Shown here piece by piece: positions 1 to 64,000 of a DNA stretch of 64,000 bases (positions within the stretch are counted from its first letter, which is position 1; each line of letters begins with the position of its first letter). The notes under the pieces are model-generated. The model was not told where the DNA came from. It did no database searches and saw only the letters and a list, made by a program, of their open reading frames with translations. Origin of the DNA: Bacteroidota bacterium (GTDB lineage: Bacteria; Bacteroidota; Bacteroidia; AKYH767-A; OLB10); the NCBI GenBank assembly GCA_016713525.1, contig JADJOZ010000001.1, forward strand, positions 716,225 through 780,224, given 5' to 3'. The position numbers and the translations under genes were made by a program.

Positions 1-851
1 TCGGGAAATGGTACTTCAGCCACCACCTGAAAATCAGATTCCGAGATTTGGCGGTAGCGCAGAATCGATACCTGAAAACTAACTTTTACTTTATTAGGGA
101 AAAGTGTGATCCTGCTTCGTTGAGAAACCGGAAGTTCCACAGGCAGTTCAATCATGCCCTCGGTATATTGTTCCACAGGCACATAGTAGTACACATAATC
201 GGCTGATGCTGAGATGCCTGCTAATTGCTCTTTCACTAAGAATACACTTCCAAATGAAGGAGTTTTCAAATTTTTAAGGTTCACCTGTTGGGTTTCAATG
301 GAAGTAATTTTATCCAGTAAATGTTGCGGTCCCGAAAGTTCAATTGAGTCGGGGCGAAGAATAATTTCACCGGCCTGCCCGAATTGTTGTTGGAAATGAA
401 TGGTGTGATTAATCTTTACCGGTACTTTTTTTAAATCTCTGGGTGTGAATGAAAAGCTGATAATTTCAGGAACAAGTTTATTCGCGACATGTTCGCCGGG
501 AAATTGATTTCTTAGTTTAATGGTCTGAAAATCCCGATTTTTTAGTCCGTTCAGCAGTTTGCCTACATCTATCAAAATAGAATCAGGAGCATCGCGGAGG
601 TGCACCCGAAACAATTCAAAACCGCTTCCGGAAAACCGGAATTCTAAACGCTTTGGCAGGTTATTGTCGGAATGATGACTGAAAGGAATATTCCTGTAGC
701 TGATAGGAATTACAATCGAGGTTTCATAATTCCGGCTCAGGGAAGTGAAGACCCAGAAAACAATAGCAAGCAGCAGGCATGAGAAAAAGATCCAGGCTTT
801 CTGGTTACCTTTTAATCGTTCGAACAGCTTAAAAAATGATCCTTTTTTCAA
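1..851 (-). CDS. YbbR-like (CdaR-type) domain protein, partial (runs off window start), TTG start
   Basis: Uninterrupted minus-strand frame from 851 to the window edge, beginning LKKGSFFKLFERLKGNQKAWIFFSCLLLAIVFWV (N-terminal TM then beta-rich repeat modules). It is not in the ORF track because it has no in-window stop. The gene order nusB-DUF1573-yajC-YbbR-like matches that conserved in Bacteroidota. Confidence 0.5.
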   Translation of the reverse strand, partial: MKKGSFFKLFERLKGNQKAWIFFSCLLLAIVFWVFTSLSRNYETSIVIPISYRNIPFSHHSDNNLPKRLEFRFSGSGFELFRVHLRDAPDSILIDVGKLLNGLKNRDFQTIKLRNQFPGEHVANKLVPEIISFSFTPRDLKKVPVKINHTIHFQQQFGQAGEIILRPDSIELSGPQHLLDKITSIETQQVNLKNLKTPSFGSVFLVKEQLAGISASADYVYYYVPVEQYTEGMIELPVELPVSQRSRITLFPNKVKVSFQVSILRYRQISESDFQVVAEVPFP

Positions 852-929
852 TTCAACCCTGTAATTAGAAGGAGTAAAGGGGACTGCCGTGCAAATTGAT
901 GCCGGCAGCCAGAACCGAAAAGTACGATC

Positions 930-1265
930 TTATTTTTTTACTTCAGCAGTTGCAGGAGCATATTGTTTGGTTGCTTCCGCAGAAATGGCAGATTTTTCAA
1001 CTTTTACCCTTACTTCATGAGCAATTTCAATCATGAAGGTAGTATCAGCTACTTCTACAATTTTACCATGAACACCACCAATGGTAACTACTTTATCGCC
1101 TTTTTGCAGACTTTCCTTGAAAACTTTTTCGAGTTTAGCTTTCTTCATTTGTGGGCGAATCATGAAGAAATAAAAGATCACAATGATCAGAACAATCATG
1201 AGTAATTGACCCATTGCACCACTTCCTGCAGGAGCGGCTTGTAAAAGGATAGTAAGTAAGTTCAT
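930..1265 (-). CDS. yajC: preprotein translocase subunit YajC
   Basis: 111 aa with an N-terminal TM helix, the FMIRPQ motif and a GDKVVTIGGVHGKIVEV core typical of YajC. Confidence 0.85.
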   Translation of the reverse strand: MNLLTILLQAAPAGSGAMGQLLMIVLIIVIFYFFMIRPQMKKAKLEKVFKESLQKGDKVVTIGGVHGKIVEVADTTFMIEIAHEVRVKVEKSAISAEATKQYAPATAEVKK

Positions 1266-1280
1266 AGGTATGTGTGAGGA

Positions 1281-1775
1281 TTAACTGTTAGCTTTAGGAA
1301 CCTGGATATCTGCACTGATTGTGAGAACCTTGGTATTAGGAATGGTGTTGGCAATAATGGTTACTGTTTTGCTGGTCATGCCCGATTTACCGGCACTGTC
1401 GAAGGTCACATTAATAAATCCTTCTTCACCGGGAGCGATCGGAGTTTTGGTATATTCAGGAACAGTACAACCGCAGGAAGCGCTTGCCGAAGAAATCACC
1501 AATGGGGCATTCCCGGAATTTTTGAATTTAAAGGCATAGCTTACTTTTTCACCCTGTTGAATAACTCCAAATTCATGATTATCGGTTTCAAAAGCGAACA
1601 CCGGAGTTGCATTGGCATCAGCATCAGCAGCTTTACCCGAATTGGCTGTTGCCGGATTGTTAACAATATCAGGTGAGAGTTTGGCTTCACCGTCGCTGCT
1701 TTCTGTCTTTTGGTTGCAGGCTGCAAGCACCACAAATAAGGCAATTGGAAGGAGGGATAGGAGTGATTTTCTCAT
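1281..1775 (-). CDS. DUF1573 domain lipoprotein
   Basis: Signal peptide plus lipobox (LAACN). The C-terminal ~100 aa match the DUF1573 pattern (FETDNHEFGVIQQGEKVSYAFKFKNSGNAPLVI...CGCT). Confidence 0.65.
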   Translation of the reverse strand: MRKSLLSLLPIALFVVLAACNQKTESSDGEAKLSPDIVNNPATANSGKAADADANATPVFAFETDNHEFGVIQQGEKVSYAFKFKNSGNAPLVISSASASCGCTVPEYTKTPIAPGEEGFINVTFDSAGKSGMTSKTVTIIANTIPNTKVLTISADIQVPKANS

Positions 1776-1834
1776 GCTTTTTATTTTTTGGAATGCAAAT
1801 TTAATAACAAATGGATGAAGATCTTGTTAAGATG

Positions 1835-2776
1835 CTATTCAAGCAATCCGCGACCGGTTTTAGCGATCGAGCCTTTAGTTTTAAGGTCGGCAACAATATT
1901 ATCGATTACCCCATTAATAAATATCTTGCTTTTCGGCGTACTGTAATCTTTGGATATATCAATGTATTCATTGATACTTACTTTGACAGGTATGCCGGGG
2001 AAATGCAGGATTTCACTGAGTGCCATCTTAAGTAAGATGATGTCAATGAGAGCAATTCGTTCCAGATCCCAGTTTTGTGTCTTTTCACCGATAAGCGTTT
2101 CAAAATAGGCATCGTTTTCAATGGTCTGCCGAAACAACTTCTCCATGAATTCCATGTCGTCTTCCTCATCACGGAATAGCGAAAGCAATTCAAAATGTCC
2201 TTTTTTATCGGGATGAGCCACTTTAATGGTTTTCAGAACCATACTGTTGATGAGGTCGAGAGCTTCTGCCCACCAGATATTCTGCTCTTCCATAACATTC
2301 TGTAATGCTTCAGAAGCAACAACAACATGTTTGTATACCCAGGTGCAGAATTCTACATCCTGCTCAATGGAGTGGGTAGCTACAGAAACATACTTTTTAT
2401 ATTCAGGTGAATTTCTGAGCTGAAAAAAAACTTTGGTAACCAGCTCAGCATCCTTTTGCCAGCTGATCTTTCTTTTTTTCAGGGCATCATTAAAATCGCT
2501 GAATGTACTCAGCCAGATCACAAAATGATTAGTTGCCAGTGACGACATAACAGGCTCATCTTTAGGGATAAATCTTGGTTGCAGATCTGCATAGTACTTC
2601 CGTTCTTCTTCTGCCAGTTCGGGAAGAATTTGTAAAAGGGAAAGGTAAAGATCGTAAGTCCGTTCGGTCCCTCTGAAAATCTCATTCACAGATGTGCCAA
2701 TATTCTTGTCTTCGGACTGATACCAGGTATAAAGTGCCTGCATCACTCTGATTCGTAAATGTCTTCTGCTGAGCAT
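1835..2776 (-). CDS. nusB: transcription antitermination factor NusB (long Bacteroidota form)
   Basis: N-terminal RRHLRIRVMQALYTWY and C-terminal LERIALIDIILLKMALSEILHF...NGVIDNI NusB signatures. The ~310 aa length is typical for Bacteroidota. Confidence 0.75.
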   Translation of the reverse strand: MLSRRHLRIRVMQALYTWYQSEDKNIGTSVNEIFRGTERTYDLYLSLLQILPELAEEERKYYADLQPRFIPKDEPVMSSLATNHFVIWLSTFSDFNDALKKRKISWQKDAELVTKVFFQLRNSPEYKKYVSVATHSIEQDVEFCTWVYKHVVVASEALQNVMEEQNIWWAEALDLINSMVLKTIKVAHPDKKGHFELLSLFRDEEDDMEFMEKLFRQTIENDAYFETLIGEKTQNWDLERIALIDIILLKMALSEILHFPGIPVKVSINEYIDISKDYSTPKSKIFINGVIDNIVADLKTKGSIAKTGRGLLE

Positions 2777-2853
2777 CGGTGTTAAGAACTTTAAAACATT
2801 GAGGTGACACGACCTTTAAAAGGTCTGCATCACAATTTGAACTGTTTCCGGAA

Positions 2854-3960
2854 TTAAAAACCCAGCTTTACTTTGCCGATATCGCTGATTCTTTTCTCAG
2901 CCATGCGGTTTGCTGCCAGGTAGGTTGGGATGTTTTCATCTGCAGCCATTTTAAAGATACCAAGTGTATAGTCATATATTTTCTCGGTATGCTGTAATGC
3001 ACGTTCCCTGTTGTAGCCGGTAAGTTCTGAATATACATTGATAAGTCCACCGGCATTAATCAGATAATCGGGTGCATATACGATCCCTTTTTCAGTGATC
3101 ATTTTGCCATGCACCGTTTCGTCGGCAAGCTGATTATTCGCAGCACCGGCAATTACCTGACATTTCAAGCGGTTAATATTTTCTGTATTTAAGGTGGCAC
3201 CTAAAGCACATGGAGCATAAATATCCATGTCGTTGCCAAAGAAATCGAGGTCGGTTAATACAGTTACCCCATTTTCTGAAGCAACTCTTTTCAGGGTATC
3301 CTGATTAAGATCAATGATAGAAACTACAGCTCCTTCTTTAACCAAATGTTTAACCAGATTTTCACCCACATGGCCAATTCCCTGAACGATGATTTTTTTG
3401 CCTTTCAGATTATCGTTTCCATATGCCTGCTTTGCAGCTGCTTTCATACCCATGTAAACACCATAAGCAGTTACAGGAGAAGGATCTCCACCGCCACCCA
3501 TAGATTCTGGTAATCCGGTAACGTGATTGGTTTCCATTTTCACATACTCCATGTCTTTGGTGCTTGTTCCAACATCTTCAGCAGTAATATATTTACCACT
3601 TAAACTGTTTACAAACTTCCCAAAACGACGGAATAATGGTTCAGATTTATCTTTTTTGGAATCACCGATGATTACCGCTTTTCCACCACCTAAATTTAAG
3701 CCGCTAATAGAAGCTTTAAACGACATTCCTCGTGATAAACGAAGTACATCACGTAAGGCTTCACTTTCATTGTCATATTTCCAAAAGCGGGTACCTCCAA
3801 GAGCAGGTCCGAGTACGGTATTATGAATGGCAATAATTGCTTTGAGTCCGGTTTCATGATCGTGACAGAACACCACTTGCTCATGTCCAAAGGTCGACAT
3901 TGGGTCGAAAAGGTAATTGGACGCTGCAGCAGCTTGTTTTATTTCTTTAACTTCAATCAT
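2854..3960 (-). CDS. Glu/Leu/Phe/Val dehydrogenase family (leucine dehydrogenase-like)
   Basis: Catalytic-Lys region LNLGGGKAVIIGD and Rossmann motif QGIGHVGENLVKHLVKEGAVV. 368 aa. Confidence 0.8.
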   Translation of the reverse strand: MIEVKEIKQAAAASNYLFDPMSTFGHEQVVFCHDHETGLKAIIAIHNTVLGPALGGTRFWKYDNESEALRDVLRLSRGMSFKASISGLNLGGGKAVIIGDSKKDKSEPLFRRFGKFVNSLSGKYITAEDVGTSTKDMEYVKMETNHVTGLPESMGGGGDPSPVTAYGVYMGMKAAAKQAYGNDNLKGKKIIVQGIGHVGENLVKHLVKEGAVVSIIDLNQDTLKRVASENGVTVLTDLDFFGNDMDIYAPCALGATLNTENINRLKCQVIAGAANNQLADETVHGKMITEKGIVYAPDYLINAGGLINVYSELTGYNRERALQHTEKIYDYTLGIFKMAADENIPTYLAANRMAEKRISDIGKVKLGF

Positions 3961-4093
3961 CAGTTGCTTTTTAATGTGGTGATTTCTAGTTTATTAATGC
4001 CAGGATAAGCTCCTGATGCGGTGCAAAGGTAAGGTTTTTTTCAGATAGCAAAGAAGGATTTCAATCGGTTTTAGGACTGATGTATAAAAACCA

Positions 4094-5092
4094 TCAACTT
4101 TGTCCGATTAGTGCTTCCAGAATCTTGTATAAAAGAGCCGCCAGCAATCCTGAAATTGGTATGGTAAGCACCCAGGCCCAGATGAGTTTGATTGTCACTC
4201 CCCATCTGACTGCAGAAATCCGCTTTACTAATCCAACCCCAATGATTGAACCTGTGATGGTATGTGTTGTGCTCACAGGAATTTTAAAATGTTGGGTAAC
4301 AAATAACGTAATTGCTCCTGCAGTTTCTGCGCTAAATCCTTCGAAAGGGGTAAGTTTGGTTACTTTTTGCCCCATGGTTTTCACTATTTTCCAGCCACCA
4401 ACCATGGTGCCTGCTGCAATAGCTGAATAGCAAGCAAGCGGAACCCAGCCCGGAATGTGGTGTATATCTGTAATTACCCCGTGAGATAACATAGCTGCAG
4501 CAATAATTCCGATGACTTTTTGAGCATCATTTCCACCATGCCCTAAACTGTAAAGAGCTGAGGAAAGTAATTGTAATTTCCGGAAAGAGGAGTCGATTTT
4601 CGAAGGATTGGAATGCCTGCATATTTGCATGGTAATAGCCGCCACGATGTACGATAAAATCATCCCTATAACAGGTGCCAGAACAATAAAATATACCGTA
4701 GGCATAATTTTATCCATTTGTAGCGCGTCAAATCCCCCGGCATGGGTAATACCGGCTCCGGCAAACCCTCCAATAAGTGTATGTGATGAACTGGAAGGGA
4801 TTCCCAGCCACCAGGTGACCAGGTTCCATATAATGGCAGCTACCAATCCTGCGATTACCACCACAAGGGTTATATTATCAGCATGAACTGTTTTTGCAAC
4901 AGTATCGGCAACCTTGAGTTCAAAAATCCAATAAGCCAGAAAGTTAAACATCGCTGCCCACAGCACAGCAGTAAGAGGCGACAGCACTTTGGTAGAAACT
5001 ACCGTAGCAATGGAATTTGCCGCATCATGAAAACCATTGATGAAATCAAAAATTAAGGCAAGGGCAATAACAACAATGAGGAGCGTTTCCAT
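4094..5092 (-). CDS. inorganic phosphate transporter, PiT family
   Basis: Two PiT signature repeats (GFHDAANSIATVV and HGGNDAQKVIGII) in a multi-TM protein of 332 aa. Confidence 0.85.
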   Translation of the reverse strand: METLLIVVIALALIFDFINGFHDAANSIATVVSTKVLSPLTAVLWAAMFNFLAYWIFELKVADTVAKTVHADNITLVVVIAGLVAAIIWNLVTWWLGIPSSSSHTLIGGFAGAGITHAGGFDALQMDKIMPTVYFIVLAPVIGMILSYIVAAITMQICRHSNPSKIDSSFRKLQLLSSALYSLGHGGNDAQKVIGIIAAAMLSHGVITDIHHIPGWVPLACYSAIAAGTMVGGWKIVKTMGQKVTKLTPFEGFSAETAGAITLFVTQHFKIPVSTTHTITGSIIGVGLVKRISAVRWGVTIKLIWAWVLTIPISGLLAALLYKILEALIGQS

Positions 5093-5107
5093 AATGAGTT
5101 AAAAGTA

Positions 5108-5698
5108 TCAGGCCATTTTAACTATGATAGATTCAATGACATTGGCGGCATCCTCGCATTTATCAGTCGCTGTTTCCAATGCCGATAATACTTCCTTGAG
5201 TTTGATGATCTGAATAGCGTCTTTCTCAGTCTCGAAAAGTTTGGCTACAGCATTGTCGAAAATGTCATCAGCATGATTTTCGATACTATTAATACGTACC
5301 AGTGAATCGGTGATATCACGCATCTTACGCATATTTTTCAATTCGAAAATGGCTCTGCGTAATTCTTCTGTTCCCGTTTGTATTAGTTCTGCCAGTTTTA
5401 CCACATCATTCGTGACAACTGTAAGCTTGTAAAGCTCCATTCGTTTCGATGATCCATGTATATAATCAAGTACATCATCAATTGCCGAAACTAATCGATG
5501 AATGTCTTCGCGATCATACGGGGTGATGAAGTTTTTACTCAGCTCCTTAAAGATTTCATGAGTGATCTCATCTCCAACATGCTCTATTCGTTCAATTTCA
5601 CGGAACCATTTGGTTTTTTCTTCCGGTGTTGTTGCAAGTACCAGTTGCACTATAGCCTTACCTCCTTCAGCACAATTGGCTGCTGCCTTATCAAACAA
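5108..5698 (-). CDS. DUF47 / PhoU-like Pit accessory protein
   Basis: Helical 196-aa protein immediately upstream of, and co-oriented with, the PiT gene. This is the standard PiT-DUF47 pairing. Confidence 0.7.
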   Translation of the reverse strand: MFDKAAANCAEGGKAIVQLVLATTPEEKTKWFREIERIEHVGDEITHEIFKELSKNFITPYDREDIHRLVSAIDDVLDYIHGSSKRMELYKLTVVTNDVVKLAELIQTGTEELRRAIFELKNMRKMRDITDSLVRINSIENHADDIFDNAVAKLFETEKDAIQIIKLKEVLSALETATDKCEDAANVIESIIVKMA

Positions 5699-5982
5699 TG
5701 GGAAAAAAAAGTCTGTCCTGTGGGATGAAGTATTTGAGGAAAGGAAGTGCCATAATTTGTTACGTTAAATGAGTTAGCATGTAATGTTATCCGAATCTTA
5801 AGGGCGCAAATGTAACGGAGTTTAATCACCTACACAAAAGATGTTGAAAAGTGTTTATAACGAATTGATCAAGTTAATTGACTGAATGACAATTAATTGA
5901 ATCAATTATTCGCAAAGTGTGATTCAGGTCACCGATAGAATTGTATTTAACAACTAATTTTGCAGTCAATAAATTCGGGAAA

Positions 5983-6393
5983 ATGAACAAGGGTTCCAAA
6001 TTGTACAGTATCGTAAATAATAAATGTCCTAAATGTCATGAGGGACAATTTTTCAACACTAATTCTTCTTACGACCTGCAGCATTTTTCTGAAATGCCTG
6101 ATGTTTGTCCTGTATGCGGGCAAACCTACATGCCGGAACCGGGCTTTTACTATGGCGCCATGTATGTGAGTTATGCTCTGAATGTTGCCATTTTTGTTAC
6201 CGTTTGGGTGGCGACAAATGTGCTTTTCAGCGATGGATTAGGTGTGTGGTGGTTGGTATTGGCGAGTATAATTGTCGGATTAGCCCTCATGCCGGTCAGT
6301 TTCCGGTGGGCCCGATTAATTTGGATCAACTTTTTTGTGAAATATGATGCTCAGTCGGCAACCAGAAACCGGGAAAAGCTTCCCATTATCTGA
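5983..6393 (+). CDS. DUF983 domain membrane protein
   Basis: Zinc-ribbon-like CPKCHEG...CPVCG followed by two TM helices. The internal ATG at 5983 was preferred over the track start at 5941. Confidence 0.45.
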   Translation: MNKGSKLYSIVNNKCPKCHEGQFFNTNSSYDLQHFSEMPDVCPVCGQTYMPEPGFYYGAMYVSYALNVAIFVTVWVATNVLFSDGLGVWWLVLASIIVGLALMPVSFRWARLIWINFFVKYDAQSATRNREKLPII

Positions 6394-7132
6394 CAATTAC
6401 CTGCAAGCGGGAATTACCTCTGCCAATTTCATAAGGTAGAACCTGTGAGGCATCTATTATCAGAATTTCCAGTTTTCTTAAATTCGCAATTCCGGCGGGT
6501 ACATTTGCATCACCACCACAACCGGCAATGTTCAATTCTCTGAGATTTTCCAGTTCACCCAACCATTGAGGTAAGGGAGTTTCCAACTGATTTCGACCAA
6601 TTTCAAGTACCTCCAGATTTTTTAATTTCGATAAATCTTCAGGCAGGGCAGTAAGGTGATTATCATTCAGATAAAGCACCTCCAGATTTTTCAAAAACCC
6701 AATATCTTCAGGTAACACTTTGAGCTGATTATTTCGCAGATCCAGTTCTTCCAAAGCAACCAGATTACCAATAGATTCGGGAACAGCGTGTAGTTTGTTA
6801 AACCTTAAATTAAGCTTTTTCAATTTCTTAAGGTTACCAATTTCTTCAGGTAAAGAATCCAATTGATTTGATTGAAATGAAAGCTTTTCCAATACCGTCA
6901 AATTGCCGATTTTGGGAGGGATGCGCTGTAGTTTGTGGCGGAACATGCTTAATTCCGTAAGTTGAATCATGTTGCCGATTTCGGGCGGAAATTCCGACAG
7001 TCCGGATGCTGTAAGGTTGAGTTGCTTTACACTTTGCGGGCTATTCTTAATGTTTTCAAAACTCTTCAACCGGCTTTTGCAACCTGATAAAAATAAAGCG
7101 ATCAGAAATACACTAAAAATTGTTCTCTTCAT
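6386..7132 (-). CDS. leucine-rich repeat lipoprotein
   Basis: Lipoprotein signal (FLSGCKS) followed by ~8 tandem 23-aa LxxLxLxxNxL repeats. Confidence 0.7.
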   Translation of the reverse strand: MKRTIFSVFLIALFLSGCKSRLKSFENIKNSPQSVKQLNLTASGLSEFPPEIGNMIQLTELSMFRHKLQRIPPKIGNLTVLEKLSFQSNQLDSLPEEIGNLKKLKKLNLRFNKLHAVPESIGNLVALEELDLRNNQLKVLPEDIGFLKNLEVLYLNDNHLTALPEDLSKLKNLEVLEIGRNQLETPLPQWLGELENLRELNIAGCGGDANVPAGIANLRKLEILIIDASQVLPYEIGRGNSRLQVIVR

Positions 7133-7262
7133 TCCCTAAAGGTAGTAAAATGAAATTACTTTTCGGAAATTACTCAGAAGATGCCAAGCAGGAGCACTTT
7201 TGTCAGCCTTTTTGTTCAAATTTGCAGTTCGTCACATCCACGAAAATCAGCAGCTTTGATTT

Positions 7263-9059
7263 ATGCATGCACTGGCATATCTGAATAAATACTTTTACAA
7301 ATACCGGGGACGAATGCTGGCCGGAATTTTATTTGTTACCATTTCAAACCTGTTTGGAATTATGCCGGCGAAACTGATCAGGTATGCACTCGATCAGGCA
7401 GGAGCACAGATATCATGGTATCAACTCACCAAATCATTCGATATCAGCAATGAGTTTCTGAATGCTATTTCATTCAACCTGCTCATTTTTGTTTTGCTGG
7501 TATTAGTGATGGCCCTGTTAAAAGGAATTTTTATGTTTTTTATGAGACAAACAATTATTGTCGTTTCCCGATACATTGAATATGATTTGAAGAATGAAAT
7601 TTACAATCATTATCAGAAACTGGATGCATCGTTCTACAATGCCAATAGCACAGGCGATTTAATGAACCGTATCAGTGAGGATGTGAGCAGAGTGAGAATG
7701 TATGTGGGACCCGCAATCATGTACACCGTGAATCTGGTAGTGATGTTCATCCTGGTGATATGGGCTATGGCACAGGTAAATGTAAAACTCACCTTATATA
7801 CCTTGTTACCATTGCCGGTACTCTCAGCAATAATTTACTACGTACATGAAGTAATCAACCGACGCAGTGAAAAAGTGCAGGAGAAACTATCGAAACTCAC
7901 GGTATTCGTTCAGGAATCGTTTTCCGGAATTCGTGTATTGAAGGCCTTTGCCAGAGAAGAATCGGTGAGTGAAAACTTCTCGCGGTTATCGGAGGAGTAT
8001 AAAAATGATTCGATGGATCTGGTGCGGGTAAATGCATTGTTTTATCCTGCCTTGCTGATTCTGGTTGGACTCAGTTCAATCATCACCATATACATTGGAG
8101 GATTACAGGTTATTGCAGGCACCATTACCATAGGTAACATTGCGGAATTCATCATCTATGTGAATATGCTCACGTGGCCGGTTGCTTCATTAGGATGGGT
8201 AGTTTCATTAGTGCAACGGGCAGCAGCTTCACAGCAACGAATCAATGAATTCTTAAAAACTTCACCCGGCATTCAATCGGGTGATGTCCCTTTTCCGGAA
8301 TTTAAGGGAAACATTCGCTTTGAAAATGTTACATTCACTTATAAAGGAGCAGCTCAACCGGCACTCACCAATATTAATTTTGAAATTCCGGCAGGCACTT
8401 CAATCGCTATAACCGGTCGCACCGGTTCAGGAAAATCAACATTGGCCTCTTTGATCTTAAGAATGTATGATCCTGAACAGGGTAGGGTATTGGTTGATGG
8501 AAAAGATTTACGAAGTGTAAATCTGTATCAATACCGGTCGCAAACAGGATATGTTCCGCAGGAAGTCTTCTTGTTCAGTGATACCATCGCAAATAACATT
8601 GCATTTGGTATAACAAATAACAATAATAAGGTACAGCTGCAGGAACTGATCACGAAAGCAGCATCGGATGCAGCTATTTTAAGTAATATCAATGAGCTGC
8701 CCGCTAAATTCGAAACCATGGTGGGGGAAAGGGGAATTACTTTATCGGGTGGCCAGAAACAACGGGTTTCAATTGCCCGGGCAATCATCCGGGAGCCGTC
8801 ATTATTAATATTCGACGATTGTTTGTCGGCAGTCGATACCAGAACGGAGGAGGAAATATTAACTAATTTGAAGCGAGTCATGGAAAACAGGACATCCATA
8901 ATCATTGGACATCGGATCTCCTCGGTGAGACAGGCTGATAAAATTCTGGTTTTGGAAAATGGGGCAATTGTAGAGCAGGGGACACACGATGAATTATTGA
9001 GTGCCAAAGGGGTTTACTTCGAAATGAATGAAAAACAGTCACTTGAGGAGTTAATTTGA
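7263..9059 (+). CDS. ABC transporter permease/ATP-binding protein (MsbA-like exporter)
   Basis: Six-TM N-terminal domain followed by Walker A GRTGSGKST, the signature LSGGQKQR and Walker B LLIFDD. Confidence 0.85.
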   Translation: MHALAYLNKYFYKYRGRMLAGILFVTISNLFGIMPAKLIRYALDQAGAQISWYQLTKSFDISNEFLNAISFNLLIFVLLVLVMALLKGIFMFFMRQTIIVVSRYIEYDLKNEIYNHYQKLDASFYNANSTGDLMNRISEDVSRVRMYVGPAIMYTVNLVVMFILVIWAMAQVNVKLTLYTLLPLPVLSAIIYYVHEVINRRSEKVQEKLSKLTVFVQESFSGIRVLKAFAREESVSENFSRLSEEYKNDSMDLVRVNALFYPALLILVGLSSIITIYIGGLQVIAGTITIGNIAEFIIYVNMLTWPVASLGWVVSLVQRAAASQQRINEFLKTSPGIQSGDVPFPEFKGNIRFENVTFTYKGAAQPALTNINFEIPAGTSIAITGRTGSGKSTLASLILRMYDPEQGRVLVDGKDLRSVNLYQYRSQTGYVPQEVFLFSDTIANNIAFGITNNNNKVQLQELITKAASDAAILSNINELPAKFETMVGERGITLSGGQKQRVSIARAIIREPSLLIFDDCLSAVDTRTEEEILTNLKRVMENRTSIIIGHRISSVRQADKILVLENGAIVEQGTHDELLSAKGVYFEMNEKQSLEELI

Positions 9060-9144
9060 TTTATAGGCTAATTTTTACATTATTTTTTGCATTTTTTTTC
9101 AATTGTAGTTAATTTTTCTATTTTTGTCATTCAAACAACTACAA

Positions 9145-9438
9145 ATGTCGGATTTTAATCAGAACGATGCCTCCAAAGGAGTTAAGAGTACACGGGTGAA
9201 GGCAGGTAAACGGACCTACTTTTTCGATATAAAATGTACTAATTATAATGACCATTACCTGGTGATTACAGAGAGTAAAAAGAAGCTTTCAATGGGATCA
9301 GAACGCCCGTTTTATATGCGGTCGCAGATTTTCCTTTACAAAGAGGATCTTGAAAAGTTCGTGAACGGACTGCAGCAATCCATTGACTATATAAAAAGCC
9401 AATACCCCGACATGGTGCTTGAAAAAAAACCGGGTTGA
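9145..9438 (+). CDS. DUF3276 (PUR-alpha-like) protein
   Basis: KAGKRTYFFDIK...HYLVITESKK...IFLYKEDLEKF pattern. The track start at 9124 is a TTG inside a TATTTTTG -7 promoter box, so the ATG at 9145 was preferred. Confidence 0.5.
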   Translation: MSDFNQNDASKGVKSTRVKAGKRTYFFDIKCTNYNDHYLVITESKKKLSMGSERPFYMRSQIFLYKEDLEKFVNGLQQSIDYIKSQYPDMVLEKKPG

Positions 9439-9583
9439 AGAGGATGATTATAACAATCAGCGCACCAATAATGGTTAAAAAGTTAATAAACCTGTTAATG
9501 AATATTTCATAAAATTTCGTAATCCGGAATATTATTAATACATTTACATCTACATCTACTTACTAATTTTATTCATTCCCCCC

Positions 9584-9811
9584 ATGAATAAAGACAATAA
9601 TAAAGGCTTAACTGCCCAAGACAGGCAGTGCCTTCAGTTGATTGAACAAAATATTCAATTAACACAACGTATAATTGGCGACGATGCCATCATTTATTAC
9701 GATCTCCGGATCCGGCCCCTTTTAGGTGAAGCCGAGCATATGGAAGTCATAAGCCTGAAACGCCTGACAGTATTTACCAGATCCTCTAATTGGGAGTTTC
9801 TGCCTAATTAA
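9584..9811 (+). CDS. hypothetical small protein
   Basis: A 75-aa ORF in an otherwise empty 540-bp intergenic region. No recognisable domain. Confidence 0.2.
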   Translation: MNKDNNKGLTAQDRQCLQLIEQNIQLTQRIIGDDAIIYYDLRIRPLLGEAEHMEVISLKRLTVFTRSSNWEFLPN

Positions 9812-9980
9812 AGATTCTGTTAAAATTTACGGTAAAGCATCATCCTTTTCAGGGTGGTGCTTTCTATGTTTCTGAGGCAACTTTTTTCATAACTGGTACG
9901 TCTGTTAAAATAGGTAATAAAATTCTTTTGATTATCCAATTTTAATCCTTTACTTTGATTGAGTATTAACCAACCTAATT

Positions 9981-12677
9981 ATGATCAAATCATTACGTCT
10001 GTTAGCTGCCTTAATTTTACTAAGTCAAGCATCATTTTCCCAATTAGTTCCCTGCATCGGAACGCAGTCCCTGACTGCAACTCCTCCGCCAAATGCGGCT
10101 GGAGCCTATGCTCCCGGAACAGTGGTTACTTATTGCTATTCGGTAACAGATTACGCTCAAAGTGTAGCTGACTGGATAGCAGGGATTCACCCAACATTTG
10201 GGCCGGGCTGGGATTTAACGACACTGATTCCGATTTCCGCATCTCCAAGTTGCGACGGTCAGGGTAATTGGGCATGGTATACTTCATGTACCGGAACAGC
10301 TTCAGGTATTACTTATGGTCCCGGATTCTATTACGATACTCCTGCCGGTGGTCCGGGATTAGATGGAATTCCCGGAAATAATTTCGGTGATAACTGTCAG
10401 GCATTTACCTGGAACTTCTGCTTTCAGGTGACTGTTGCAGCTAATGCACCCCAACTTACCGATCTCACTGTTTGTGTTCAGGCGCTGTCCGATTATCAGG
10501 CCGGTTCATGGGGAAATGATGGTTGTAGTGATGCCTGCGAATCGCTTGAAGCATTCGTTCAGGTTTGTACACTCATCATTCCTTCTGCAGTTATAACCAA
10601 TGCATCATGTGCTAATACCAATGATGGTTCAATTGTGGTAACGCCATCCGGACTACCACCTTATTCTTTCCTTTGGAGCAATGGAGCTACTACAGGTACA
10701 TTAAGTAATGTGCCTCCCGGTATATATACTTTAACAGTAACCGATTCCGCTGATTGCGATAAAGTTGTAACATTCCAGGTTGGTGGTCCGCAACCAATTA
10801 ATCTTAATGCAACAGTAGTGCAGGATGGATGTGTACCTGGTGGTGGTTCTGTAACTCTCGCACCAACAGGTGGAACCGGTGCTTCTTATACTTATCTGTG
10901 GAGTGATGGAACAACATCGAATTCATTGAACAATCTTACCGGTGGAACCTATACAGTTACTGTCACCGATGCTAATTCCTGCACCGAAACACAAACATTT
11001 ACCATAACATCAGTCGCACCAGTATCTGTCACAGCCAGCAGTACGAATTCTACATGTACCGGCAATAACGGATCGGCAACAGCTACTATTTCAGGTGGAA
11101 CAGCTCCATTTGTCTATAACTGGAGTCCTTCAGGAGGATCCGGAGCCACTGCATCAAACCTTGGACCGGGAACTTACACTGTTTTGGTGACCGATTCAAA
11201 TGGTTGCACTTCCACAGCACAGGCTACCGTTTTAGCAATCGGGTCATTTACTTTAACATCATCATTTATTCCTCTGGCATGTGATCCGCAAGGCACCACC
11301 TCGGCCACAGTAACCGTTAACGGAGGAACAGCACCCTATACCTATTCATGGACACCATCGGGAGGTACTTCCGCAACTGCAACCGGGCTCACTTCAGGAA
11401 CCTATGTTGTTTATGTTACTGATGCCAATAGCTGTGTCGATTCCAATACTATTGTTATTCCTGGAGTTATTCCTGTAACATTAAATACCAGTGCAACTTC
11501 GGTTCAGTGTAATGTCCCTAATTCAGGTTCTGTAATTGTAACCGCTACTGGTGGTGTTGCACCCTATACTTACTTATGGTCAGATGGGTCAACATCTGCT
11601 TCGGTGACTGGTTTACCGGGAGGATTATACACAGTCACTGTTACAGATGCAAACGGATGTACTTCTGATGCAACTTCATTAGTGAATGTAATTCCTGATG
11701 TGTTTGTTACTGCCGGAAGCGATCAAACTGTATGTGCCGGTCAGCCTGCTACCATTACTGCAAGCGCAACCGGAGGTACTTCACCTTTTGGCTATACCTG
11801 GAATAATGGCCCAACAATAGATTCTCAAACCGTAAATCCTATTGTAACTACTACTTATACAGTAACAGTGATTGATGCTAATTCCTGTACCGCAACTTCT
11901 TTTGTGACGGTAAATGTGGAGCAATATCCTGTAGTTTCTGTGAGTTCAAATGCATCTATTTGTTATGGTGCGAGCACACAACTTACCGCATCTGGTGGAA
12001 GTACATTCAGCTGGTCTCCTGTTGACGGATTAAGTGATCCTGCCATATCAAATCCTGTAGCTTCTCCATTAACAACTACTCCTTATACTGTGACGGTAAG
12101 CAACGGACTTTGTTCAAGCACAGGTAATGTGATTGTAACTGTTGAGCCTGAAATACAAACTGCATTTTCACCCGATACCACTCAGGGCGAAGCACCACTT
12201 GAAGTAACTTTCACCAATACCACTTCCGGTGCCTCCACATATCTGTGGGATTTTGGTGATGGCAATATCAGCAATGCTGTTTCACCAACAAATACTTATA
12301 CCGAGCAGGGTAGTTATACTGTTACCATGGTTGCAACCAATTCTTTGGGATGTACCGATACTTTGAAATTTACCTACATTGTAGTTAATGAGTATGCTGC
12401 TCTAGTTATTCCCAATGTATTCACACCAAATGGAGATGGTAAAAATGATGAGTTTAGCTTTATAGAGACAGGAATTTCATCTATAAGCGTTAACATCTTC
12501 AACAGATGGGGTAATGAGATTTATTCCTGGAATGAAAAAGCAAAAGGCTGGAATGGAAAATCTAAAGATGGTTCTGAAGCACCCGATGGTGTTTACTTCT
12601 ATGTGATCAAAGCCAGAGGCATTGATGATAAACCTTACAATTATCAGGGTACGGTCCAATTAATCAGAGTTAAATAA
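9981..12677 (+). CDS. T9SS type-B C-terminal domain cargo protein with SprB repeats and a PKD domain
   Basis: Signal peptide. Multiple SprB-type repeats (NASCANTNDGSI...PYSFLWSNG...YT[LV]TVTD..C). PKD-like block YLWDFGDGN. C-terminal gliding-motility CTD FTPNGDGKNDEF...YFYVIKARG...GTVQLIRVK. Confidence 0.8.
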   Translation: MIKSLRLLAALILLSQASFSQLVPCIGTQSLTATPPPNAAGAYAPGTVVTYCYSVTDYAQSVADWIAGIHPTFGPGWDLTTLIPISASPSCDGQGNWAWYTSCTGTASGITYGPGFYYDTPAGGPGLDGIPGNNFGDNCQAFTWNFCFQVTVAANAPQLTDLTVCVQALSDYQAGSWGNDGCSDACESLEAFVQVCTLIIPSAVITNASCANTNDGSIVVTPSGLPPYSFLWSNGATTGTLSNVPPGIYTLTVTDSADCDKVVTFQVGGPQPINLNATVVQDGCVPGGGSVTLAPTGGTGASYTYLWSDGTTSNSLNNLTGGTYTVTVTDANSCTETQTFTITSVAPVSVTASSTNSTCTGNNGSATATISGGTAPFVYNWSPSGGSGATASNLGPGTYTVLVTDSNGCTSTAQATVLAIGSFTLTSSFIPLACDPQGTTSATVTVNGGTAPYTYSWTPSGGTSATATGLTSGTYVVYVTDANSCVDSNTIVIPGVIPVTLNTSATSVQCNVPNSGSVIVTATGGVAPYTYLWSDGSTSASVTGLPGGLYTVTVTDANGCTSDATSLVNVIPDVFVTAGSDQTVCAGQPATITASATGGTSPFGYTWNNGPTIDSQTVNPIVTTTYTVTVIDANSCTATSFVTVNVEQYPVVSVSSNASICYGASTQLTASGGSTFSWSPVDGLSDPAISNPVASPLTTTPYTVTVSNGLCSSTGNVIVTVEPEIQTAFSPDTTQGEAPLEVTFTNTTSGASTYLWDFGDGNISNAVSPTNTYTEQGSYTVTMVATNSLGCTDTLKFTYIVVNEYAALVIPNVFTPNGDGKNDEFSFIETGISSISVNIFNRWGNEIYSWNEKAKGWNGKSKDGSEAPDGVYFYVIKARGIDDKPYNYQGTVQLIRVK

Positions 12678-12714
12678 TACCAACTTCTTTGGCTGATACT
12701 GTCAGTACCGCAAC

Positions 12715-13757
12715 ATGAAAAATATAAGTTTTATCATTCTCATTTTTATTGGTAGCGTAATCAATTCGTTTGCTCAGGGGAACTTAACCATTCCTGATCA
12801 AAGCCAAAAGGCCGGAGTTTCGCAGCGAATAGGTTTAACCGACATTGAAATTCATTATAGTAGTCCGCTGGTGCGTGCCAGAAGCATCTGGGGAGATGTA
12901 GTTCCCTTTGGTGAGGTTTGGCGTGCCGGTGCAAATGAAAATACCACTATCAGCTTTTCTACAGATGTTATAGTTGGTAATATTCAGGTTCCTGCGGGCA
13001 AATATGGACTACATATGATTCCAAGAAAGATAAATGGACCATTATTCTGTCGAAAAATGCCAGTTCCTGGGGTAGCTTTTTTTTATAATAAAGAAGAGGA
13101 TATGGTAAGGTTTGAAGTTGAACCATTGACTCGTGATTTCCAGGAGTGGCTTAGTTACAGGTTTACAGATCCAAAACCCGGAGCCGTAAATGTGACCATG
13201 AATTGGGAAAAAATTGCTATTTCATTTCCAGTCTCCATTAAGATTCAGCAAACAGTTGTTGCAAGCATGCGAAATGAATTACGCGGAGTTGCGGGATTCA
13301 CCTGGCAAGGTCCATGGCAGGCGGCCGATTATTGCATGACTCACAACATTTACCCGGAAGAAGCAATGCAATGGATTGATCAGTCATTGGCTGTTCAGGA
13401 AAATTTCCACAATCTGGAAACGAAATCATTGATCCTTGCTAAGGCCGGAAAACAAACTGAATCGGCGGAACTGCACGCCAAAGCAATTGCTGTTGCCAGT
13501 GAAACACAACTAAATACACATGGGTACAAAATGCTGGGAAATGGCGATTTGAACGGTGCTGTAGAAATATTTAAACTCAATATCAAACGAAATCCTAATT
13601 CCTGGAATGTGTACGACAGTTATGCTGAAGGTTTACTCATGAAGGGTGATAAAAAGGTGCCATCAGCAACTATCAGATAGCATTATCGAAAGCCCCGGAA
13701 GCACAGAAGAATCGAATTACAACACTAATCAATAATATTAAATCGGATATCAAATAG
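12715..13757 (+). CDS. DUF2911 domain plus TPR protein. Three indels: a compensating pair internally and one that truncates the C-terminus.
   Basis: N-terminal DUF2911 pattern (IEIHYSSPLVRAR...GEVWRAGANENT...GKYGLHMIP). The track frame reads RKINGPLFCRKMPVPGVAFF, whereas the +2 frame gives the canonical KDKWTIILSKNASSWGSFF(Y). Frame is restored inside the T8 run at 13077-13084. A further shift near 13642-13649 reveals a typical TPR ending KKGAISNYQIALSKAPEAQKNRITTLINNIKSDIK with the stop at 13755-13757. Confidence 0.6.
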
Positions 13758-13902
13758 CGACACCAGACACACACCAAACATTAAATCGGCAGCATTCCCT
13801 GAACACACCAGGGAAAGCGAAGTGAGCCGGCCTGAATATTGAATTTGCTAAAACACACACACAACCATATGCAATTCATTAACCACACCAAAACCAGGGC
13901 CT

Positions 13903-14767
13903 ATGCGACAGCTAAAGATTACAAAATCTATTACCAACAGGGAGAACGCCTCTCTGGAAAAGTACCTTCAGGAGATCGGACGTGAGGATCTGATCAATGC
14001 CGAAGAAGAAGTAAAGTTAGCACGAAAAATTCGTGCCGGCGATCAGGCTGCACTTGAAAAACTTACCAAGGCGAATTTACGTTTCGTAGTTTCTGTTGCC
14101 AAGCAATACCAAAACCAGGGACTCAGTTTACCCGATCTTATTAATGAAGGGAATTTAGGACTAATCAAAGCGGCAAAACGATTTGATGAAACCCGGGGTT
14201 TTAAATTTATTTCCTATGCTGTTTGGTGGATCCGGCAGTCAATTATGCAGGCACTTGCCGAACAATCCAGAATAGTGAGGTTACCCATTAACCAGCTTGG
14301 ATCGGTCAATAAAATTAAAAAAGCATTTTCTATTCTTGAGCAAAAAGTTCGAACGGGAACCCAGCAACAGTGAACTATCAATCGAGCTGGAAGTACCTGA
14401 AGAAAGTGTTGCCAATACGATGAAAATTTCCGGTAAGCAGGTAAGTGTGGATGCTCCGTTTGTAGCAGGTGAAGAACATAGTTTGCTCGATGTACTGGAA
14501 AATCCTGATTCACCATTAGCCGATAATGTGCTTATGAATGAGTCACTGCGTCAGGAAATTAACCGTTCACTGTCAACTCTCACACAACGTGAAAGTGATG
14601 TGGTGAAGTTATTTTATGGCATCGGCTGCAATCATAGTTTTACACTCGAAGAAATTGGTTCTAAATTCGATCTGACCAAAGAAAGGGTACGACAAATTAA
14701 GGAAAAAGCTATTCGCAGATTGCGACACAATTCGCGAAGCAAACTCTTAAAAACTTATCTGGGATAA
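13903..14767 (+). CDS. rpoD: RNA polymerase primary sigma factor (sigma-70, RpoD/SigA), single-base frameshift
   Basis: Track ORFs 13903-14373 and 14297-14767 are the N- and C-halves of one sigma-70 protein (regions 2-4: [18 protein letters not shown]...; [29 protein letters not shown]). Removing one A from the A5 run at 14342-14346 gives a continuous [14 protein letters not shown]. Confidence 0.85.
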
Positions 14768-17398
14768 TCAGAGCTTCTTTAATCGGATTACTTCTTCTTT
14801 CAATAATTTCACGGATATTTCGCAGGCTTTTTTAAAGTCATCGAAAACTGCCGGAATGCGTTCTGTATGGATCTGATCTCTTGAAAATTCTTCCAGTTCA
14901 GCCACCAGATTATGCAGGATATTGATTTTTAAAAGATTTACCGATGATTTCAGTTTGTGTACTGCCTGAAACGTAGCAGGCCAGTTTTGTTGACGGATAT
15001 GATCTTCCGATTCACCTAAAAGCTGAGGTATCTGCCCAATGAGCATGTGCAACAGACTCATCACATCTTCAGTGCTACCACTGAATAACAAAATTAATTT
15101 TTCAGATGAATTTCGTATATCCTCAACCGTTATACTGCTTTCATTGGGGGCAGGAGCAACTTCGGCAACTTTTGGCTTTCCATTTACCTGCTTCAGAATA
15201 GTAGTCAGTAATTCGTGCGGGCTGTACGGTTTGGTTATATAATCCGACATTCCTAGTGCAAGAGCCTTTTCCTTTTCGTGGTTACTGGCATAAGCAGTAA
15301 GGGCTATGATTGGAATTTGATTAACCGGATGGGGTAGTGTAGTTCTGATGACCTGTGTGAGCTCATATCCGTTCATCACCGGCATTTGAACATCCATCAA
15401 TATCACGTCAAATTTCCCGGCCTGTAAACTTGCCACTGCTTCTGTACCATTATTGGCAATTTCAACCTGAAAGCCCATTTTATTGAGCAGTTTTTGTGCA
15501 AGAAACTGATTGACCTTATTGTCTTCTACCAACAAAATTGTGACATCCGATAAATCGTTTAGAGGGATTTTACTGCCGGCTTTTTTGCCACCGGTAGTTT
15601 TTTCTAATTTCTTCAATAACTTGAATGGCAGCTCCACTTTAAAAACGGATCCGCTTCCTAATGTACTGTTTACGGAAATGGATCCACCCTGCAATTGTAC
15701 CAGTTGCTTAACAATGGTAAGTCCCAGTCCGGTGCCGCCAAATACCCTGTTTTTATCGTAATTAGCCTGAGTAAAACTATCGAAAATAGAATGAATTTTA
15801 TCTGATGAAATACCTATACCGGTGTCGGTTACCTTGAATAAAATTTTAATGGTGAGGTCATGCGATTCCACCAGTTGCATATCGAGAGAAACGGAACCCT
15901 TATCAGTAAATTTCACACTGTTGTTTAACAGGTTCAGCAGAATCTGATTTAAGCGAACCGCATCACCAATAAGTAATTCAGGCAGGTTATCGTCGATAGT
16001 TAGATTAAGCTTGATTTTCTTTTCTTCAGCTTTCACTTTTAATACCTGTACCATTCCTGTCAGTAATTCCTTGATACGGAATTCACTGCTTTCAAAACGG
16101 ATTTCACCGGAATGAATTTTTGAATAATCAAGGATGTCATTGATGATTACAATGAGATTATTCGCTGATAACTTAATGGTATTGATATACTCAAGCTGCT
16201 CAGGAGTAGGGTTGGTATCGGCAAGTAAATTGGCCATTCCCAAAACACCATTCAGCGGTGTGCGAATTTCGTGACTGATATTGGCAATAAACTGATCTTT
16301 AAGTAAAACAGTTTTCTCAGCCAGTTCTTTCTCTTTCAGGGTTTCTTCCAAATCGTAGCGCAACTGAATACCTTTGGTTTTCAGAACCACTTCTTCATTC
16401 ATCAGTTCGCCGGAAAGGGAGTTGAAGTTTTTGTAATGTAATAAGGCATTCCGGTAATCGCCGGCTTTTTCATAAGCATCAGCGAGAAAACGGTGAATTA
16501 AATTTTTAGGATATTTTACCTTTAAAGTCTCAGCAATCTGAAGCGATTCGGTAAGAATAGAAATGGCTTTGGTGTATTCACCGGTTTCAATGTAAAGGTT
16601 ACCCAGACTCTTCAACAGGTCGGCTTTCAGAATAACATTACCGGTGATATTTACATAATCGATTGCCTTGAAAAAATAATCGAGTGATTTATCGTATTCT
16701 TTGAGTTTGGTAAATAGTATGGCCAGACTACCTGTTGGTTTAACCTGAAGTTCCGGATTACTTAATGAATCAGCCTGAGTTAAGCTGCGGTCAAGATATT
16801 CATAGGATTTATCGAGATCATCGGCCCAGTTGTAGCAATTACCGATGTAATAATTGGTAATTGAAACCATAGACTCATTTCCGGATTCAGCAAAAATGCG
16901 AAGTGCCAATTCATGATTTTCGATTGCTTTGTTGTAATCGGTTAAGGCCTTGTAAATTTCTCCAAGTCTGTTATAAATAGATCCTTTTAAAGAAACATTT
17001 TCCGAATGACGGGCAAAATTCAGTGCTTTCAGTTGTGATTCCAGAGCTTCCTGATAATTTCCAATGCGGAAACAAATATCACTGATTGCTTGTTCCGATT
17101 CACAGGCACGCAAAGGTGCTGCGATCCGTTCGTACAAAGCAGTAGCTTCATGAAGGAGTGACAGTGCCTGTCGGGTATTACCTTTTTCATTCTGGATGTT
17201 TCCCAGCTCCAGCAAACATTCTCCTATTCCCGTTGAAAATTGGGCGTTTTTGGCCAGATTGAGTGCTTTTTCAAAAAATTCCTCCGATTGCATGAGGTCA
17301 GCATCCCGCAAAGTGCGAGCAGTCTCAATGAGGTGAGAAATTACTTCTTCCCCATTAATTGCCTCATTTACAGCAATTTTATCATTACTTCCCTGCAT
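14768..17398 (-). CDS. hybrid sensor histidine kinase / response regulator with N-terminal TPR sensor region and C-terminal HPt
   Basis: TPR repeats, HisKA (ANISHEIRTPLNG), HATPase (GTGLGLTIVKQLVQLQGG), a receiver domain (LLVEDNKVNQ...MDVQMP) and an HPt-like tail. Confidence 0.85.
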   Translation of the reverse strand: MQGSNDKIAVNEAINGEEVISHLIETARTLRDADLMQSEEFFEKALNLAKNAQFSTGIGECLLELGNIQNEKGNTRQALSLLHEATALYERIAAPLRACESEQAISDICFRIGNYQEALESQLKALNFARHSENVSLKGSIYNRLGEIYKALTDYNKAIENHELALRIFAESGNESMVSITNYYIGNCYNWADDLDKSYEYLDRSLTQADSLSNPELQVKPTGSLAILFTKLKEYDKSLDYFFKAIDYVNITGNVILKADLLKSLGNLYIETGEYTKAISILTESLQIAETLKVKYPKNLIHRFLADAYEKAGDYRNALLHYKNFNSLSGELMNEEVVLKTKGIQLRYDLEETLKEKELAEKTVLLKDQFIANISHEIRTPLNGVLGMANLLADTNPTPEQLEYINTIKLSANNLIVIINDILDYSKIHSGEIRFESSEFRIKELLTGMVQVLKVKAEEKKIKLNLTIDDNLPELLIGDAVRLNQILLNLLNNSVKFTDKGSVSLDMQLVESHDLTIKILFKVTDTGIGISSDKIHSIFDSFTQANYDKNRVFGGTGLGLTIVKQLVQLQGGSISVNSTLGSGSVFKVELPFKLLKKLEKTTGGKKAGSKIPLNDLSDVTILLVEDNKVNQFLAQKLLNKMGFQVEIANNGTEAVASLQAGKFDVILMDVQMPVMNGYELTQVIRTTLPHPVNQIPIIALTAYASNHEKEKALALGMSDYITKPYSPHELLTTILKQVNGKPKVAEVAPAPNESSITVEDIRNSSEKLILLFSGSTEDVMSLLHMLIGQIPQLLGESEDHIRQQNWPATFQAVHKLKSSVNLLKINILHNLVAELEEFSRDQIHTERIPAVFDDFKKACEISVKLLKEEVIRLKKL

Positions 17399-17581
17399 TT
17401 TTTAATCGTTGGTCTTTGAAAGGATCAAATATACGTCAAATCCCCCTAAGTGGCTAGATTCAGGCTTCTTAATCACTGAAATTAGGTATTCAGTGATTTT
17501 TCTAACTATACGGAAAATGGGTGCGGTTGGATGCATTCGGTGAAAACTATTCCGCATCCACAAAATTAAAATGGGTCCCTT

Positions 17582-19213
17582 TTAACGGATTAGCGCAAAA
17601 TAACCGGCTTTGGTCTCTTTAGATAACCTACCTGTCGACTGAATAGCTTCATAGGTTATCAGATAAGAATAAACACCCTCCGGTGCATCTTTACCTTCAA
17701 ATTGACCATTCCAATTACCATCAAAACCAAGTTTAATGGTACTATGCATTGTCTGGCCCCATCGGTTAAAAATTATGATCTTAAAATTGGTCACATTGGT
17801 ACCCTGTGCATAGTAGGTGTCATTTTTACCATCGGCATTGGGCGTAAAAGCTCCGGGTATAAAAAGTGTTTCGGGGCACGATTCGAGAACAACTAACGAA
17901 TCTGTTTTTGTGCATCCATCAGCATGTGTAACAACAACACTGTAAACTCCCGGATCAATAATCGCGATTTCCTGAGTTATTTCACCTCCCGGATACCAGT
18001 TGTAACTTGCTCCAGGTCCTGCATCTGCAATTACTACATCACCATTATCACCACATACAATAGCATCTGTAAGCACCACCTCGGGATTGGAAAGAACGGA
18101 AAGGTTAAAAGTATCTCGTGCAATGCAACCGCCATTATTTACTGCAACAATGTAAGTGCCACTGTCGCCGACTGCAATTAGAGCCGTTGTTTCTCCGGTC
18201 GACCACAAATAAGTACTTCCCGCAAAGGTAGCATCCAAAGTAAGTATAGTGCCATCACAAACAATACTGTCTGCCGGTAATGCTATCACCGGAGGATTCA
18301 CCACATAAACAGTCACAGGAACTGATGATCCCAGTCCATGCCACAAGTAAGTAGTAGTATCTGTTGGAGCAACTGTGAGTATGTTATTTACAGAAGTCAC
18401 CGTATCAGTTGGTGTTGCTAACAGCGACCAGAATCCCTGTGTATTGGTAATTCCTGTGAGTGCGGTATTTTGTCCCGGACAAATAACAGTATCACCTGTT
18501 ACGGATATCGTTTCTATAATTGGTGAAACAACAATATCATCAACATAGTAATAAGCAGCACTATTCAGAGCTGTGCAGGCAGGGGAAGGATTGATAAAAT
18601 TAAATGCCGTTGTTGCAGCATCCGTACGAAAATTTCCTATGGTAATAAACGCTTCGCCACCTGCAGCAACATAGTAGGATGTTAAGGCAGTCCACGATCC
18701 GGTATCGGCAACTACATTGGTTAATTCAACTTGTGGGGTAACATTTATGTAAGCAGTTCCTGATTGTGAAAGTTGTGATGTTGAAAAAACCACTCCTAAC
18801 CGGTTGGTTGCATATTTTGAATTGGAAGAACGACGAAACCAGGCTTCTGTTTTGTATAATTGTCCCGTAACCATTGGCGATACTAACGGTGCCTGCATAT
18901 ACGTTCGTTGATTGGCACCCGATTTCTTCGTGTAAATTCCGGCATAGGAACTGCCCCCATGTGCAGGAGCCTGGCCTGCAAAATTTACAGGAACACTAAC
19001 ATCATTGCAGCCCGGAGTTGTTCCATTTACATGACAGAAACTGAATAAGTCGGCAGTATCTCCTGTAGCAACCCAGGGTTGTGCAAGTGTAATTTCTTTG
19101 GGACCGGCTGGGCAACCGGAGAGTTGTTCAAACCCTGGATTCGGGCAAAGATTCTGACTTTTTAGATTTGTGGTTAATACCAATACCAGGAGGCAGCAGG
19201 CAATAATTCTCAT
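17582..19213 (-). CDS. T9SS type-B CTD cargo protein (Ig-like repeats)
   Basis: Signal peptide and C-terminal FTPNADGKNDTY...NRWGQ...GVYSY gliding-motility-associated CTD. Confidence 0.75.
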   Translation of the reverse strand: MRIIACCLLVLVLTTNLKSQNLCPNPGFEQLSGCPAGPKEITLAQPWVATGDTADLFSFCHVNGTTPGCNDVSVPVNFAGQAPAHGGSSYAGIYTKKSGANQRTYMQAPLVSPMVTGQLYKTEAWFRRSSNSKYATNRLGVVFSTSQLSQSGTAYINVTPQVELTNVVADTGSWTALTSYYVAAGGEAFITIGNFRTDAATTAFNFINPSPACTALNSAAYYYVDDIVVSPIIETISVTGDTVICPGQNTALTGITNTQGFWSLLATPTDTVTSVNNILTVAPTDTTTYLWHGLGSSVPVTVYVVNPPVIALPADSIVCDGTILTLDATFAGSTYLWSTGETTALIAVGDSGTYIVAVNNGGCIARDTFNLSVLSNPEVVLTDAIVCGDNGDVVIADAGPGASYNWYPGGEITQEIAIIDPGVYSVVVTHADGCTKTDSLVVLESCPETLFIPGAFTPNADGKNDTYYAQGTNVTNFKIIIFNRWGQTMHSTIKLGFDGNWNGQFEGKDAPEGVYSYLITYEAIQSTGRLSKETKAGYFALIR

Positions 19214-21183
19214 TGTTGCGGGGGGACAAGCTGTATGTTGATGACTTCTATTTTTCTTTCACTGGCTGCAGCCGGATGATAAACGGAATTACGTTTATCT
19301 TTCAACTGATCGCTCACACCGGAAGCGACTAATGTTTCACCTGCAGGTACTTCAGTAACTTTTAATTTTCCATCTTTAAGATATGCATTCAGTACACCGT
19401 TGTTGAAGATGTTAAAGAAATTAACCAGCGAGGCAATTCTTCTTCTGGAAAGTAGCTCATTGTATTCACTTTTTGCGAGTGGACTGGTACGTCCCCTTAC
19501 TTCAAGTTCAATGGAATAACCTGCTTCCAGTGCTTTTTGAATTTTTCCTGCAAAAGTATTCAGTCTGTTGTAGGATTTAGTTACTGTGGCAACGAAAAAT
19601 GTATCAATTTCACTCTCTGCATTTGCTTTTGGTGACCCGGTTAATTTACCGGAATATTTTAGTTTGTATTCGGGGATTGCCGCCAGATATTCCTGATATA
19701 ACTTCTCATAATTCTCGGTAGTAGTTGATGCATAACTACGCTTTCCCGGTTGATTGTTTTCGAAGTAAAGTTCTAAAGGCAGAAATTCCTCATAGGTTGC
19801 TCTGTTACCGATTGCAGCAGCTTCTATTGCTTCGGGAGTTGGTTTAATTCCCCCTGTAGGCAGTAAGGTTGAGTCAACAGCGGCTACAACAGGTGTAGTG
19901 TCCTTTTCAGGGATATTGAAGAGGTAAATGTCGTAGCAACAAGTTTTGCTGCCAATAAACATAGATCCTTTACGATTCGAAGACAATGTTCCCGATTTAT
20001 AATCTTTGTTCAGCGTATAATAAACATCATTTACACTGGTGTTTATTCCGGGACCTAAATTTTCAGGAGGGCTAAAATTACTATTGGTAATTACAGCTTT
20101 CATGATATCCATTCCTCCAAGCCCTACATGACCATAACTGCTAAAATACAAGGTTTGATTAGGTGAGTCGAAGAATGGCGTCATTTCATCATCAAAAGTA
20201 TTGACCGGTGGCCCGGGATTTTCAGGAGCGCCGAAAGCAAATGAAGCATCGATTAAACTTGTCCATATATCGAGTTTACCTGAACCTCCGGGTCGGTCGG
20301 ATACGAAATACAATACGTAGCCATCGGCACCACGGGTTCCAATTGCGGGTTGTGTAGCAGTATAACCGGTAAGGTTCACACCACCGGGAATAAGTTCCGG
20401 TTTCGACCATTTTCCATCTGTCATGCGACTGTAGTACAATTCACATTCGAGATTATTTTCACCTTCGGGCAAACAGCGCGAGAAAACGGCAACTTTGAAA
20501 TCGGGGCTGAAAGCAAGATTTCCGTTATGGGATTTAGCATCGTTAAACAAAATATTCATGGGCACCGGAGTGGCGAACTTCGCATTTTTTTTGGATGACT
20601 GCAAAATCCTCGATACATAGTAATCATCGGTTTTCTTGTCTTTCGATTCATACAAAAAACGTAATGATGCAAAATAGAGTGTTGAATCGCCGATTAGTGA
20701 TGCACCGAATTCGGAGTAATTGGTATTCACCGGAGATCCCGCATTGGTAATGGTAATATCAGATTGTTTGGCCGCAAGTTTCATCACTTCAGGCATGGCA
20801 GCAATTTCAAAATTCGCTTTGGTCTGAAAGTAGGAGGAATCGGTTTTTGTAAGTGCAGCATAACGTTCAAACAAACGGGCTGATTCTTCGTACATGCCCA
20901 AATATTTTTTCATTTCCGCAAAGTGAAATACAGCCAGCGGGAACCGATTAGATTGGTCTTCCAACACTGTTTTCCCATACCAGATGGCAGCTCTTTCATA
21001 ATCTTTGTAAAGTCGGCTTGCCTCAGCCATTTTGTACATAATAGTAAGGTCACCAGTTTCAAAAGCCAAAGCATTATTGTAATATTCGATGGCTTCAGCA
21101 AAACGCATATCTTCCATACTTTTATCTCCTGCCTGAAGCCACGCTTTCAAAGTCTGGGCATTCAAATAATTGCTTCCCGACAA
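19210..21183 (-). CDS. PorE-like T9SS-associated OmpA-family protein (TPR, PD40/beta-propeller and OmpA-like peptidoglycan-binding C-terminus)
   Basis: N-terminal TPR, TolB-like PD40 repeats (YFVSDRPGGSGKLDIW; LYFSSYG...GGMDI) and a C-terminal OmpA-like domain (ELEVRGRTSPLAKSEYNELLSRRRIASL). The architecture matches PorE-type proteins. Its start overlaps the upstream cargo stop by 4 nt. Confidence 0.65.
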   Translation of the reverse strand: MSGSNYLNAQTLKAWLQAGDKSMEDMRFAEAIEYYNNALAFETGDLTIMYKMAEASRLYKDYERAAIWYGKTVLEDQSNRFPLAVFHFAEMKKYLGMYEESARLFERYAALTKTDSSYFQTKANFEIAAMPEVMKLAAKQSDITITNAGSPVNTNYSEFGASLIGDSTLYFASLRFLYESKDKKTDDYYVSRILQSSKKNAKFATPVPMNILFNDAKSHNGNLAFSPDFKVAVFSRCLPEGENNLECELYYSRMTDGKWSKPELIPGGVNLTGYTATQPAIGTRGADGYVLYFVSDRPGGSGKLDIWTSLIDASFAFGAPENPGPPVNTFDDEMTPFFDSPNQTLYFSSYGHVGLGGMDIMKAVITNSNFSPPENLGPGINTSVNDVYYTLNKDYKSGTLSSNRKGSMFIGSKTCCYDIYLFNIPEKDTTPVVAAVDSTLLPTGGIKPTPEAIEAAAIGNRATYEEFLPLELYFENNQPGKRSYASTTTENYEKLYQEYLAAIPEYKLKYSGKLTGSPKANAESEIDTFFVATVTKSYNRLNTFAGKIQKALEAGYSIELEVRGRTSPLAKSEYNELLSRRRIASLVNFFNIFNNGVLNAYLKDGKLKVTEVPAGETLVASGVSDQLKDKRNSVYHPAAASERKIEVINIQLVPPQQ

Positions 21184-21227
21184 GGAAAGAAAAATAAAAA
21201 GACAATTATTCTGAGTGCTTTCATAAA

Positions 21228-22283
21228 TTAATAGAGTGGGCAGGGTGGTTTAATGCCCAAATGTTTTACTTTACGGATGATATAAATAAGTGATAATTCA
21301 TAACCACCTTTTCCATTACTGGCCCGATCGAGATCAGAGGTATTGAAATCATACGACACGCCCACAGTCAGATTGTTATAATCGAATCCGGCAGAAGCAA
21401 TGAAAGCATCTTTGGCACGTAGCCACGAGCCCAGGTAAAGGGCATAATTTCTTCCGGGTAATTCACTCAACCGAAATCGTACCGAAGTGCCTCCGGTAAC
21501 TTCACGGAAGGAACCCTGATTCATGAATATCAATGCAGGAATCAGATCAAATCTGGTGGCAATGGCAAAATCAGCTTTCAGATCAGTCTGTAATCGCGGA
21601 AACATTTTTGCTCCCTCATCAAAAAAGGAATCATCGGGGCGATTGATATGTTGCAAACTTATTCCGGCACCAGCCTTGAAACGATCGTTCACACGAATGA
21701 GATAGGTGAGTCCGGCGCCAAAATCAAAATAACCCTGATTATCGCCACTAAAATTTTCGGAATTCCCGGTGTTGGGATCAAATCCGTCGCCGGTAAATTG
21801 TTCATCAAAGGTCAGATCGGAATAATTGATGGAACGTCGCACATACGAGAATTGTATTCCTCCCGAGAGGAAGTGAATAGAATCGCGGCCGATTGCCCTT
21901 ATTGCACCTGCAGAAATTCCGACTTGCGTAAGGCCCAGTTCAGAATCACCGGCACGATCATTATTGATGAGTAATCCCAGACTATAACGTTGTTTCGATT
22001 CCGGAAAGAAATTTACCGGCATATCAAATGAACCTGAAAAAGTCCGGTAAGGCACCGTAACCGATTTCCACTGCCGTCGGTGATTCGCAATAAAGCGGTA
22101 ATCACCATTGTAAAATCCGGTTAATGCAGGATTTAAATTGAGAGGCGATGACTGAAATTGTGAGAAGTGTATATCCTGAGCATTTACCCCTGTTAATGCA
22201 GGTAAAAACAGCAGACAAAACATTGCAAACCGGATTAAAATACGGTTGGTAACGGTTTGTGGATATATGTTATTCAATTTCAA
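21228..22283 (-). CDS. T9SS membrane protein PorP/SprF family
   Basis: Hallmark N-terminus AQDIHFSQFQSSPLNLNPALTG. 351 aa. Confidence 0.8.
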   Translation of the reverse strand: MKLNNIYPQTVTNRILIRFAMFCLLFLPALTGVNAQDIHFSQFQSSPLNLNPALTGFYNGDYRFIANHRRQWKSVTVPYRTFSGSFDMPVNFFPESKQRYSLGLLINNDRAGDSELGLTQVGISAGAIRAIGRDSIHFLSGGIQFSYVRRSINYSDLTFDEQFTGDGFDPNTGNSENFSGDNQGYFDFGAGLTYLIRVNDRFKAGAGISLQHINRPDDSFFDEGAKMFPRLQTDLKADFAIATRFDLIPALIFMNQGSFREVTGGTSVRFRLSELPGRNYALYLGSWLRAKDAFIASAGFDYNNLTVGVSYDFNTSDLDRASNGKGGYELSLIYIIRKVKHLGIKPPCPLY

Positions 22284-22285
22284 AA

Positions 22286-24611
22286 TTAACGTATTAGAGT
22301 TACATTGCCTTTTTTAAAGAATTTTTCATTGCCGAAGCAGGTTATTTCCAGATAATAAACATACACTGCCGGAGTAGCAAGCTTGTCTTTGTATTTTCCG
22401 TCCCATCCTTTTTTCGGATCGGTAGTTTCAAAAACTTTCTCGCCCCAGCGATCATACACACGGAATAGTAATTCTTTGATAGTATTACCTCTTACATAAA
22501 GCACATCATTATTCTGATCACCATTTGGGGTAAATGCATTTGGGATGAATAATTCAGGTTCTTCACACAATACTTGTTTAATTACAAGCGAAACCGAGTC
22601 AATGTTGGAGCAGCCATTACTATCGGTAATGGTTACATACCAGGTAGTGTTTTCATCGGGAGTAACCACAGGATTTTGAATAGCCGGATTACTGAGGCCG
22701 GCAACCGGAGTCCATGAATAAGTAAAATTACCTGTTGCAACGGCGTTTAGAATTACCGTTTCACCATCAAAAATGGTGTCGCTGGAAATGGTGGCATCAA
22801 GCGGCGGAATAAATGATGAGAACAACACTTCAACACTATCTGTGTAGCTACAATTATTATCATCGGTAACAGTTGCGGTATACCAGCCGGGACATAATCC
22901 GGTGGCTACTGTTCCTGTTTGTTGCTGCGGATCATTCCAGTTAATGGTATAAGGAGTTGTGCCTCCCGTAAGATTAATGGTGGCGCTACCAATACACAGT
23001 CCGTTACAGTAGGCATCTGTTGCATTAATTGTTGCTGCCAGGGGTAACGGATTTGTTATAACAGACGTGGTTGTTGTACTGCAGCCTGTGGAATCTGTGA
23101 TGGTAACAGTATAGGTTCCTGCACACAGACCAGTGGCTGTAGCCGATGTTTGTGCAGCCGGATCATTCCATAAATAGATTAATGGTCCGTTGCCATTGGT
23201 GACATTTACAGTTGACTGGCCGTTGCATTCACCGGCACATCCTGCTTGTCCGTTGGAAGCAATTGCTGCAATTTTTGGCGGAATAATTATAGTTTGACTA
23301 ATTGTTTTTCTGCAACCCCTTGCCGATTGAGCCTGCAAAATCACATTATAAGTTCCGGGGCCGGGGAATGTGTGAGTAGGGTCGGTGGTATTTACCAGTG
23401 GGGAACCATCACTGAAGTTCCAGCTCCATTGCGATGTTGCTCCACTGGCCGTGTTGCTGGTGTCATCGAATGTTACTGAGAACGAACATGGATTTAAATT
23501 GTAACTAAAGCCTGCCTGATAAGCAGGTAATAATGTTACTTCACCCACGGTAGTATCGGCACATGCCGGATTGAAAATGGAGTAGGCGATAAGTGTTACA
23601 TTATAGGTTCCTGTATCGGGATAAGTGTAGGCAGGATTGACCTGCAAAGAAGTATCGGCCAGTGTTGTAGGATCACCAAAATTCCAATTATAGGATATCG
23701 CACCAAAACTATTATTGGTGAATTGCACAGAATTGCTTCCACAGGTTAAAACGGGGGTCTGCAAAGCAGCAACTACGAGGGTGGGACATGGTTCCACATT
23801 TAACTGATAATCGCGGCGGGTTTTGGAAAGCAATACACCATTACGGTATTCATTAACGCAAACACCAATTACAAACTGACCAATGGTATTGGGACAGGTT
23901 ACTCAAATTGTATGGAGGTTGAAAAATAACATTCTGGAAGGGTGGTGCATAGCTGTTTATGGTGTTTTGATCGAGAATAGGAATATTCTGATCGGCACCA
24001 TCATAGGGATTACATATTTCATAAACCAGTGAATCGCCCTGCTGATCGATTGCGGAGTGATCGAAGACGAAATCCAGACCTGCACAAATGAATGGTGGTG
24101 GCAACTGTGTAAAAACCGGGTTGCTGTTTACGGCCGGTGAACCGGGAATAGTTGCGTAGGCAGTAATTCCAACATTCAGTGGATTTACAATATTGTTGAT
24201 GGTCTGATTCCGGCAACATCGCTGATAACCTAACTGATATCCTCCCGGACGTGGAGGAAGTGTTATCGTTCCGGAATACCTCGCAAATTCGTAGCATACA
24301 TCGACAGGAGGAATGAAACAAGGCGAATTGATGATGGGAGGAATGGTATCGGAAGCAATAATTGGCAGATAAAGATAAGTGATTAGAGTATTGTTGGCGT
24401 CCCAGATTCCAATAAAAGCGGGGTTATCGAATGGAGGAACTCCATTGTAACAGTCGCGGTAAACAGTAAGGTTTATCTGGTATATATTATTTCCATTATA
24501 TCTATAATACAGCTCACCTCCAACAATATGCGTTGCAAAAAGTTGAAATTGGGACAGGAGAAGAATAAAAAACAGAATTAATTTACGGGCCATAAATAAG
24601 TCGCGAGCCAC
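22286..24611 (-). CDS. T9SS type-B CTD cargo protein (SprB repeats), frameshift near 23853-23905
   Basis: Track ORFs 23853-24611 (signal peptide plus ATHIVGGELYY N-terminal domain) and 22286-23833 (TTG start, SprB repeats, C-terminal FTPNGDQNNDV...RWGEKVF CTD) lie in different frames. The downstream frame stays open back to 23900, giving ...CPNTIGQFVIGVCVNEYRNGVLLSK. Confidence 0.7.
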
Positions 24612-24704
24612 CGTTTTGTCGGTTGCTCAATATTACCCTAAAATTATAAAATAGCAGGGATTGGTAGGTAAAAACTTTCAACTTTATTTTGTTGAAAAGA
24701 AGCA

Positions 24705-25316
24705 TCACCTGACTTTGACTGTCAACAGGTGCATTTCACCAATAAATGCCTCCAGCAGATCGCCTTTCACAACAGGGCCAACTCCTTTAGGGGTTCCGGT
24801 AAAGATAAGATCACCTTTTTTGAGAGTGAAATATTGTGATACGAAAGCAATGATAGTATCAATTTTGAAAATCATGTCGGATGTATTTCCCGATTGCACC
24901 AACTGACCATTCTTTTTGAGTGAAAAATCAATTTGCTGAACATCTTCAAATGACGATTTATCGACGAATTTCCCTACAGGAGCGGAACCATCAAAACCTT
25001 TTGCCAGCTCCCAGGGTAATCCTTTTGCCTTCAATGATGCCTGCAGATCGCGTGCTGTGAAATCGATACCAATGCCGATTTCTTCATAGTATTTGTGAGC
25101 AAATTTTTCCTGAATATTTTTACCAAGTTTGCAGATTTTCACCACAATTTCGGTTTCGTAATGAATATCGGCTGAGAAGTCGGGCAGGAAAAAGGCTGCC
25201 TTTGCTGATTCTGGGCTGTTTCAGGTTTCAGAAAAATTACCGGTTGTTCATTCACCGGATTGTTGAGTTCTTTGGCATGTTCTGCATAATTCCTGCCAAC
25301 ACATATTATTTTCATG
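24705..25316 (-). CDS. fumarylacetoacetate hydrolase (FAH) family protein, frameshift near 25195-25215
   Basis: N-terminus [34 protein letters not shown] reads from an ATG at 25316, whose ATGA overlaps the GT2 stop. After a 1-nt shift it continues [27 protein letters not shown] into track ORF 24705-25145, which ends [15 protein letters not shown]. Confidence 0.7.
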
Positions 25317-26295
25317 ACTTTTTTATTGAAGGATCGAAATGCAATTCACTGAATTTTTTCTTCTTAAGAATGAAATATTCCCAGGCAATATTTCCCTTGT
25401 AAATAGTTTGTTCTTCATTTCTGATAGCACCTTCGCGACGTTTGTACATGCCTTTCAAAACACGTTCATAGAAATGAAAGTGAGCTTTCAGCACAGCCAG
25501 GCAATCGCCAATTCCGCCTTGCAATAAAAACTTAAATCCTGCCACACCATCCAGTAAGAGGCGCACCACAATTACCGGAATGAGTCGGCTTGAAGGTAAA
25601 TTTTTATAGAGCATGGAAAGATTATTCCGAAAGTTCAGATATGTTTTTCTGGGATTGTTTTTTGGTAAAGTGGCACCCCCTACATGATATACGGTAGCAT
25701 CGGGTACGCAAAAAATATCATACCCCATATTTCGGATTCTCCAGCACAAATCAATTTCTTCCATATGGGCAAAGAAGTGATCATCGAATCCACCCGCTTT
25801 TTTAAAAACAGATGACCTGATCATCATGCAAGCTCCGGAAGCCCAGAAAACCGGTGTGGGGGTATTGTATTGGCCTTTATCTATCTCGAGATCTCCAAAT
25901 ATCCGGCCTCTGCAAAACGGGTATCCGAAAGCATCAATAAATCCTCCGGCAGCACCTGCATATTCAAACTGCTCAGGGTGTTTATGCCATCTCAATTTAG
26001 GCTGGCACACGGCTGTGGCCGGATGTTGATCCATGTAACTAATCAGTGGTTCGAGCCACCCGGATGTGACTTCTACATCGGAGTTAAGCAGCAAGAAGTA
26101 TTCGGCATCCACTTTTTGAAGTGCATCGTTATAACCCTTAGCATAACCTTCATTGACAGGATTTTCAACTATTACTACTTCCAGATGCGTGGTTTTTAAC
26201 CAGGAAACGGAACCATCAGTAGAAGCATTATCAGCAACAATCACGGTCGCAACATTTCTGCTATGTGCTATTACTCCGGGAAGAAACTGTTCCAT
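25312..26295 (-). CDS. glycosyltransferase family 2
   Basis: GT-A fold N-terminus ([12 protein letters not shown]...LLLNSDVEV). 327 aa. Confidence 0.8.
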
Positions 26296-26532
26296 CAGCT
26301 TTTCCCATTCCAGTTAAGAATAACAACAGCAGTTTTCAAATGCAGTATTTATTGGTCAAAAATAGTGAAGCGCAAAATTAACAATCCCTGCTTCATACCA
26401 ATCAGGAAATCCGAAATTACATGGAATAATATACCAATGTTTGAAATAACCTTGTGATTGCAGGGGAGTTAGGGGTAATCTCACCCGTTTCCATCCTGCC
26501 AAAGCAGCTAAAACAATAAGCCTGTAAAATGA

Positions 26533-28005
26533 TTATTTCGGATTGCTGAAATTTTCTCCTGCTTTATTTCCGAAATAATCGGCGCCTTTATTTTTTTCAT
26601 CAAAATCGAGGCTTTGGGTATCTCTTTTATAAATTTCGAGTTCCCAGCGATCGTTGTTTGGTTCGCCTTGCGCATCGGAATGTAACAACATAAAATCGTT
26701 CGTTACCAGATCCGGATTATAGAAAACAAATTTGCGATTCGATTGCTGACCGATTTTATAATAGTGCCATACTTCATAAGGATATGCACTTGGCTCATTA
26801 TAACTTTTGGTGATGGTATTCGGAGGTCCGTATTTGAGATAAACCCGGCCCCTTTCTGTGGTGTATCCTTTGGCAATTCTGGTTCCGAAATCATTGTTCA
26901 CACGCATCACTTCTATGCGGTAATCCATCCAGGCCTTCTCAGGATTTACAGGGCTTCGCTTCGTCCAGAAATCATAGAAAAACTGCTGCATGATTTTTAC
27001 ATCTGCCAGCTTCATCTGATTGGCCAGAAATGTCTGCTCTAACTGATTGGCAATAGGAGTAAGCGAATGGATGTAATCAATGAGGGAATCTTTATTGGTG
27101 ATGGCAGATGCAAAAGTATTTGCGACATCGCGTTGCTGAAAATTATCTGTTTCAGGCAGCGTGACTACGTTGCTTCGCTGAATGAAAGTAGAATTTGTAG
27201 CAATTAGTTCATTTTGCTGATTCCTGACTTCAATTACTAAATTGTAGTTTCCGGATGGCAGATCAGTGATCGGTATTTCGCGCAATAATACATTTACTTT
27301 TTCAAGATTTTGTTTCACGAAACCTCTCATGGCTTCTATAACACGCTTCGATTCCGCTGTTTCAATGAAGTAACTTAATAAATATGGTGATCCACTCATT
27401 ACTTTGTCTGTGTTATAGACTTCAGCATAAAATTTTACAGATTTATTATTGGTGTTAAAGAAATTATCTGCGAAAGGGATCAAATCAAAACCACTCTTCG
27501 AAAGTATCCCAGGAGTTACTGTTTTGGAGTACGATTCAATGAGCTCAATATCTGAAATGGCAACTATATTATTGTAATATTCAATGGTAACCGGTTGCGT
27601 CACATTGTAGGGTTTCTCAGGAGTGTTTTTGTCGCGGATTAACAATTCCAGTGCATATTTCCCATTGGGTAACTGAACCCGTTGCTGATCCAGGAAACTA
27701 AAATCCAGATTTATGGTGTCTTTAACTTCCGGACTCAACAAATTGTATTTGTCAGCATGACGAATTCCATCAGCATCCTTATAAGTAACAGCTATTTCAA
27801 TTGCTCCCTGAAACATGCCATTGGCATTTTTGGCATAAACCACACTTTTGCCGTTCACCGACAGATACGTTTCGATATACGGACCATTTTCAGGCGAGTA
27901 AAAAGTCTTGAATGAAAATAGTGCCTGAAGATTTTTTGCATTTCCCACCGTTAAATTGAGGGAAATAAGTGCTGCCAATACTAAAATACGCTTCATAGGG
28001 TTCAA
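26533..28005 (-). CDS. GWxTD domain-containing secreted protein
   Basis: Signal peptide. C-terminal region KGYTTERGRVYLKYGPP...YEVWHY matches the GWxTD-family pattern (GYTTE variant). Confidence 0.6.
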   Translation of the reverse strand: MNPMKRILVLAALISLNLTVGNAKNLQALFSFKTFYSPENGPYIETYLSVNGKSVVYAKNANGMFQGAIEIAVTYKDADGIRHADKYNLLSPEVKDTINLDFSFLDQQRVQLPNGKYALELLIRDKNTPEKPYNVTQPVTIEYYNNIVAISDIELIESYSKTVTPGILSKSGFDLIPFADNFFNTNNKSVKFYAEVYNTDKVMSGSPYLLSYFIETAESKRVIEAMRGFVKQNLEKVNVLLREIPITDLPSGNYNLVIEVRNQQNELIATNSTFIQRSNVVTLPETDNFQQRDVANTFASAITNKDSLIDYIHSLTPIANQLEQTFLANQMKLADVKIMQQFFYDFWTKRSPVNPEKAWMDYRIEVMRVNNDFGTRIAKGYTTERGRVYLKYGPPNTITKSYNEPSAYPYEVWHYYKIGQQSNRKFVFYNPDLVTNDFMLLHSDAQGEPNNDRWELEIYKRDTQSLDFDEKNKGADYFGNKAGENFSNPK

Positions 28006-28370
28006 TTTAGAATGCTAAATTAAGCATTTTGAACCATTTTTATTGACATAATAATGTCATTTTTTCATTTTCTCTAAGGGTTTTCCCTGAGAAGGGGTTT
28101 AAACGGTAAAAGATAGTCGTACCAAGGGTTCTAGACCATTTTCAGGTGCATTTTATGCTGTACTGAGGGTGCTTTTTGAAAATTGTTAATATTTTTTTGA
28201 ATCATAGCATTGAAAGTAACAAAAACCGTGTAATTTTGCTTCCGGCCATTTGGGCAGAGTGGCTGAGTACATGCCGGGGAGTGGGACTTTTGTTCCACCT
28301 CCGGTTTCCTATAATCTGACCCGAAATAACTCCCCTGGATAGGTGCAAACCTTCCTAATTTTCTGCCCGA

Positions 28371-28397
28371 TCCCGGTCCTTGCGACCGGGATTTTTG
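28371..28397 (+). terminator. intrinsic terminator-like hairpin (8-bp stem TCCCGGTC/GACCGGGA, loop CTTGC, then TTTTTG)
   Basis: Seen directly. No annotated plus-strand gene lies upstream, so it may terminate a small unannotated transcript (see findings). Confidence 0.5.
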
Positions 28398-28502
28398 TTT
28401 TCAGGAGTTTTAAAGTCATTTCCTGAACTTAAGATTTGCCGGGTAATGGTTTTTATTTACTTTTAGCTATCGATTTCATGTCGCACATCTAAAAACTGAA
28501 TC

Positions 28503-29930
28503 ATGACTCCAAAAATTTTACTCCCGTTCTTACTCATTCTAATCTCCTTTTCGGCCAACGCACAGAAGTATGGCAACACCTGGTATTTTGGCGATAAAGC
28601 CGGCATGCATTTCAATAACTGTAATCCCATTCCAGTTCCTACCAGTAACATCGATGGTTTTGAATGTTGCGCCACGTACAACGATACTTCCGGTCAGGTG
28701 TTGTTTGATACGAATGGTGAGAAAGTGTGGAACCGCCTGAATAATGTGATGCCAAACGGACAAATTTCTTCCAGTGGAAGTACTAAAAGTCAGACCATCA
28801 TTATTCCTTTCCCGGGATCCGATTCACTATACTACATAATCACTACCTGTATTCAGGGACAACCTGCATCAGTGTCCGAATTTCATATTGTGGATATGAG
28901 TCTGAATAATGGATATGGCGATGTTTCAAGTAAAAATAATCAGCTCACCACTGCCGTTCCTACCGAACAAGTTGCAGCTACGTATCATGCGAATGGCACC
29001 GATATCTGGTTGGTTTTACATGAATACCTGACAAATAATTTTCTCGTCTTTCATGTTACTCCCGCCGGAATACCTGCTTTCCCGCAATATTATCCGGTTG
29101 GTACCGGCCTGCTCCCTTGTTCGAGTAATATGAATGCACGCGGACAAATTAAGTTTTCTCCCGATGGGAGCAAACTTGCCATTAATGGTAATGGTGTTGG
29201 GAATGATAACCTTTCAAACCTTCTTTCTCTTTACGATTTCGATATCAATACCGGTGTGGTCTCGAATCCCATTGATTTGCCATTCAGCCGAGGCGATTTT
29301 TCACTTTCGTTTTCACCTGATAACACCAAATTGTATGGTGCTACCTGGAAGGCATTTAATTTTACTGCAAGCGATTATAACATTCTTTATCAGTTCGATT
29401 TATCGAGTGGGGTGCCATCAACTATTATTAATTCGAAAGTAATATTAGATTCTATACCGATTCCGCAGTCTTTTGGCGATATGAAACTAGGTCCCGATGG
29501 CAGAATTTATATCGCCCGCAATAATTCTGATTTCCTCGATGTAATTCGTTTCCCCAATGTAGCTGGTGCCGGCTGTACCTATGTAGAATACGATTTTCAC
29601 CTTGGCGGGAAAACTTCCACATTCGGACTGAACAATTACATTGAATACCGCAATTACTGTGACAATACGGTTTCAGTAAATGAAGTTAACGGGAAGGTAA
29701 AACCACAACTTTATCCGAATCCGGTTAATTCATTGACACACCTGAAACTGAATGTTGTTGTTGCAGATGCAACTATTTCAATCAGCAATTCTACCGGACA
29801 ACTTGTGAAGCAGCTATCTCAGCTCAATGGTTCGGAGTTAAAAATCGATTGTGCAGGACTAATTCCGGTTTTTTATGTGATGCAGCTCCATGAAAAGGCA
29901 GGTTGCTTACAACAGAGAAACTGGTGGTAA
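28503..29930 (+). CDS. secreted beta-propeller-like protein with T9SS type-A C-terminal sorting domain
   Basis: Signal peptide (FSANAQ) and C-terminal LYPNPVNSLTHLKLN...ATISISNSTGQLV...GLIPVFYVMQL type-A CTD. The last ~20 aa may be affected by an indel near an A4 run. Confidence 0.65.
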   Translation: MTPKILLPFLLILISFSANAQKYGNTWYFGDKAGMHFNNCNPIPVPTSNIDGFECCATYNDTSGQVLFDTNGEKVWNRLNNVMPNGQISSSGSTKSQTIIIPFPGSDSLYYIITTCIQGQPASVSEFHIVDMSLNNGYGDVSSKNNQLTTAVPTEQVAATYHANGTDIWLVLHEYLTNNFLVFHVTPAGIPAFPQYYPVGTGLLPCSSNMNARGQIKFSPDGSKLAINGNGVGNDNLSNLLSLYDFDINTGVVSNPIDLPFSRGDFSLSFSPDNTKLYGATWKAFNFTASDYNILYQFDLSSGVPSTIINSKVILDSIPIPQSFGDMKLGPDGRIYIARNNSDFLDVIRFPNVAGAGCTYVEYDFHLGGKTSTFGLNNYIEYRNYCDNTVSVNEVNGKVKPQLYPNPVNSLTHLKLNVVVADATISISNSTGQLVKQLSQLNGSELKIDCAGLIPVFYVMQLHEKAGCLQQRNWW

Positions 29931-29965
29931 GCGGGGATTAATTGTTTGATTTGAATGAGTGCTTT

Positions 29966-30166
29966 TCAGGAAGCAAGTCCCAAATTAATCACCATGTGTA
30001 CTGCCAGCAGCAAAAATCCCAGAAGCAACAGGATGGATATCAGGAATACTATGGTTTTAATGTAATTGACTTTCCATGATAGCAATAGCCGTCGGATACT
30101 AACTAACTTTTGTCGCGTTTTATAATCCATATTTTGGTACAAACCGGTGCGGGATTGTTGTGGCAC
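29966..30166 (-). CDS. hypothetical small membrane protein
   Basis: 66-aa ORF with one strong TM helix. It may be spurious. Confidence 0.2.
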   Translation of the reverse strand: MPQQSRTGLYQNMDYKTRQKLVSIRRLLLSWKVNYIKTIVFLISILLLLGFLLLAVHMVINLGLAS

Positions 30167-30411
30167 AAAGTAGTGGCGGTATGTTAACTGAAGGTAAAGT
30201 GAGTCCGCAGAATTTTGCAGTATTGAACAATTTTTACTAAAAAGTTACAATTGCGGGGCTCAGCCTTATTAACAGCCTGTTGATAAATAAAATAACAATA
30301 TTTTGTTTTATACCATAACTTTTGTATTTTTGATCTACCAGGAACAGATTCTGTGAATATAGGTTGTACTGCCCCGCAGCATTATAAGTCAGTAGTTTCT
30401 GTCAAACTAAG

Positions 30412-30452
30412 CCGATCATTTCCACCTGTACTCGGGAGTGATCGGTTTTTTT
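30412..30452 (+). terminator. hairpin plus T7 tract (CCGATCA...TGATCGG with a 20-nt loop)
   Basis: Seen directly. It lies downstream of a possible structured region (30250-30400) in which GCGGGGC pairs with GCCCCGC. Confidence 0.35.
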
Positions 30453-30740
30453 ATTGTATATAGTTGATAGTAAGTTTGTTATACATCAAAAAGCCCTGTT
30501 TTTAATTTGGATTCCGAATTTTGTAGTTTATGACATTTCGCGGACCTCATTTCGAATAAAAAATGTCGCCCAAAACCGGTTGATGTTGAAACGGCAATGA
30601 TGAAAAAATGCCGTAAAAAACCAATCTGTAAAAATCAGCGAACAAATTTCAAGTTCTGAATAGCATCCAACAAAACATAAAATATGTTCATTTTCAGCGA
30701 GTTTAAAACGCCATCAACCTCAAATTTTTTTCTATTCACA

Positions 30741-30770
30741 TTTGGCTGACATAAACCTAAATGTTCTACT
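30741..30770 (+). promoter_or_regulatory. Bacteroidota-type promoter for tRNA-Ser (-33 TTG ... -7 TACTTTTG)
   Basis: TACTTTTG matches the TAnnTTTG -7 consensus ~10 nt upstream of the tRNA 5' end, with TTTGG about 22 nt further upstream. Confidence 0.5.
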
Positions 30771-30779
30771 TTTGCCCCC

Positions 30780-30869
30780 GGAGAGTTGGCAGAGCGGTCG
30801 ATTGCGGCAGTCTTGAAAACTGTTGAGGTGTTAAAGCCTCCTGGGGTTCGAATCCCTAACTCTCCGCCA
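30780..30869 (+). tRNA. tRNA-Ser (anticodon UGA), type II with long variable arm, CCA encoded
   Basis: Cloverleaf was built by hand. Acceptor GGAGAGT/ACTCTCC, D-arm GCA..TGC, anticodon stem GCAGT/ACTGT with loop CTTGAAA (anticodon TGA), variable arm GAGG...CCTC, T-arm TGGGG-TTCGAAT-CCCTA, discriminator G, then CCA. Confidence 0.85.
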
Positions 30870-30880
30870 ACAAAAAATCA

Positions 30881-30910
30881 ATGCCCCTTTCGGGGCATTT
30901 TTTATTTTAT
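30881..30910 (+). terminator. intrinsic terminator after tRNA-Ser (ATGCCCC-TTTC-GGGGCAT then a T-tract)
   Basis: Perfect 7-bp GC-rich stem followed by TTTTTTATTTT. Confidence 0.7.
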
Positions 30911-30953
30911 GCCGTTGCCAAGCTTGCTTGAGCAAAAGGCAGAAATAAAAAAT

Positions 30954-31326
30954 GACGGCACAAAGTGCCGCATTGGTTTTTTGTTGAAGCCACCCCCAAA
31001 AGGGATCAGCGAAGCTAATCCCTTTTGGGAAAAAGCCCTGATCAAACTTGTTTGAATCGGGGCTTTTGCTTTTTCCAGCAACCAACCTTGGTTGGTTGCT
31101 TTTTGTTGAAGCCACCCCCCAACGGGATCAGCGAAGCTAATCCCTAACACCAATAAGAACCTGCAGCAACCAACCTTGGTTGGTTGGTTTTTGTTGATGC
31201 CACCCCCTAACGGGATCAGCGCAGCTAATCCCTAGCAAAAATCGCAGACCAATATCAACCAACTTTAGTTGGTTGTTTTTTGTTGAAGCCACCCCCAAAA
31301 CGGGATCAGCGAAGCAACAATTCGCA
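30954..31326 (+). repeat. tandem modular repeat array (4 units, ~88-bp period). Each unit is a palindromic hairpin with a T-tract followed by a conserved 45-nt motif TTTTTGTTGAAGCCACCCCC(N)AACGGGATCAGCGAAGCTAATCCC.
   Basis: Motif copies at 30975-31022, 31100-31144, 31188-31232 and 31277-31326. The preceding hairpins are CGGCACAAAGTGCCG, GCAACCAACCTTGGTTGGTTGC (twice) and CAACCAACTTTAGTTGGTTG. An extra terminator-like hairpin sits at 31032-31074. Confidence 0.75.
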
Positions 31327-31430
31327 TGCCTGTGTCGATGCCAGGTAAAACCTTTTGAACTGGATAAGGAAGAAAATTTCACGTTGGATACGGGAATTAA
31401 GGTTTGTTCCCATATAATTTTATTACATTT
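31318..31430 (+). promoter_or_regulatory. conserved ~110-nt upstream element, copy A (core CTTTTGAACTGG...GAAAATTTCAC..GGATACG.GAATT at 31352-31400)
   Basis: A near-identical element recurs at 33228-33340. Each lies ~200 nt upstream of the next start codon (31552 and 33458). Confidence 0.5.
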
Positions 31431-31551
31431 GAATAAAAAAATTCCAAAATTGATGGGTTTGCTGATACTAAACTTTAAATCGTTTTAGGTCCCTATAGTT
31501 ACCATTTTAACGCTCCGGACAAGTAGGAGAAAAAATTCAAAATAAGCTGCA

Positions 31552-33205
31552 ATGAAAAACATTCACAAAAATCTGCTTCTTGTTATTCTGACTTTTAATT
31601 TTTGCTTTTATTCTCTTTCCTATTCTCAAAATATTCCTACAATTCAGTGGCAAAATACTATAGGGGGAAGTAGTTTTGATTTCCTTTATTCTGCAGAGCA
31701 AACAACAGATGGTGGCTATATTCTTGTAGGATATTCTTATTCAAACATTTCAGGAGATAAAACTGAAAACTTTATAGGTAGTTATGGCAGAAGTGATTAT
31801 TGGATTGTAAAAACTGATTCATCAGGTAACATTCTGTGGCAGAACACTATCGGAGGAGAATATGAAGAAGCACTTACTTCCATAAAACAAACAACTGATG
31901 GGGGATATATTTTGGGTGGATTTTCACAGTCAAACGCTTCAGGCGATAAAACAGAAAATAATTATGATACTTTATGCGCAACTTTCGATTACTGGATTGT
32001 AAAAACAGATTCACTTGGAAATTTAATTTTGGGACATCACCATTGGTGGAAGTGATGAAGATAGACTTTTGGCTATTGAGCAAACAGCAGATAATGGTTT
32101 TATTCTAGGTGGATTTTCCAGATCAAATATTTCAGGTGTTAAAGTTGAAAATAATATTGGTGCATCTCCAACAACTGATTACTGGATTGTAAAAACTGAT
32201 TCGCTTGGCAATATTGAATGGCAAAACACAATTGGAGGTAGTTTATATGACTATCTTTATTCTATTAAGGAAACTCAGGACGGAGGTTACATTCTTGGAG
32301 GAATGTCTTGTTCAAACATTTCAGGTGATAAAACGGAAACCTGCCTATGGTATGGAGACTATTGGATTATAAAAACAGATTCACTGGGAACAATTCAATG
32401 GCAGAATACAATTGGAGGAAATGGCAATGACGCACTTTTTTCATTAGTACAAACCTCAGATGGAGGATATTTACTAGGTGGAGAATCTAATTCGAATATT
32501 TCGTGGGATAAGACTGAAAACAGCATGGGTGACTTTGATTATTGGATTGTAAAAACGAACTCAGTTGGAAACATTCAGTGGCAAAACACTATCGGAGGAA
32601 GTGAAGGTGATTTTCTCGAATCATTACAGCAAACCACTGACGGTGGCTATATACTTGGCGGCTGGTCCCTGTCAAACATTTCAGGCGATAAAACACAAAA
32701 TAATTGTGATAGTACTTTGGGCTATCCAGATTTCTGGATTGTGAAAACCGATGCTGCTGGAAGCATACAGTGGCAAAATACTATCGGGGGCAGTAAAAAC
32801 GATAAGCTTCATTCCATTGAACAAACAATTGACGGCGGATACATTCTTGGTGGCTATTCAGAATCAGACATTTCAGGAAATAAAACAGAAAATTGCATTG
32901 GCTATTCAGATTACTGGATTGTAAAACTTACTCCAGAAACAATCACTTCAAGTGTGCAAACGCCCTATCAGCAATTACCAATTTTAATTTCTCCCAATCC
33001 TTTTACAGATAAATTAAATGTTACTGTCAATAATAGTGAACTTTCAGAAATTATTCTTTATGACATGACAGCAAGAAAAATAATGCAAATGAATTTTACA
33101 AATTCCATTACTCTAAATACAGAACAGCTTGCAAAGGGTTTGTATATTTATGAATTGCGAATTAAAAATGGTATGTCCCCAAAAGGGAAAATTGTGAAAG
33201 ATTGA
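31552..33205 (+). CDS. 7-bladed beta-propeller-like repeat protein with T9SS type-A CTD, frameshift at T-run 32017-32020
   Basis: Track ORFs 31552-32055 and 32069-33205 form one gene. Removing one T from TTTT at 32017-32020 gives a continuous ...DSLGNLIWDITIGGSDEDRLLAIEQTADNGFILGG. There are seven ~60-aa repeats (QWQNTIGGS..D...S..QT.DGGYILGG.S.SNISGDKTEN....DYWIVKTDS.GNI), a signal peptide, and a C-terminal ISPNPFTDKLNVTV...GLYIYELRI type-A CTD. Confidence 0.65.
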
Positions 33206-33227
33206 GACGGTTATAAGCAAGTTTGCA

Positions 33228-33340
33228 CGGGCTTCGTTTCAGTATCCCTGCCAGACATAATCTTTTGAACTGGTCAGGATGAAAATTTCACACCGGATAC
33301 GTGAATTCAGCCTTATTTCCTGAAGGTATTTAAATTTGAA
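33228..33340 (+). promoter_or_regulatory. conserved ~110-nt upstream element, copy B
   Basis: CTGCCAGACATAATCTTTTGAACTGGTCAGGATGAAAATTTCACACCGGATACGTGAATTCAG...AAATTTGAAT aligns with copy A. Confidence 0.5.
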
Positions 33341-33457
33341 TCAAATTTTTTCTTAATTTGCAATAGCGTATAATTTTAGCGACTGACAAGTTGATTATAG
33401 ATAAAATGCATTTTTAAGCAGTTAACATGTATGATGTCATTTGTTTAAATTTATATT

Positions 33458-34018
33458 ATGAAACAATTTTACTGGATTTTTATTTTGCTTGCTGTAATAT
33501 CAAACCCACTTAATGCGCAGCAGGCAGAAGCTGATTTCAAAAAGTCCTTGTTTGTAAATTCAAAAGATGAAAATGTCTATTCGCTTTCTATTGGAGGTGG
33601 CATTGGTGCAGGTAGTCAAGGTGCTACTGGCGGATTGATTGTAGATTTAGACGTTTATCATATTTTAATTGGATATAAGTTGATAAAGCATGGAATTTTG
33701 TTGCCAAAAGACCACAAACAAGCAACTGAAAATTCTTTTTATTTTGGCTATCAATATCGAACTAAAAAAATAATGAGTTCAATTGGTGCAGGAATAGGCA
33801 TCTTAAAATATAAATGTACAAGTGGAATTAATGGCAACTGTTATGACATTGATGAAAACACGAGCCAATGCATACCATTGAAATTAGAGTTTGACTATTT
33901 ATTTTCACCATACATTGGAATTGGAATATCTGCAAACAATACATTTACTGATAATTCCCCCTTGTTTTCCGCTATGTTTCACCTGAAATTTGGTATATTC
34001 TGGAGTCAGGAATATTAA
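33458..34018 (+). CDS. putative outer-membrane beta-barrel protein (hypothetical)
   Basis: Signal peptide (PLNAQQ) and alternating amphipathic beta-strand pattern. It ends with aromatic residues (FWSQEY). No named domain recognised. Confidence 0.35.
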   Translation: MKQFYWIFILLAVISNPLNAQQAEADFKKSLFVNSKDENVYSLSIGGGIGAGSQGATGGLIVDLDVYHILIGYKLIKHGILLPKDHKQATENSFYFGYQYRTKKIMSSIGAGIGILKYKCTSGINGNCYDIDENTSQCIPLKLEFDYLFSPYIGIGISANNTFTDNSPLFSAMFHLKFGIFWSQEY

Positions 34019-34208
34019 GCAATAGTAAGCCTGTAACAACTCTCTCTGCCACCGGATTTATATGTTTAAAGGGTGTGTATCATAAATGGCCTGACAATAT
34101 TTTGATGAGGATTAATGGGTAATGTGGCACATACAAAATTTTTTGTCACCTTTGCTATAGCCATGAAAACTGGCGCCAATAACTTGACATAGCATTAAGC
34201 TCACAACC

Positions 34209-34685
34209 ATGAAGAAACCAATCTTAGTAATTTTAGTCCTTGCAGCAACTTTTTCGCTGGGCTTCGCATTTAAATCGCTTACTACAACCTATACAAACCC
34301 TAACAACATGAAAAGAGTAACCGGAATCGGCGGAGTTTTCTTTAAATGTAAAAATCCGAAGGAAACCACAGAATGGTATAAAAAACACCTCGGATTAGAT
34401 ACCAACCCATACGGTGCAACCTTTGAATGGTACGAAGGACCCGACAGTACCACCAAAGCCCAAACCCAATGGACACCCTTTCCGGAGACCACCAACTATT
34501 TCGGGAACTCGAACCAGAATTTCATGATAAACTACCGCGTTGAAAATCTCGAGGCATTGGTAGAAGAACTAAAAAAAGAAGGCGTAACCATAGTAGACAA
34601 AATTGAATCGTACGACTATGGCAAGTTTGTGCACATTCTCGATGGCGAAGGCAACAAAGTGCAGCTTTGGGAAGCGATAGATTAG
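34209..34685 (+). CDS. VOC (glyoxalase/bleomycin-resistance) family protein, secreted
   Basis: Signal peptide, then GIGGVFFKCKNPKETTEWYKKHLGL and KFVHILDGEGNKVQLWE blocks typical of the VOC superfamily. Confidence 0.55.
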   Translation: MKKPILVILVLAATFSLGFAFKSLTTTYTNPNNMKRVTGIGGVFFKCKNPKETTEWYKKHLGLDTNPYGATFEWYEGPDSTTKAQTQWTPFPETTNYFGNSNQNFMINYRVENLEALVEELKKEGVTIVDKIESYDYGKFVHILDGEGNKVQLWEAID

Positions 34686-34693
34686 CACGAACC

Positions 34694-35119
34694 ATGCAGT
34701 ATTTACTTTATCTGTTAGTCCTTTTTTACTTTTTGTATACACTTTCGTATGCTTTGAAATTCAATAGGGCCAACATTTACTATGCAGGTAAACAAAAGCT
34801 TGTCCATAATCTCATGATTTGGCTGGTTCCTTTTCTGTGGATTCTGCTCTTAAAAACCATTGACAGACCAATTGGAAGAAATTCGTTTTCCCAAGAACCA
34901 GAAACCGGTCCTGATGGAAGTGATGGAGGCGGGCCACCGGATTCTATTCATTTTTTCATGGATCCGGAAGTGCATCGGATGGAGGTTACTCCGGCTCCGA
35001 CTCAGGTGGCTACGATAACCATGGATATGACTCCGGTGGAAGTGGAAATTCAGGTGGTAGTGGAGATGGTGGGGATTAGGGGGGGCATTGCAAAGGCTAA
35101 ACATTATACAATAATATAG
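34694..35119 (+). CDS. hypothetical membrane protein (C-terminus possibly frameshifted)
   Basis: Two TM helices. The alternative frame after the T6 run near 34957-34962 gives a Gly/Ser/Asp/Tyr-rich low-complexity tail (GSGSASDGGYSGSDSGGYDNHGYDSGGSGNSGGSGDGGD). Confidence 0.3.
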   Translation: MQYLLYLLVLFYFLYTLSYALKFNRANIYYAGKQKLVHNLMIWLVPFLWILLLKTIDRPIGRNSFSQEPETGPDGSDGGGPPDSIHFFMDPEVHRMEVTPAPTQVATITMDMTPVEVEIQVVVEMVGIRGGIAKAKHYTII

Positions 35120-35198
35120 GACAACCTTTGAAATTGAGAGTGTTTTGCCGCAAAATACTTAAAAGTTTAGAATCATTTTATATAGTATTTTAAATGAG

Positions 35199-36572
35199 TT
35201 ATTTTTTATTTACTTTAAATTTCCCAGCAACTATTCTTAAATATTTCACTACGATAAAAATTGGAAATAACAGACAAAAAAACAATGATAAAAACCCTAT
35301 TTGCAATTGTTTTTGAATATCTAACATAAACAAGAACACAGAAACGATTAAAGTCAATATAATGTAGTTAATGAAACTATAAATTGGTTCTTTAAGTGTT
35401 GGGTCGAAAATAATCCAATTGAAAGGGTTTTTCTCATAGCCCATCAATTCTGGATTGAAAAAATATAGATATAAAAGGAATAGACAAAAAATTAGGATAT
35501 TGATTAAAATTCCGTTAGCAAGTTGAACTATGCTCAGCTTGTAATACAGGCTATTTCTCGAATCATTATTGACTTGCAATTTAATGATTTTTGAATTTGT
35601 TTTTGTAATTGGATCATGAAGACGGACGTCATAATTTCCAGATCGAAATTTCCTCTTTAAAAGAATTTTTAACTGGCTATTTTCTAGCTGAAACTCAAAA
35701 TCTTTGTTTATTTTATTTGGAACTAAAGAATTAATAAATTGAACTTCAATTTTGTCTTGATCTAAAATATTGTAGGTTCTAAAATCAAAAATTAAAGGGA
35801 TTTCCTGGTCAAATTTACTGCCATTGATGTTCAGAGAGTCATTGCCATCAAATTGATGATTTAATAAGGCTATAGTAGGTGCTTCAGTTTCAACAAGAGC
35901 GGAAATCAATAGAGAGAATGGTTTGGAGTTAGAATTTTCGAAAAAGTCAGGGATCAAAATTACTGAACCAGAATCAATTAATCCAACTATAAAATATATG
36001 CTTTCTTGTTTACAAGATGAAACTAACCTGAAATTGTGAGATTCAAAGTTGCTTTGGTTTAGAACTTGAGGAAAGTTATTTGTAGAATTTAAAAGTTGAT
36101 ATTCAGCATGTGTTAGCGATGACGTTACTTTAATATCAACAGTATTAAATTCGATAAATATTTTACTTTGCAGAGGAGAACTGGATGTCATACCGGATGC
36201 CCTTTTTGGAGTATGCAGTGGAACATAGTTAACTAGTAACAGTAAATGTGAATCTATATAAAGGAGTTTACCATTGATTAGATTTCGGGTTTGAATTTGA
36301 GCATTGACATCAAAAATGCGTTCTTGAAATTGGGAATTCATTTCCGTATAAGTAAATTCATGAACCCTGATATTTGTTGTACTTGAAGATTCATATTTAA
36401 CTAAAAGGCAAATTTTATTTTCTGAAAAAGTAGCATCTAAAATTTCAGGTTTAAGTTGAGAGTCAATTCGTTTGTGAGAGATATTTTTGTAAATCATGTC
36501 GTAATTATTAGTGTTAGCATCAGATTTCGTATAAATCAAAATTCCCAAAATAATTAAAATTAGCTGTCTCAT
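35199..36572 (-). CDS. hypothetical protein: signal peptide, large extracytoplasmic domain, C-terminal TM helices
   Basis: 457-aa AT-rich ORF with N-terminal MRQLILIILGILIYT and C-terminal hydrophobic helices. No recognisable domain. Confidence 0.4.
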   Translation of the reverse strand: MRQLILIILGILIYTKSDANTNNYDMIYKNISHKRIDSQLKPEILDATFSENKICLLVKYESSSTTNIRVHEFTYTEMNSQFQERIFDVNAQIQTRNLINGKLLYIDSHLLLLVNYVPLHTPKRASGMTSSSPLQSKIFIEFNTVDIKVTSSLTHAEYQLLNSTNNFPQVLNQSNFESHNFRLVSSCKQESIYFIVGLIDSGSVILIPDFFENSNSKPFSLLISALVETEAPTIALLNHQFDGNDSLNINGSKFDQEIPLIFDFRTYNILDQDKIEVQFINSLVPNKINKDFEFQLENSQLKILLKRKFRSGNYDVRLHDPITKTNSKIIKLQVNNDSRNSLYYKLSIVQLANGILINILIFCLFLLYLYFFNPELMGYEKNPFNWIIFDPTLKEPIYSFINYIILTLIVSVFLFMLDIQKQLQIGFLSLFFCLLFPIFIVVKYLRIVAGKFKVNKK

Positions 36573-37140
36573 AGTGATAGATTTGTTTGATTTGGAAAAT
36601 GTATATCAGGGTTTTTATTGAAAATTTACACTTTGATTTTTTTCGGATTGATTTATTTGGAAGAAATATTAATTTTATTATTGGTGTATTTAAGCTGCTT
36701 AGTAATTGCTTTCAACAAATTTCACAATTATTGGACTGGATTTCCATCTTAAATAATTTCAAATTTATAAGAATATTAGAGATTTCCAAAATTGCGTTCT
36801 GTAAAACTTGTTTTTATCGAAAACTAGTAATGATTTAGTGCATGATGAGTTATCGATTGAGTTGTAATGATCATTGAAATAGCTTGAAAACAGACACATG
36901 TTGTCAGGTGTTGTTTACATAAGTATTTGAATATTGCAATTTATTGAATATCAGAATAATGTAATACTTACTTAAGGTTTTGGTTGGCTTTTCAGGAAAA
37001 TAGGTAAGGTTTTCTTGCTAACGAAGCAGTTTATTTAATTTCACACTTTTTCGTGGACCATCCTAACTATTTTTTTTAAGGGGAAGAAGTGGGTTCGGGG
37101 AAAAAATGTACTTTTGGTACTAAACTTAAAACTAAAATTT

Positions 37141-37494
37141 ATGAAAAGATCTACTTTGATTGCAATTGCAATTTTTATCGCCTGTAATGTGAATGGGCAA
37201 ACGAATACAGATTCTACTCAGGTCAGAATTGAAATGGTTCAATTGAATTTAAACAAGTATTATAACCAGACAAGGACAGGTACTGGGATATTCGCTTTTG
37301 GAGCTTTACTTGGGACTGCTACACTTATTGGATTGGATCGACAGCAAGGTGAATATAGGTTACGTAATAGTTTGTACGGAGTTGCTGGAGCTGCTGCTTT
37401 GACCGGGTTGCTTATAAATATGGAAGCAATTCGTTTTGTTCGCGAGGCTTCAGAGATTTCCATTGGACCAGGGGGTGCAAAAATTAAATTTTAA
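37141..37494 (+). CDS. hypothetical secreted or membrane protein
   Basis: Signal peptide (MKRSTLIAIAIFIACNVNGQ) and a Gly/Ala-rich TM-like segment. First gene of a three-gene co-oriented cluster. Confidence 0.35.
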   Translation: MKRSTLIAIAIFIACNVNGQTNTDSTQVRIEMVQLNLNKYYNQTRTGTGIFAFGALLGTATLIGLDRQQGEYRLRNSLYGVAGAAALTGLLINMEAIRFVREASEISIGPGGAKIKF

Positions 37495-37509
37495 CACATT
37501 TTAATTAGT

Positions 37510-37854
37510 ATGACTGAAGAAAATGAAAAGTTGCAAACGAAGCATAAGCAACAATTTTGGTTCAAAGTAGGATTGACTGTTATAATTCTATTGTGGCTCT
37601 CTAATTTTTTGATTTTGTTTTGTCATAATCCTGGAACTATTGGTGATTCTTTTGGTGTTGTTAATTCACTCTTCAGTGGATTAGCATTTGGAGGAATAAT
37701 TTATACAATCATACTTCAAAGGGATGAACTACAACTTCAAAGAGACGAACTTAGTTTAACTCGATTAGAATTGAAGAGATCTGCTAATGCACAGGAAGAT
37801 TCTCAAAAGGCTCTTGAAAGGCAAGCAGCTAATTTGAAAAAAGTGCAGAATTGA
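37510..37854 (+). CDS. hypothetical membrane-anchored coiled-coil protein
   Basis: Two TM helices, then a coiled coil with an internal LQRDELQLQRDEL duplication. It starts 16 nt after the previous gene. Confidence 0.35.
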   Translation: MTEENEKLQTKHKQQFWFKVGLTVIILLWLSNFLILFCHNPGTIGDSFGVVNSLFSGLAFGGIIYTIILQRDELQLQRDELSLTRLELKRSANAQEDSQKALERQAANLKKVQN

Positions 37855-38063
37855 GTGCTCTAACAACTCTTATTGAATATTACCAAGGTTTGAATACTAA
37901 AACTTATGACATTATAGCTAAAGAAAGATACAATGATGTGATCACCATTTATATTGCAAGAATTTCTCAAATACTTGAAGATAAACAAAGCTAGATAAAA
38001 AATTCATATAGTTGCATTCTGATACTGATAGTTTTTACAATAATCTGATAAATTTGATTTTTT

Positions 38064-38909
38064 ATGCTTAATGAAATAAGAGATGGCTGGTCCCATTTTA
38101 TTGATAGGTTAAAAAGTCCATTTGGTGGAACATTTATATTTATCTGGATAATCACCCATTGGGAATTCATTTATTATCTAATTTTTGTCAGTTCTGATGT
38201 GACAGCTGAAGAACGAATTATAAACTTTAAATTTTTTTTTCAAGGAAGTCTTGGTAAAAGATTTATCTTGGATGTATTGCAACCTGCATTATTAACATTT
38301 CTCGCAATTGCAACATATCATAGCTTTTCCATTGTAGCGGGAGTAATCACCGGTGCTTTTAAGCGTTATTTGGAGCCCTGGATTTCAGGTGAATTGGGGA
38401 CTGGACCAACCGTTTTGAAATCTGAACTGGATTTGGAATCTCAAAGATTAATGAAACTCCAATTAGAATTAACAAAATGTCAAGATTTGAGAAATGATGA
38501 ATCTAGGCGGAATTTAGGTTCTGAACAAGAATTGAAAAGTAGTATAAATGTTTATTTGGGCCAGCTGAATAATGCAAATGCCAAAATTAATGATATTGAA
38601 AACAGACTGAAAATTTTAAGCGAAGGAGACAATAAACAATTATCAGATTTACATTATAAGCAGAGATTGAAAGAATTAAGATGCTTGGATTTTAGAAATG
38701 ACAGGCATCCAGGGTTAAGGGATATAATGAAGGATAAAAAATATAATTTTTATTTCGATGATGTAACCAAATCATTTAATCGAGAATCATTCAACTTGGA
38801 TGACAGTTCCTATCTTGTAGATGGAGTTAAAAAGTACAATATTTCAACAGTGATGATTAATCATATATACAAAATCAGGTGTATTTTGAAAAAGGGATAT
38901 GAAAAATAA
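38064..38909 (+). CDS. hypothetical membrane protein with C-terminal coiled-coil
   Basis: 281 aa with N-terminal TM helices followed by a long coiled-coil and charged region. No recognisable domain. Confidence 0.4.
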   Translation: MLNEIRDGWSHFIDRLKSPFGGTFIFIWIITHWEFIYYLIFVSSDVTAEERIINFKFFFQGSLGKRFILDVLQPALLTFLAIATYHSFSIVAGVITGAFKRYLEPWISGELGTGPTVLKSELDLESQRLMKLQLELTKCQDLRNDESRRNLGSEQELKSSINVYLGQLNNANAKINDIENRLKILSEGDNKQLSDLHYKQRLKELRCLDFRNDRHPGLRDIMKDKKYNFYFDDVTKSFNRESFNLDDSSYLVDGVKKYNISTVMINHIYKIRCILKKGYEK

Positions 38910-39089
38910 TTTGGTCTATATTAATTTAATAAATTATTCAATGCTAAATAATGGTACTTATTTTGGGTTTGAATTGAATTATGCAACCCAAAAAATGTAT
39001 AAAATTCTATATTCACCAGTTGATATTTCAGAGTTCCAAAATTATTTCTCTGGAACTGAGGATAATTAAGTAATTTGTCGCCTGTGCAT

Positions 39090-39707
39090 CTATCCAGCCC
39101 CATTCTGAGCCACATACTTTTCCGTACACACTTTAACATACTCCAAGCCTCCTCGCTTATCATCCCCACCGTGAAGGGAATTCTCACGGGGTTTAAAGGG
39201 GTTCAGAATATAATTCTTGTACCTGCAGTAGTCGCCTAATTTCTTTTTAAACTGCCGGGAATCACAGTACATCCTTTGTTTTGGGTAAATATCATAAAAG
39301 TGATCCGTGAGCTCCTTTCGGCTTATTTCCACGTTAAGATTGTTAGGATCTGAAAAGTAGGTATCTGCCCAATCCATAAATGACTCTCCGATATCCTGCC
39401 GGAGCTTTCTGGCTTGAATATTCTCAAATGGGGGAGACACTATCCCGAATTTAAAATAAAGCTTCAGACAGGTCGCCATGAGGTTGTAAAACAGATTCCA
39501 CTGGTCGAACTCCCATTCATCAAAGAAAAGCACTCCGAAATCGTCCACCGGTCGCAAATGTGGACCGTAATAGTCTGAAAAGACCATAAACGCCTGGCGA
39601 TCGCTGTGGCTGTATCCGGAGCCGGACAGGGCATGATTGGTTGTAAGGAAGATCTTGGGACTGTTGGTTAGAGTGAGTCGCTTGTCATATTTGCCTTCAA
39701 TTTGCAT
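39090..39707 (-). pseudogene. C-terminal fragment of a P4-type phage/plasmid primase-helicase (D5-like), remnant
   Basis: KIFLTTNHALSGSGYSHSDRQAFMVF...FFDEWEF resembles the region after the ATPase core of P4-family primases. The N-terminal primase and Walker A parts are absent. No flanking integrase. Confidence 0.3.
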
Positions 39708-39806
39708 TCTGCCGGTGATAAGAGGGAATAGGCAATGGAATTGAGGATGGAACCTTTGGAAAGGGGTGGGTTACTTAGGTTCATCAGGTGAAGTGGAAGT
39801 TAAAAT

Positions 39807-40750
39807 TATGTAGATCTTTCAACAACATAATTAACGAATTTTTCAATTAATATTTCAACTAATTTAGGAGTTGAGATGTAATCGTCGAATTTGTTCGTGG
39901 TGCTCCAACCTAGCTCTCCTGTGATGTATTTGTGAAAATAATAAGATTGATTACCACCCTGTAGATTTGTTGAGTTATATTCAAAATTGCATTGTAATCT
40001 TGAATCTGATAATGTATTACTATATTTTCTAATAAATTCAATACAAAGAAGTAAAGGATCAATTCCAATGTGAAAATGAACTTTGGGAACATCTCCTCCA
40101 ATCTGGAGTGATCTTTTGAATAATTTCGATTAGGTTGATTGTCAGGCCATATTTTGTTATATTCCTCAAAAATTTTATCATATAACAGTTGTAATTCTGA
40201 ATTCAAATCTTTAATTGATTCCTCATGCCTGAAATAATTTGACAGGCCGTCGATCCAGTTTTTCTGTGGTTTAAGTTATCAATTATTTCTTTCGGAGTTA
40301 GTTTTAATGAACTCCCATGTAACTCAATCAATTTTTGTTGTATAAATCCGACTGTTAAATCTATCGTAGACAAGTCAAAATTAGCGTATATGTAATTTCT
40401 TCCAATATAATCAATTTGGCTGTTGTCTAAATTCAGAATTATAAAACTATATGGAGTACTAAATTTTGAGTTAGCAATTGTCTAGACATTATTGCTTCTT
40501 TTTCAATCAAGGTCCAGGATGAAATTCCATAATTTTCTCTATGCAAAATGATAACTAAACGACTTCTATGTTTATATATATTTTGTAGTACAGGAATTGC
40601 ATTTTTAAATGCTAATTCCTTTTTATCCGTACTGTAAAGAAATATTTTGTCCGTATTTCCCAGTCTTTTCTGTAATTCTTCGGCTATCTTTTTGTCTTGA
40701 TCCAACAAAGAAAAGGCTATTTCGTAATCAAAATCTAAAGAATCGTTCAT
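39807..40750 (-). pseudogene. TIR/TIR-like domain protein disrupted by at least 3 frameshifts
   Basis: Track ORF 40439-40750 has a TIR-like N-terminus (DFDYEIAFSLLDQDKKIAEELQKRL...SRLVIILHRENYGISSWTLIEKEAI). Translation continues in other frames as TIANSKFSTPYSFIILNLDNSQIDYIGRNYIYANFDLSTIDLTVGFIQQKLIELHGSSLKLTPKEIIDNL, then NSELQLLYDKIFEEYNKIWPDNQPNRNYSKDHSRLEEM, then DVPKVHFHIGIDPLLLCIEFIRKYSNTLSDSRLQCNFEYNSTNLQGGNQSYYFHKYITGELGWSTTNKFDDYISTPKLVEILIEKFVNYVVERST, ending at 39807. Confidence 0.45.
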
Positions 40751-40769
40751 GACCTAAATATTTATATTT

Positions 40770-40982
40770 TTAAATTGGATCTAATCGTTCAAGCTCAAAT
40801 TCATTTGCATGTACAAAAGGCATGAATTCACCCTCAGCAATCTCAACAGGAATTAAAACAAAATCAAACCCTAGCAAAGGATAGATGTCATTTAAAAAAT
40901 GTTTTCTCGGTTTAATTTTATCTCCTTCAATGCTGTGTTTTATTCCTTTATACAGCACAATATCTCCTATTTTGTATTTCAA
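40770..40982 (-). CDS. hypothetical small protein immediately upstream of the TIR-like gene
   Basis: 70-aa ORF whose stop lies 20 nt before the TIR-like start. No recognisable domain. Confidence 0.3.
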   Translation of the reverse strand: MKYKIGDIVLYKGIKHSIEGDKIKPRKHFLNDIYPLLGFDFVLIPVEIAEGEFMPFVHANEFELERLDPI

Positions 40983-41378
40983 TTTTAGTAGAATTTTTAT
41001 GCAATATACGATTTTTAAAAGTAAAAAGGTATTTAGATAGTATCTTTTTGAAATCTAAATGCTGGAACTGAAGCTTACATTTGGCCTCGCTATCAAATAA
41101 TCTAAGTTGATTCATTTTGGTAAAATAGTATGTGTTTTAATAAATGCACAGTAATTTGCTCCACTTTATTTTTGGAACCATCATATTGGGAATTACTTTT
41201 CCGATTTGGAATTACAGGAATTTCATACCCTCACAACCAATCGAACTATTCATGTCCATATTTGTAAAAATTTATTTTATTTTTTTGAAATTTCAAATTA
41301 ACATTTCTGGTTGAATGAGATTTTCTGAATGGTGCGATTGAAACCTGGATATTAAAAATTATTAACTGATTCATAAAC

Positions 41379-42775
41379 TTAATTTTTAACAATAGCCTGA
41401 TTCGTAATTGACAATTTTTCAATTAAAGCCAATGTTTGTCTGTATTCAGCTGCCTCTGAAAGTTTTGTGAATTCTATTTCAGCATTTGTTGTTGTGAGAA
41501 TGAATTTTTCTAATTCATCCAATGTAATTTTGAAAAATTCTTTTCGATAATTAATTTTATTTAGTCTTTGGTTATCGAATTGTTTGTGAATTTCGTATTC
41601 CAATTGTGGTGCATTTTCAGAGTAAATTATTGCATGTACATCGAAATGGAACGGTACAGAGGCATCACCTAATTCCTTAACGCGCTCTTTAGGGTCAAGT
41701 CTACGGGTCATGCCAATTTTGTAAACATTTTCGCCAAATGCACCAATGTTAGAAACAACATATATGTGACCTACTTTTGTTTGCTGAGCCATTGATATTG
41801 CTCTGTCTTTGCGTTCGTGTGCCAATTGTAATTCGGCTTCTAATTGAGCAATTTTTTCCAGTAATTCATTCTTGTTATCAATAAGTCCGGATTCGAGTTG
41901 CTGTTTTGTTTTTTCAATTTCCTTTTCAAAGACTATTTCATCCTGTTCAGCAGATTTTTTTGCACGTTCTAACTCACGTAAAGCACGTTCTTCCTCCTTC
42001 ATCTGTTCTTTAAGACGTTTTTGCTCCTCTTTCTCTTCATATTTTTTTGGAGTTCATATTCATAGGTCAATGCTAATTCTTCAAGTTTGCATTCTAGGAA
42101 GGATTTGGTGACATAAATTTCATGACTTGAACCCAAGGTATTTACATTTTCATAAATCTTGACGATACGTTCTTTGGACTTTTCTATATTGTTCCATTTG
42201 ACTTTTGATATAATTGCTTCACATTCCCCATTAAATGCGAAGATCATAAGTTTTTCATACTGCTTCGTCATTTTTTTTCCTTCAGATTGACTACCACCTA
42301 CCACCCATTGCCTGTCACATTTTGCACCAGCACCTTGTTTAATTAGAAGTCTCTGCTTTTGATAATTTAATTCTAATTTTTCTGAATATTGTGAGCTTAC
42401 TTCAAAGTTAAATTGAGGTTGATATACGCCATAAGTTCCAAGTTCCAGTGTATCTTGAAACAATTCGATTTCCTTCCTCATTTTGGAAATATCTTCTGAA
42501 GTTGCATCAAATGTGCTTTTCTGACCTTCAAGTTGCAATTTTAAATCTTTGACCTTTTCTTCAAATGAATTTATTGATTCAGACATTTTTGCTAATGGTC
42601 CAAATTGAATTATGTGTTCTTTCAATTTGTCCACTTCCAAATAAGCAGAATCTTTTTCTAAATTTAAGCTGGTAATCTTTTTTCTCAAACTGCTTATTAT
42701 AATAAAAGCAACAATCGAAGTAAGGACAATTCCGATTCCTAAGCCGAACAAAGTATGTGTTTGATCATCCATCAT
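41379..42775 (-). CDS. DUF4041 plus T5orf172 (GIY-YIG-like) domain protein, frameshift in homopolymer at 42043-42049
   Basis: Track ORFs 41999-42775 (TM, coiled coil, DUF4041-like) and 41379-42002 (T5orf172-like: VGHIYVVSNIGAFGENVYKIGMTRRLDPKERVKELGD...) are one gene. Adding one A to the A7 run on the coding strand gives a continuous ...YELQKKYEEKEEQKRLKEQMKEEERALRELERAKK. Confidence 0.7.
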
Positions 42776-43105
42776 TATAGTAGTTTACAGGTATTTAATT
42801 CTCGGAAAGTATAAATTTAATATCTAACCAAACCAAGGGTTTTCCCTATTTTTTTCAAGGGTTTTCCCGCAATTTCCTTCTGTAAACTTCGGTTTTGTTG
42901 CATTTTGGGAATTATTATTAATGAACCATTTAGGACGTTTTCATTTTAATGGAGTTAGATTATGAAAGTTTAGTCGTAGTTATTTTGGCGATTTGTGGAG
43001 TTTGCAGTTAATTTATGTGTAATGTAGTAAACAATCTTATAATTGCCTTTTCCAGTAAGATCCATTACTTTTAGTTCAATTTCATTTCAATTTAATACCG
43101 TAATC

Positions 43106-43453
43106 ATGATTAATTTTAAAAGGTTACATACAGCAGTCAAGAAAGCTGGTCGTTCATGGGAAAATGTTGGGCCTGTAATTGGTTTAACCGGTAATGGAAT
43201 GCGATATTCCATCAAAAATAGATCACTTTCATTGGTTAAATATGAAAAGTTATGCAAGGAGTTGAAGGTGCATCCGGCATTTATATTCCTTGAAAGCGAT
43301 GATTTAAGTGCTATGTTTTATAAGAAACGGATAACTGAAGTAGATTTGGGTAGTAGCCAGATTGCGATTTTAAAGGCTGAAAATGAGATGTTGAAAGAGC
43401 AAAATCGCAAGCTTCAAACCAGATTGATCGAATTGATTGACATCAAAAAGTAA
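43106..43453 (+). CDS. small HTH DNA-binding regulator with C-terminal coiled coil
   Basis: MINFKRLHTAVKKAGRSWENVGPVIGLTGNGMRYSIKN resembles a Cro/C1-type HTH. The C-terminus is a leucine-zipper-like coiled coil. Divergent from the DUF4041 gene. Confidence 0.4.
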   Translation: MINFKRLHTAVKKAGRSWENVGPVIGLTGNGMRYSIKNRSLSLVKYEKLCKELKVHPAFIFLESDDLSAMFYKKRITEVDLGSSQIAILKAENEMLKEQNRKLQTRLIELIDIKK

Positions 43454-43604
43454 GTTCCGCAATCGAACCATTAATGAAATTACACATACTTTTTTTTTAT
43501 TTACATTAGCGTTTTGAACTTCGGTACAGGACAGGTTAATGATTGTTTAAAACCAGTTCTACGATCCTTAATTCCAAAATGGAGTCTTAAAAATTAATTA
43601 CCAA

Positions 43605-43955
43605 ATGATCTACAAATTCAAACTAACCACTTATAGAATTATAGGAGCAATTCTTGTTTTACTCGGGTTGATTGGATACCTGACTATAGCAGATGAATTC
43701 CGACACTATAATGAATTTCTTGGAGTGACCTGTGTACTGGTTTCCGGTCTGGTTTTGTTGCTTATTGACTTTAGATTTCATTTATTTCAAAAAGTTGAAC
43801 TCCAGTGGCTCTCTATTTGCCTGTTAGCATGTATACCCCTTGGAGGTGTTGTCCTTGATAATATGCCGATCGGTATGTGTATAGGATTTATTTCAGGAAT
43901 TTCAATTGCTATTATTTTGGGAAAGGTTAATGTGACCAAATCAAGTCAATCGTAA
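43605..43955 (+). CDS. hypothetical membrane protein (4 TM)
   Basis: 116-aa hydrophobic ORF. Confidence 0.35.
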   Translation: MIYKFKLTTYRIIGAILVLLGLIGYLTIADEFRHYNEFLGVTCVLVSGLVLLLIDFRFHLFQKVELQWLSICLLACIPLGGVVLDNMPIGMCIGFISGISIAIILGKVNVTKSSQS

Positions 43956-44111
43956 AAAAATAGCGTAATAATTGATCCCATGTCACCAATCCATCAAAAT
44001 TACCATGAACTTAGCTGATCGTTTTTTATTCAGTTGACCAAGTTTAATAAGCTCTTTATTATCCGTATTAAGGCATTTTTCTGTTGCAATTGATCTCAAA
44101 ATGATTATCTT

Positions 44112-44486
44112 GTGAAAAATAATGTATTTATGAAAGTCATGGTCCAAGCTGAATCTATAAGCAAATTGATGCAATATCAGCTCCACGAGCGGGTTTATCC
44201 TTCCTGGGTGTTTGATGAGAGTACCTTGCTAATAATTGATGCCAATCAGAGTGCACAAGATTTTTGCAATTATGAGGGTAATGAGTTAATTGGATTAAGT
44301 ATTACGGAGCTTTGGAAAGACGAGGACTTGAGTGATATCATTCATGATCTGGAGATGCATAGTTCGGAGCGATCATTTTATGGTAATCTGAAGCATACCA
44401 AAAAGAATGGTGACGAGGTGATAATGCGTGTACGTGCCACGCGACAACTTAATCCAAAAACACTTTGGGAAGTACATTTAGTATGA
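44112..44486 (+). CDS. small PAS-domain protein
   Basis: LLIIDANQSAQDFCNYEGNELIGLSITELW...HTKKNGDEVIMRVRATRQL is PAS-like. Confidence 0.4.
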   Translation: MKNNVFMKVMVQAESISKLMQYQLHERVYPSWVFDESTLLIIDANQSAQDFCNYEGNELIGLSITELWKDEDLSDIIHDLEMHSSERSFYGNLKHTKKNGDEVIMRVRATRQLNPKTLWEVHLV

Positions 44487-44755
44487 TTTGACTCTCTATT
44501 TTGCGTTAGGGATTGAGCCAGGTACCGTGTACCGGTGAAAGCCCGCCCCGAAGGGGAACGCCCAAAGAGCGAAAAGCATCCAAAGAATAGAAACTCTAAA
44601 ATTGACTAAAACCTGCTGTGCAGTGATTCCGATTTTTACTTTTTTGTACTACATTTGATGCAATATATCTTACCATGCATCTTGTGCTGATTGCGGTATT
44701 TGGTTGTTATTCAATGAGATATAAAGGTATCAAAGGTTTAGGCCGGATTTAAGGG

Positions 44756-45859
44756 ATGATTTCGAATATGGTAAGAAGAATGGTGTGCATCGTGATTTTG
44801 ATGATGGCATTTTATCCGTTGAAGGCTCAGTTTACCTATGAAATGGTGCCACTGGAAGTATTGGATACTATTTTTGATAAGTCGGCAATTGATAAGCTCA
44901 GAAATGAGCAACTGCATTACCTTTCTCCTGATTATTTTACGGTTGGAGTGTATAAAAAAAGCGGCGGACTTTGTTTGATTGCCCGCGAAGGGAATCACTG
45001 GCTGGCTATGAGTTTGCCCGCTGACAATTCGATGGAGAACAAAAAACTTCAGTACAATGGTACTTATATTTTTTATGAAACCTTTTTTACGCATGCATCG
45101 AGAGGGATATCGGGTTCGTATGGCAATTTTAATTTGATTGATCCGACAAGAAAAACATGCGTGGAAGTGCCTGTTACCGTTAACATGGAAACTTATGATA
45201 CTGATTCAGAAGATGCAATTGGACATGAAACTTCTTGTGATTCGAAGGTGATTTTGCAAAACAACGAATTGCATGTTGTAAGTTTTAGCTCCGGTAACAG
45301 CGATTGCATACAGAGTGGTGTTTATAGAATAGAGGATCGTGAATTGAAGAAGATTAAACATTTGGATGAATCGCGTTATGCCATGGTTGATGTGCGATGG
45401 GCTGGTAAAATAGCGACCTACATGAATTTGGATGAAGTCAAAACTGCCTATGGTTACGCAACAGTGGAGCCGGTCACCGACAGCTACAGTAATTGTGCAG
45501 CCGGTGAAGTGGTTGCTCAACAGATTACCTGGGGAAATGATACTCTGGCGGTGGTGTTGCTAAATGCCGATGATTTACAACTTGTGCGGACAATAATTGT
45601 GCTATCGGATAAGATTCCATTTGGCAAAGTGCATAAAGGATTAACTGCTAAGGAACTTTTTCAGCTATATCCGAAAGAAAAATTGCATGCAGATTTACTG
45701 AGTGATGATGAGTATATTTATCTGGATGATTTACAAATTAAAGTCGTGTTTAAAACAACGGAAGCGAACAGGGTAGGGAAGTATGATGATGAGGAATACA
45801 AAGGCTTGAAGCGACCTGATGCCGTGATAGATTTTATTGAAGTTAATTACCATGGCTAA
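44756..45859 (+). CDS. hypothetical secreted protein
   Basis: Signal peptide (MMAFYPLKAQ). 367 aa. No recognisable domain. Confidence 0.45.
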   Translation: MISNMVRRMVCIVILMMAFYPLKAQFTYEMVPLEVLDTIFDKSAIDKLRNEQLHYLSPDYFTVGVYKKSGGLCLIAREGNHWLAMSLPADNSMENKKLQYNGTYIFYETFFTHASRGISGSYGNFNLIDPTRKTCVEVPVTVNMETYDTDSEDAIGHETSCDSKVILQNNELHVVSFSSGNSDCIQSGVYRIEDRELKKIKHLDESRYAMVDVRWAGKIATYMNLDEVKTAYGYATVEPVTDSYSNCAAGEVVAQQITWGNDTLAVVLLNADDLQLVRTIIVLSDKIPFGKVHKGLTAKELFQLYPKEKLHADLLSDDEYIYLDDLQIKVVFKTTEANRVGKYDDEEYKGLKRPDAVIDFIEVNYHG

Positions 45860-46534
45860 ATACAAACTTATTTTTGTACTTTTTTTGGTGGTAATGGTCG
45901 CGGTTGTCAGGCACCGAAAACTACGGAAGAAGCTGCAAACGGATCGGATTCAACGGCGAGTTCGGATGTGGTGTTGATTGATTCAGCAGCATCCGGCATG
46001 AATGCATCGGTAAGTGATTCTGAACAGGAGCAAAATGTTATAGAGGTTCAAGACACTGTTATCGTGAAAAGCAAAGTATTTGAAGTCAATAAGCTAAAGT
46101 GCTATTGGGAATACACGGCTGAGCGTTTGATTCGAGTGAAAGATCAGGAACATAATTTACGGATTATACAAATGCAGTTGAAGGAGGCGGGAAAAGAACG
46201 GGTGTTATTTACACCGGAGAATTCACCTGATTTGGCAAATACATTTTATAGTTTGACAGAATTAGAAAATAATGGTGATTATGTTATCAGTTGCGAAGAC
46301 AAAAATGCGGATTCGTGGTGTGATTATGAGATCTTGTTTGAGCGTGCAGCAGCTGGAGCAAATACGTCAACCAATGTATTTTTATTTGATCCGAAGAGCA
46401 GCAAATTTGAGTATTCGCAATTATTCAGCGGTACGAACATGGAATATGACAAAGATAAAAACATGATTAAGACATTCTGGAAGATGAGTGTGGATGACTA
46501 TGTGTTGACCTATACCTACTTTGACGGCAGATAA
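45853..46534 (+). CDS. hypothetical lipoprotein, probable frameshift near 45899-45908
   Basis: An ATG at 45853 overlaps the previous gene's stop (ATGGCTAA) and gives MAKYKLIFVLFLVVMVA. A 1-nt shift continues GCQAPKTTEEAANGSDSTASSDVVLIDS into track ORF 45968-46534, producing a lipobox VAGC. Confidence 0.4.
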
Positions 46535-46659
46535 AAAGGCAATTGATTATATTATTGAAGAGCAGTATGAAACAGATTCGGTTACGGTTGTGAAGAAAAG
46601 AGATGGAAAAATTGTTAGTTGGCGAAAAATGGCGAGTGGGGAATAATAAATTAAGTTAA

Positions 46660-47547
46660 ATGAAGATAAATCCATTTAAGAGAGTTCCGCAATCGTTCGA
46701 CATGAAATTGACGCGTACCTGTAAAGTCTGCGAGAACACTTTCAGCGGACGATATTGCAATTTGTGTGGTGAGAAAGTTACGGAGCCGGAGGAGCGATCG
46801 ATTTTGAATTTCCTGGATCATTTGCTGAATGCATTTACCTTTCTGGATGGGAAATTTATAAAGAGTCTGAAGCTTTTACTGTCCAAGCCCGGACAATTAT
46901 CGTGGAATATAGCGGAAGGCATCCGGGTTCCTTATATGAAAATGATATCGTTATTTTTTGTGGCCAACTTTTTTTATTTTTTGTTTCCTGTTTACGATAC
47001 CTATAATTCCACTTTAAAAACCCAAATGAATGATTTGGGGGCTCACAGTCGGCGGGCAACAGAAATTGTGGATGAGCATTTAACGAATCATACGATGCCG
47101 ATGCAGGAATTCCAGGAGCGGTATCAGGATAAGTCGACGAATTTATCGAAGATGTTGATAGTACTTTTGGTTTTGATGTTATCGGTGATATTGATGGTGG
47201 TTCATCACCAAGGGAAAAAGTATTTTTATGATCATTTACTATTTGCTTTGGAATTTTATAGTTTTCAATTACTCGTGAATCTGGTTGTTCTTGCAAATAT
47301 CTTTTATTGGGTGATTCAGGGTGCAGCTTATTTTGGAATGGATTGGAAATTTTTGACAACGGGAAATCTGTTTAGTGTAATCAGTACGATTACCATTTGC
47401 TATTTTTTATTTAGGGGTCAAATAAATTTCTACGGAAGTAAATGGTACTGGTCGGCTCTCAAAACACCTTTGCTAATACTTCTTATGTTTAGCACCATTC
47501 ATCTTTACCGGATAGCATTATTTTATATCACCATGTGGTTTTTATAA
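46660..47547 (+). CDS. DUF3667 domain membrane protein
   Basis: N-terminal zinc ribbon CKVCENTFSGRYCNLCGE, then ILNFLDHLLNAFTFLDGKF, then multiple TM helices. This arrangement is typical of DUF3667. Confidence 0.5.
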   Translation: MKINPFKRVPQSFDMKLTRTCKVCENTFSGRYCNLCGEKVTEPEERSILNFLDHLLNAFTFLDGKFIKSLKLLLSKPGQLSWNIAEGIRVPYMKMISLFFVANFFYFLFPVYDTYNSTLKTQMNDLGAHSRRATEIVDEHLTNHTMPMQEFQERYQDKSTNLSKMLIVLLVLMLSVILMVVHHQGKKYFYDHLLFALEFYSFQLLVNLVVLANIFYWVIQGAAYFGMDWKFLTTGNLFSVISTITICYFLFRGQINFYGSKWYWSALKTPLLILLMFSTIHLYRIALFYITMWFL

Positions 47548-47758
47548 ACTTTCCGGATTTTGAATATCCCGTTAACAGGCAACCTGGTTCCTGCAACCAT
47601 TTAAATAAACGCCTATATTCGTTTATACTTGCTCATGAATAAATGAGGGTTTATTTTTGCCGGCGATTTAATTTTTGAGGTTTTTGTAAATGTCAGATCT
47701 TTTTATACATTTGTTAATTCCTCAACTCTAATTTTTCAAACCTAAAAAAACTAACCTT

Positions 47759-49306
47759 ATGAAGAAAAACCTTATTTATGTATTTCTGGTTGTGCTGACC
47801 GGTGTTTTTGCCTGTAACAAACCAGAAGACAATCTCCCGGAACCACAGGAGGGAGTGCTGAAGCAGAAAGCGAATCCGGTAGCAGTGCCGGCAGGTGATC
47901 CGTTATCGCAGACTGACCTTGATAAAACGGTAATTGGTTTGCTGGAGTCTCGCAATGATTTTCAGTGGGAATGGGTGGATGTAAAAACACTTTGGAGTGC
48001 CGTTCAGTACAACGATCATTCTGTGGCAATTGGGTATAAGCCTTTGGGAGCCGGAGATATCAGCAGCAAACTGCATGAAATTAATGTTAAATCGGGTGCC
48101 TACAAAGAAGTGCATGATGCGCTGATAGCTTTTATTCTGAAAGAATTGAATTCGGTAGCTGAAAATCCGGTTTCGTTGAATGATATTTTAGTTGAAGATG
48201 ATCAAGTGTTGCCAATTTTAACTATCCGGTTAACGGATAAAAATGTGCTGACAGCGCTATATAATCTGGAGAATGTGCGTTACATAGAACCACTCGATTA
48301 CTGGCCTGCCGACCTCAGTCGCATCAGTTCTTCATCGGGTTGTGATGCCTCAACACAGGCATTGAATGCTGCTGATTATACTACAATTACTCCGGGAGCC
48401 AGATTGCCCTGGAATTACAATAATCAGAATGTTCCTGCTGCCTGGAATGTGAGTCAGGGACAAGGTATAACCATTGGTGTGATAGATGCGGGAATAAGTT
48501 CATCACAACCATTATTGGGTGCATCCTTTAACAATGGTGACTCCAATGTTGGTCGCGCTATAAGCACCGATTACACTTTGGGAAATGGTCCGTATAACAG
48601 TTGTACGCATGGCAATAGCATGTGCGGACAAGCTGCAGGGCCACGTAACAACCAGAATGCTACAACCGGAGTTGCCTATAAAAGTAATCTGCATTTCATC
48701 CGTGCCTGTAACGATGTAGTTTTGGATGCCTCTTCTGAAAAAACTGCTGTCAAAAATGCACTGATAAGAATGGGCAACAGGGGAGATGTAAAAATTATCA
48801 GTATGAGCATTGGAACACCATTTTCGAGTGGTGTGTTGAAAGATGGAGTTGACTATGCCTATGGTTTAGGTAAATTTATACTCGCTGCGGCAGGTACTTC
48901 CTTTAGCTGGACCAGCTGGTGGGGAGTTATATATCCTGCAGCTTATAGCTCATGTGTTGCAGTAACCGGAGTAAAGGAAAACGGTTCCAAATGCAGTTCA
49001 TGCCACGATGGGGGGGCTGTTTTGTATACCATTACCATGGAAAGAACTGCAAACAGTAATCGCAATTCACTCACACTTCCATTCTCAGGTGTAACACCAT
49101 CCTACATTGGAGGTAGTTCAAGTGCTACTTCAACCGCTGCCGGAATTGCAGCTCTCGTGTGGAGCACAAAACCGAACATGACCAGAGCTCAGTTGCAGAC
49201 TTGTTTGACTAACACAGCTCAGTTTTATCCAAGCCGCAACAGTACTAAAGGATATGGAAACCTGAATGCAGGTTCAGCGGTGAACTATGCTGTTGCCAAC
49301 TACTAA
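47759..49306 (+). CDS. S8 family serine peptidase (subtilisin-like) lipoprotein
   Basis: Catalytic-triad contexts GVIDAGI (Asp), CTHGNSMCGQAAG (His) and GGSSSATSTAAGIAALVWS (Ser). Lipoprotein signal VFACN. Confidence 0.8.
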   Translation: MKKNLIYVFLVVLTGVFACNKPEDNLPEPQEGVLKQKANPVAVPAGDPLSQTDLDKTVIGLLESRNDFQWEWVDVKTLWSAVQYNDHSVAIGYKPLGAGDISSKLHEINVKSGAYKEVHDALIAFILKELNSVAENPVSLNDILVEDDQVLPILTIRLTDKNVLTALYNLENVRYIEPLDYWPADLSRISSSSGCDASTQALNAADYTTITPGARLPWNYNNQNVPAAWNVSQGQGITIGVIDAGISSSQPLLGASFNNGDSNVGRAISTDYTLGNGPYNSCTHGNSMCGQAAGPRNNQNATTGVAYKSNLHFIRACNDVVLDASSEKTAVKNALIRMGNRGDVKIISMSIGTPFSSGVLKDGVDYAYGLGKFILAAAGTSFSWTSWWGVIYPAAYSSCVAVTGVKENGSKCSSCHDGGAVLYTITMERTANSNRNSLTLPFSGVTPSYIGGSSSATSTAAGIAALVWSTKPNMTRAQLQTCLTNTAQFYPSRNSTKGYGNLNAGSAVNYAVANY

Positions 49307-49329
49307 AATTTAAAAACCAACTTGTATAA

Positions 49330-49360
49330 TGCCGCCGGATCATTTTTCGGCGGCATTTTT
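49330..49360 (+). terminator. intrinsic terminator (GCCGCCG...CGGCGGC plus T-tract)
   Basis: Seen directly, 25 nt after the S8 stop. Confidence 0.65.
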
Positions 49361-49572
49361 GTTTAAATTATTAACAATTAAATGCCTTTCAAATTTTAGT
49401 GCGGTCGTAATCAATAGGATGTGAAAAACTTTTCAACTTATTTTGATGTCGAATACATTCTACATGGCTGCTACTTGCGCTGTCTAAGTAATAGCGGTAT
49501 TTTAGCATATCGAAAGCGGACAACCCCATTGTCCGGTTTTGTTTTTTAAAACACATCTAACCAAAATTACCT

Positions 49573-52500
49573 ATGCGTAAATTACTACTTGGCCTGGGAA
49601 TGACCTTCCTTTCAGGTTCCATGATGGCCCAAAATCTTGTTGGCCGCGAAGCTGAAAAATTTCATCCTGCTGCACAATTCGTGCGATTTGATGACCGTAC
49701 ACCGGCACCATTATTTGTATCGTTCCGTGACAACAGTTATGTTCCGGCATCGGCAACTACTGCCATCATGAAAGAAGTTTTACAACTTTCTACAAATGAC
49801 AGCTGGCAATTAATTCGCACCGATCATGATGAACTGGGCATGCAGCACCACCGGTATCAGCAATTCTACAAAGGTATTCCTGTTCAAACCGGTGAATATA
49901 TTGTGCATGAGCAACAAGGTGTGATTAAATCCATGAATGGTGTTTGTTACAAAACCCTTCCGGTAGCTACCAATCCCGTAATTGGAGAGTCGGAAGCATT
50001 GGATCGGGCCTTGAAAAACATCGGTGCATCAGTTTATTTGTGGGAGACTCCGGATGCGGAGCAAATTGCTTTAGTTGGACATTCACATGGCAAAGATCGT
50101 CCGAAGGGAGAACTGGTTATTTTGCCTTCTTTAGGATTTGAAAAAGGACAAACGACTTCACTTTGCTGGAAGTTCGATATATACGCTCATGAGCCACATC
50201 AGCGATATAATGTTTACATCAATGCCGAAACTGGCAAAATGATGTTTAAAGAAAGTCGCATCTGCACTTTTGCTGCGAATGGTTCAGGTAATACACGTTA
50301 CAGCGGATTGCAATCATTTACTACTGATTCAATAGCACCAGGCAGCTATCGTTTACGGGATGTTACCAGAGGTGGTGGTGTTGAAACATATGATTTGAAT
50401 AATGGTACCAATTATGGTACAGCTGTCGATTTTACCGATGCCGATAACTTCTGGAATACTACCACCAATCAGGATGATGCTGCATTGGATGCACATTGGG
50501 GAACCCAGATGACTTACGATTATTATTTCCAGACACATGGCAGAAACAGTTACAACAATGCCGGTGCTGTACTTCGTTCCTATGTTCATTACAGTTCCAA
50601 CTATAACAATGCCTTCTGGAATGGTTCACAAATGACTTATGGTGATGGAAATGGATCAACCTTTTCACCACTCACCGAACTGGATGTGGTTGCACATGAA
50701 TTAACACATGGAGTGACTAACTTTTCATCTAACTTAGTTTATTCTTATCAGTCAGGTGCATTAAATGAATCATTCAGTGATATCTTCGGAATCACAGTTG
50801 ATTTCTTTGCACGTCCCGGTACTGCAAACTGGTTATTGGGAGATCAGTGTTATACACCCGGTACACCCGGTGATGCATTGCGTTCTATGAGCAATCCAAA
50901 TTCAGCGGGTGATCCCGATACTTATTTGGGAACTAACTGGTACACCGGAACCGGAGATAATGGTGGTGTTCATCAGAATAGCGGCGTACAGAATTACTGG
51001 TATTACCTGTTAAGTATTGGTGGATCGGGAACCAATGATGTTGGTTTCAACTTCAATGTTACCGGAATTACCATCGCCAAAGCACGTATGATAGCCTATA
51101 GGAATAATACATTTTACTTAACATCATCATCTCAATACAGTGATGCAGCATTTTATTCCTTACAGTCTGCAACCGATTTGTATGGTAACTGTTCACCTGA
51201 GGCAGTATCCGTTAAAAATGCCTGGGATGCTGTTAATGTAATGGGATTACAAATAAATGCTAACCTGGTTGTGTCTGCAAGTCCGGTTTGTTTAGGTGGC
51301 CCAATTCAACTTAACGCTGCAGGTGGTGTTTCTTATTCATGGACTGGTCCGGGTGGATTTACTTCAACATCAGCAACTCCGGTAATTCCTGTTGCAACAT
51401 CCGGTACTAATGGCGTTTATACCTGTACAGTTACAGATGCTAACGGATGTTCAGGCAGTAAATCAGTGACTATTGCTGCAAATCAGTCTCCAACAGTTAG
51501 TGTTAGCGGAGCATCACCAATTTGTTCAGGCTCATCAGTGAATCTTTCTGCTACAGCAGCAGTTTCGGGTTCAGGAAGCAGTACCGGTTCAAACAGCACC
51601 GATATTGCAATTCCAGATGCCAATCAAACAGGTATTTCGTCTACGATTGCCATCGGACAATCAACAAGTGCTGCTTCAATTATTTCTGTTACCATCGATA
51701 GTTTGATTCACCCTTATGTAGCCGATCTTACTTTGCGTCTTATTGCTCCAAACGGATCATTCATAAATCTTGCTTCCGGAGTAGGAGGGGCAGGTGATAA
51801 TTTTTATGGAACAGTATTTACTTCATCGGCCACTACAGCTATTGGTTCAGGCACGGCACCATTTACCGGTAATTTCCTTCCACAATCACCATTCAGCAAC
51901 CTGACAGGTTCCGCAAATGGTACATGGACATTAAACGTAATTGATGGCTTCGGACAAGATTTAGGAACACTTTCCAAATGGTCGATTGCTCTAGCTCCAA
52001 ATACCATTATTTCATATAGCTGGTCACCATCAACCGGATTAACAACCACAACAGGTGCTACTACATCAGCATCTCCAACTTCTTCTACAACTTATACCGT
52101 AATTGCAACCGATGTTTTAGGATGTACAGCATCTGCAACTGCAGCTGTTGATGTTTCCAATATTGAAATTACCGGTATCGTAACTAATCCGCTATGTCCG
52201 GGAGGAAACGGAACAATTGATATCAGTCTTGCCGGAGGCAGTGCGCCATATACCTACAATTGGAGTGATGGAAGCACCAATGAAGACCTTCAAAGTACTA
52301 CACCCGGATTTTATACTGTAATCGTTACTGATGCTGCAGGGTGCTCTGTTACGTTTGTCAGACAACTTACTTCACCGGCAGCATTCAGTGTTGGTATATC
52401 GGCTTCTGATGCCACCTGTGGCAATAATGATGGTACCTTCACCTCCGGGACCTGTTTCGGGTCCTGCCGGAGCATGCCGAAATCAGAATAACGTTACCTT

Positions 52501-54244
52501 CTCAGTAGCAGCAATTCCGGGAGCAACCTCCTATAACTGGACACTACCAAATGGTGCGAGTGGAACATCTGCAACAAATACCATTGTAGTTTCTTTTGGA
52601 TCAACTTATGTAACAGGAAATATTTGTGTGAGCATTTCAAATGCCTGCGGACAAAGTTCTGCTACTTGTTTTCAGGTTCCATATTTGAATCAGGCTGCTT
52701 CAACTCCACCATCCCTTACCGGTACATTGCAGGCATGTGCAGGTACTACCCAAACATATACTGCAGCAACTGCTTTCAGGGCAACTTTTTATAACTGGAC
52801 AGCACCAGCAAATTCAGTTATTGTGAGTGGTCAGGGTACCCAGACAGTAAGTATTGCTTTTGCTTCTAATTTTATCTATGGTGATATATCAGTGGCTGGT
52901 GGAAATTGTATCGGTTTAAGTAGTGTTCGAAAACTGAGAGTTTACAATAAGCCATCTATCCCGGGTGTTATTTCGGGACCATCAACAGGTGTGTGTGCAG
53001 GATCGAATGGTACTTATTCTATTGTACCTGTAGTTGCTGCAACCACTTATAACTGGACGGCTCCGGCCGGTGCTACTATAACGGGAGGTCAGGGTACTAC
53101 ATCAGTTACAGTTGACTTTGGGCCGACTTATACCAGTGGTAATTTAATTGTCAACGCATCTAATAGCTGTGGAAACTCTAACAACAGAATTTTAACTGTT
53201 GCCTCCAAACCTGCATTGCCCGGACCTGTTTCCGGTCAAAGTGGATCTGTTTGCCCGGGTTCCGTGGTCACATATACCATTGCTGCTGTTCCTGGAGCTT
53301 TAGGATATAATTGGACAACACCTGCAAATACTACCATATTATCCGGACAAGGTACCACTTCTGTTTCGGTATCATTTAATACAGGATTTGCAGGCGGAAA
53401 CCTGCTTGTTAATGCAACCAATGCGTGTGGCACTTCCAATAATAGAGTGCTTTCTTTAGCGGGTGCTCCTGTTAAACCGGGTGGGATTACATTAAATGCT
53501 CCAATCACCAATATTTGTGGATTAACATCAGCAACATATAGTGTTCTTCCTACTGGAAATACATCTTCCTATCAATGGGCTGTACCTGCATTTGCAACAA
53601 TAATTTCAGGTCAGGGCACAACTTCAATTACAGTAAGTTATTCTAATACATTATCAGGTACAGGAAATGTTTGTGTATCAGGAATAAATAATTGTGGAGC
53701 AAGTTTACCACGATGCACCACAGTTACATCATTGCCAAACCGCCCATTAGCAATTACAGGTACGAATGTAGTGTGTGCCGGTCAGCAATCAATCAATTAC
53801 ACAATTCCAACCGAACCCGGTGTAGTATATACATGGGCTGTACCTTCAGGTGCAAGCATTGTAAGTGGCCAGGGAACAGGTAATATTGTTGTCAATTGGG
53901 GGGCAACTGCCGGAAACATCACTGTTTTTGGTACCAATAATTGCGGAAATTCATTGAACAGATTTTTAAGTGTTGCTATTAATTGCAGGTTAACTTCAGC
54001 AGCAATGTTTAAAGCTTCCCTGTTCCCAAATCCTGCACGTACAACATCAATGTTGAAACTTGAAGGAAATCATGGTGCATATGAGGTTAACATTTTTGAT
54101 ATGACCGGAAAGGAAGTCATAAGTTTACAAGGTACCAATGAATCCATTGAATTACCATTAACCGGAATTGAAGCCGGAATATATATGGTTCGAATAACAA
54201 CTGCTTCGGGTAATACGGAAGTATTGCGATTGGCAGTAGAATAA
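49573..54244 (+). CDS. M4 (thermolysin-like) metallopeptidase with proprotein-convertase P-domain, SprB repeats, ~10 Cys-containing ~90-aa repeat domains and a T9SS type-A CTD. Frameshift near 52441-52450.
   Basis: HEXXH region VVAHELTHGVTN with a downstream NESFSDIFG. P-domain-like YVADLTLRLIAPNG...GTWTLNVIDGFGQDLGTLSKWSIAL. Track ORFs 49573-52491 and 52331-54244 join if one C is removed in ACCTCCGGG, giving GNNDGTFTPGPVSGPAGAC. The C-terminus LFPNPARTTSMLKLEG...GIYMVRITT is a type-A CTD. Confidence 0.8.
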
Positions 54245-54269
54245 AAATAATACCTCAATAAACCGGAAA

Positions 54270-54297
54270 GGGGCTTGCAATTGCGGGCCCTTTTTTT
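54270..54297 (+). terminator. intrinsic terminator (GGGCTTGC-AATT-GCGGGCCC plus T7)
   Basis: Seen directly after the M4 peptidase stop. Confidence 0.6.
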
Positions 54298-54346
54298 GTT
54301 TTTGATCAGAATAGCTTTATGTTTGTGTCTGACTAGAAAATAAGTT

Positions 54347-54841
54347 ATGAGAACAGAATCCATTGTACTTGCTGATGTGATGAATAAAACACGTCAACTC
54401 ACAGAACTCTATTTAAATCTTCTGAAAAATGCCGATCCTTATCAAGTGTATGAAGTTGATGGTAAAAAACTGAATAGTATCTTGTGGATTAAAGCACATC
54501 TTTCGGTGACTGAAAACTGGCTGTTACTAAGAAGTACCGGTGGAGAAGCCATTCGTATTCCGTGGGCAAAACAATTTGGAATTGGTTCTGTGGTTCCGGC
54601 AAAAGAAGAATACCCTGCTCAGGATGAAATTGATGCAGTTTTCAAAGAAGTTCATCAGAATGCAATTTCATTCATCAGTACCATTGCCGATGATAAACTG
54701 GAAATTGTAAATGCAACCGGGTTTGAATTTGCGGGAGAGAATTCAACCCGTTCAGTAATTATACATGCCATCCGTCATGAAGGAACACATTCAGGGCATC
54801 TGGGATGGCTGTGCAAATTGAATGGTATTAAAACCATTTAA
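54347..54841 (+). CDS. DinB-family (DinB_2 / YfiT-like) protein
   Basis: Four-helix-bundle pattern with conserved His residues (IRHEGTHSGHLGWL). Confidence 0.6.
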   Translation: MRTESIVLADVMNKTRQLTELYLNLLKNADPYQVYEVDGKKLNSILWIKAHLSVTENWLLLRSTGGEAIRIPWAKQFGIGSVVPAKEEYPAQDEIDAVFKEVHQNAISFISTIADDKLEIVNATGFEFAGENSTRSVIIHAIRHEGTHSGHLGWLCKLNGIKTI

Positions 54842-54843
54842 GT

Positions 54844-55587
54844 CTAAGGGATTTTCAACGGCCCGAAGGAACTTATCATTTCCTTCAATACCTCCGGTTT
54901 GAGTAGTTTTATTCTCTTACCTACCAGTGAAATTAGTCCTTCCTTATTAAACGCCGATAAAGTGCGGATTACTTCTTCTAATGAACTTCCTGTTATATCG
55001 GCGTAATCCTGACGAGGCAATTGCAATCCCAGATAATCAACCCCTTCAAAGTGCTCTGGTTGAAAAATTTCATTGATGGTGAGAAGAGCATCAGCAAGTT
55101 TTTGTCGTGCCGACATTTGTGATAAAGAGCGCAATTTGTATTCCGCTCTTCGTAATTCATCGGCATAAAAATTCAATAATTCAAAAACCAGATCCCCATT
55201 ATTTTTTAAAGTCTCTTTGAAAGTTTTCTCGGGAATAAAACAAACGGTTGCGGGTGATAAAGCAGTGGCTCCAATGGGATAAATTTTCGAGCTGCCAAAT
55301 CCCCTGTGACCAATAAGATCTCCGGATTTAGCAAGTCTCACAATTGGAGTTGTGTTTGTATATCCGGAAGTAAAAACCTTGAACTGTCCCTTATAAATAA
55401 AATAAATTCCATTAACTGGATCGCCTTCGCGAAAAAGATCATCATGCTTCTTAATTCGGAGTGCCACCCTCTTTTTATCGATAGCTGATTTCCATTCAGC
55501 GGTAGTAAATCGATTGATGAAGCAATTTTGTGAATCGCATGTTTTGCAATGGGGAAGAACCATAAGTAGATTGAACTGTAAATTCAA
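54844..55587 (-). CDS. Crp/Fnr family transcriptional regulator (N-terminal Cys cluster, cNMP-binding domain, C-terminal HTH)
   Basis: CKTCDSQNC N-terminal cysteines, a cNMP-binding beta-roll (GDLIGHRGFG) and C-terminal HTH YADITGSSLEEVIRTLSAF. Confidence 0.7.
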   Translation of the reverse strand: MNLQFNLLMVLPHCKTCDSQNCFINRFTTAEWKSAIDKKRVALRIKKHDDLFREGDPVNGIYFIYKGQFKVFTSGYTNTTPIVRLAKSGDLIGHRGFGSSKIYPIGATALSPATVCFIPEKTFKETLKNNGDLVFELLNFYADELRRAEYKLRSLSQMSARQKLADALLTINEIFQPEHFEGVDYLGLQLPRQDYADITGSSLEEVIRTLSAFNKEGLISLVGKRIKLLKPEVLKEMISSFGPLKIP

Positions 55588-55679
55588 AGGTACAAATTTG
55601 ATTTGGAGATAAACAAAAAGTATTGTAAAGACCTGAATATTAGTATTTTAATATGTGTCAAAATTGATTGATGAAAAAT

Positions 55680-56893
55680 TTATTTAGTGCCAGTTTCAGC
55701 TTTTAAGTTTCCTACCAGTATCAATATCAACCCACTTAACATAAGTGAAGAAATAAGAAGAAGTGAGACATCCGCAAATGGAATGACTGTATATGAAAAG
55801 GATGCCAGACCCTGAATAAGCAGCACCATTTCATTGAGAAAAATTCCTCCAATAAAAATCATAATCCCATTTCTGACATATTTATTATTCCGGATCAGCT
55901 TATTTAAATATATGTACCCTAACAGAAATACAGAAATGACTCCAAGCAATACCAAATGAAGATAAGCAATTACAATTGTCCGGAATCCGAAAGCCAGTTT
56001 ACTGATTTCCGGAATTACAGAGCCGGCCTGAAGCAACAATTTAATAGTGAGTGCAACTCCGGCAAATTGTAAAAGCACTCCCGATAATGGATTCAAATGT
56101 TTCTGGATTTCTTGTTTATTCGATAGTAAAAACGAATCATCAGGAACCATGCAATTAGCTGTGCAATGGATGCTACAACTACTAATACATAAATCCAATT
56201 GGAAACCGGTACCCACAATACCGATAGGAAGTAAGCAGGAATACAGGCAAGTGCAAAGATTGGAAATGTATATTTTGGGAGTTCCTTTTCGGGAAGTACT
56301 TTGGATAACCAATCGGTAAAGAGACCCATACAAGCAAAGAAAAACCAGCCATTGTACTGGAAATGCAGGTAATAGTAAACAGACCCTAAATAATGATGTT
56401 GTGTAATGTTTTTATGAGACATCATATATGCAAGGTAAAAAGTTCCTGCTGCTGATATGATATTAAAAAATAAGGCTGCTTTAAACCAGGGTGCACCTGC
56501 AGATTTGTCGTTCTGACGGAAATAAAACAGGGCAAATAGCCATGATACAATAATGGAAGACGTAGAAAAAAACAACGATATAATTCCATATCCCTGAATG
56601 GCGAAAAATACCAGCATTCCATAGGCACATATTAGGTTGGCATAAATCAATATTACACCTGATCGTGATTCAATAAATGGTTTATTTAATCTGTAAACAA
56701 GTAAAGTCATTAAAGCATGACTTACCCATCCTGCAAAAGCAAAATGCGAATGGGCATGTAACAGATTTTTCTGATCAAAGAAAGGAAATTCAAAACCAAT
56801 TTTGTATCGCATTAAAATACCCAGAGAAGCGATAATTGCCAGATTTAAAATGGCAACATTAATAAGCGACCGGTAATTCGTTTGGAGTTGCAT
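55680..56893 (-). CDS. NnrS-family heme-copper membrane protein, frameshift in A5 run 56128-56132
   Basis: Overlapping track ORFs 56093-56893 and 55680-56333 are one ~400-aa polytopic protein with conserved His (HAHSHFAFAGW). Adding one T on the coding strand gives a continuous ...IAWFLMIRFLLSNKQEIQKHLNPLSGVLLQF. Confidence 0.6.
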
Positions 56894-56901
56894 TATTTCA
56901 A

Positions 56902-57321
56902 CTATGTAGCATTTAAAATTTTTATTTGCATCACTGTAGCAATACTCATTGCCCGTTGTTTGATGGTGGTAGCATTTGGTCCTTCAAATAAATCATCAAC
57001 AGTCTTTGTAAAAAGTTCAATCCAGTGATTAAAATGTTCGGGTTTCATGGCACTCTTTTGGTGAAGTGCAATATGAGGAGGCATGGGATTTCCTTTGTAA
57101 TTTCCGGTATTAAAAACTATGTTTTCCCAAAAATCTACCATTATAGGAAGATGATGATCCCAGTCTACAGGAATAATTTTAGAGAAAAAAAATCCAATTT
57201 CACTGTCTGTTCTTACCTGATCATAAAATGTATGAACGATATCAGAAATATCTTGTCGGTTTTGAATATCTTCTTTCATAAGTTGTTTATAAATCTTTTT
57301 TTCGAAAACGAAACATTGCAA
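56902..57321 (-). CDS. truncated hemoglobin (group II/III globin)
   Basis: 139-aa globin-like protein (FYDQVRTDSEIGFFF...HIALHQ...FNHWIELF) in an NO/N2O gene neighbourhood. Confidence 0.55.
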   Translation of the reverse strand: MQCFVFEKKIYKQLMKEDIQNRQDISDIVHTFYDQVRTDSEIGFFFSKIIPVDWDHHLPIMVDFWENIVFNTGNYKGNPMPPHIALHQKSAMKPEHFNHWIELFTKTVDDLFEGPNATTIKQRAMSIATVMQIKILNAT

Positions 57322-58054
57322 TTAAAAATGGAATTATAGTCCAAAGTATCAGCAACAGGATGGTGAACAGGCGCCCGGTGAAAGTGCCGAAGAATTCTTT
57401 GAATATTGCTCCCGTATAACCCATCATGGCTGAAACATCCAGTTCAAGCAATACCAGAATTCTCGATAAATCAATCGGGCTTAATACGCTGATACCGATC
57501 ATCATTTTTTCAATAGGGTATTCGGCAAACTGGAATACCAGAAATAATATTATCCCGTCAAATAGTAACGCAAAGAATAGCCAGATGAGAATGGCAATGC
57601 CCAGGCCTTTTGCTTTATCACGGGTTAGTGATGCACTCAGGAATGCAAGGGCGGTGAATACCATCGTACTGAATATTCCGGCTATGATGAGATGTAAACC
57701 GGATACATTAAAAGCAAAAATTAATATTGGAATACCGGCACCAACCATAAATGCAAGTAAAAGGGAAATGGAAAGCCCGGTAAAAATACTGATATAAATC
57801 TTTGTTCTTTTGATGGGTTGACTTACGAGTAGTTCTATGAATTCGCCGCAATTGTACACATAAATAGCAGAAAAAATTACAGCTATCAATGGAACCGTCA
57901 GTAAAACCATATTTAACAAGGTTAACAATCCTTTGGTTGCATTATCTTCAAGACTGAAAACACTCCAGCTCAAAATGGCGAGCAGCAGGGTATAGAAAAG
58001 CAGTATTTTGTTTTTCAGGATGTCAAGCATCACATATTTCATAATTCTATACAT
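57287..58054 (-). CDS. nosY: ABC-2 type permease NosY
   Basis: Six-TM permease directly downstream of nosF and nosD. Its start overlaps the nosF stop. Confidence 0.7.
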   Translation of the reverse strand: MYRIMKYVMLDILKNKILLFYTLLLAILSWSVFSLEDNATKGLLTLLNMVLLTVPLIAVIFSAIYVYNCGEFIELLVSQPIKRTKIYISIFTGLSISLLLAFMVGAGIPILIFAFNVSGLHLIIAGIFSTMVFTALAFLSASLTRDKAKGLGIAILIWLFFALLFDGIILFLVFQFAEYPIEKMMIGISVLSPIDLSRILVLLELDVSAMMGYTGAIFKEFFGTFTGRLFTILLLILWTIIPFLIAMFRFRKKDL

Positions 58055-58760
58055 GAGCAGCCGACTTTAGAATTTTAGCAATTGCTTTTGAAATACGGTC
58101 TTCTCCAGTTTCTGATTTTATGATGTCAACTTCTTTTTTAAACACTATTTTTCCATCCTGCATAAAAATTATACCGTTCACCATTTCATCGAGTTCACTC
58201 AGGAGATGGGAAGTTATCAGAATCAGCTTTCCGGCTTCTTTTTCCTGAATAATTTTTTCTTTCAGAATTTCAGAAGCAAGAGGATCGAGGCCGGCTGTAG
58301 GTTCGTCAAGTATCAGAACATCCGGATTGAACATGAATGCCAGGGTGGCACTTACTTTTTGAGTGGTTCCTCCTGATAGTGTCCTCATTTTTTTATCTGC
58401 CATATTTTTCAGATCAAAAAGTCTGTACAGTTGATCATCGACAGGTTTTTCCGGTTGGCGGATTTCCTGAATCATATCGATTATTTGTCCAATTGTCATA
58501 TTATCGGGATACCGGCCGATTTGTGGCATATAACCTATACAATTTCGGTATAAATGGTCGTTGTAAATCGATTTGCCATTAAACAAAATCTGGCCGGAAT
58601 CAGGAACAACCATACCGAGTAAGCCTTTAATCAGGGTGGTTTTTCCGCAACCATTGGGACCAATTAAAGCTAATGTCGATCCTGAATTACAATCAAGGTT
58701 CACATCATGAAGTGCCTTTAATCTGCCGAAAGATTTATTGATATTTTTGAAAGCTATCAT
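58047..58760 (-). CDS. nosF: ABC transporter ATP-binding protein NosF
   Basis: Walker A GPNGCGKTT, signature LSGGTTQK and Walker B LILDEP. 4-nt overlap with nosD. Confidence 0.8.
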   Translation of the reverse strand: MIAFKNINKSFGRLKALHDVNLDCNSGSTLALIGPNGCGKTTLIKGLLGMVVPDSGQILFNGKSIYNDHLYRNCIGYMPQIGRYPDNMTIGQIIDMIQEIRQPEKPVDDQLYRLFDLKNMADKKMRTLSGGTTQKVSATLAFMFNPDVLILDEPTAGLDPLASEILKEKIIQEKEAGKLILITSHLLSELDEMVNGIIFMQDGKIVFKKEVDIIKSETGEDRISKAIAKILKSAAHV

Positions 58761-59998
58761 AATTCAATTGCACGCATTAAAGGTGTGTTGTCTCTGAATA
58801 GATCAGGAGTCAAGCTAGGAATTAGTTTTTCGGATTTATCTAGTAAGGAGACTATAATACTACGGTAAAGAAGCATAGCCGGCGGATTCATTTCTACAAT
58901 CACAGAAAACAAACTAATAGGGTGGTAGGGGACATCTCCTTTTTTATCCTTGTTCAAATCATACCCTTCATACTTATCCCAGTAATTTCCATCAAAATTA
59001 TTCAGGACCAGGGAACCATTGGTTGTTATATCGAATGTGTTAGCGGTAAAATTATTTTTGGTTACGATATTGTCCATACAGCTTGCCTGAATACGCATAC
59101 CCCAGCCATTTTGATGGAAACTATTTTTGGTAACAATAATACGGTTTGTTCCTTCCATATAAATTCCTGAAGTGTTGCTGATAAATTTATTTCCTGCAAT
59201 CTGACTGTCGGAAATTTCTTTTAATAGTAAACCATATGCTGCATCTCCCCAATTTTGTTCGAAAACATTATGAAACATCTTTACATTTTTAGTAAACATA
59301 ACAGCAACGCCAGCTCCATTTCCGGTGAAGGTGTTTAGTACATAGGAATCGTTGTTCGAGAACATGAAATGCAGTCCATACCGGATGTTGTTTTTAGAGT
59401 GATTCATAAAAATGTCCGAATTTGTTACGAATTCAAAGTAAATCCCATCTCTGTGTCCCTGTATTTCGTTTGAAGTTATTTGTAGACTATCGCTCTTCCA
59501 GCAATGAATGCCGTTTCCGATCAGTTGTTCATCTGTGGCATTGGAAATGATGTAGTTGTTTCTTATCAGGCAATGCTTACTATATTGGATATAAATTCCA
59601 AAAAAATTATTTTCAATTTTGTTATTTTGTATGATGACATTGTTGGAGGCGTATACTTTTATTCCTCCGGGATCATCGAGACTTCCATGTCCGGAATTTC
59701 TGATTGTAAATCCTTCAACTATTACATTGGGTGATTTTACTGAAAGTACTTCATATTTTAGTTCGCCATCAATTACGGGATTACCTGTTCCTTTGAAGTA
59801 AATAGGTTTGTCAATAATAATATTTCCTTCTTTGTATGTTCCGGCGAATACCAGAACCGTATCACCTGCTAGAGATTGATTTAACGCTTGTTTGATGGAA
59901 GGATATTGTTTAAAAGGGCCTGTCAACAACTGTCTGCCCGAAGCAATTGCCGAAAAGCCCAATAACAAAAACAACCAAACAAATATTTTATACTTCAT
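58757..59998 (-). CDS. nosD: nitrous-oxide reductase maturation protein NosD (periplasmic right-handed beta-helix)
   Basis: Signal peptide and repeated parallel-beta-helix segments (NNVIIQNNKIENNFFGIYIQYS...). Position between nosL and nosF. Confidence 0.8.
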   Translation of the reverse strand: MKYKIFVWLFLLLGFSAIASGRQLLTGPFKQYPSIKQALNQSLAGDTVLVFAGTYKEGNIIIDKPIYFKGTGNPVIDGELKYEVLSVKSPNVIVEGFTIRNSGHGSLDDPGGIKVYASNNVIIQNNKIENNFFGIYIQYSKHCLIRNNYIISNATDEQLIGNGIHCWKSDSLQITSNEIQGHRDGIYFEFVTNSDIFMNHSKNNIRYGLHFMFSNNDSYVLNTFTGNGAGVAVMFTKNVKMFHNVFEQNWGDAAYGLLLKEISDSQIAGNKFISNTSGIYMEGTNRIIVTKNSFHQNGWGMRIQASCMDNIVTKNNFTANTFDITTNGSLVLNNFDGNYWDKYEGYDLNKDKKGDVPYHPISLFSVIVEMNPPAMLLYRSIIVSLLDKSEKLIPSLTPDLFRDNTPLMRAIEL

Positions 59999-60453
59999 TT
60001 TATAATTGCATCCCAGCTTACTGGGGTAGCATTAGTGTTTTTTAAGAATGTAGATGCATCCACAGATTTATCAATCGCAATTATATTTCCACCCATGGGA
60101 CCTTTGTGGTCACTTGTAGTATAAAAGCTCATTTCTTTTGTATGAAACAATTCATGTGGAGGATGGAAACTACTAACATAGATTTCTTTTACCTGAAAGT
60201 CCGGTTCTTCTTTTAGAAAAGCAGTCAGACAAATTAAATCATCAAATTTGTAGGCCCGCCCTTTCATCGTTACTATTTCCGCAGCATATTTCAGGTCTGA
60301 AATCATCATTTTGCAATAAATGCAATGTTCTTTATTGATGATTATTGGTTCCTTACCTGAACCTGAGCATGAGGTTATGGTGATAGCAAGTGCTGCAGGA
60401 AGAATGAAGGATGCTACGATGTTTTTCTTAAATATTATCCCGAATTCTTTCAT
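59995..60453 (-). CDS. nosL: copper chaperone lipoprotein NosL
   Basis: An internal Met at 60453 begins a perfect lipoprotein signal MKEFGIIFKKNIVASFILPAALAITITSC, followed by a NosL-like domain (CIYCKMMISDLKYAAEIV...GPMGGN). Confidence 0.6.
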   Translation of the reverse strand: MKEFGIIFKKNIVASFILPAALAITITSCSGSGKEPIIINKEHCIYCKMMISDLKYAAEIVTMKGRAYKFDDLICLTAFLKEEPDFQVKEIYVSSFHPPHELFHTKEMSFYTTSDHKGPMGGNIIAIDKSVDASTFLKNTNATPVSWDAIIK

Positions 60454-60999
60454 AAACGCCAGAAGCATTAAAATGCCACTGGAAATAAACAGCCAGCCAC
60501 CGATGTCGGGGATGGAGTATGCGCCAAAATTTAAGAGTTGCTTGAAGCCAATAAGTGGAGGCTGATATGCCATTCCGGGTACTATAATTGCAGCATTCGG
60601 ATCCAAATCGTGGCCGTAATTATATTCCCAGCGCCAGAAATCTACCATAGCCAGAACCCCGAAAGCAATGAATGAAAATAGTAATATTTTAAGATGAATT
60701 TTTTGCCCTGCAAATGAAGTCAATAATGAAATTAGGGCGAAAATCCCGATGATATAAGGAAGTAGCGTAAATTCCATAAAGTCGTCGGTATGTAAAGTCT
60801 TCATGCCAATATAATGGTTTAGGCCATTTATAATATCGACATTACCTCCTAATTTATTTGCAAATATCTGTAACATGAGTCCTTCCGGATACTGCGGTGC
60901 ATCGAGTTCTATTCTCCAGATGGGAACGAAGAGTGAAATGATCAGAAATATTCCTGCGAAGAGCAATAGTAGTCTGGCAGGTGAATTTAATTTTTTCAT
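60454..60999 (-). CDS. NosB-like polytopic membrane protein, in-frame with nosL (no intervening stop)
   Basis: 182 aa with ~5 TM helices, read continuously into the nosL frame in track ORF 59995-60999. Clade-II nos clusters carry a membrane-protein gene (nosB) at this position. Confidence 0.4.
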
Positions 61000-61085
61000 G
61001 GATTTAGTTTCAAATGATTAAAAGAGGGGAGTAGCAGCAGTTGTTTTACTGCCACTCCCGTTTGAACCGGCTAAAATTTCAAACC

Positions 61086-63065
61086 TTATTTCGAAGCTTC
61101 CGGCACACTTTCTCCGAGACTAAATTTTAATGCGTTATTACTCCCTGCCGGAGATACTCTGATATATCCCTGCATTTCCTGGTGCAAAGCACTACAGAAG
61201 TCGGTGCAATACATGGGATACATACCGGCTTTTTCAGGAACCCATTTTAAGGTACTGGTTTCTCCCGGCATAATGAGCAGTTCAGCATTATTAGCACCCT
61301 TCACCGCAAATCCATGCGGAACATCCCAGTCTTGTTCAAGATTGGTTACATGAAAGTAAATCTCATCGCCAACTTTTACTCCCTCTATATTATCAGGTGC
61401 AAAATGTGACCTTATCGAACTCATATATACATGAACTTTGTTCCCTTCTCTCTCCACCTTAGCATCTTTTTCTCCTTTAGTTGCAAAAGGATGTTTGTTG
61501 TCATCAATTTTGAAAATCTTAACCTGATTTTCTCTTATTTTAGCTGCTTCAACAGCTTGGGCATAGTGCGGTTCCCCAATAGTGGGAAAATCCAGTATCA
61601 TTTGCATTTTGTCGCCACTGATATCGAATAGCTGTGCACTTTGTGCCAATTCAGGACCTGTTGGAAGATATCGGTCTTTGGTAATTTTATTGTAAGCAAT
61701 CAGATATTTCGGTGAAGGTTTTTTGCTGTCGCCACCTGGAATGCACAAGTGACCTACAGAATAAAATGTTGGTACCCGATCCAAAACTTTTAGATCTTTA
61801 ATATTCCACTTTACCACTTCTGATGAAACAAAGAAGGATGTGTATGCATTTCCCTTTCCATCAAATTCTGTATGCAAAGGTCCAAGTCCTGGTTTTTTGA
61901 CTTCGCCATATAAGGCAGCTTCATACTTCACCACTGGAATTCCTTCATACATTCCATCATATTGTTTATTAGCAATTGCATTCTGTAATTTATCGAAACT
62001 AAATACAGGAATTATTGCAGCTAATTTACCACTACCTACAATGTACTCACCGGTAGGATCAACATCACAACCGTGAGGCGATTTCGGACAAGGGATCATA
62101 TAACATATATCGGTTAGTTCTTTTGAGTCGAGAACCAAAACTTCTGTTCTTATGGTTGATGTTGCTGAATGAGTTTCATCACTGTAACTGTTGTGTGCAT
62201 ATTTTACAGCTACTTTTTTCCCTTTTCCGGCTTTGATATATTCTTCAGCTTTTTTCCAGTTAACAGCCATGATAAAATCCTTGTCTTTTTGGGAAGCATT
62301 TACTTCCAGCAAGGTACTGGCCTGTTCTGTGTTGTAGCAGGAGAAAAAGAACCAACCATGAGATTTGCCTTTTCCGGCATGACTCAAATCGAAATTCACT
62401 CCCGGACATTCAATCTGGAATGCGATGTCCATATTTCCTTTTTCTTTGTCGACACTTATGAAGCTGATGTAGCCCTTGAAATTCTGCTTATAACTATTAA
62501 TGGCTACATCGCCATTTGCATTATCTGGTGGAATACTGAAACGCGTACCGGCAACCACATACTCCGTGTTTTCAGTTATGAAAGGTGACGAGTGATTACC
62601 TGCACTGTTTGGTAATTCAATGATCTCTGCTGTTCGGAATGTTTTAAGATCGATCCTCGCAACTCGGGGTGTATTGTTGGCATTTCCAAACACCCATCTG
62701 CCATCAATTTCTCCGTTTGTTTGAGACATTTCGGTATGATGTAAATCGTCCCATGGCACAAAACCATGTGAAGTGTTAAGCATTGGTTTTGTTTCTTCGC
62801 TGTAACCCCATCCTTTTTCAGGATCAACAGAAAATACAGGGATTACACGTAATAAACGTCCGCTGGGTAATCCGTAGGTACTAATTTGTCCGCTAAATCC
62901 CCCACTTACAAAGTTGTAGTAGGAATCGTATTGACCGGGAGCCACATAAGCTTTAGCTGCGTTGTCTCCGGAAACAGCATTGCTGGTGTTCTTAGGTTTG
63001 CATGCAATAGCAAGTACCATGGTTGTTGCAAACATGGTAGCAAGTAAAAATTGGTTTGTTTTCAT
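61086..63065 (-). CDS. nosZ: nitrous-oxide reductase NosZ (Sec-type signal, clade-II-like)
   Basis: 659 aa with a seven-bladed propeller catalytic region and a C-terminal CuA cupredoxin (VPHGFAV...CTDFCSALHQEMQGY). N-terminal Sec-type signal MKTNQFLLATMFATTMVLAIAC. Confidence 0.9.
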   Translation of the reverse strand: MKTNQFLLATMFATTMVLAIACKPKNTSNAVSGDNAAKAYVAPGQYDSYYNFVSGGFSGQISTYGLPSGRLLRVIPVFSVDPEKGWGYSEETKPMLNTSHGFVPWDDLHHTEMSQTNGEIDGRWVFGNANNTPRVARIDLKTFRTAEIIELPNSAGNHSSPFITENTEYVVAGTRFSIPPDNANGDVAINSYKQNFKGYISFISVDKEKGNMDIAFQIECPGVNFDLSHAGKGKSHGWFFFSCYNTEQASTLLEVNASQKDKDFIMAVNWKKAEEYIKAGKGKKVAVKYAHNSYSDETHSATSTIRTEVLVLDSKELTDICYMIPCPKSPHGCDVDPTGEYIVGSGKLAAIIPVFSFDKLQNAIANKQYDGMYEGIPVVKYEAALYGEVKKPGLGPLHTEFDGKGNAYTSFFVSSEVVKWNIKDLKVLDRVPTFYSVGHLCIPGGDSKKPSPKYLIAYNKITKDRYLPTGPELAQSAQLFDISGDKMQMILDFPTIGEPHYAQAVEAAKIRENQVKIFKIDDNKHPFATKGEKDAKVEREGNKVHVYMSSIRSHFAPDNIEGVKVGDEIYFHVTNLEQDWDVPHGFAVKGANNAELLIMPGETSTLKWVPEKAGMYPMYCTDFCSALHQEMQGYIRVSPAGSNNALKFSLGESVPEASK

Positions 63066-63089
63066 ATTTGTGTCAGGTTTGTTGTGATA

Positions 63090-63572
63090 TTATTTTACGC
63101 CATCATTTTGTCTCATAAATTCAAGAATATTCCGGGCTTCATCATCGGTTAGTCCCTGATTAGGCATTCTAACCAGACAAATTTCTAGTTGCGCCTGAAC
63201 TTCAGGATCTTTATCAATCATTGGGTCAGGATTAGTTATAAAATTCATGATCCACGCAGGTGTTCTCCTTTCGGTAACTCCTTTCCAACCGGGCCCAACC
63301 AACCGCTCATCGGTGAGTTTATGACATGATGCACATTTTACTCCCTGAATTGCATTTCCGGCATCAGCCATGGTTTTATTCAATCCATCCCCTAAGTCTA
63401 CAGTTGTGAATTTGCCTTCACCACGGTTCGGATCATAACTTGGATTTTCATTGGTTGTCGTTGTATTGTCTCCCAATGGAGCCTGTGTTTTCTTTTCTTC
63501 TGTTTGTTGATTCTGATTTCCGCAGGAGGCAATCATGATTGCCAATGCTGCTGTGAGTAAGATTTGTCGCAT
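63090..63572 (-). CDS. c-type cytochrome lipoprotein (NosC-like)
   Basis: CASCH heme-binding motif and lipoprotein signal (IMIASC). Sits immediately upstream of nosZ as in clade-II clusters. The internal Met at 63572 was preferred. Confidence 0.6.
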   Translation of the reverse strand: MRQILLTAALAIMIASCGNQNQQTEEKKTQAPLGDNTTTTNENPSYDPNRGEGKFTTVDLGDGLNKTMADAGNAIQGVKCASCHKLTDERLVGPGWKGVTERRTPAWIMNFITNPDPMIDKDPEVQAQLEICLVRMPNQGLTDDEARNILEFMRQNDGVK

Positions 63573-63791
63573 AAGTTTGGTTGGATTATTTGAGTGTTTG
63601 AGTTTGAAATACATTGTTTTTGTTCCTGCTCTGGATAATTTAATCAGGTGTTTATATCATTAGTTTGGAATCAACATGGCAAAAGTAAGTCTGGTTGATA
63701 CCTTAAATGTATGATAAGACACATAAATAAATATGAGATATATCAGGTAAAGGTAATCTATTTGTTGTGTTATTTGCCAAAAAGAAATAAA

Positions 63792-64000
63792 ATGAAAACA
63801 ATTAAATCTTTGACCATCGGAGAAATTGCCATAGAACGACCTGAATCAATTGCGTTGTTTGAGAAATACCAAATTGATTATTGTTGCGGAGGAAAGCAAA
63901 CACTGGAAGCTGCGTGTGAGGCAAAAAATATTGCAGTTGAAAAGATTCTGATTGAATTGCAAGATATTGATAGTGAAGATAATACGACAAAAGACCCTCT
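63792..64000 (+). CDS. iron-sulfur cluster repair di-iron protein (RIC / ScdA / YtfE), N-terminal part, partial at window end
   Basis: An ATG at 63792 gives MKTIKSLTIGEIAIERPESIALFEKYQIDYCCGGKQTLEAAC. The IDYCCGG motif is diagnostic of the ScdA N-terminal domain. Track ORF 63802-63990 on the minus strand is the spurious antisense frame. Confidence 0.6.
   Translation, partial: MKTIKSLTIGEIAIERPESIALFEKYQIDYCCGGKQTLEAACEAKNIAVEKILIELQDIDSEDNTTKDP

What the first reader, a model, noticed from the sequence alone, without database searches (positions are those of the whole stretch)
39807..40982. TIR-like domain gene with an upstream 70-aa partner ORF, read through at least three frame changes
An N-terminal TIR/TIR-like fold (DFDYEIAFSLLDQDKKIAEELQKRL...LVIILHRENYGISSWTLIEKEAI) is followed, in shifted frames, by ~200 aa of clearly protein-like sequence ending at 39807. 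A 70-aa ORF (40770-40982) ends 20 nt upstream on the same strand. Bacterial TIR-domain proteins are NADase effectors in several anti-phage systems. This gene has an unusual, non-Thoeris context: there is no SIR2, SLOG or macro partner, only a small ORF. Given the error rate in this assembly, the frameshifts may be artefacts, and this could be an intact two-gene TIR system.
Basis: partly seen in the sequence, partly recalled or inferred. Interest (0 to 1): 0.55.

Follow-up and report, generated by a model that had tools for sequence, protein, structure and literature searches.

The report
Standalone TIR gene broken by sequencing errors
This is one gene for a 315-residue protein with an NAD-cleaving-type TIR domain and an unknown second domain; it sits next to a known anti-phage gene, its three "frameshifts" are Nanopore assembly errors, and the small upstream ORF is not a conserved partner.

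Summary
On the minus strand, 40750 to 39806 reads as one protein through exactly three frame changes. Each is a missing A in an A-run. A 70-codon ORF ends 19 nt upstream.

The frameshifts are assembly artefacts. A sister Nanopore MAG has the same gene with 0 substitutions but 6 one-base indel differences, and it restores two of the three junctions. A short-read contig of the same locus calls an intact 315-aa ORF with identical spacing, and its span is exactly 3 nt longer than the window's.

The protein has an N-terminal TIR domain. The AF2 model has pLDDT 89 and its top PDB matches are all TIR. The family matches Pfam TIR_2, and an invariant Glu83 aligns with the catalytic Glu. The C-terminal alpha/beta domain matches no solved structure.

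It belongs to a large unnamed family of about 315-aa proteins (3336 representative hits) found in many phyla. The family has no conserved neighbour. The 70-aa ORF is an orphan and is absent from all other family loci, so the two-gene reading fails.

The gene lies in a cassette with PD-Lambda-1, inside a degraded primase-bearing island.

The most likely role is a standalone sensor-TIR NADase acting by abortive infection. That role is inferred, not shown.

The parts
39806..40750 (-). Complete coding sequence of the TIR-plus-unknown-domain protein. The true length is 948 nt, giving 315 aa. The window lacks 3 nt.
   Evidence: define the segments. One search shows an intact 315-aa ORF at the same locus in a short-read contig. 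One search gives P0001 at 54% identity, E = 4e-96.
40308..40735 (-). TIR domain, about residues 6-148. The candidate catalytic Glu83 lies in the motif SSWTLIEKE.
   Evidence: AF2 model pLDDT 89, pTM 0.86. The top Foldseek PDB hits are all TIR domains. Pfam TIR_2 matches 29 of 61 family members. hhalign against the SNC1 TIR gives probability 82% and aligns E83 with the Glu of WCLNE.
39809..40307 (-). C-terminal domain, about residues 149-315. It has two long helices, a six-stranded antiparallel sheet and a terminal helix. Trp283 is nearly invariant. No known fold match was found.
   Evidence: Domain model pLDDT 92. The best PDB Foldseek hit has E = 0.077. BFVD gives only weak matches to uncharacterised phage proteins. 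No Pfam match. Conservation.
40464..40467 (-). Junction 1. The A4 run should be A5, a 1-nt deletion artefact.
   Evidence: Predicted from P0001. The sister assembly L096 has the longer run at window position 40464.
40259..40263 (-). Junction 2. The A5 run should be A6, a 1-nt deletion artefact.
   Evidence: The sister assembly L096 has the longer run at window position 40259.
40085..40131 (-). Junction 3. One nucleotide is missing somewhere in this stretch, most likely in the A4 run at 40114-40117. Both Nanopore assemblies share this error.
   Evidence: any single insertion in this stretch gives 315 aa. The junction is not corrected in L096. The short-read contig has a 315-aa ORF and a span 3 nt longer than the window.
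40770..40982 (-). Orphan 70-codon ORF with a TTG start. It is not a conserved partner, and whether it is a real gene is undecided.
   Evidence: The only database match is itself. No Pfam or PADLOC hit. No match in phages. Absent from other family loci. It was called again as 70 aa in the short-read contig.
41379..42775 (-). Neighbouring PD-Lambda-1 defence gene (DUF4041/SNIPE plus T5orf172). In the window it is split into two ORFs by an indel in the A7 run at 42042-42048.
   Evidence: PADLOC E = 1.6e-91 and 1.7e-54, with contiguous model coordinates 54-274 and 280-478. Pfam. The junction is in frame in the sister assembly. The short-read contig has at least 463 aa in one ORF.
39090..39755 (-). 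Remnant of a mobile-element primase. It is the last 220 of 1013 residues of a DnaG zinc-ribbon/DUF5906 primase, and it marks the downstream edge of the inserted cassette.
   Evidence: tblastn of P0051 residues 793-1012, 90% identity. The intact element is L099.

Best explanation
The locus holds one real, intact gene for a 315-aa two-domain protein. In this assembly the gene looks broken only because three bases are missing from A-runs, which is a Nanopore homopolymer error.

The N-terminal half is a TIR domain that keeps the glutamate used by TIR NADases. The C-terminal half is an alpha/beta domain of unknown fold and low sequence conservation.

The protein belongs to a large, unnamed family of standalone TIR proteins of about 315 aa. 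The family is scattered across many bacterial phyla and has no conserved neighbour.

Here the gene lies with PD-Lambda-1 in a cassette of about 3 kb. That cassette replaced the regulatory genes and most of the primase of a degraded mobile element, in a low-GC island beside a tRNA-Ser gene.

The most likely mode of action is inferred. The variable C-terminal domain senses a phage-derived cue. This lets the TIR domains assemble and hydrolyse NAD+, which arrests the infected cell. That is an abortive-infection mechanism, as shown for the standalone TIR protein SpbK.

The 70-aa ORF is not part of a conserved system.

Shown: gene integrity, the TIR fold, the conserved Glu, the size and standalone nature of the family, and the cassette context. 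Inferred: NADase activity, the sensing role of the C-terminal domain, and the anti-phage function.
For: Artefact:
- Sister MAG L096 matches the gene with 0 mismatches and 6 one-base indel differences. It carries the longer run at junctions 1 and 2.
- The two assemblies differ by 77 indels in 16.5 kb.
- A Logan short-read contig calls ORFs of 70, 315 and 205 aa with the same 19-nt and 98-nt gaps. Its span is 1896 nt against 1893 nt in the window.
- ENA short-read contigs equal window 38925-40080 with no gaps.
- The sister MAG comes from an R9.4.1 Nanopore/CANU study. Its two values in what appear to be the coverage columns are 3.8 and 10.8.
- Outside the island, the window again differs from sister assemblies by A6-to-A5 deletions at 56133 and 63784.

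TIR domain:
- Pfam TIR E = 0.0017 for the window protein.
- Pfam TIR_2 matches 29 of 61 family members, best 1.2e-8.
- AF2 pLDDT 89. The top Foldseek PDB hits are TIR domains: RUN1, MAL (TM 0.70), MyD88, AbTir, SPARTA, TIR-STING and ThsB.
- In the 61-sequence alignment A3, F37, G75, T80 and E83 are invariant and S14 is conserved in 60 of 61. Across 159 sequences they are 97-100% conserved: G75 and T80 100%, S14 and E83 98%, F37 97%.
- E83 aligns with the Glu of the SNC1 motif WCLNE.
- TIR NADases need this Glu (10.1101/2025.04.09.647920; PMC11984713).

Family:
- 3336 hits at E <= 1e-3 and 389 at E <= 1e-30 among 1.84 billion representatives. Most are 305-335 aa and full length.
- 130 confirmed genome loci across many phyla.

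Standalone:
- The largest neighbour cluster occurs in 6 of 83 loci.
- Neighbours are a mix of scattered defence genes, integrases and housekeeping genes.

Context:
- PD-Lambda-1 is adjacent.
- P0001 sits next to a type I restriction-modification system.
- The cassette replaced part of a primase element.

Precedent:
- SpbK (PMC11984713).
- Standalone TIRs enriched in defence islands were set aside as likely NAD-depleting effectors by Yirmiya et al..
Against: - No experiment exists for any member of the family.
- The window protein alone scores below Pfam's TIR gathering threshold (18.6 against 21.3 bits).
- PADLOC and NCBIfam have no model that matches.
- The window/P0001 subclade has lost several residues that are nearly invariant in the rest of the family: G48, G51, W74, P113, W115, P117 and G145. 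Its activity could therefore differ.
- Many family loci have housekeeping neighbours, and the defence-island association was not quantified.
- DNA of the short-read contig was not available, so its 315-aa ORF was seen only as a gene call.
- An exact look-up of ten stitched variants found nothing in the collection.
- The C-terminal domain gives no clue to what is sensed.
Confidence: 0.6

Rival explanations
1. The gene is a genuine pseudogene in this strain. The homopolymer deletions are real slippage mutations, and the TIR gene is dead.
For: Junction 3 is shared by both Nanopore assemblies. In the 51-64 kb part of the window, A/T runs of true length 5 were never miscalled (0 of 50), yet two of the three junctions would be A5 to A4. 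The short-read contig comes from another sample.
Against: Two assemblies of the same element differ by 6 indels and 0 substitutions within the gene, and by 77 indels in 16.5 kb. Divergence does not produce that pattern. Each assembly has its own private frameshifts. The four segments contain no stop codons. The short-read contig has an intact 315-aa ORF, and its span differs from the window by exactly 3 nt. The neighbouring PD-Lambda-1 and other genes are broken in the same way, but are intact elsewhere.
Confidence: 0.06
2. This is a two-gene system. The 70-aa ORF encodes a partner of the TIR protein, such as an antitoxin, regulator or sensor, and is co-transcribed with it.
For: The ORF is on the same strand with a 19-nt gap. 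It was called again as 70 aa in an independent short-read contig. An open frame of about 77 codons in 30% GC DNA is only modestly likely by chance (my estimate, p about 0.1).
Against: There is no homologue in 5.8 billion proteins, in phages, or in Pfam or PADLOC. The closest intact homologue, P0001, has unrelated small ORFs upstream. No ORF70-like sequence occurs in any frame at 83 family loci. The family has no conserved neighbour. The ORF starts with TTG.
Confidence: 0.1
3. The TIR domain is a Thoeris-like signal generator, or an orphan effector of a nucleotide-signalling system such as CBASS, Pycsar or type III CRISPR. In that case the C-terminal domain binds a second messenger that is made elsewhere.
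For: TIR-STING, TIR-SAVED and ThsB appear among the structural matches of the TIR domain. A standalone TIR-SAVED effector has been reported (10.1101/2025.06.19.660554, listed). The C-terminal domain has a helix plus beta-sheet plus helix layout that could form a pocket, and Trp283 is invariant.
Against: No cyclase, ThsA-type effector, pAgo or CRISPR gene is conserved next to the family. The C-terminal domain does not match STING, SAVED, CARF, SLOG or cNMP-binding structures in the PDB. Apart from Trp283 the domain has almost no invariant residues. That pattern fits a fast-evolving protein sensor better than a conserved small-molecule pocket. PADLOC ThsB matches only 1 of 61 members, at E = 0.0065.
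Confidence: 0.12
4. The family has a role outside defence, for example NAD metabolism or regulation, a scaffold function, or action on eukaryotic hosts.
For: Many loci have housekeeping neighbours such as aconitase, SHMT, MutS and DinG. No defence database lists the family. Some bacterial TIR proteins act as virulence factors (general knowledge).
Against: The distribution is patchy across phyla and the contexts are variable. Neighbours repeatedly include restriction-modification genes, PD-Lambda-1, PD-T7-4, AriA, ThsB, a 4TM effector, integrases and transposases. The gene lies in a low-GC island inside a degraded mobile element. The hosts are free-living environmental bacteria.
Confidence: 0.12

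Closest known systems
SpbK (YddK) of Bacillus subtilis ICEBs1, a standalone TIR abortive-infection protein
   Same: Both are single genes on a mobile element. Both have one non-TIR domain plus one TIR domain with a catalytic Glu. SpbK depletes NAD+ after its sensor domain binds the phage portal protein (PMC11984713). This is the mode of action proposed here.
   Different: The domain order is reversed: the SpbK sensor is N-terminal and its TIR is C-terminal. No sequence relationship was tested or seen. The non-TIR domains are unrelated in size and predicted structure. For this family nothing has been shown experimentally.
Thoeris ThsB (TIR signal generator with a ThsA-type effector)
   Same: Both have a bacterial TIR domain with a conserved Glu. 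ThsB is among the structural matches.
   Different: No effector gene is adjacent or conserved. The PADLOC ThsB models do not match. This protein carries an extra C-terminal domain of about 170 aa. Yirmiya et al. explicitly excluded standalone TIRs from Thoeris.
TIR-STING, TIR-SAVED and Pycsar-TIR effectors of cyclic-nucleotide signalling systems
   Same: Both have an N-terminal TIR followed by a C-terminal regulatory domain in a protein of about 300-450 aa. Activation by oligomerisation is the expected logic.
   Different: The C-terminal domain does not match STING or SAVED structures. No cyclase gene is nearby.
PD-Lambda-1 (the neighbouring gene, not the finding itself)
   Same: It is a known single-gene anti-phage system encoded 0.6 kb upstream on the same strand. 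It marks the cassette as defence-related.
   Different: The protein is unrelated (DUF4041 plus T5orf172). It does not co-occur with the TIR family elsewhere.

Membership tests
TIR domain superfamily (Pfam TIR PF01582 / TIR_2 PF13676) | Significant match to a TIR profile | tested here: inconclusive
   The window protein gives PF01582 E = 0.0017 and 18.6 bits, below the 21.3-bit cut-off. At family level the feature is met: 29 of 61 relatives match TIR_2, best 1.2e-8. hhalign against the SNC1 TIR gives probability 82%, E = 1.1e-5.
TIR domain superfamily (Pfam TIR PF01582 / TIR_2 PF13676) | Flavodoxin-like alpha/beta TIR fold | tested here: met
   The AF2 model has pLDDT 89 and pTM 0.86. All top Foldseek PDB hits are TIR domains with probability 0.97-1.0. 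TM-scores are 0.70 for MAL, 0.71 for MyD88 and 0.64 for AbTir.
TIR NADases | Conserved catalytic glutamate in helix alpha-C (W-x-x-x-E context) | tested here: met
   E83 is invariant in 61 of 61 sequences and 98% conserved in 159. It aligns with the Glu of SNC1 WCLNE. That this residue is SNC1 E84 rests on my own knowledge of the numbering.
TIR NADases | NAD+ hydrolase or cyclase activity | not testable with these tools
   This needs a biochemical assay of the corrected protein.
Thoeris | TIR gene adjacent to a cognate effector gene (SIR2-SLOG, Macro, TM and others) | tested here: not met
   No such gene is in the window. No neighbour is conserved in 83 loci.
Thoeris | Match to ThsB models | tested here: not met
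   PADLOC gives no hit for the window protein. Only 1 of 61 relatives matches, at E = 0.0065.
CBASS/Pycsar/type III CRISPR TIR effectors (TIR-STING, TIR-SAVED, PycTIR) | C-terminal or N-terminal nucleotide-sensor domain (STING, SAVED, cNMP-binding) and a nearby cyclase | tested here: not met
   The best PDB match of the C-terminal domain is p32 at E = 0.077. No Pfam match. No conserved cyclase neighbour.
SPARTA (TIR-APAZ plus short pAgo) | APAZ domain and an adjacent short Argonaute | tested here: not met
   The full-length alignments to TIR-APAZ have rmsd above 20 A, so only the TIR part matches. No pAgo is among the neighbours.
   ORF70 has no homologue. It is absent at P0001, P0002 and P0003 and in all other family loci.
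PD-Lambda-1 (neighbouring gene 42775-41379) | Full-length match to the PADLOC PD-Lambda-1 model, with DUF4041 plus T5orf172 domains | tested here: met
   The two ORFs match model positions 54-274 and 280-478 at E = 1.7e-54 and 1.6e-91. Pfam DUF4041, T5orf172 and MUG113 match.

The most novel reading that the evidence does not exclude
The roughly 315-aa family (TIR plus an alpha/beta domain with no structural match in the PDB) is a widespread, so far unnamed single-protein anti-phage system. Its C-terminal domain would be a new kind of infection sensor, recognising either a phage protein or a host-derived signal. The family has more than 3000 representative clusters across Bacteroidota, Acidobacteriota, Planctomycetota, Chloroflexota, Gemmatimonadota, Pseudomonadota and other phyla.
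Probability: 0.4. Interest if true: 0.5.

Novelty: new variant of a known kind. Interest (0 to 1): 0.35.

Why it matters
For this window, the result removes a false pseudogene and a false two-gene system. The gene is intact, and the frame changes are a property of the assembly.

More broadly, it points to a large family of standalone TIR proteins with an uncharacterised second domain. That family is missing from Pfam (for the C-terminal domain), NCBIfam and PADLOC. Surveys of TIR immunity have deliberately set such standalone TIRs aside.

If the family defends against phages, its C-terminal domain would be a new sensor module coupled to a well-understood NAD-cleaving effector, and it would be easy to test. 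The value is moderate. Sensor-TIR abortive-infection proteins are an established concept, so a specialist would find this a useful addition rather than a surprise.

Tried and rejected
1. The word-indexed homologue search gave only 3 hits and 23 with a profile, which wrongly suggested a tiny family. The exhaustive profile search showed thousands of hits.

A 23-sequence alignment worked.

3. I first took the split M4 peptidase (972 + 605 aa against 1614 aa in sisters) as evidence of homopolymer errors. It is in fact a deletion of about 170 nt in a repeat.

4. Homopolymer statistics from 51-64 kb gave 0 of 50 errors at length 5. That made sequencing error look unlikely for two of the junctions. 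Direct comparison with the sister assembly and short-read contigs overruled this indirect argument.

5. An exact look-up of ten junction-3 variants of the stitched protein found none in the collection. The true junction-3 residues are therefore still unknown.

6. A possible fusion of the 55-aa ORF (41115-40948) with ORF70 was considered. It has no homologues and would need a different kind of indel, so I dropped it.

8. tblastn of the stitched protein against plasmids gave no match.

9. Pfam and PADLOC on ten other island ORFs gave nothing relevant to defence.

10. The 'conserved serine' near the catalytic Glu of plant TIRs could not be mapped, because the alignment has a gap there. I did not use it.
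Full report
**1. What is in the sequence**

On the minus strand an ATG at 40750 opens a reading frame that runs as four segments:
- 40750-40466
- 40466-40260
- 40260-40114
- 40114-39809, followed by TAA at 39808-39806

At each junction one base has to be read twice, so the window lacks one nucleotide at each. All three junctions fall in A-runs on the coding strand:
- A4 at 40464-40467
- A5 at 40259-40263
- junction 3 lies somewhere in 40085-40131, most likely the A4 run at 40114-40117

The segments contain no internal stops. Stitched together they give 315 aa. This protein matches an intact 346-aa metagenomic protein, P0001, at 54% identity over 97% of its length (E = 4e-96).

A 70-codon ORF with a TTG start (40982-40770) ends 19 nt before the ATG.

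**2. Where the window comes from, and how reliable it is**

Exact look-ups place the window on an 855-kb contig of a 'Bacteroidetes bacterium' MAG with locus tags IPK08_034xx. The first 103-aa segment is already deposited as MBK7968038.1, 'toll/interleukin-1 receptor domain-containing protein'. ORF70 is MBK7968039.1, annotated as hypothetical.

A sister MAG is GCA_016703655.1, JADJBQ01. It is Aved_18-Q3-R54-62_BAT3C.302, placed in order AKYH767-A, family OLB10. It comes from the Danish activated-sludge study, which assembled R9.4.1 Nanopore reads with CANU and polished them with medaka and Illumina-Racon (PMC8012365). The two values in what appear to be its coverage columns are 3.8 and 10.8.

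That the window's own MAG comes from the same study is my inference from the shared accession and locus-tag series.

**3. The frameshifts are artefacts**

The sister MAG carries the same island. Locus L096 aligns to window 29013-45531 at 98.3% identity, with 170 mismatches and 77 indels.

Inside the TIR gene there are 0 mismatches but 6 one-base indel differences. At window positions 40464 and 40259 the sister has the longer run. Those are exactly the corrections I had predicted from P0001 before this comparison.

At 40689, 40168, 40045 and 39956 the sister is the one that breaks the frame, as judged against P0001 and the family consensus. Two short-read ENA contigs equal window 38925-40080 with no gaps, which confirms the window at 39956 and 40045.

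Six indels with no substitutions is the signature of consensus error, not of divergence.

Junction 3 is shared by both Nanopore assemblies, so on this evidence alone it stayed open. A Logan short-read contig (ERR12160659, 8014 bp) settles it. Its gene calls at this locus are:
- PD-Lambda-1 as at least 463 aa in one ORF
- a 70-aa ORF
- a 315-aa ORF
- the 205-aa primase remnant

The gaps between the last three are 19 nt and 98 nt, identical to the window. The span from the ORF70 start to the end of the 205-aa ORF is 1896 nt, against 1893 nt in the window. The difference is precisely the three missing bases.

The junction-3 residues therefore remain uncertain, although any single insertion in that stretch gives 315 aa.

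The same kind of error breaks neighbouring genes:
- PD-Lambda-1, at the A7 run 42042-42048
- a 404-aa gene, at 56133 (A6 to A5)
- an intergenic run at 63784

I put the probability that the gene is intact in the organism at about 0.9.

**4. What the protein is**

*N-terminal domain.* The window protein alone scores just below Pfam's TIR threshold (E = 0.0017, 18.6 against 21.3 bits). The wider evidence is stronger:
- 29 of 61 aligned relatives match TIR_2, best 1.2e-8.
- An AlphaFold2 model built on the family alignment is confident (pLDDT 89, pTM 0.86).
- Its best PDB matches are all TIR domains: RUN1, L7, RPP1, RPS4, MAL, MyD88, AbTir, SPARTA TIR-APAZ, TIR-STING and ThsB. Probabilities are 0.97-1.0 and target-normalised TM-scores reach 0.71.
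- In the 61-sequence alignment, F37, G75, T80 and E83 are invariant and S14 is conserved in 60 of 61. Across 159 sequences they are 97-100% conserved.
- Glu83, in SSWTLIEKE, aligns with the Glu of the SNC1 TIR motif WCLNE (hhalign probability 82%, E = 1.1e-5).

TIR NADases require this glutamate (10.1101/2025.04.09.647920; SpbK E192, PMC11984713).

*C-terminal domain.* Residues of about 149-315 are predicted with pLDDT 92 as two long helices, a six-stranded antiparallel sheet and a terminal helix. Nothing significant matches it:
- It matches no Pfam family.
- It matches no solved structure. The best hit is p32 at E = 0.077, with weak Bet v 1-like hits.
- Among viral models it gives only weak matches to uncharacterised phage proteins.

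Only Trp283 is nearly invariant in this domain.

**5. The family and its context**

An exhaustive profile search of 1.84 billion representatives finds 3336 proteins at E <= 1e-3, 948 at E <= 1e-10 and 389 at E <= 1e-30. Most are 305-335 aa and match from end to end.

A scan of one genome per species confirmed 130 loci in a wide range of groups: Bacteroidota, Ignavibacteria, Acidobacteriota, Planctomycetota, Chloroflexota, Gemmatimonadota, Nitrospirota, Verrucomicrobiota, Pseudomonadota and others. These include a few isolates (Terrimonas, Gaetbulibacter, Winogradskyella).

NCBIfam and PADLOC have no model for the family.

Clustering all ORFs within 6 kb of 83 loci gave no conserved neighbour. 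The largest neighbour cluster is present in 6 of 83 loci. Immediate neighbours fall into three groups:
- scattered defence genes: a 4TM effector, PD-T7-4, AriA, ThsB, HsdS, PDC-S01 and PDC-M04A
- integrases and transposases
- plain housekeeping genes

P0001 sits beside a type I restriction-modification system and RadC.

The family is thus a standalone gene with a patchy, mobile-looking distribution. The window protein and P0001 form a divergent subclade. They have lost several residues that are nearly invariant elsewhere (G48, G51, W74, P113, W115, P117, G145).

**6. The 70-aa ORF**

The evidence against a conserved partner is consistent:
- It has no homologue other than itself in 5.8 billion proteins.
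- It has no similarity in phage genomes.
- It has no Pfam or PADLOC match.
- It is absent next to P0001, P0002 and P0003.
- It is absent in all six frames of every other family locus.

It is called again as 70 aa in the short-read contig, so its frame is genuine sequence. That does not show that it is expressed or that it works with the TIR gene. The two-gene interpretation is not supported.

**7. Local setting**

The gene lies in a low-GC stretch (0.30-0.35 against about 0.40) that begins just after a tRNA-Ser gene at 30780-30869.

Directly upstream on the same strand is PD-Lambda-1. Directly downstream is the last 220 aa of a 1013-aa DnaG-zinc-ribbon/DUF5906 primase.

In a related element with an intact primase (L099), a run of small genes precedes the primase. 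In the window, those small genes and the 5' 2.4 kb of the primase are replaced by the cassette PD-Lambda-1 - ORF70 - TIR gene, at about 39756-42900. The other island ORFs have no informative matches.

**8. How it most likely works**

Shown:
- an intact gene
- a TIR fold with the catalytic Glu conserved
- a second domain of unknown fold and low conservation
- a standalone distribution
- a position next to a known defence gene inside a mobile-element remnant

Inferred: the C-terminal domain holds the TIR domain inactive until it recognises an infection cue. The TIR domains then self-associate and cleave NAD+, which stops growth of the infected cell.

The closest experimentally characterised precedent is SpbK of ICEBs1. 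It is a standalone sensor-plus-TIR NADase that is activated by binding a phage portal protein (PMC11984713). A recent survey of bacterial TIR immunity removed 'TIRs found in standalone proteins' from its Thoeris set as likely NAD-depleting effectors (10.64898/2025.12.03.692087). That shows the category is recognised but under-studied.

My confidences are:

| Claim | Confidence |
|---|---|
| TIR fold | 0.95 |
| Intact gene | 0.9 |
| Active NADase | about 0.65 |
| Anti-phage role | about 0.5 |

**9. Rivals**

- A real pseudogene (0.06) is contradicted by the short-read ORF and by the pattern of indels without substitutions.
- A two-gene system with ORF70 (0.1) fails the co-conservation test.
- A signalling TIR or orphan effector of a nucleotide-signalling system (0.12) lacks a partner and a recognisable sensor fold.
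- A role outside defence (0.12) is not excluded, because the defence association was not quantified.

**10. Verdict**

The finding is real as an observation. It is ordinary with respect to the frameshifts, which are assembly error, and wrong with respect to the partner ORF. What remains is a member of a large, unnamed family of standalone TIR proteins with an unknown C-terminal domain. I rate it a new variant of a known kind, of moderate interest (0.35).

Noticed in passing
window 41379-42775 (-): A PD-Lambda-1 anti-phage gene (DUF4041 plus T5orf172) appears as two ORFs of 258 and 207 aa because of an indel in the A7 run at 42042-42048. It is in frame at that site in the sister MAG and forms one ORF of at least 463 aa in a short-read contig.
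   Followed up: yes
window 39090-39755 (-); L099 10001-13042: Only the last 220 residues of a 1013-aa DnaG-zinc-ribbon/DUF5906 primase survive (90% identity to P0051). The defence cassette replaced the rest of the primase and the small genes that precede it in a related element.
   Followed up: yes
window 29013-45531 vs L096: Two Nanopore MAG assemblies of the same island differ by 77 indels and 170 substitutions. From 35 to 43 kb there are about 40 indels but only about 20 substitutions. Most ORFs in this stretch are therefore unreliable as called; for example, 38064-38909 is 281 aa here but 334 aa in a short-read contig.
   Followed up: partly
window 49573-54244 (+): An M4 metallopeptidase with a T9SS sorting domain is 1614 aa in seven sister MAGs. 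Here it is split into 972 + 605 aa because about 170 nt (residues 958-1010) are missing at 52434. This is probably a collapsed internal repeat rather than a homopolymer error.
   Followed up: partly
window 56133 and 63784: The window differs from the long sister assemblies and the longest short-read contig (L006-L009) by A6-to-A5 deletions at 56133 and in the run at 63784. The first splits a 404-aa gene of the nos cluster region into ORFs 55680-56333 and 56093-56893.
   Followed up: yes
window 30780-30869 (+) and 31076-31315: A tRNA-Ser(TGA) gene is followed by 2.7 copies of an 88-nt tandem repeat that contains a hairpin-plus-T-run. Similar repeats occur in the related element L099 (6300-6885). 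The low-GC island starts just after this, which suggests integration next to the tRNA gene. The repeats may be att-site or terminator duplications.
   Followed up: no
window 55-63 kb (-): A complete clade II (Sec-dependent) nitrous-oxide reductase cluster (NosZ, NosL, NosD, NosF, NosY). The NosZ protein sequence is identical on 16 contigs from several samples and assemblies.
   Followed up: no
L001 1-8612: The closest intact homologue (P0001) lies directly downstream of a type I restriction-modification system that has extra DUF2971 and Dam-methylase genes. A RadC gene follows P0001. This is a defence-island setting in an unrelated metagenomic contig.
   Followed up: partly
window 39910-40206 (-): The out-of-frame reading of the TIR gene stays open for 98 codons. 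In the sister assembly, two compensating indels at 40045 and 39956 switch into this alternative frame. It has no homology support and is an artefact of AT-rich sequence.
   Followed up: yes
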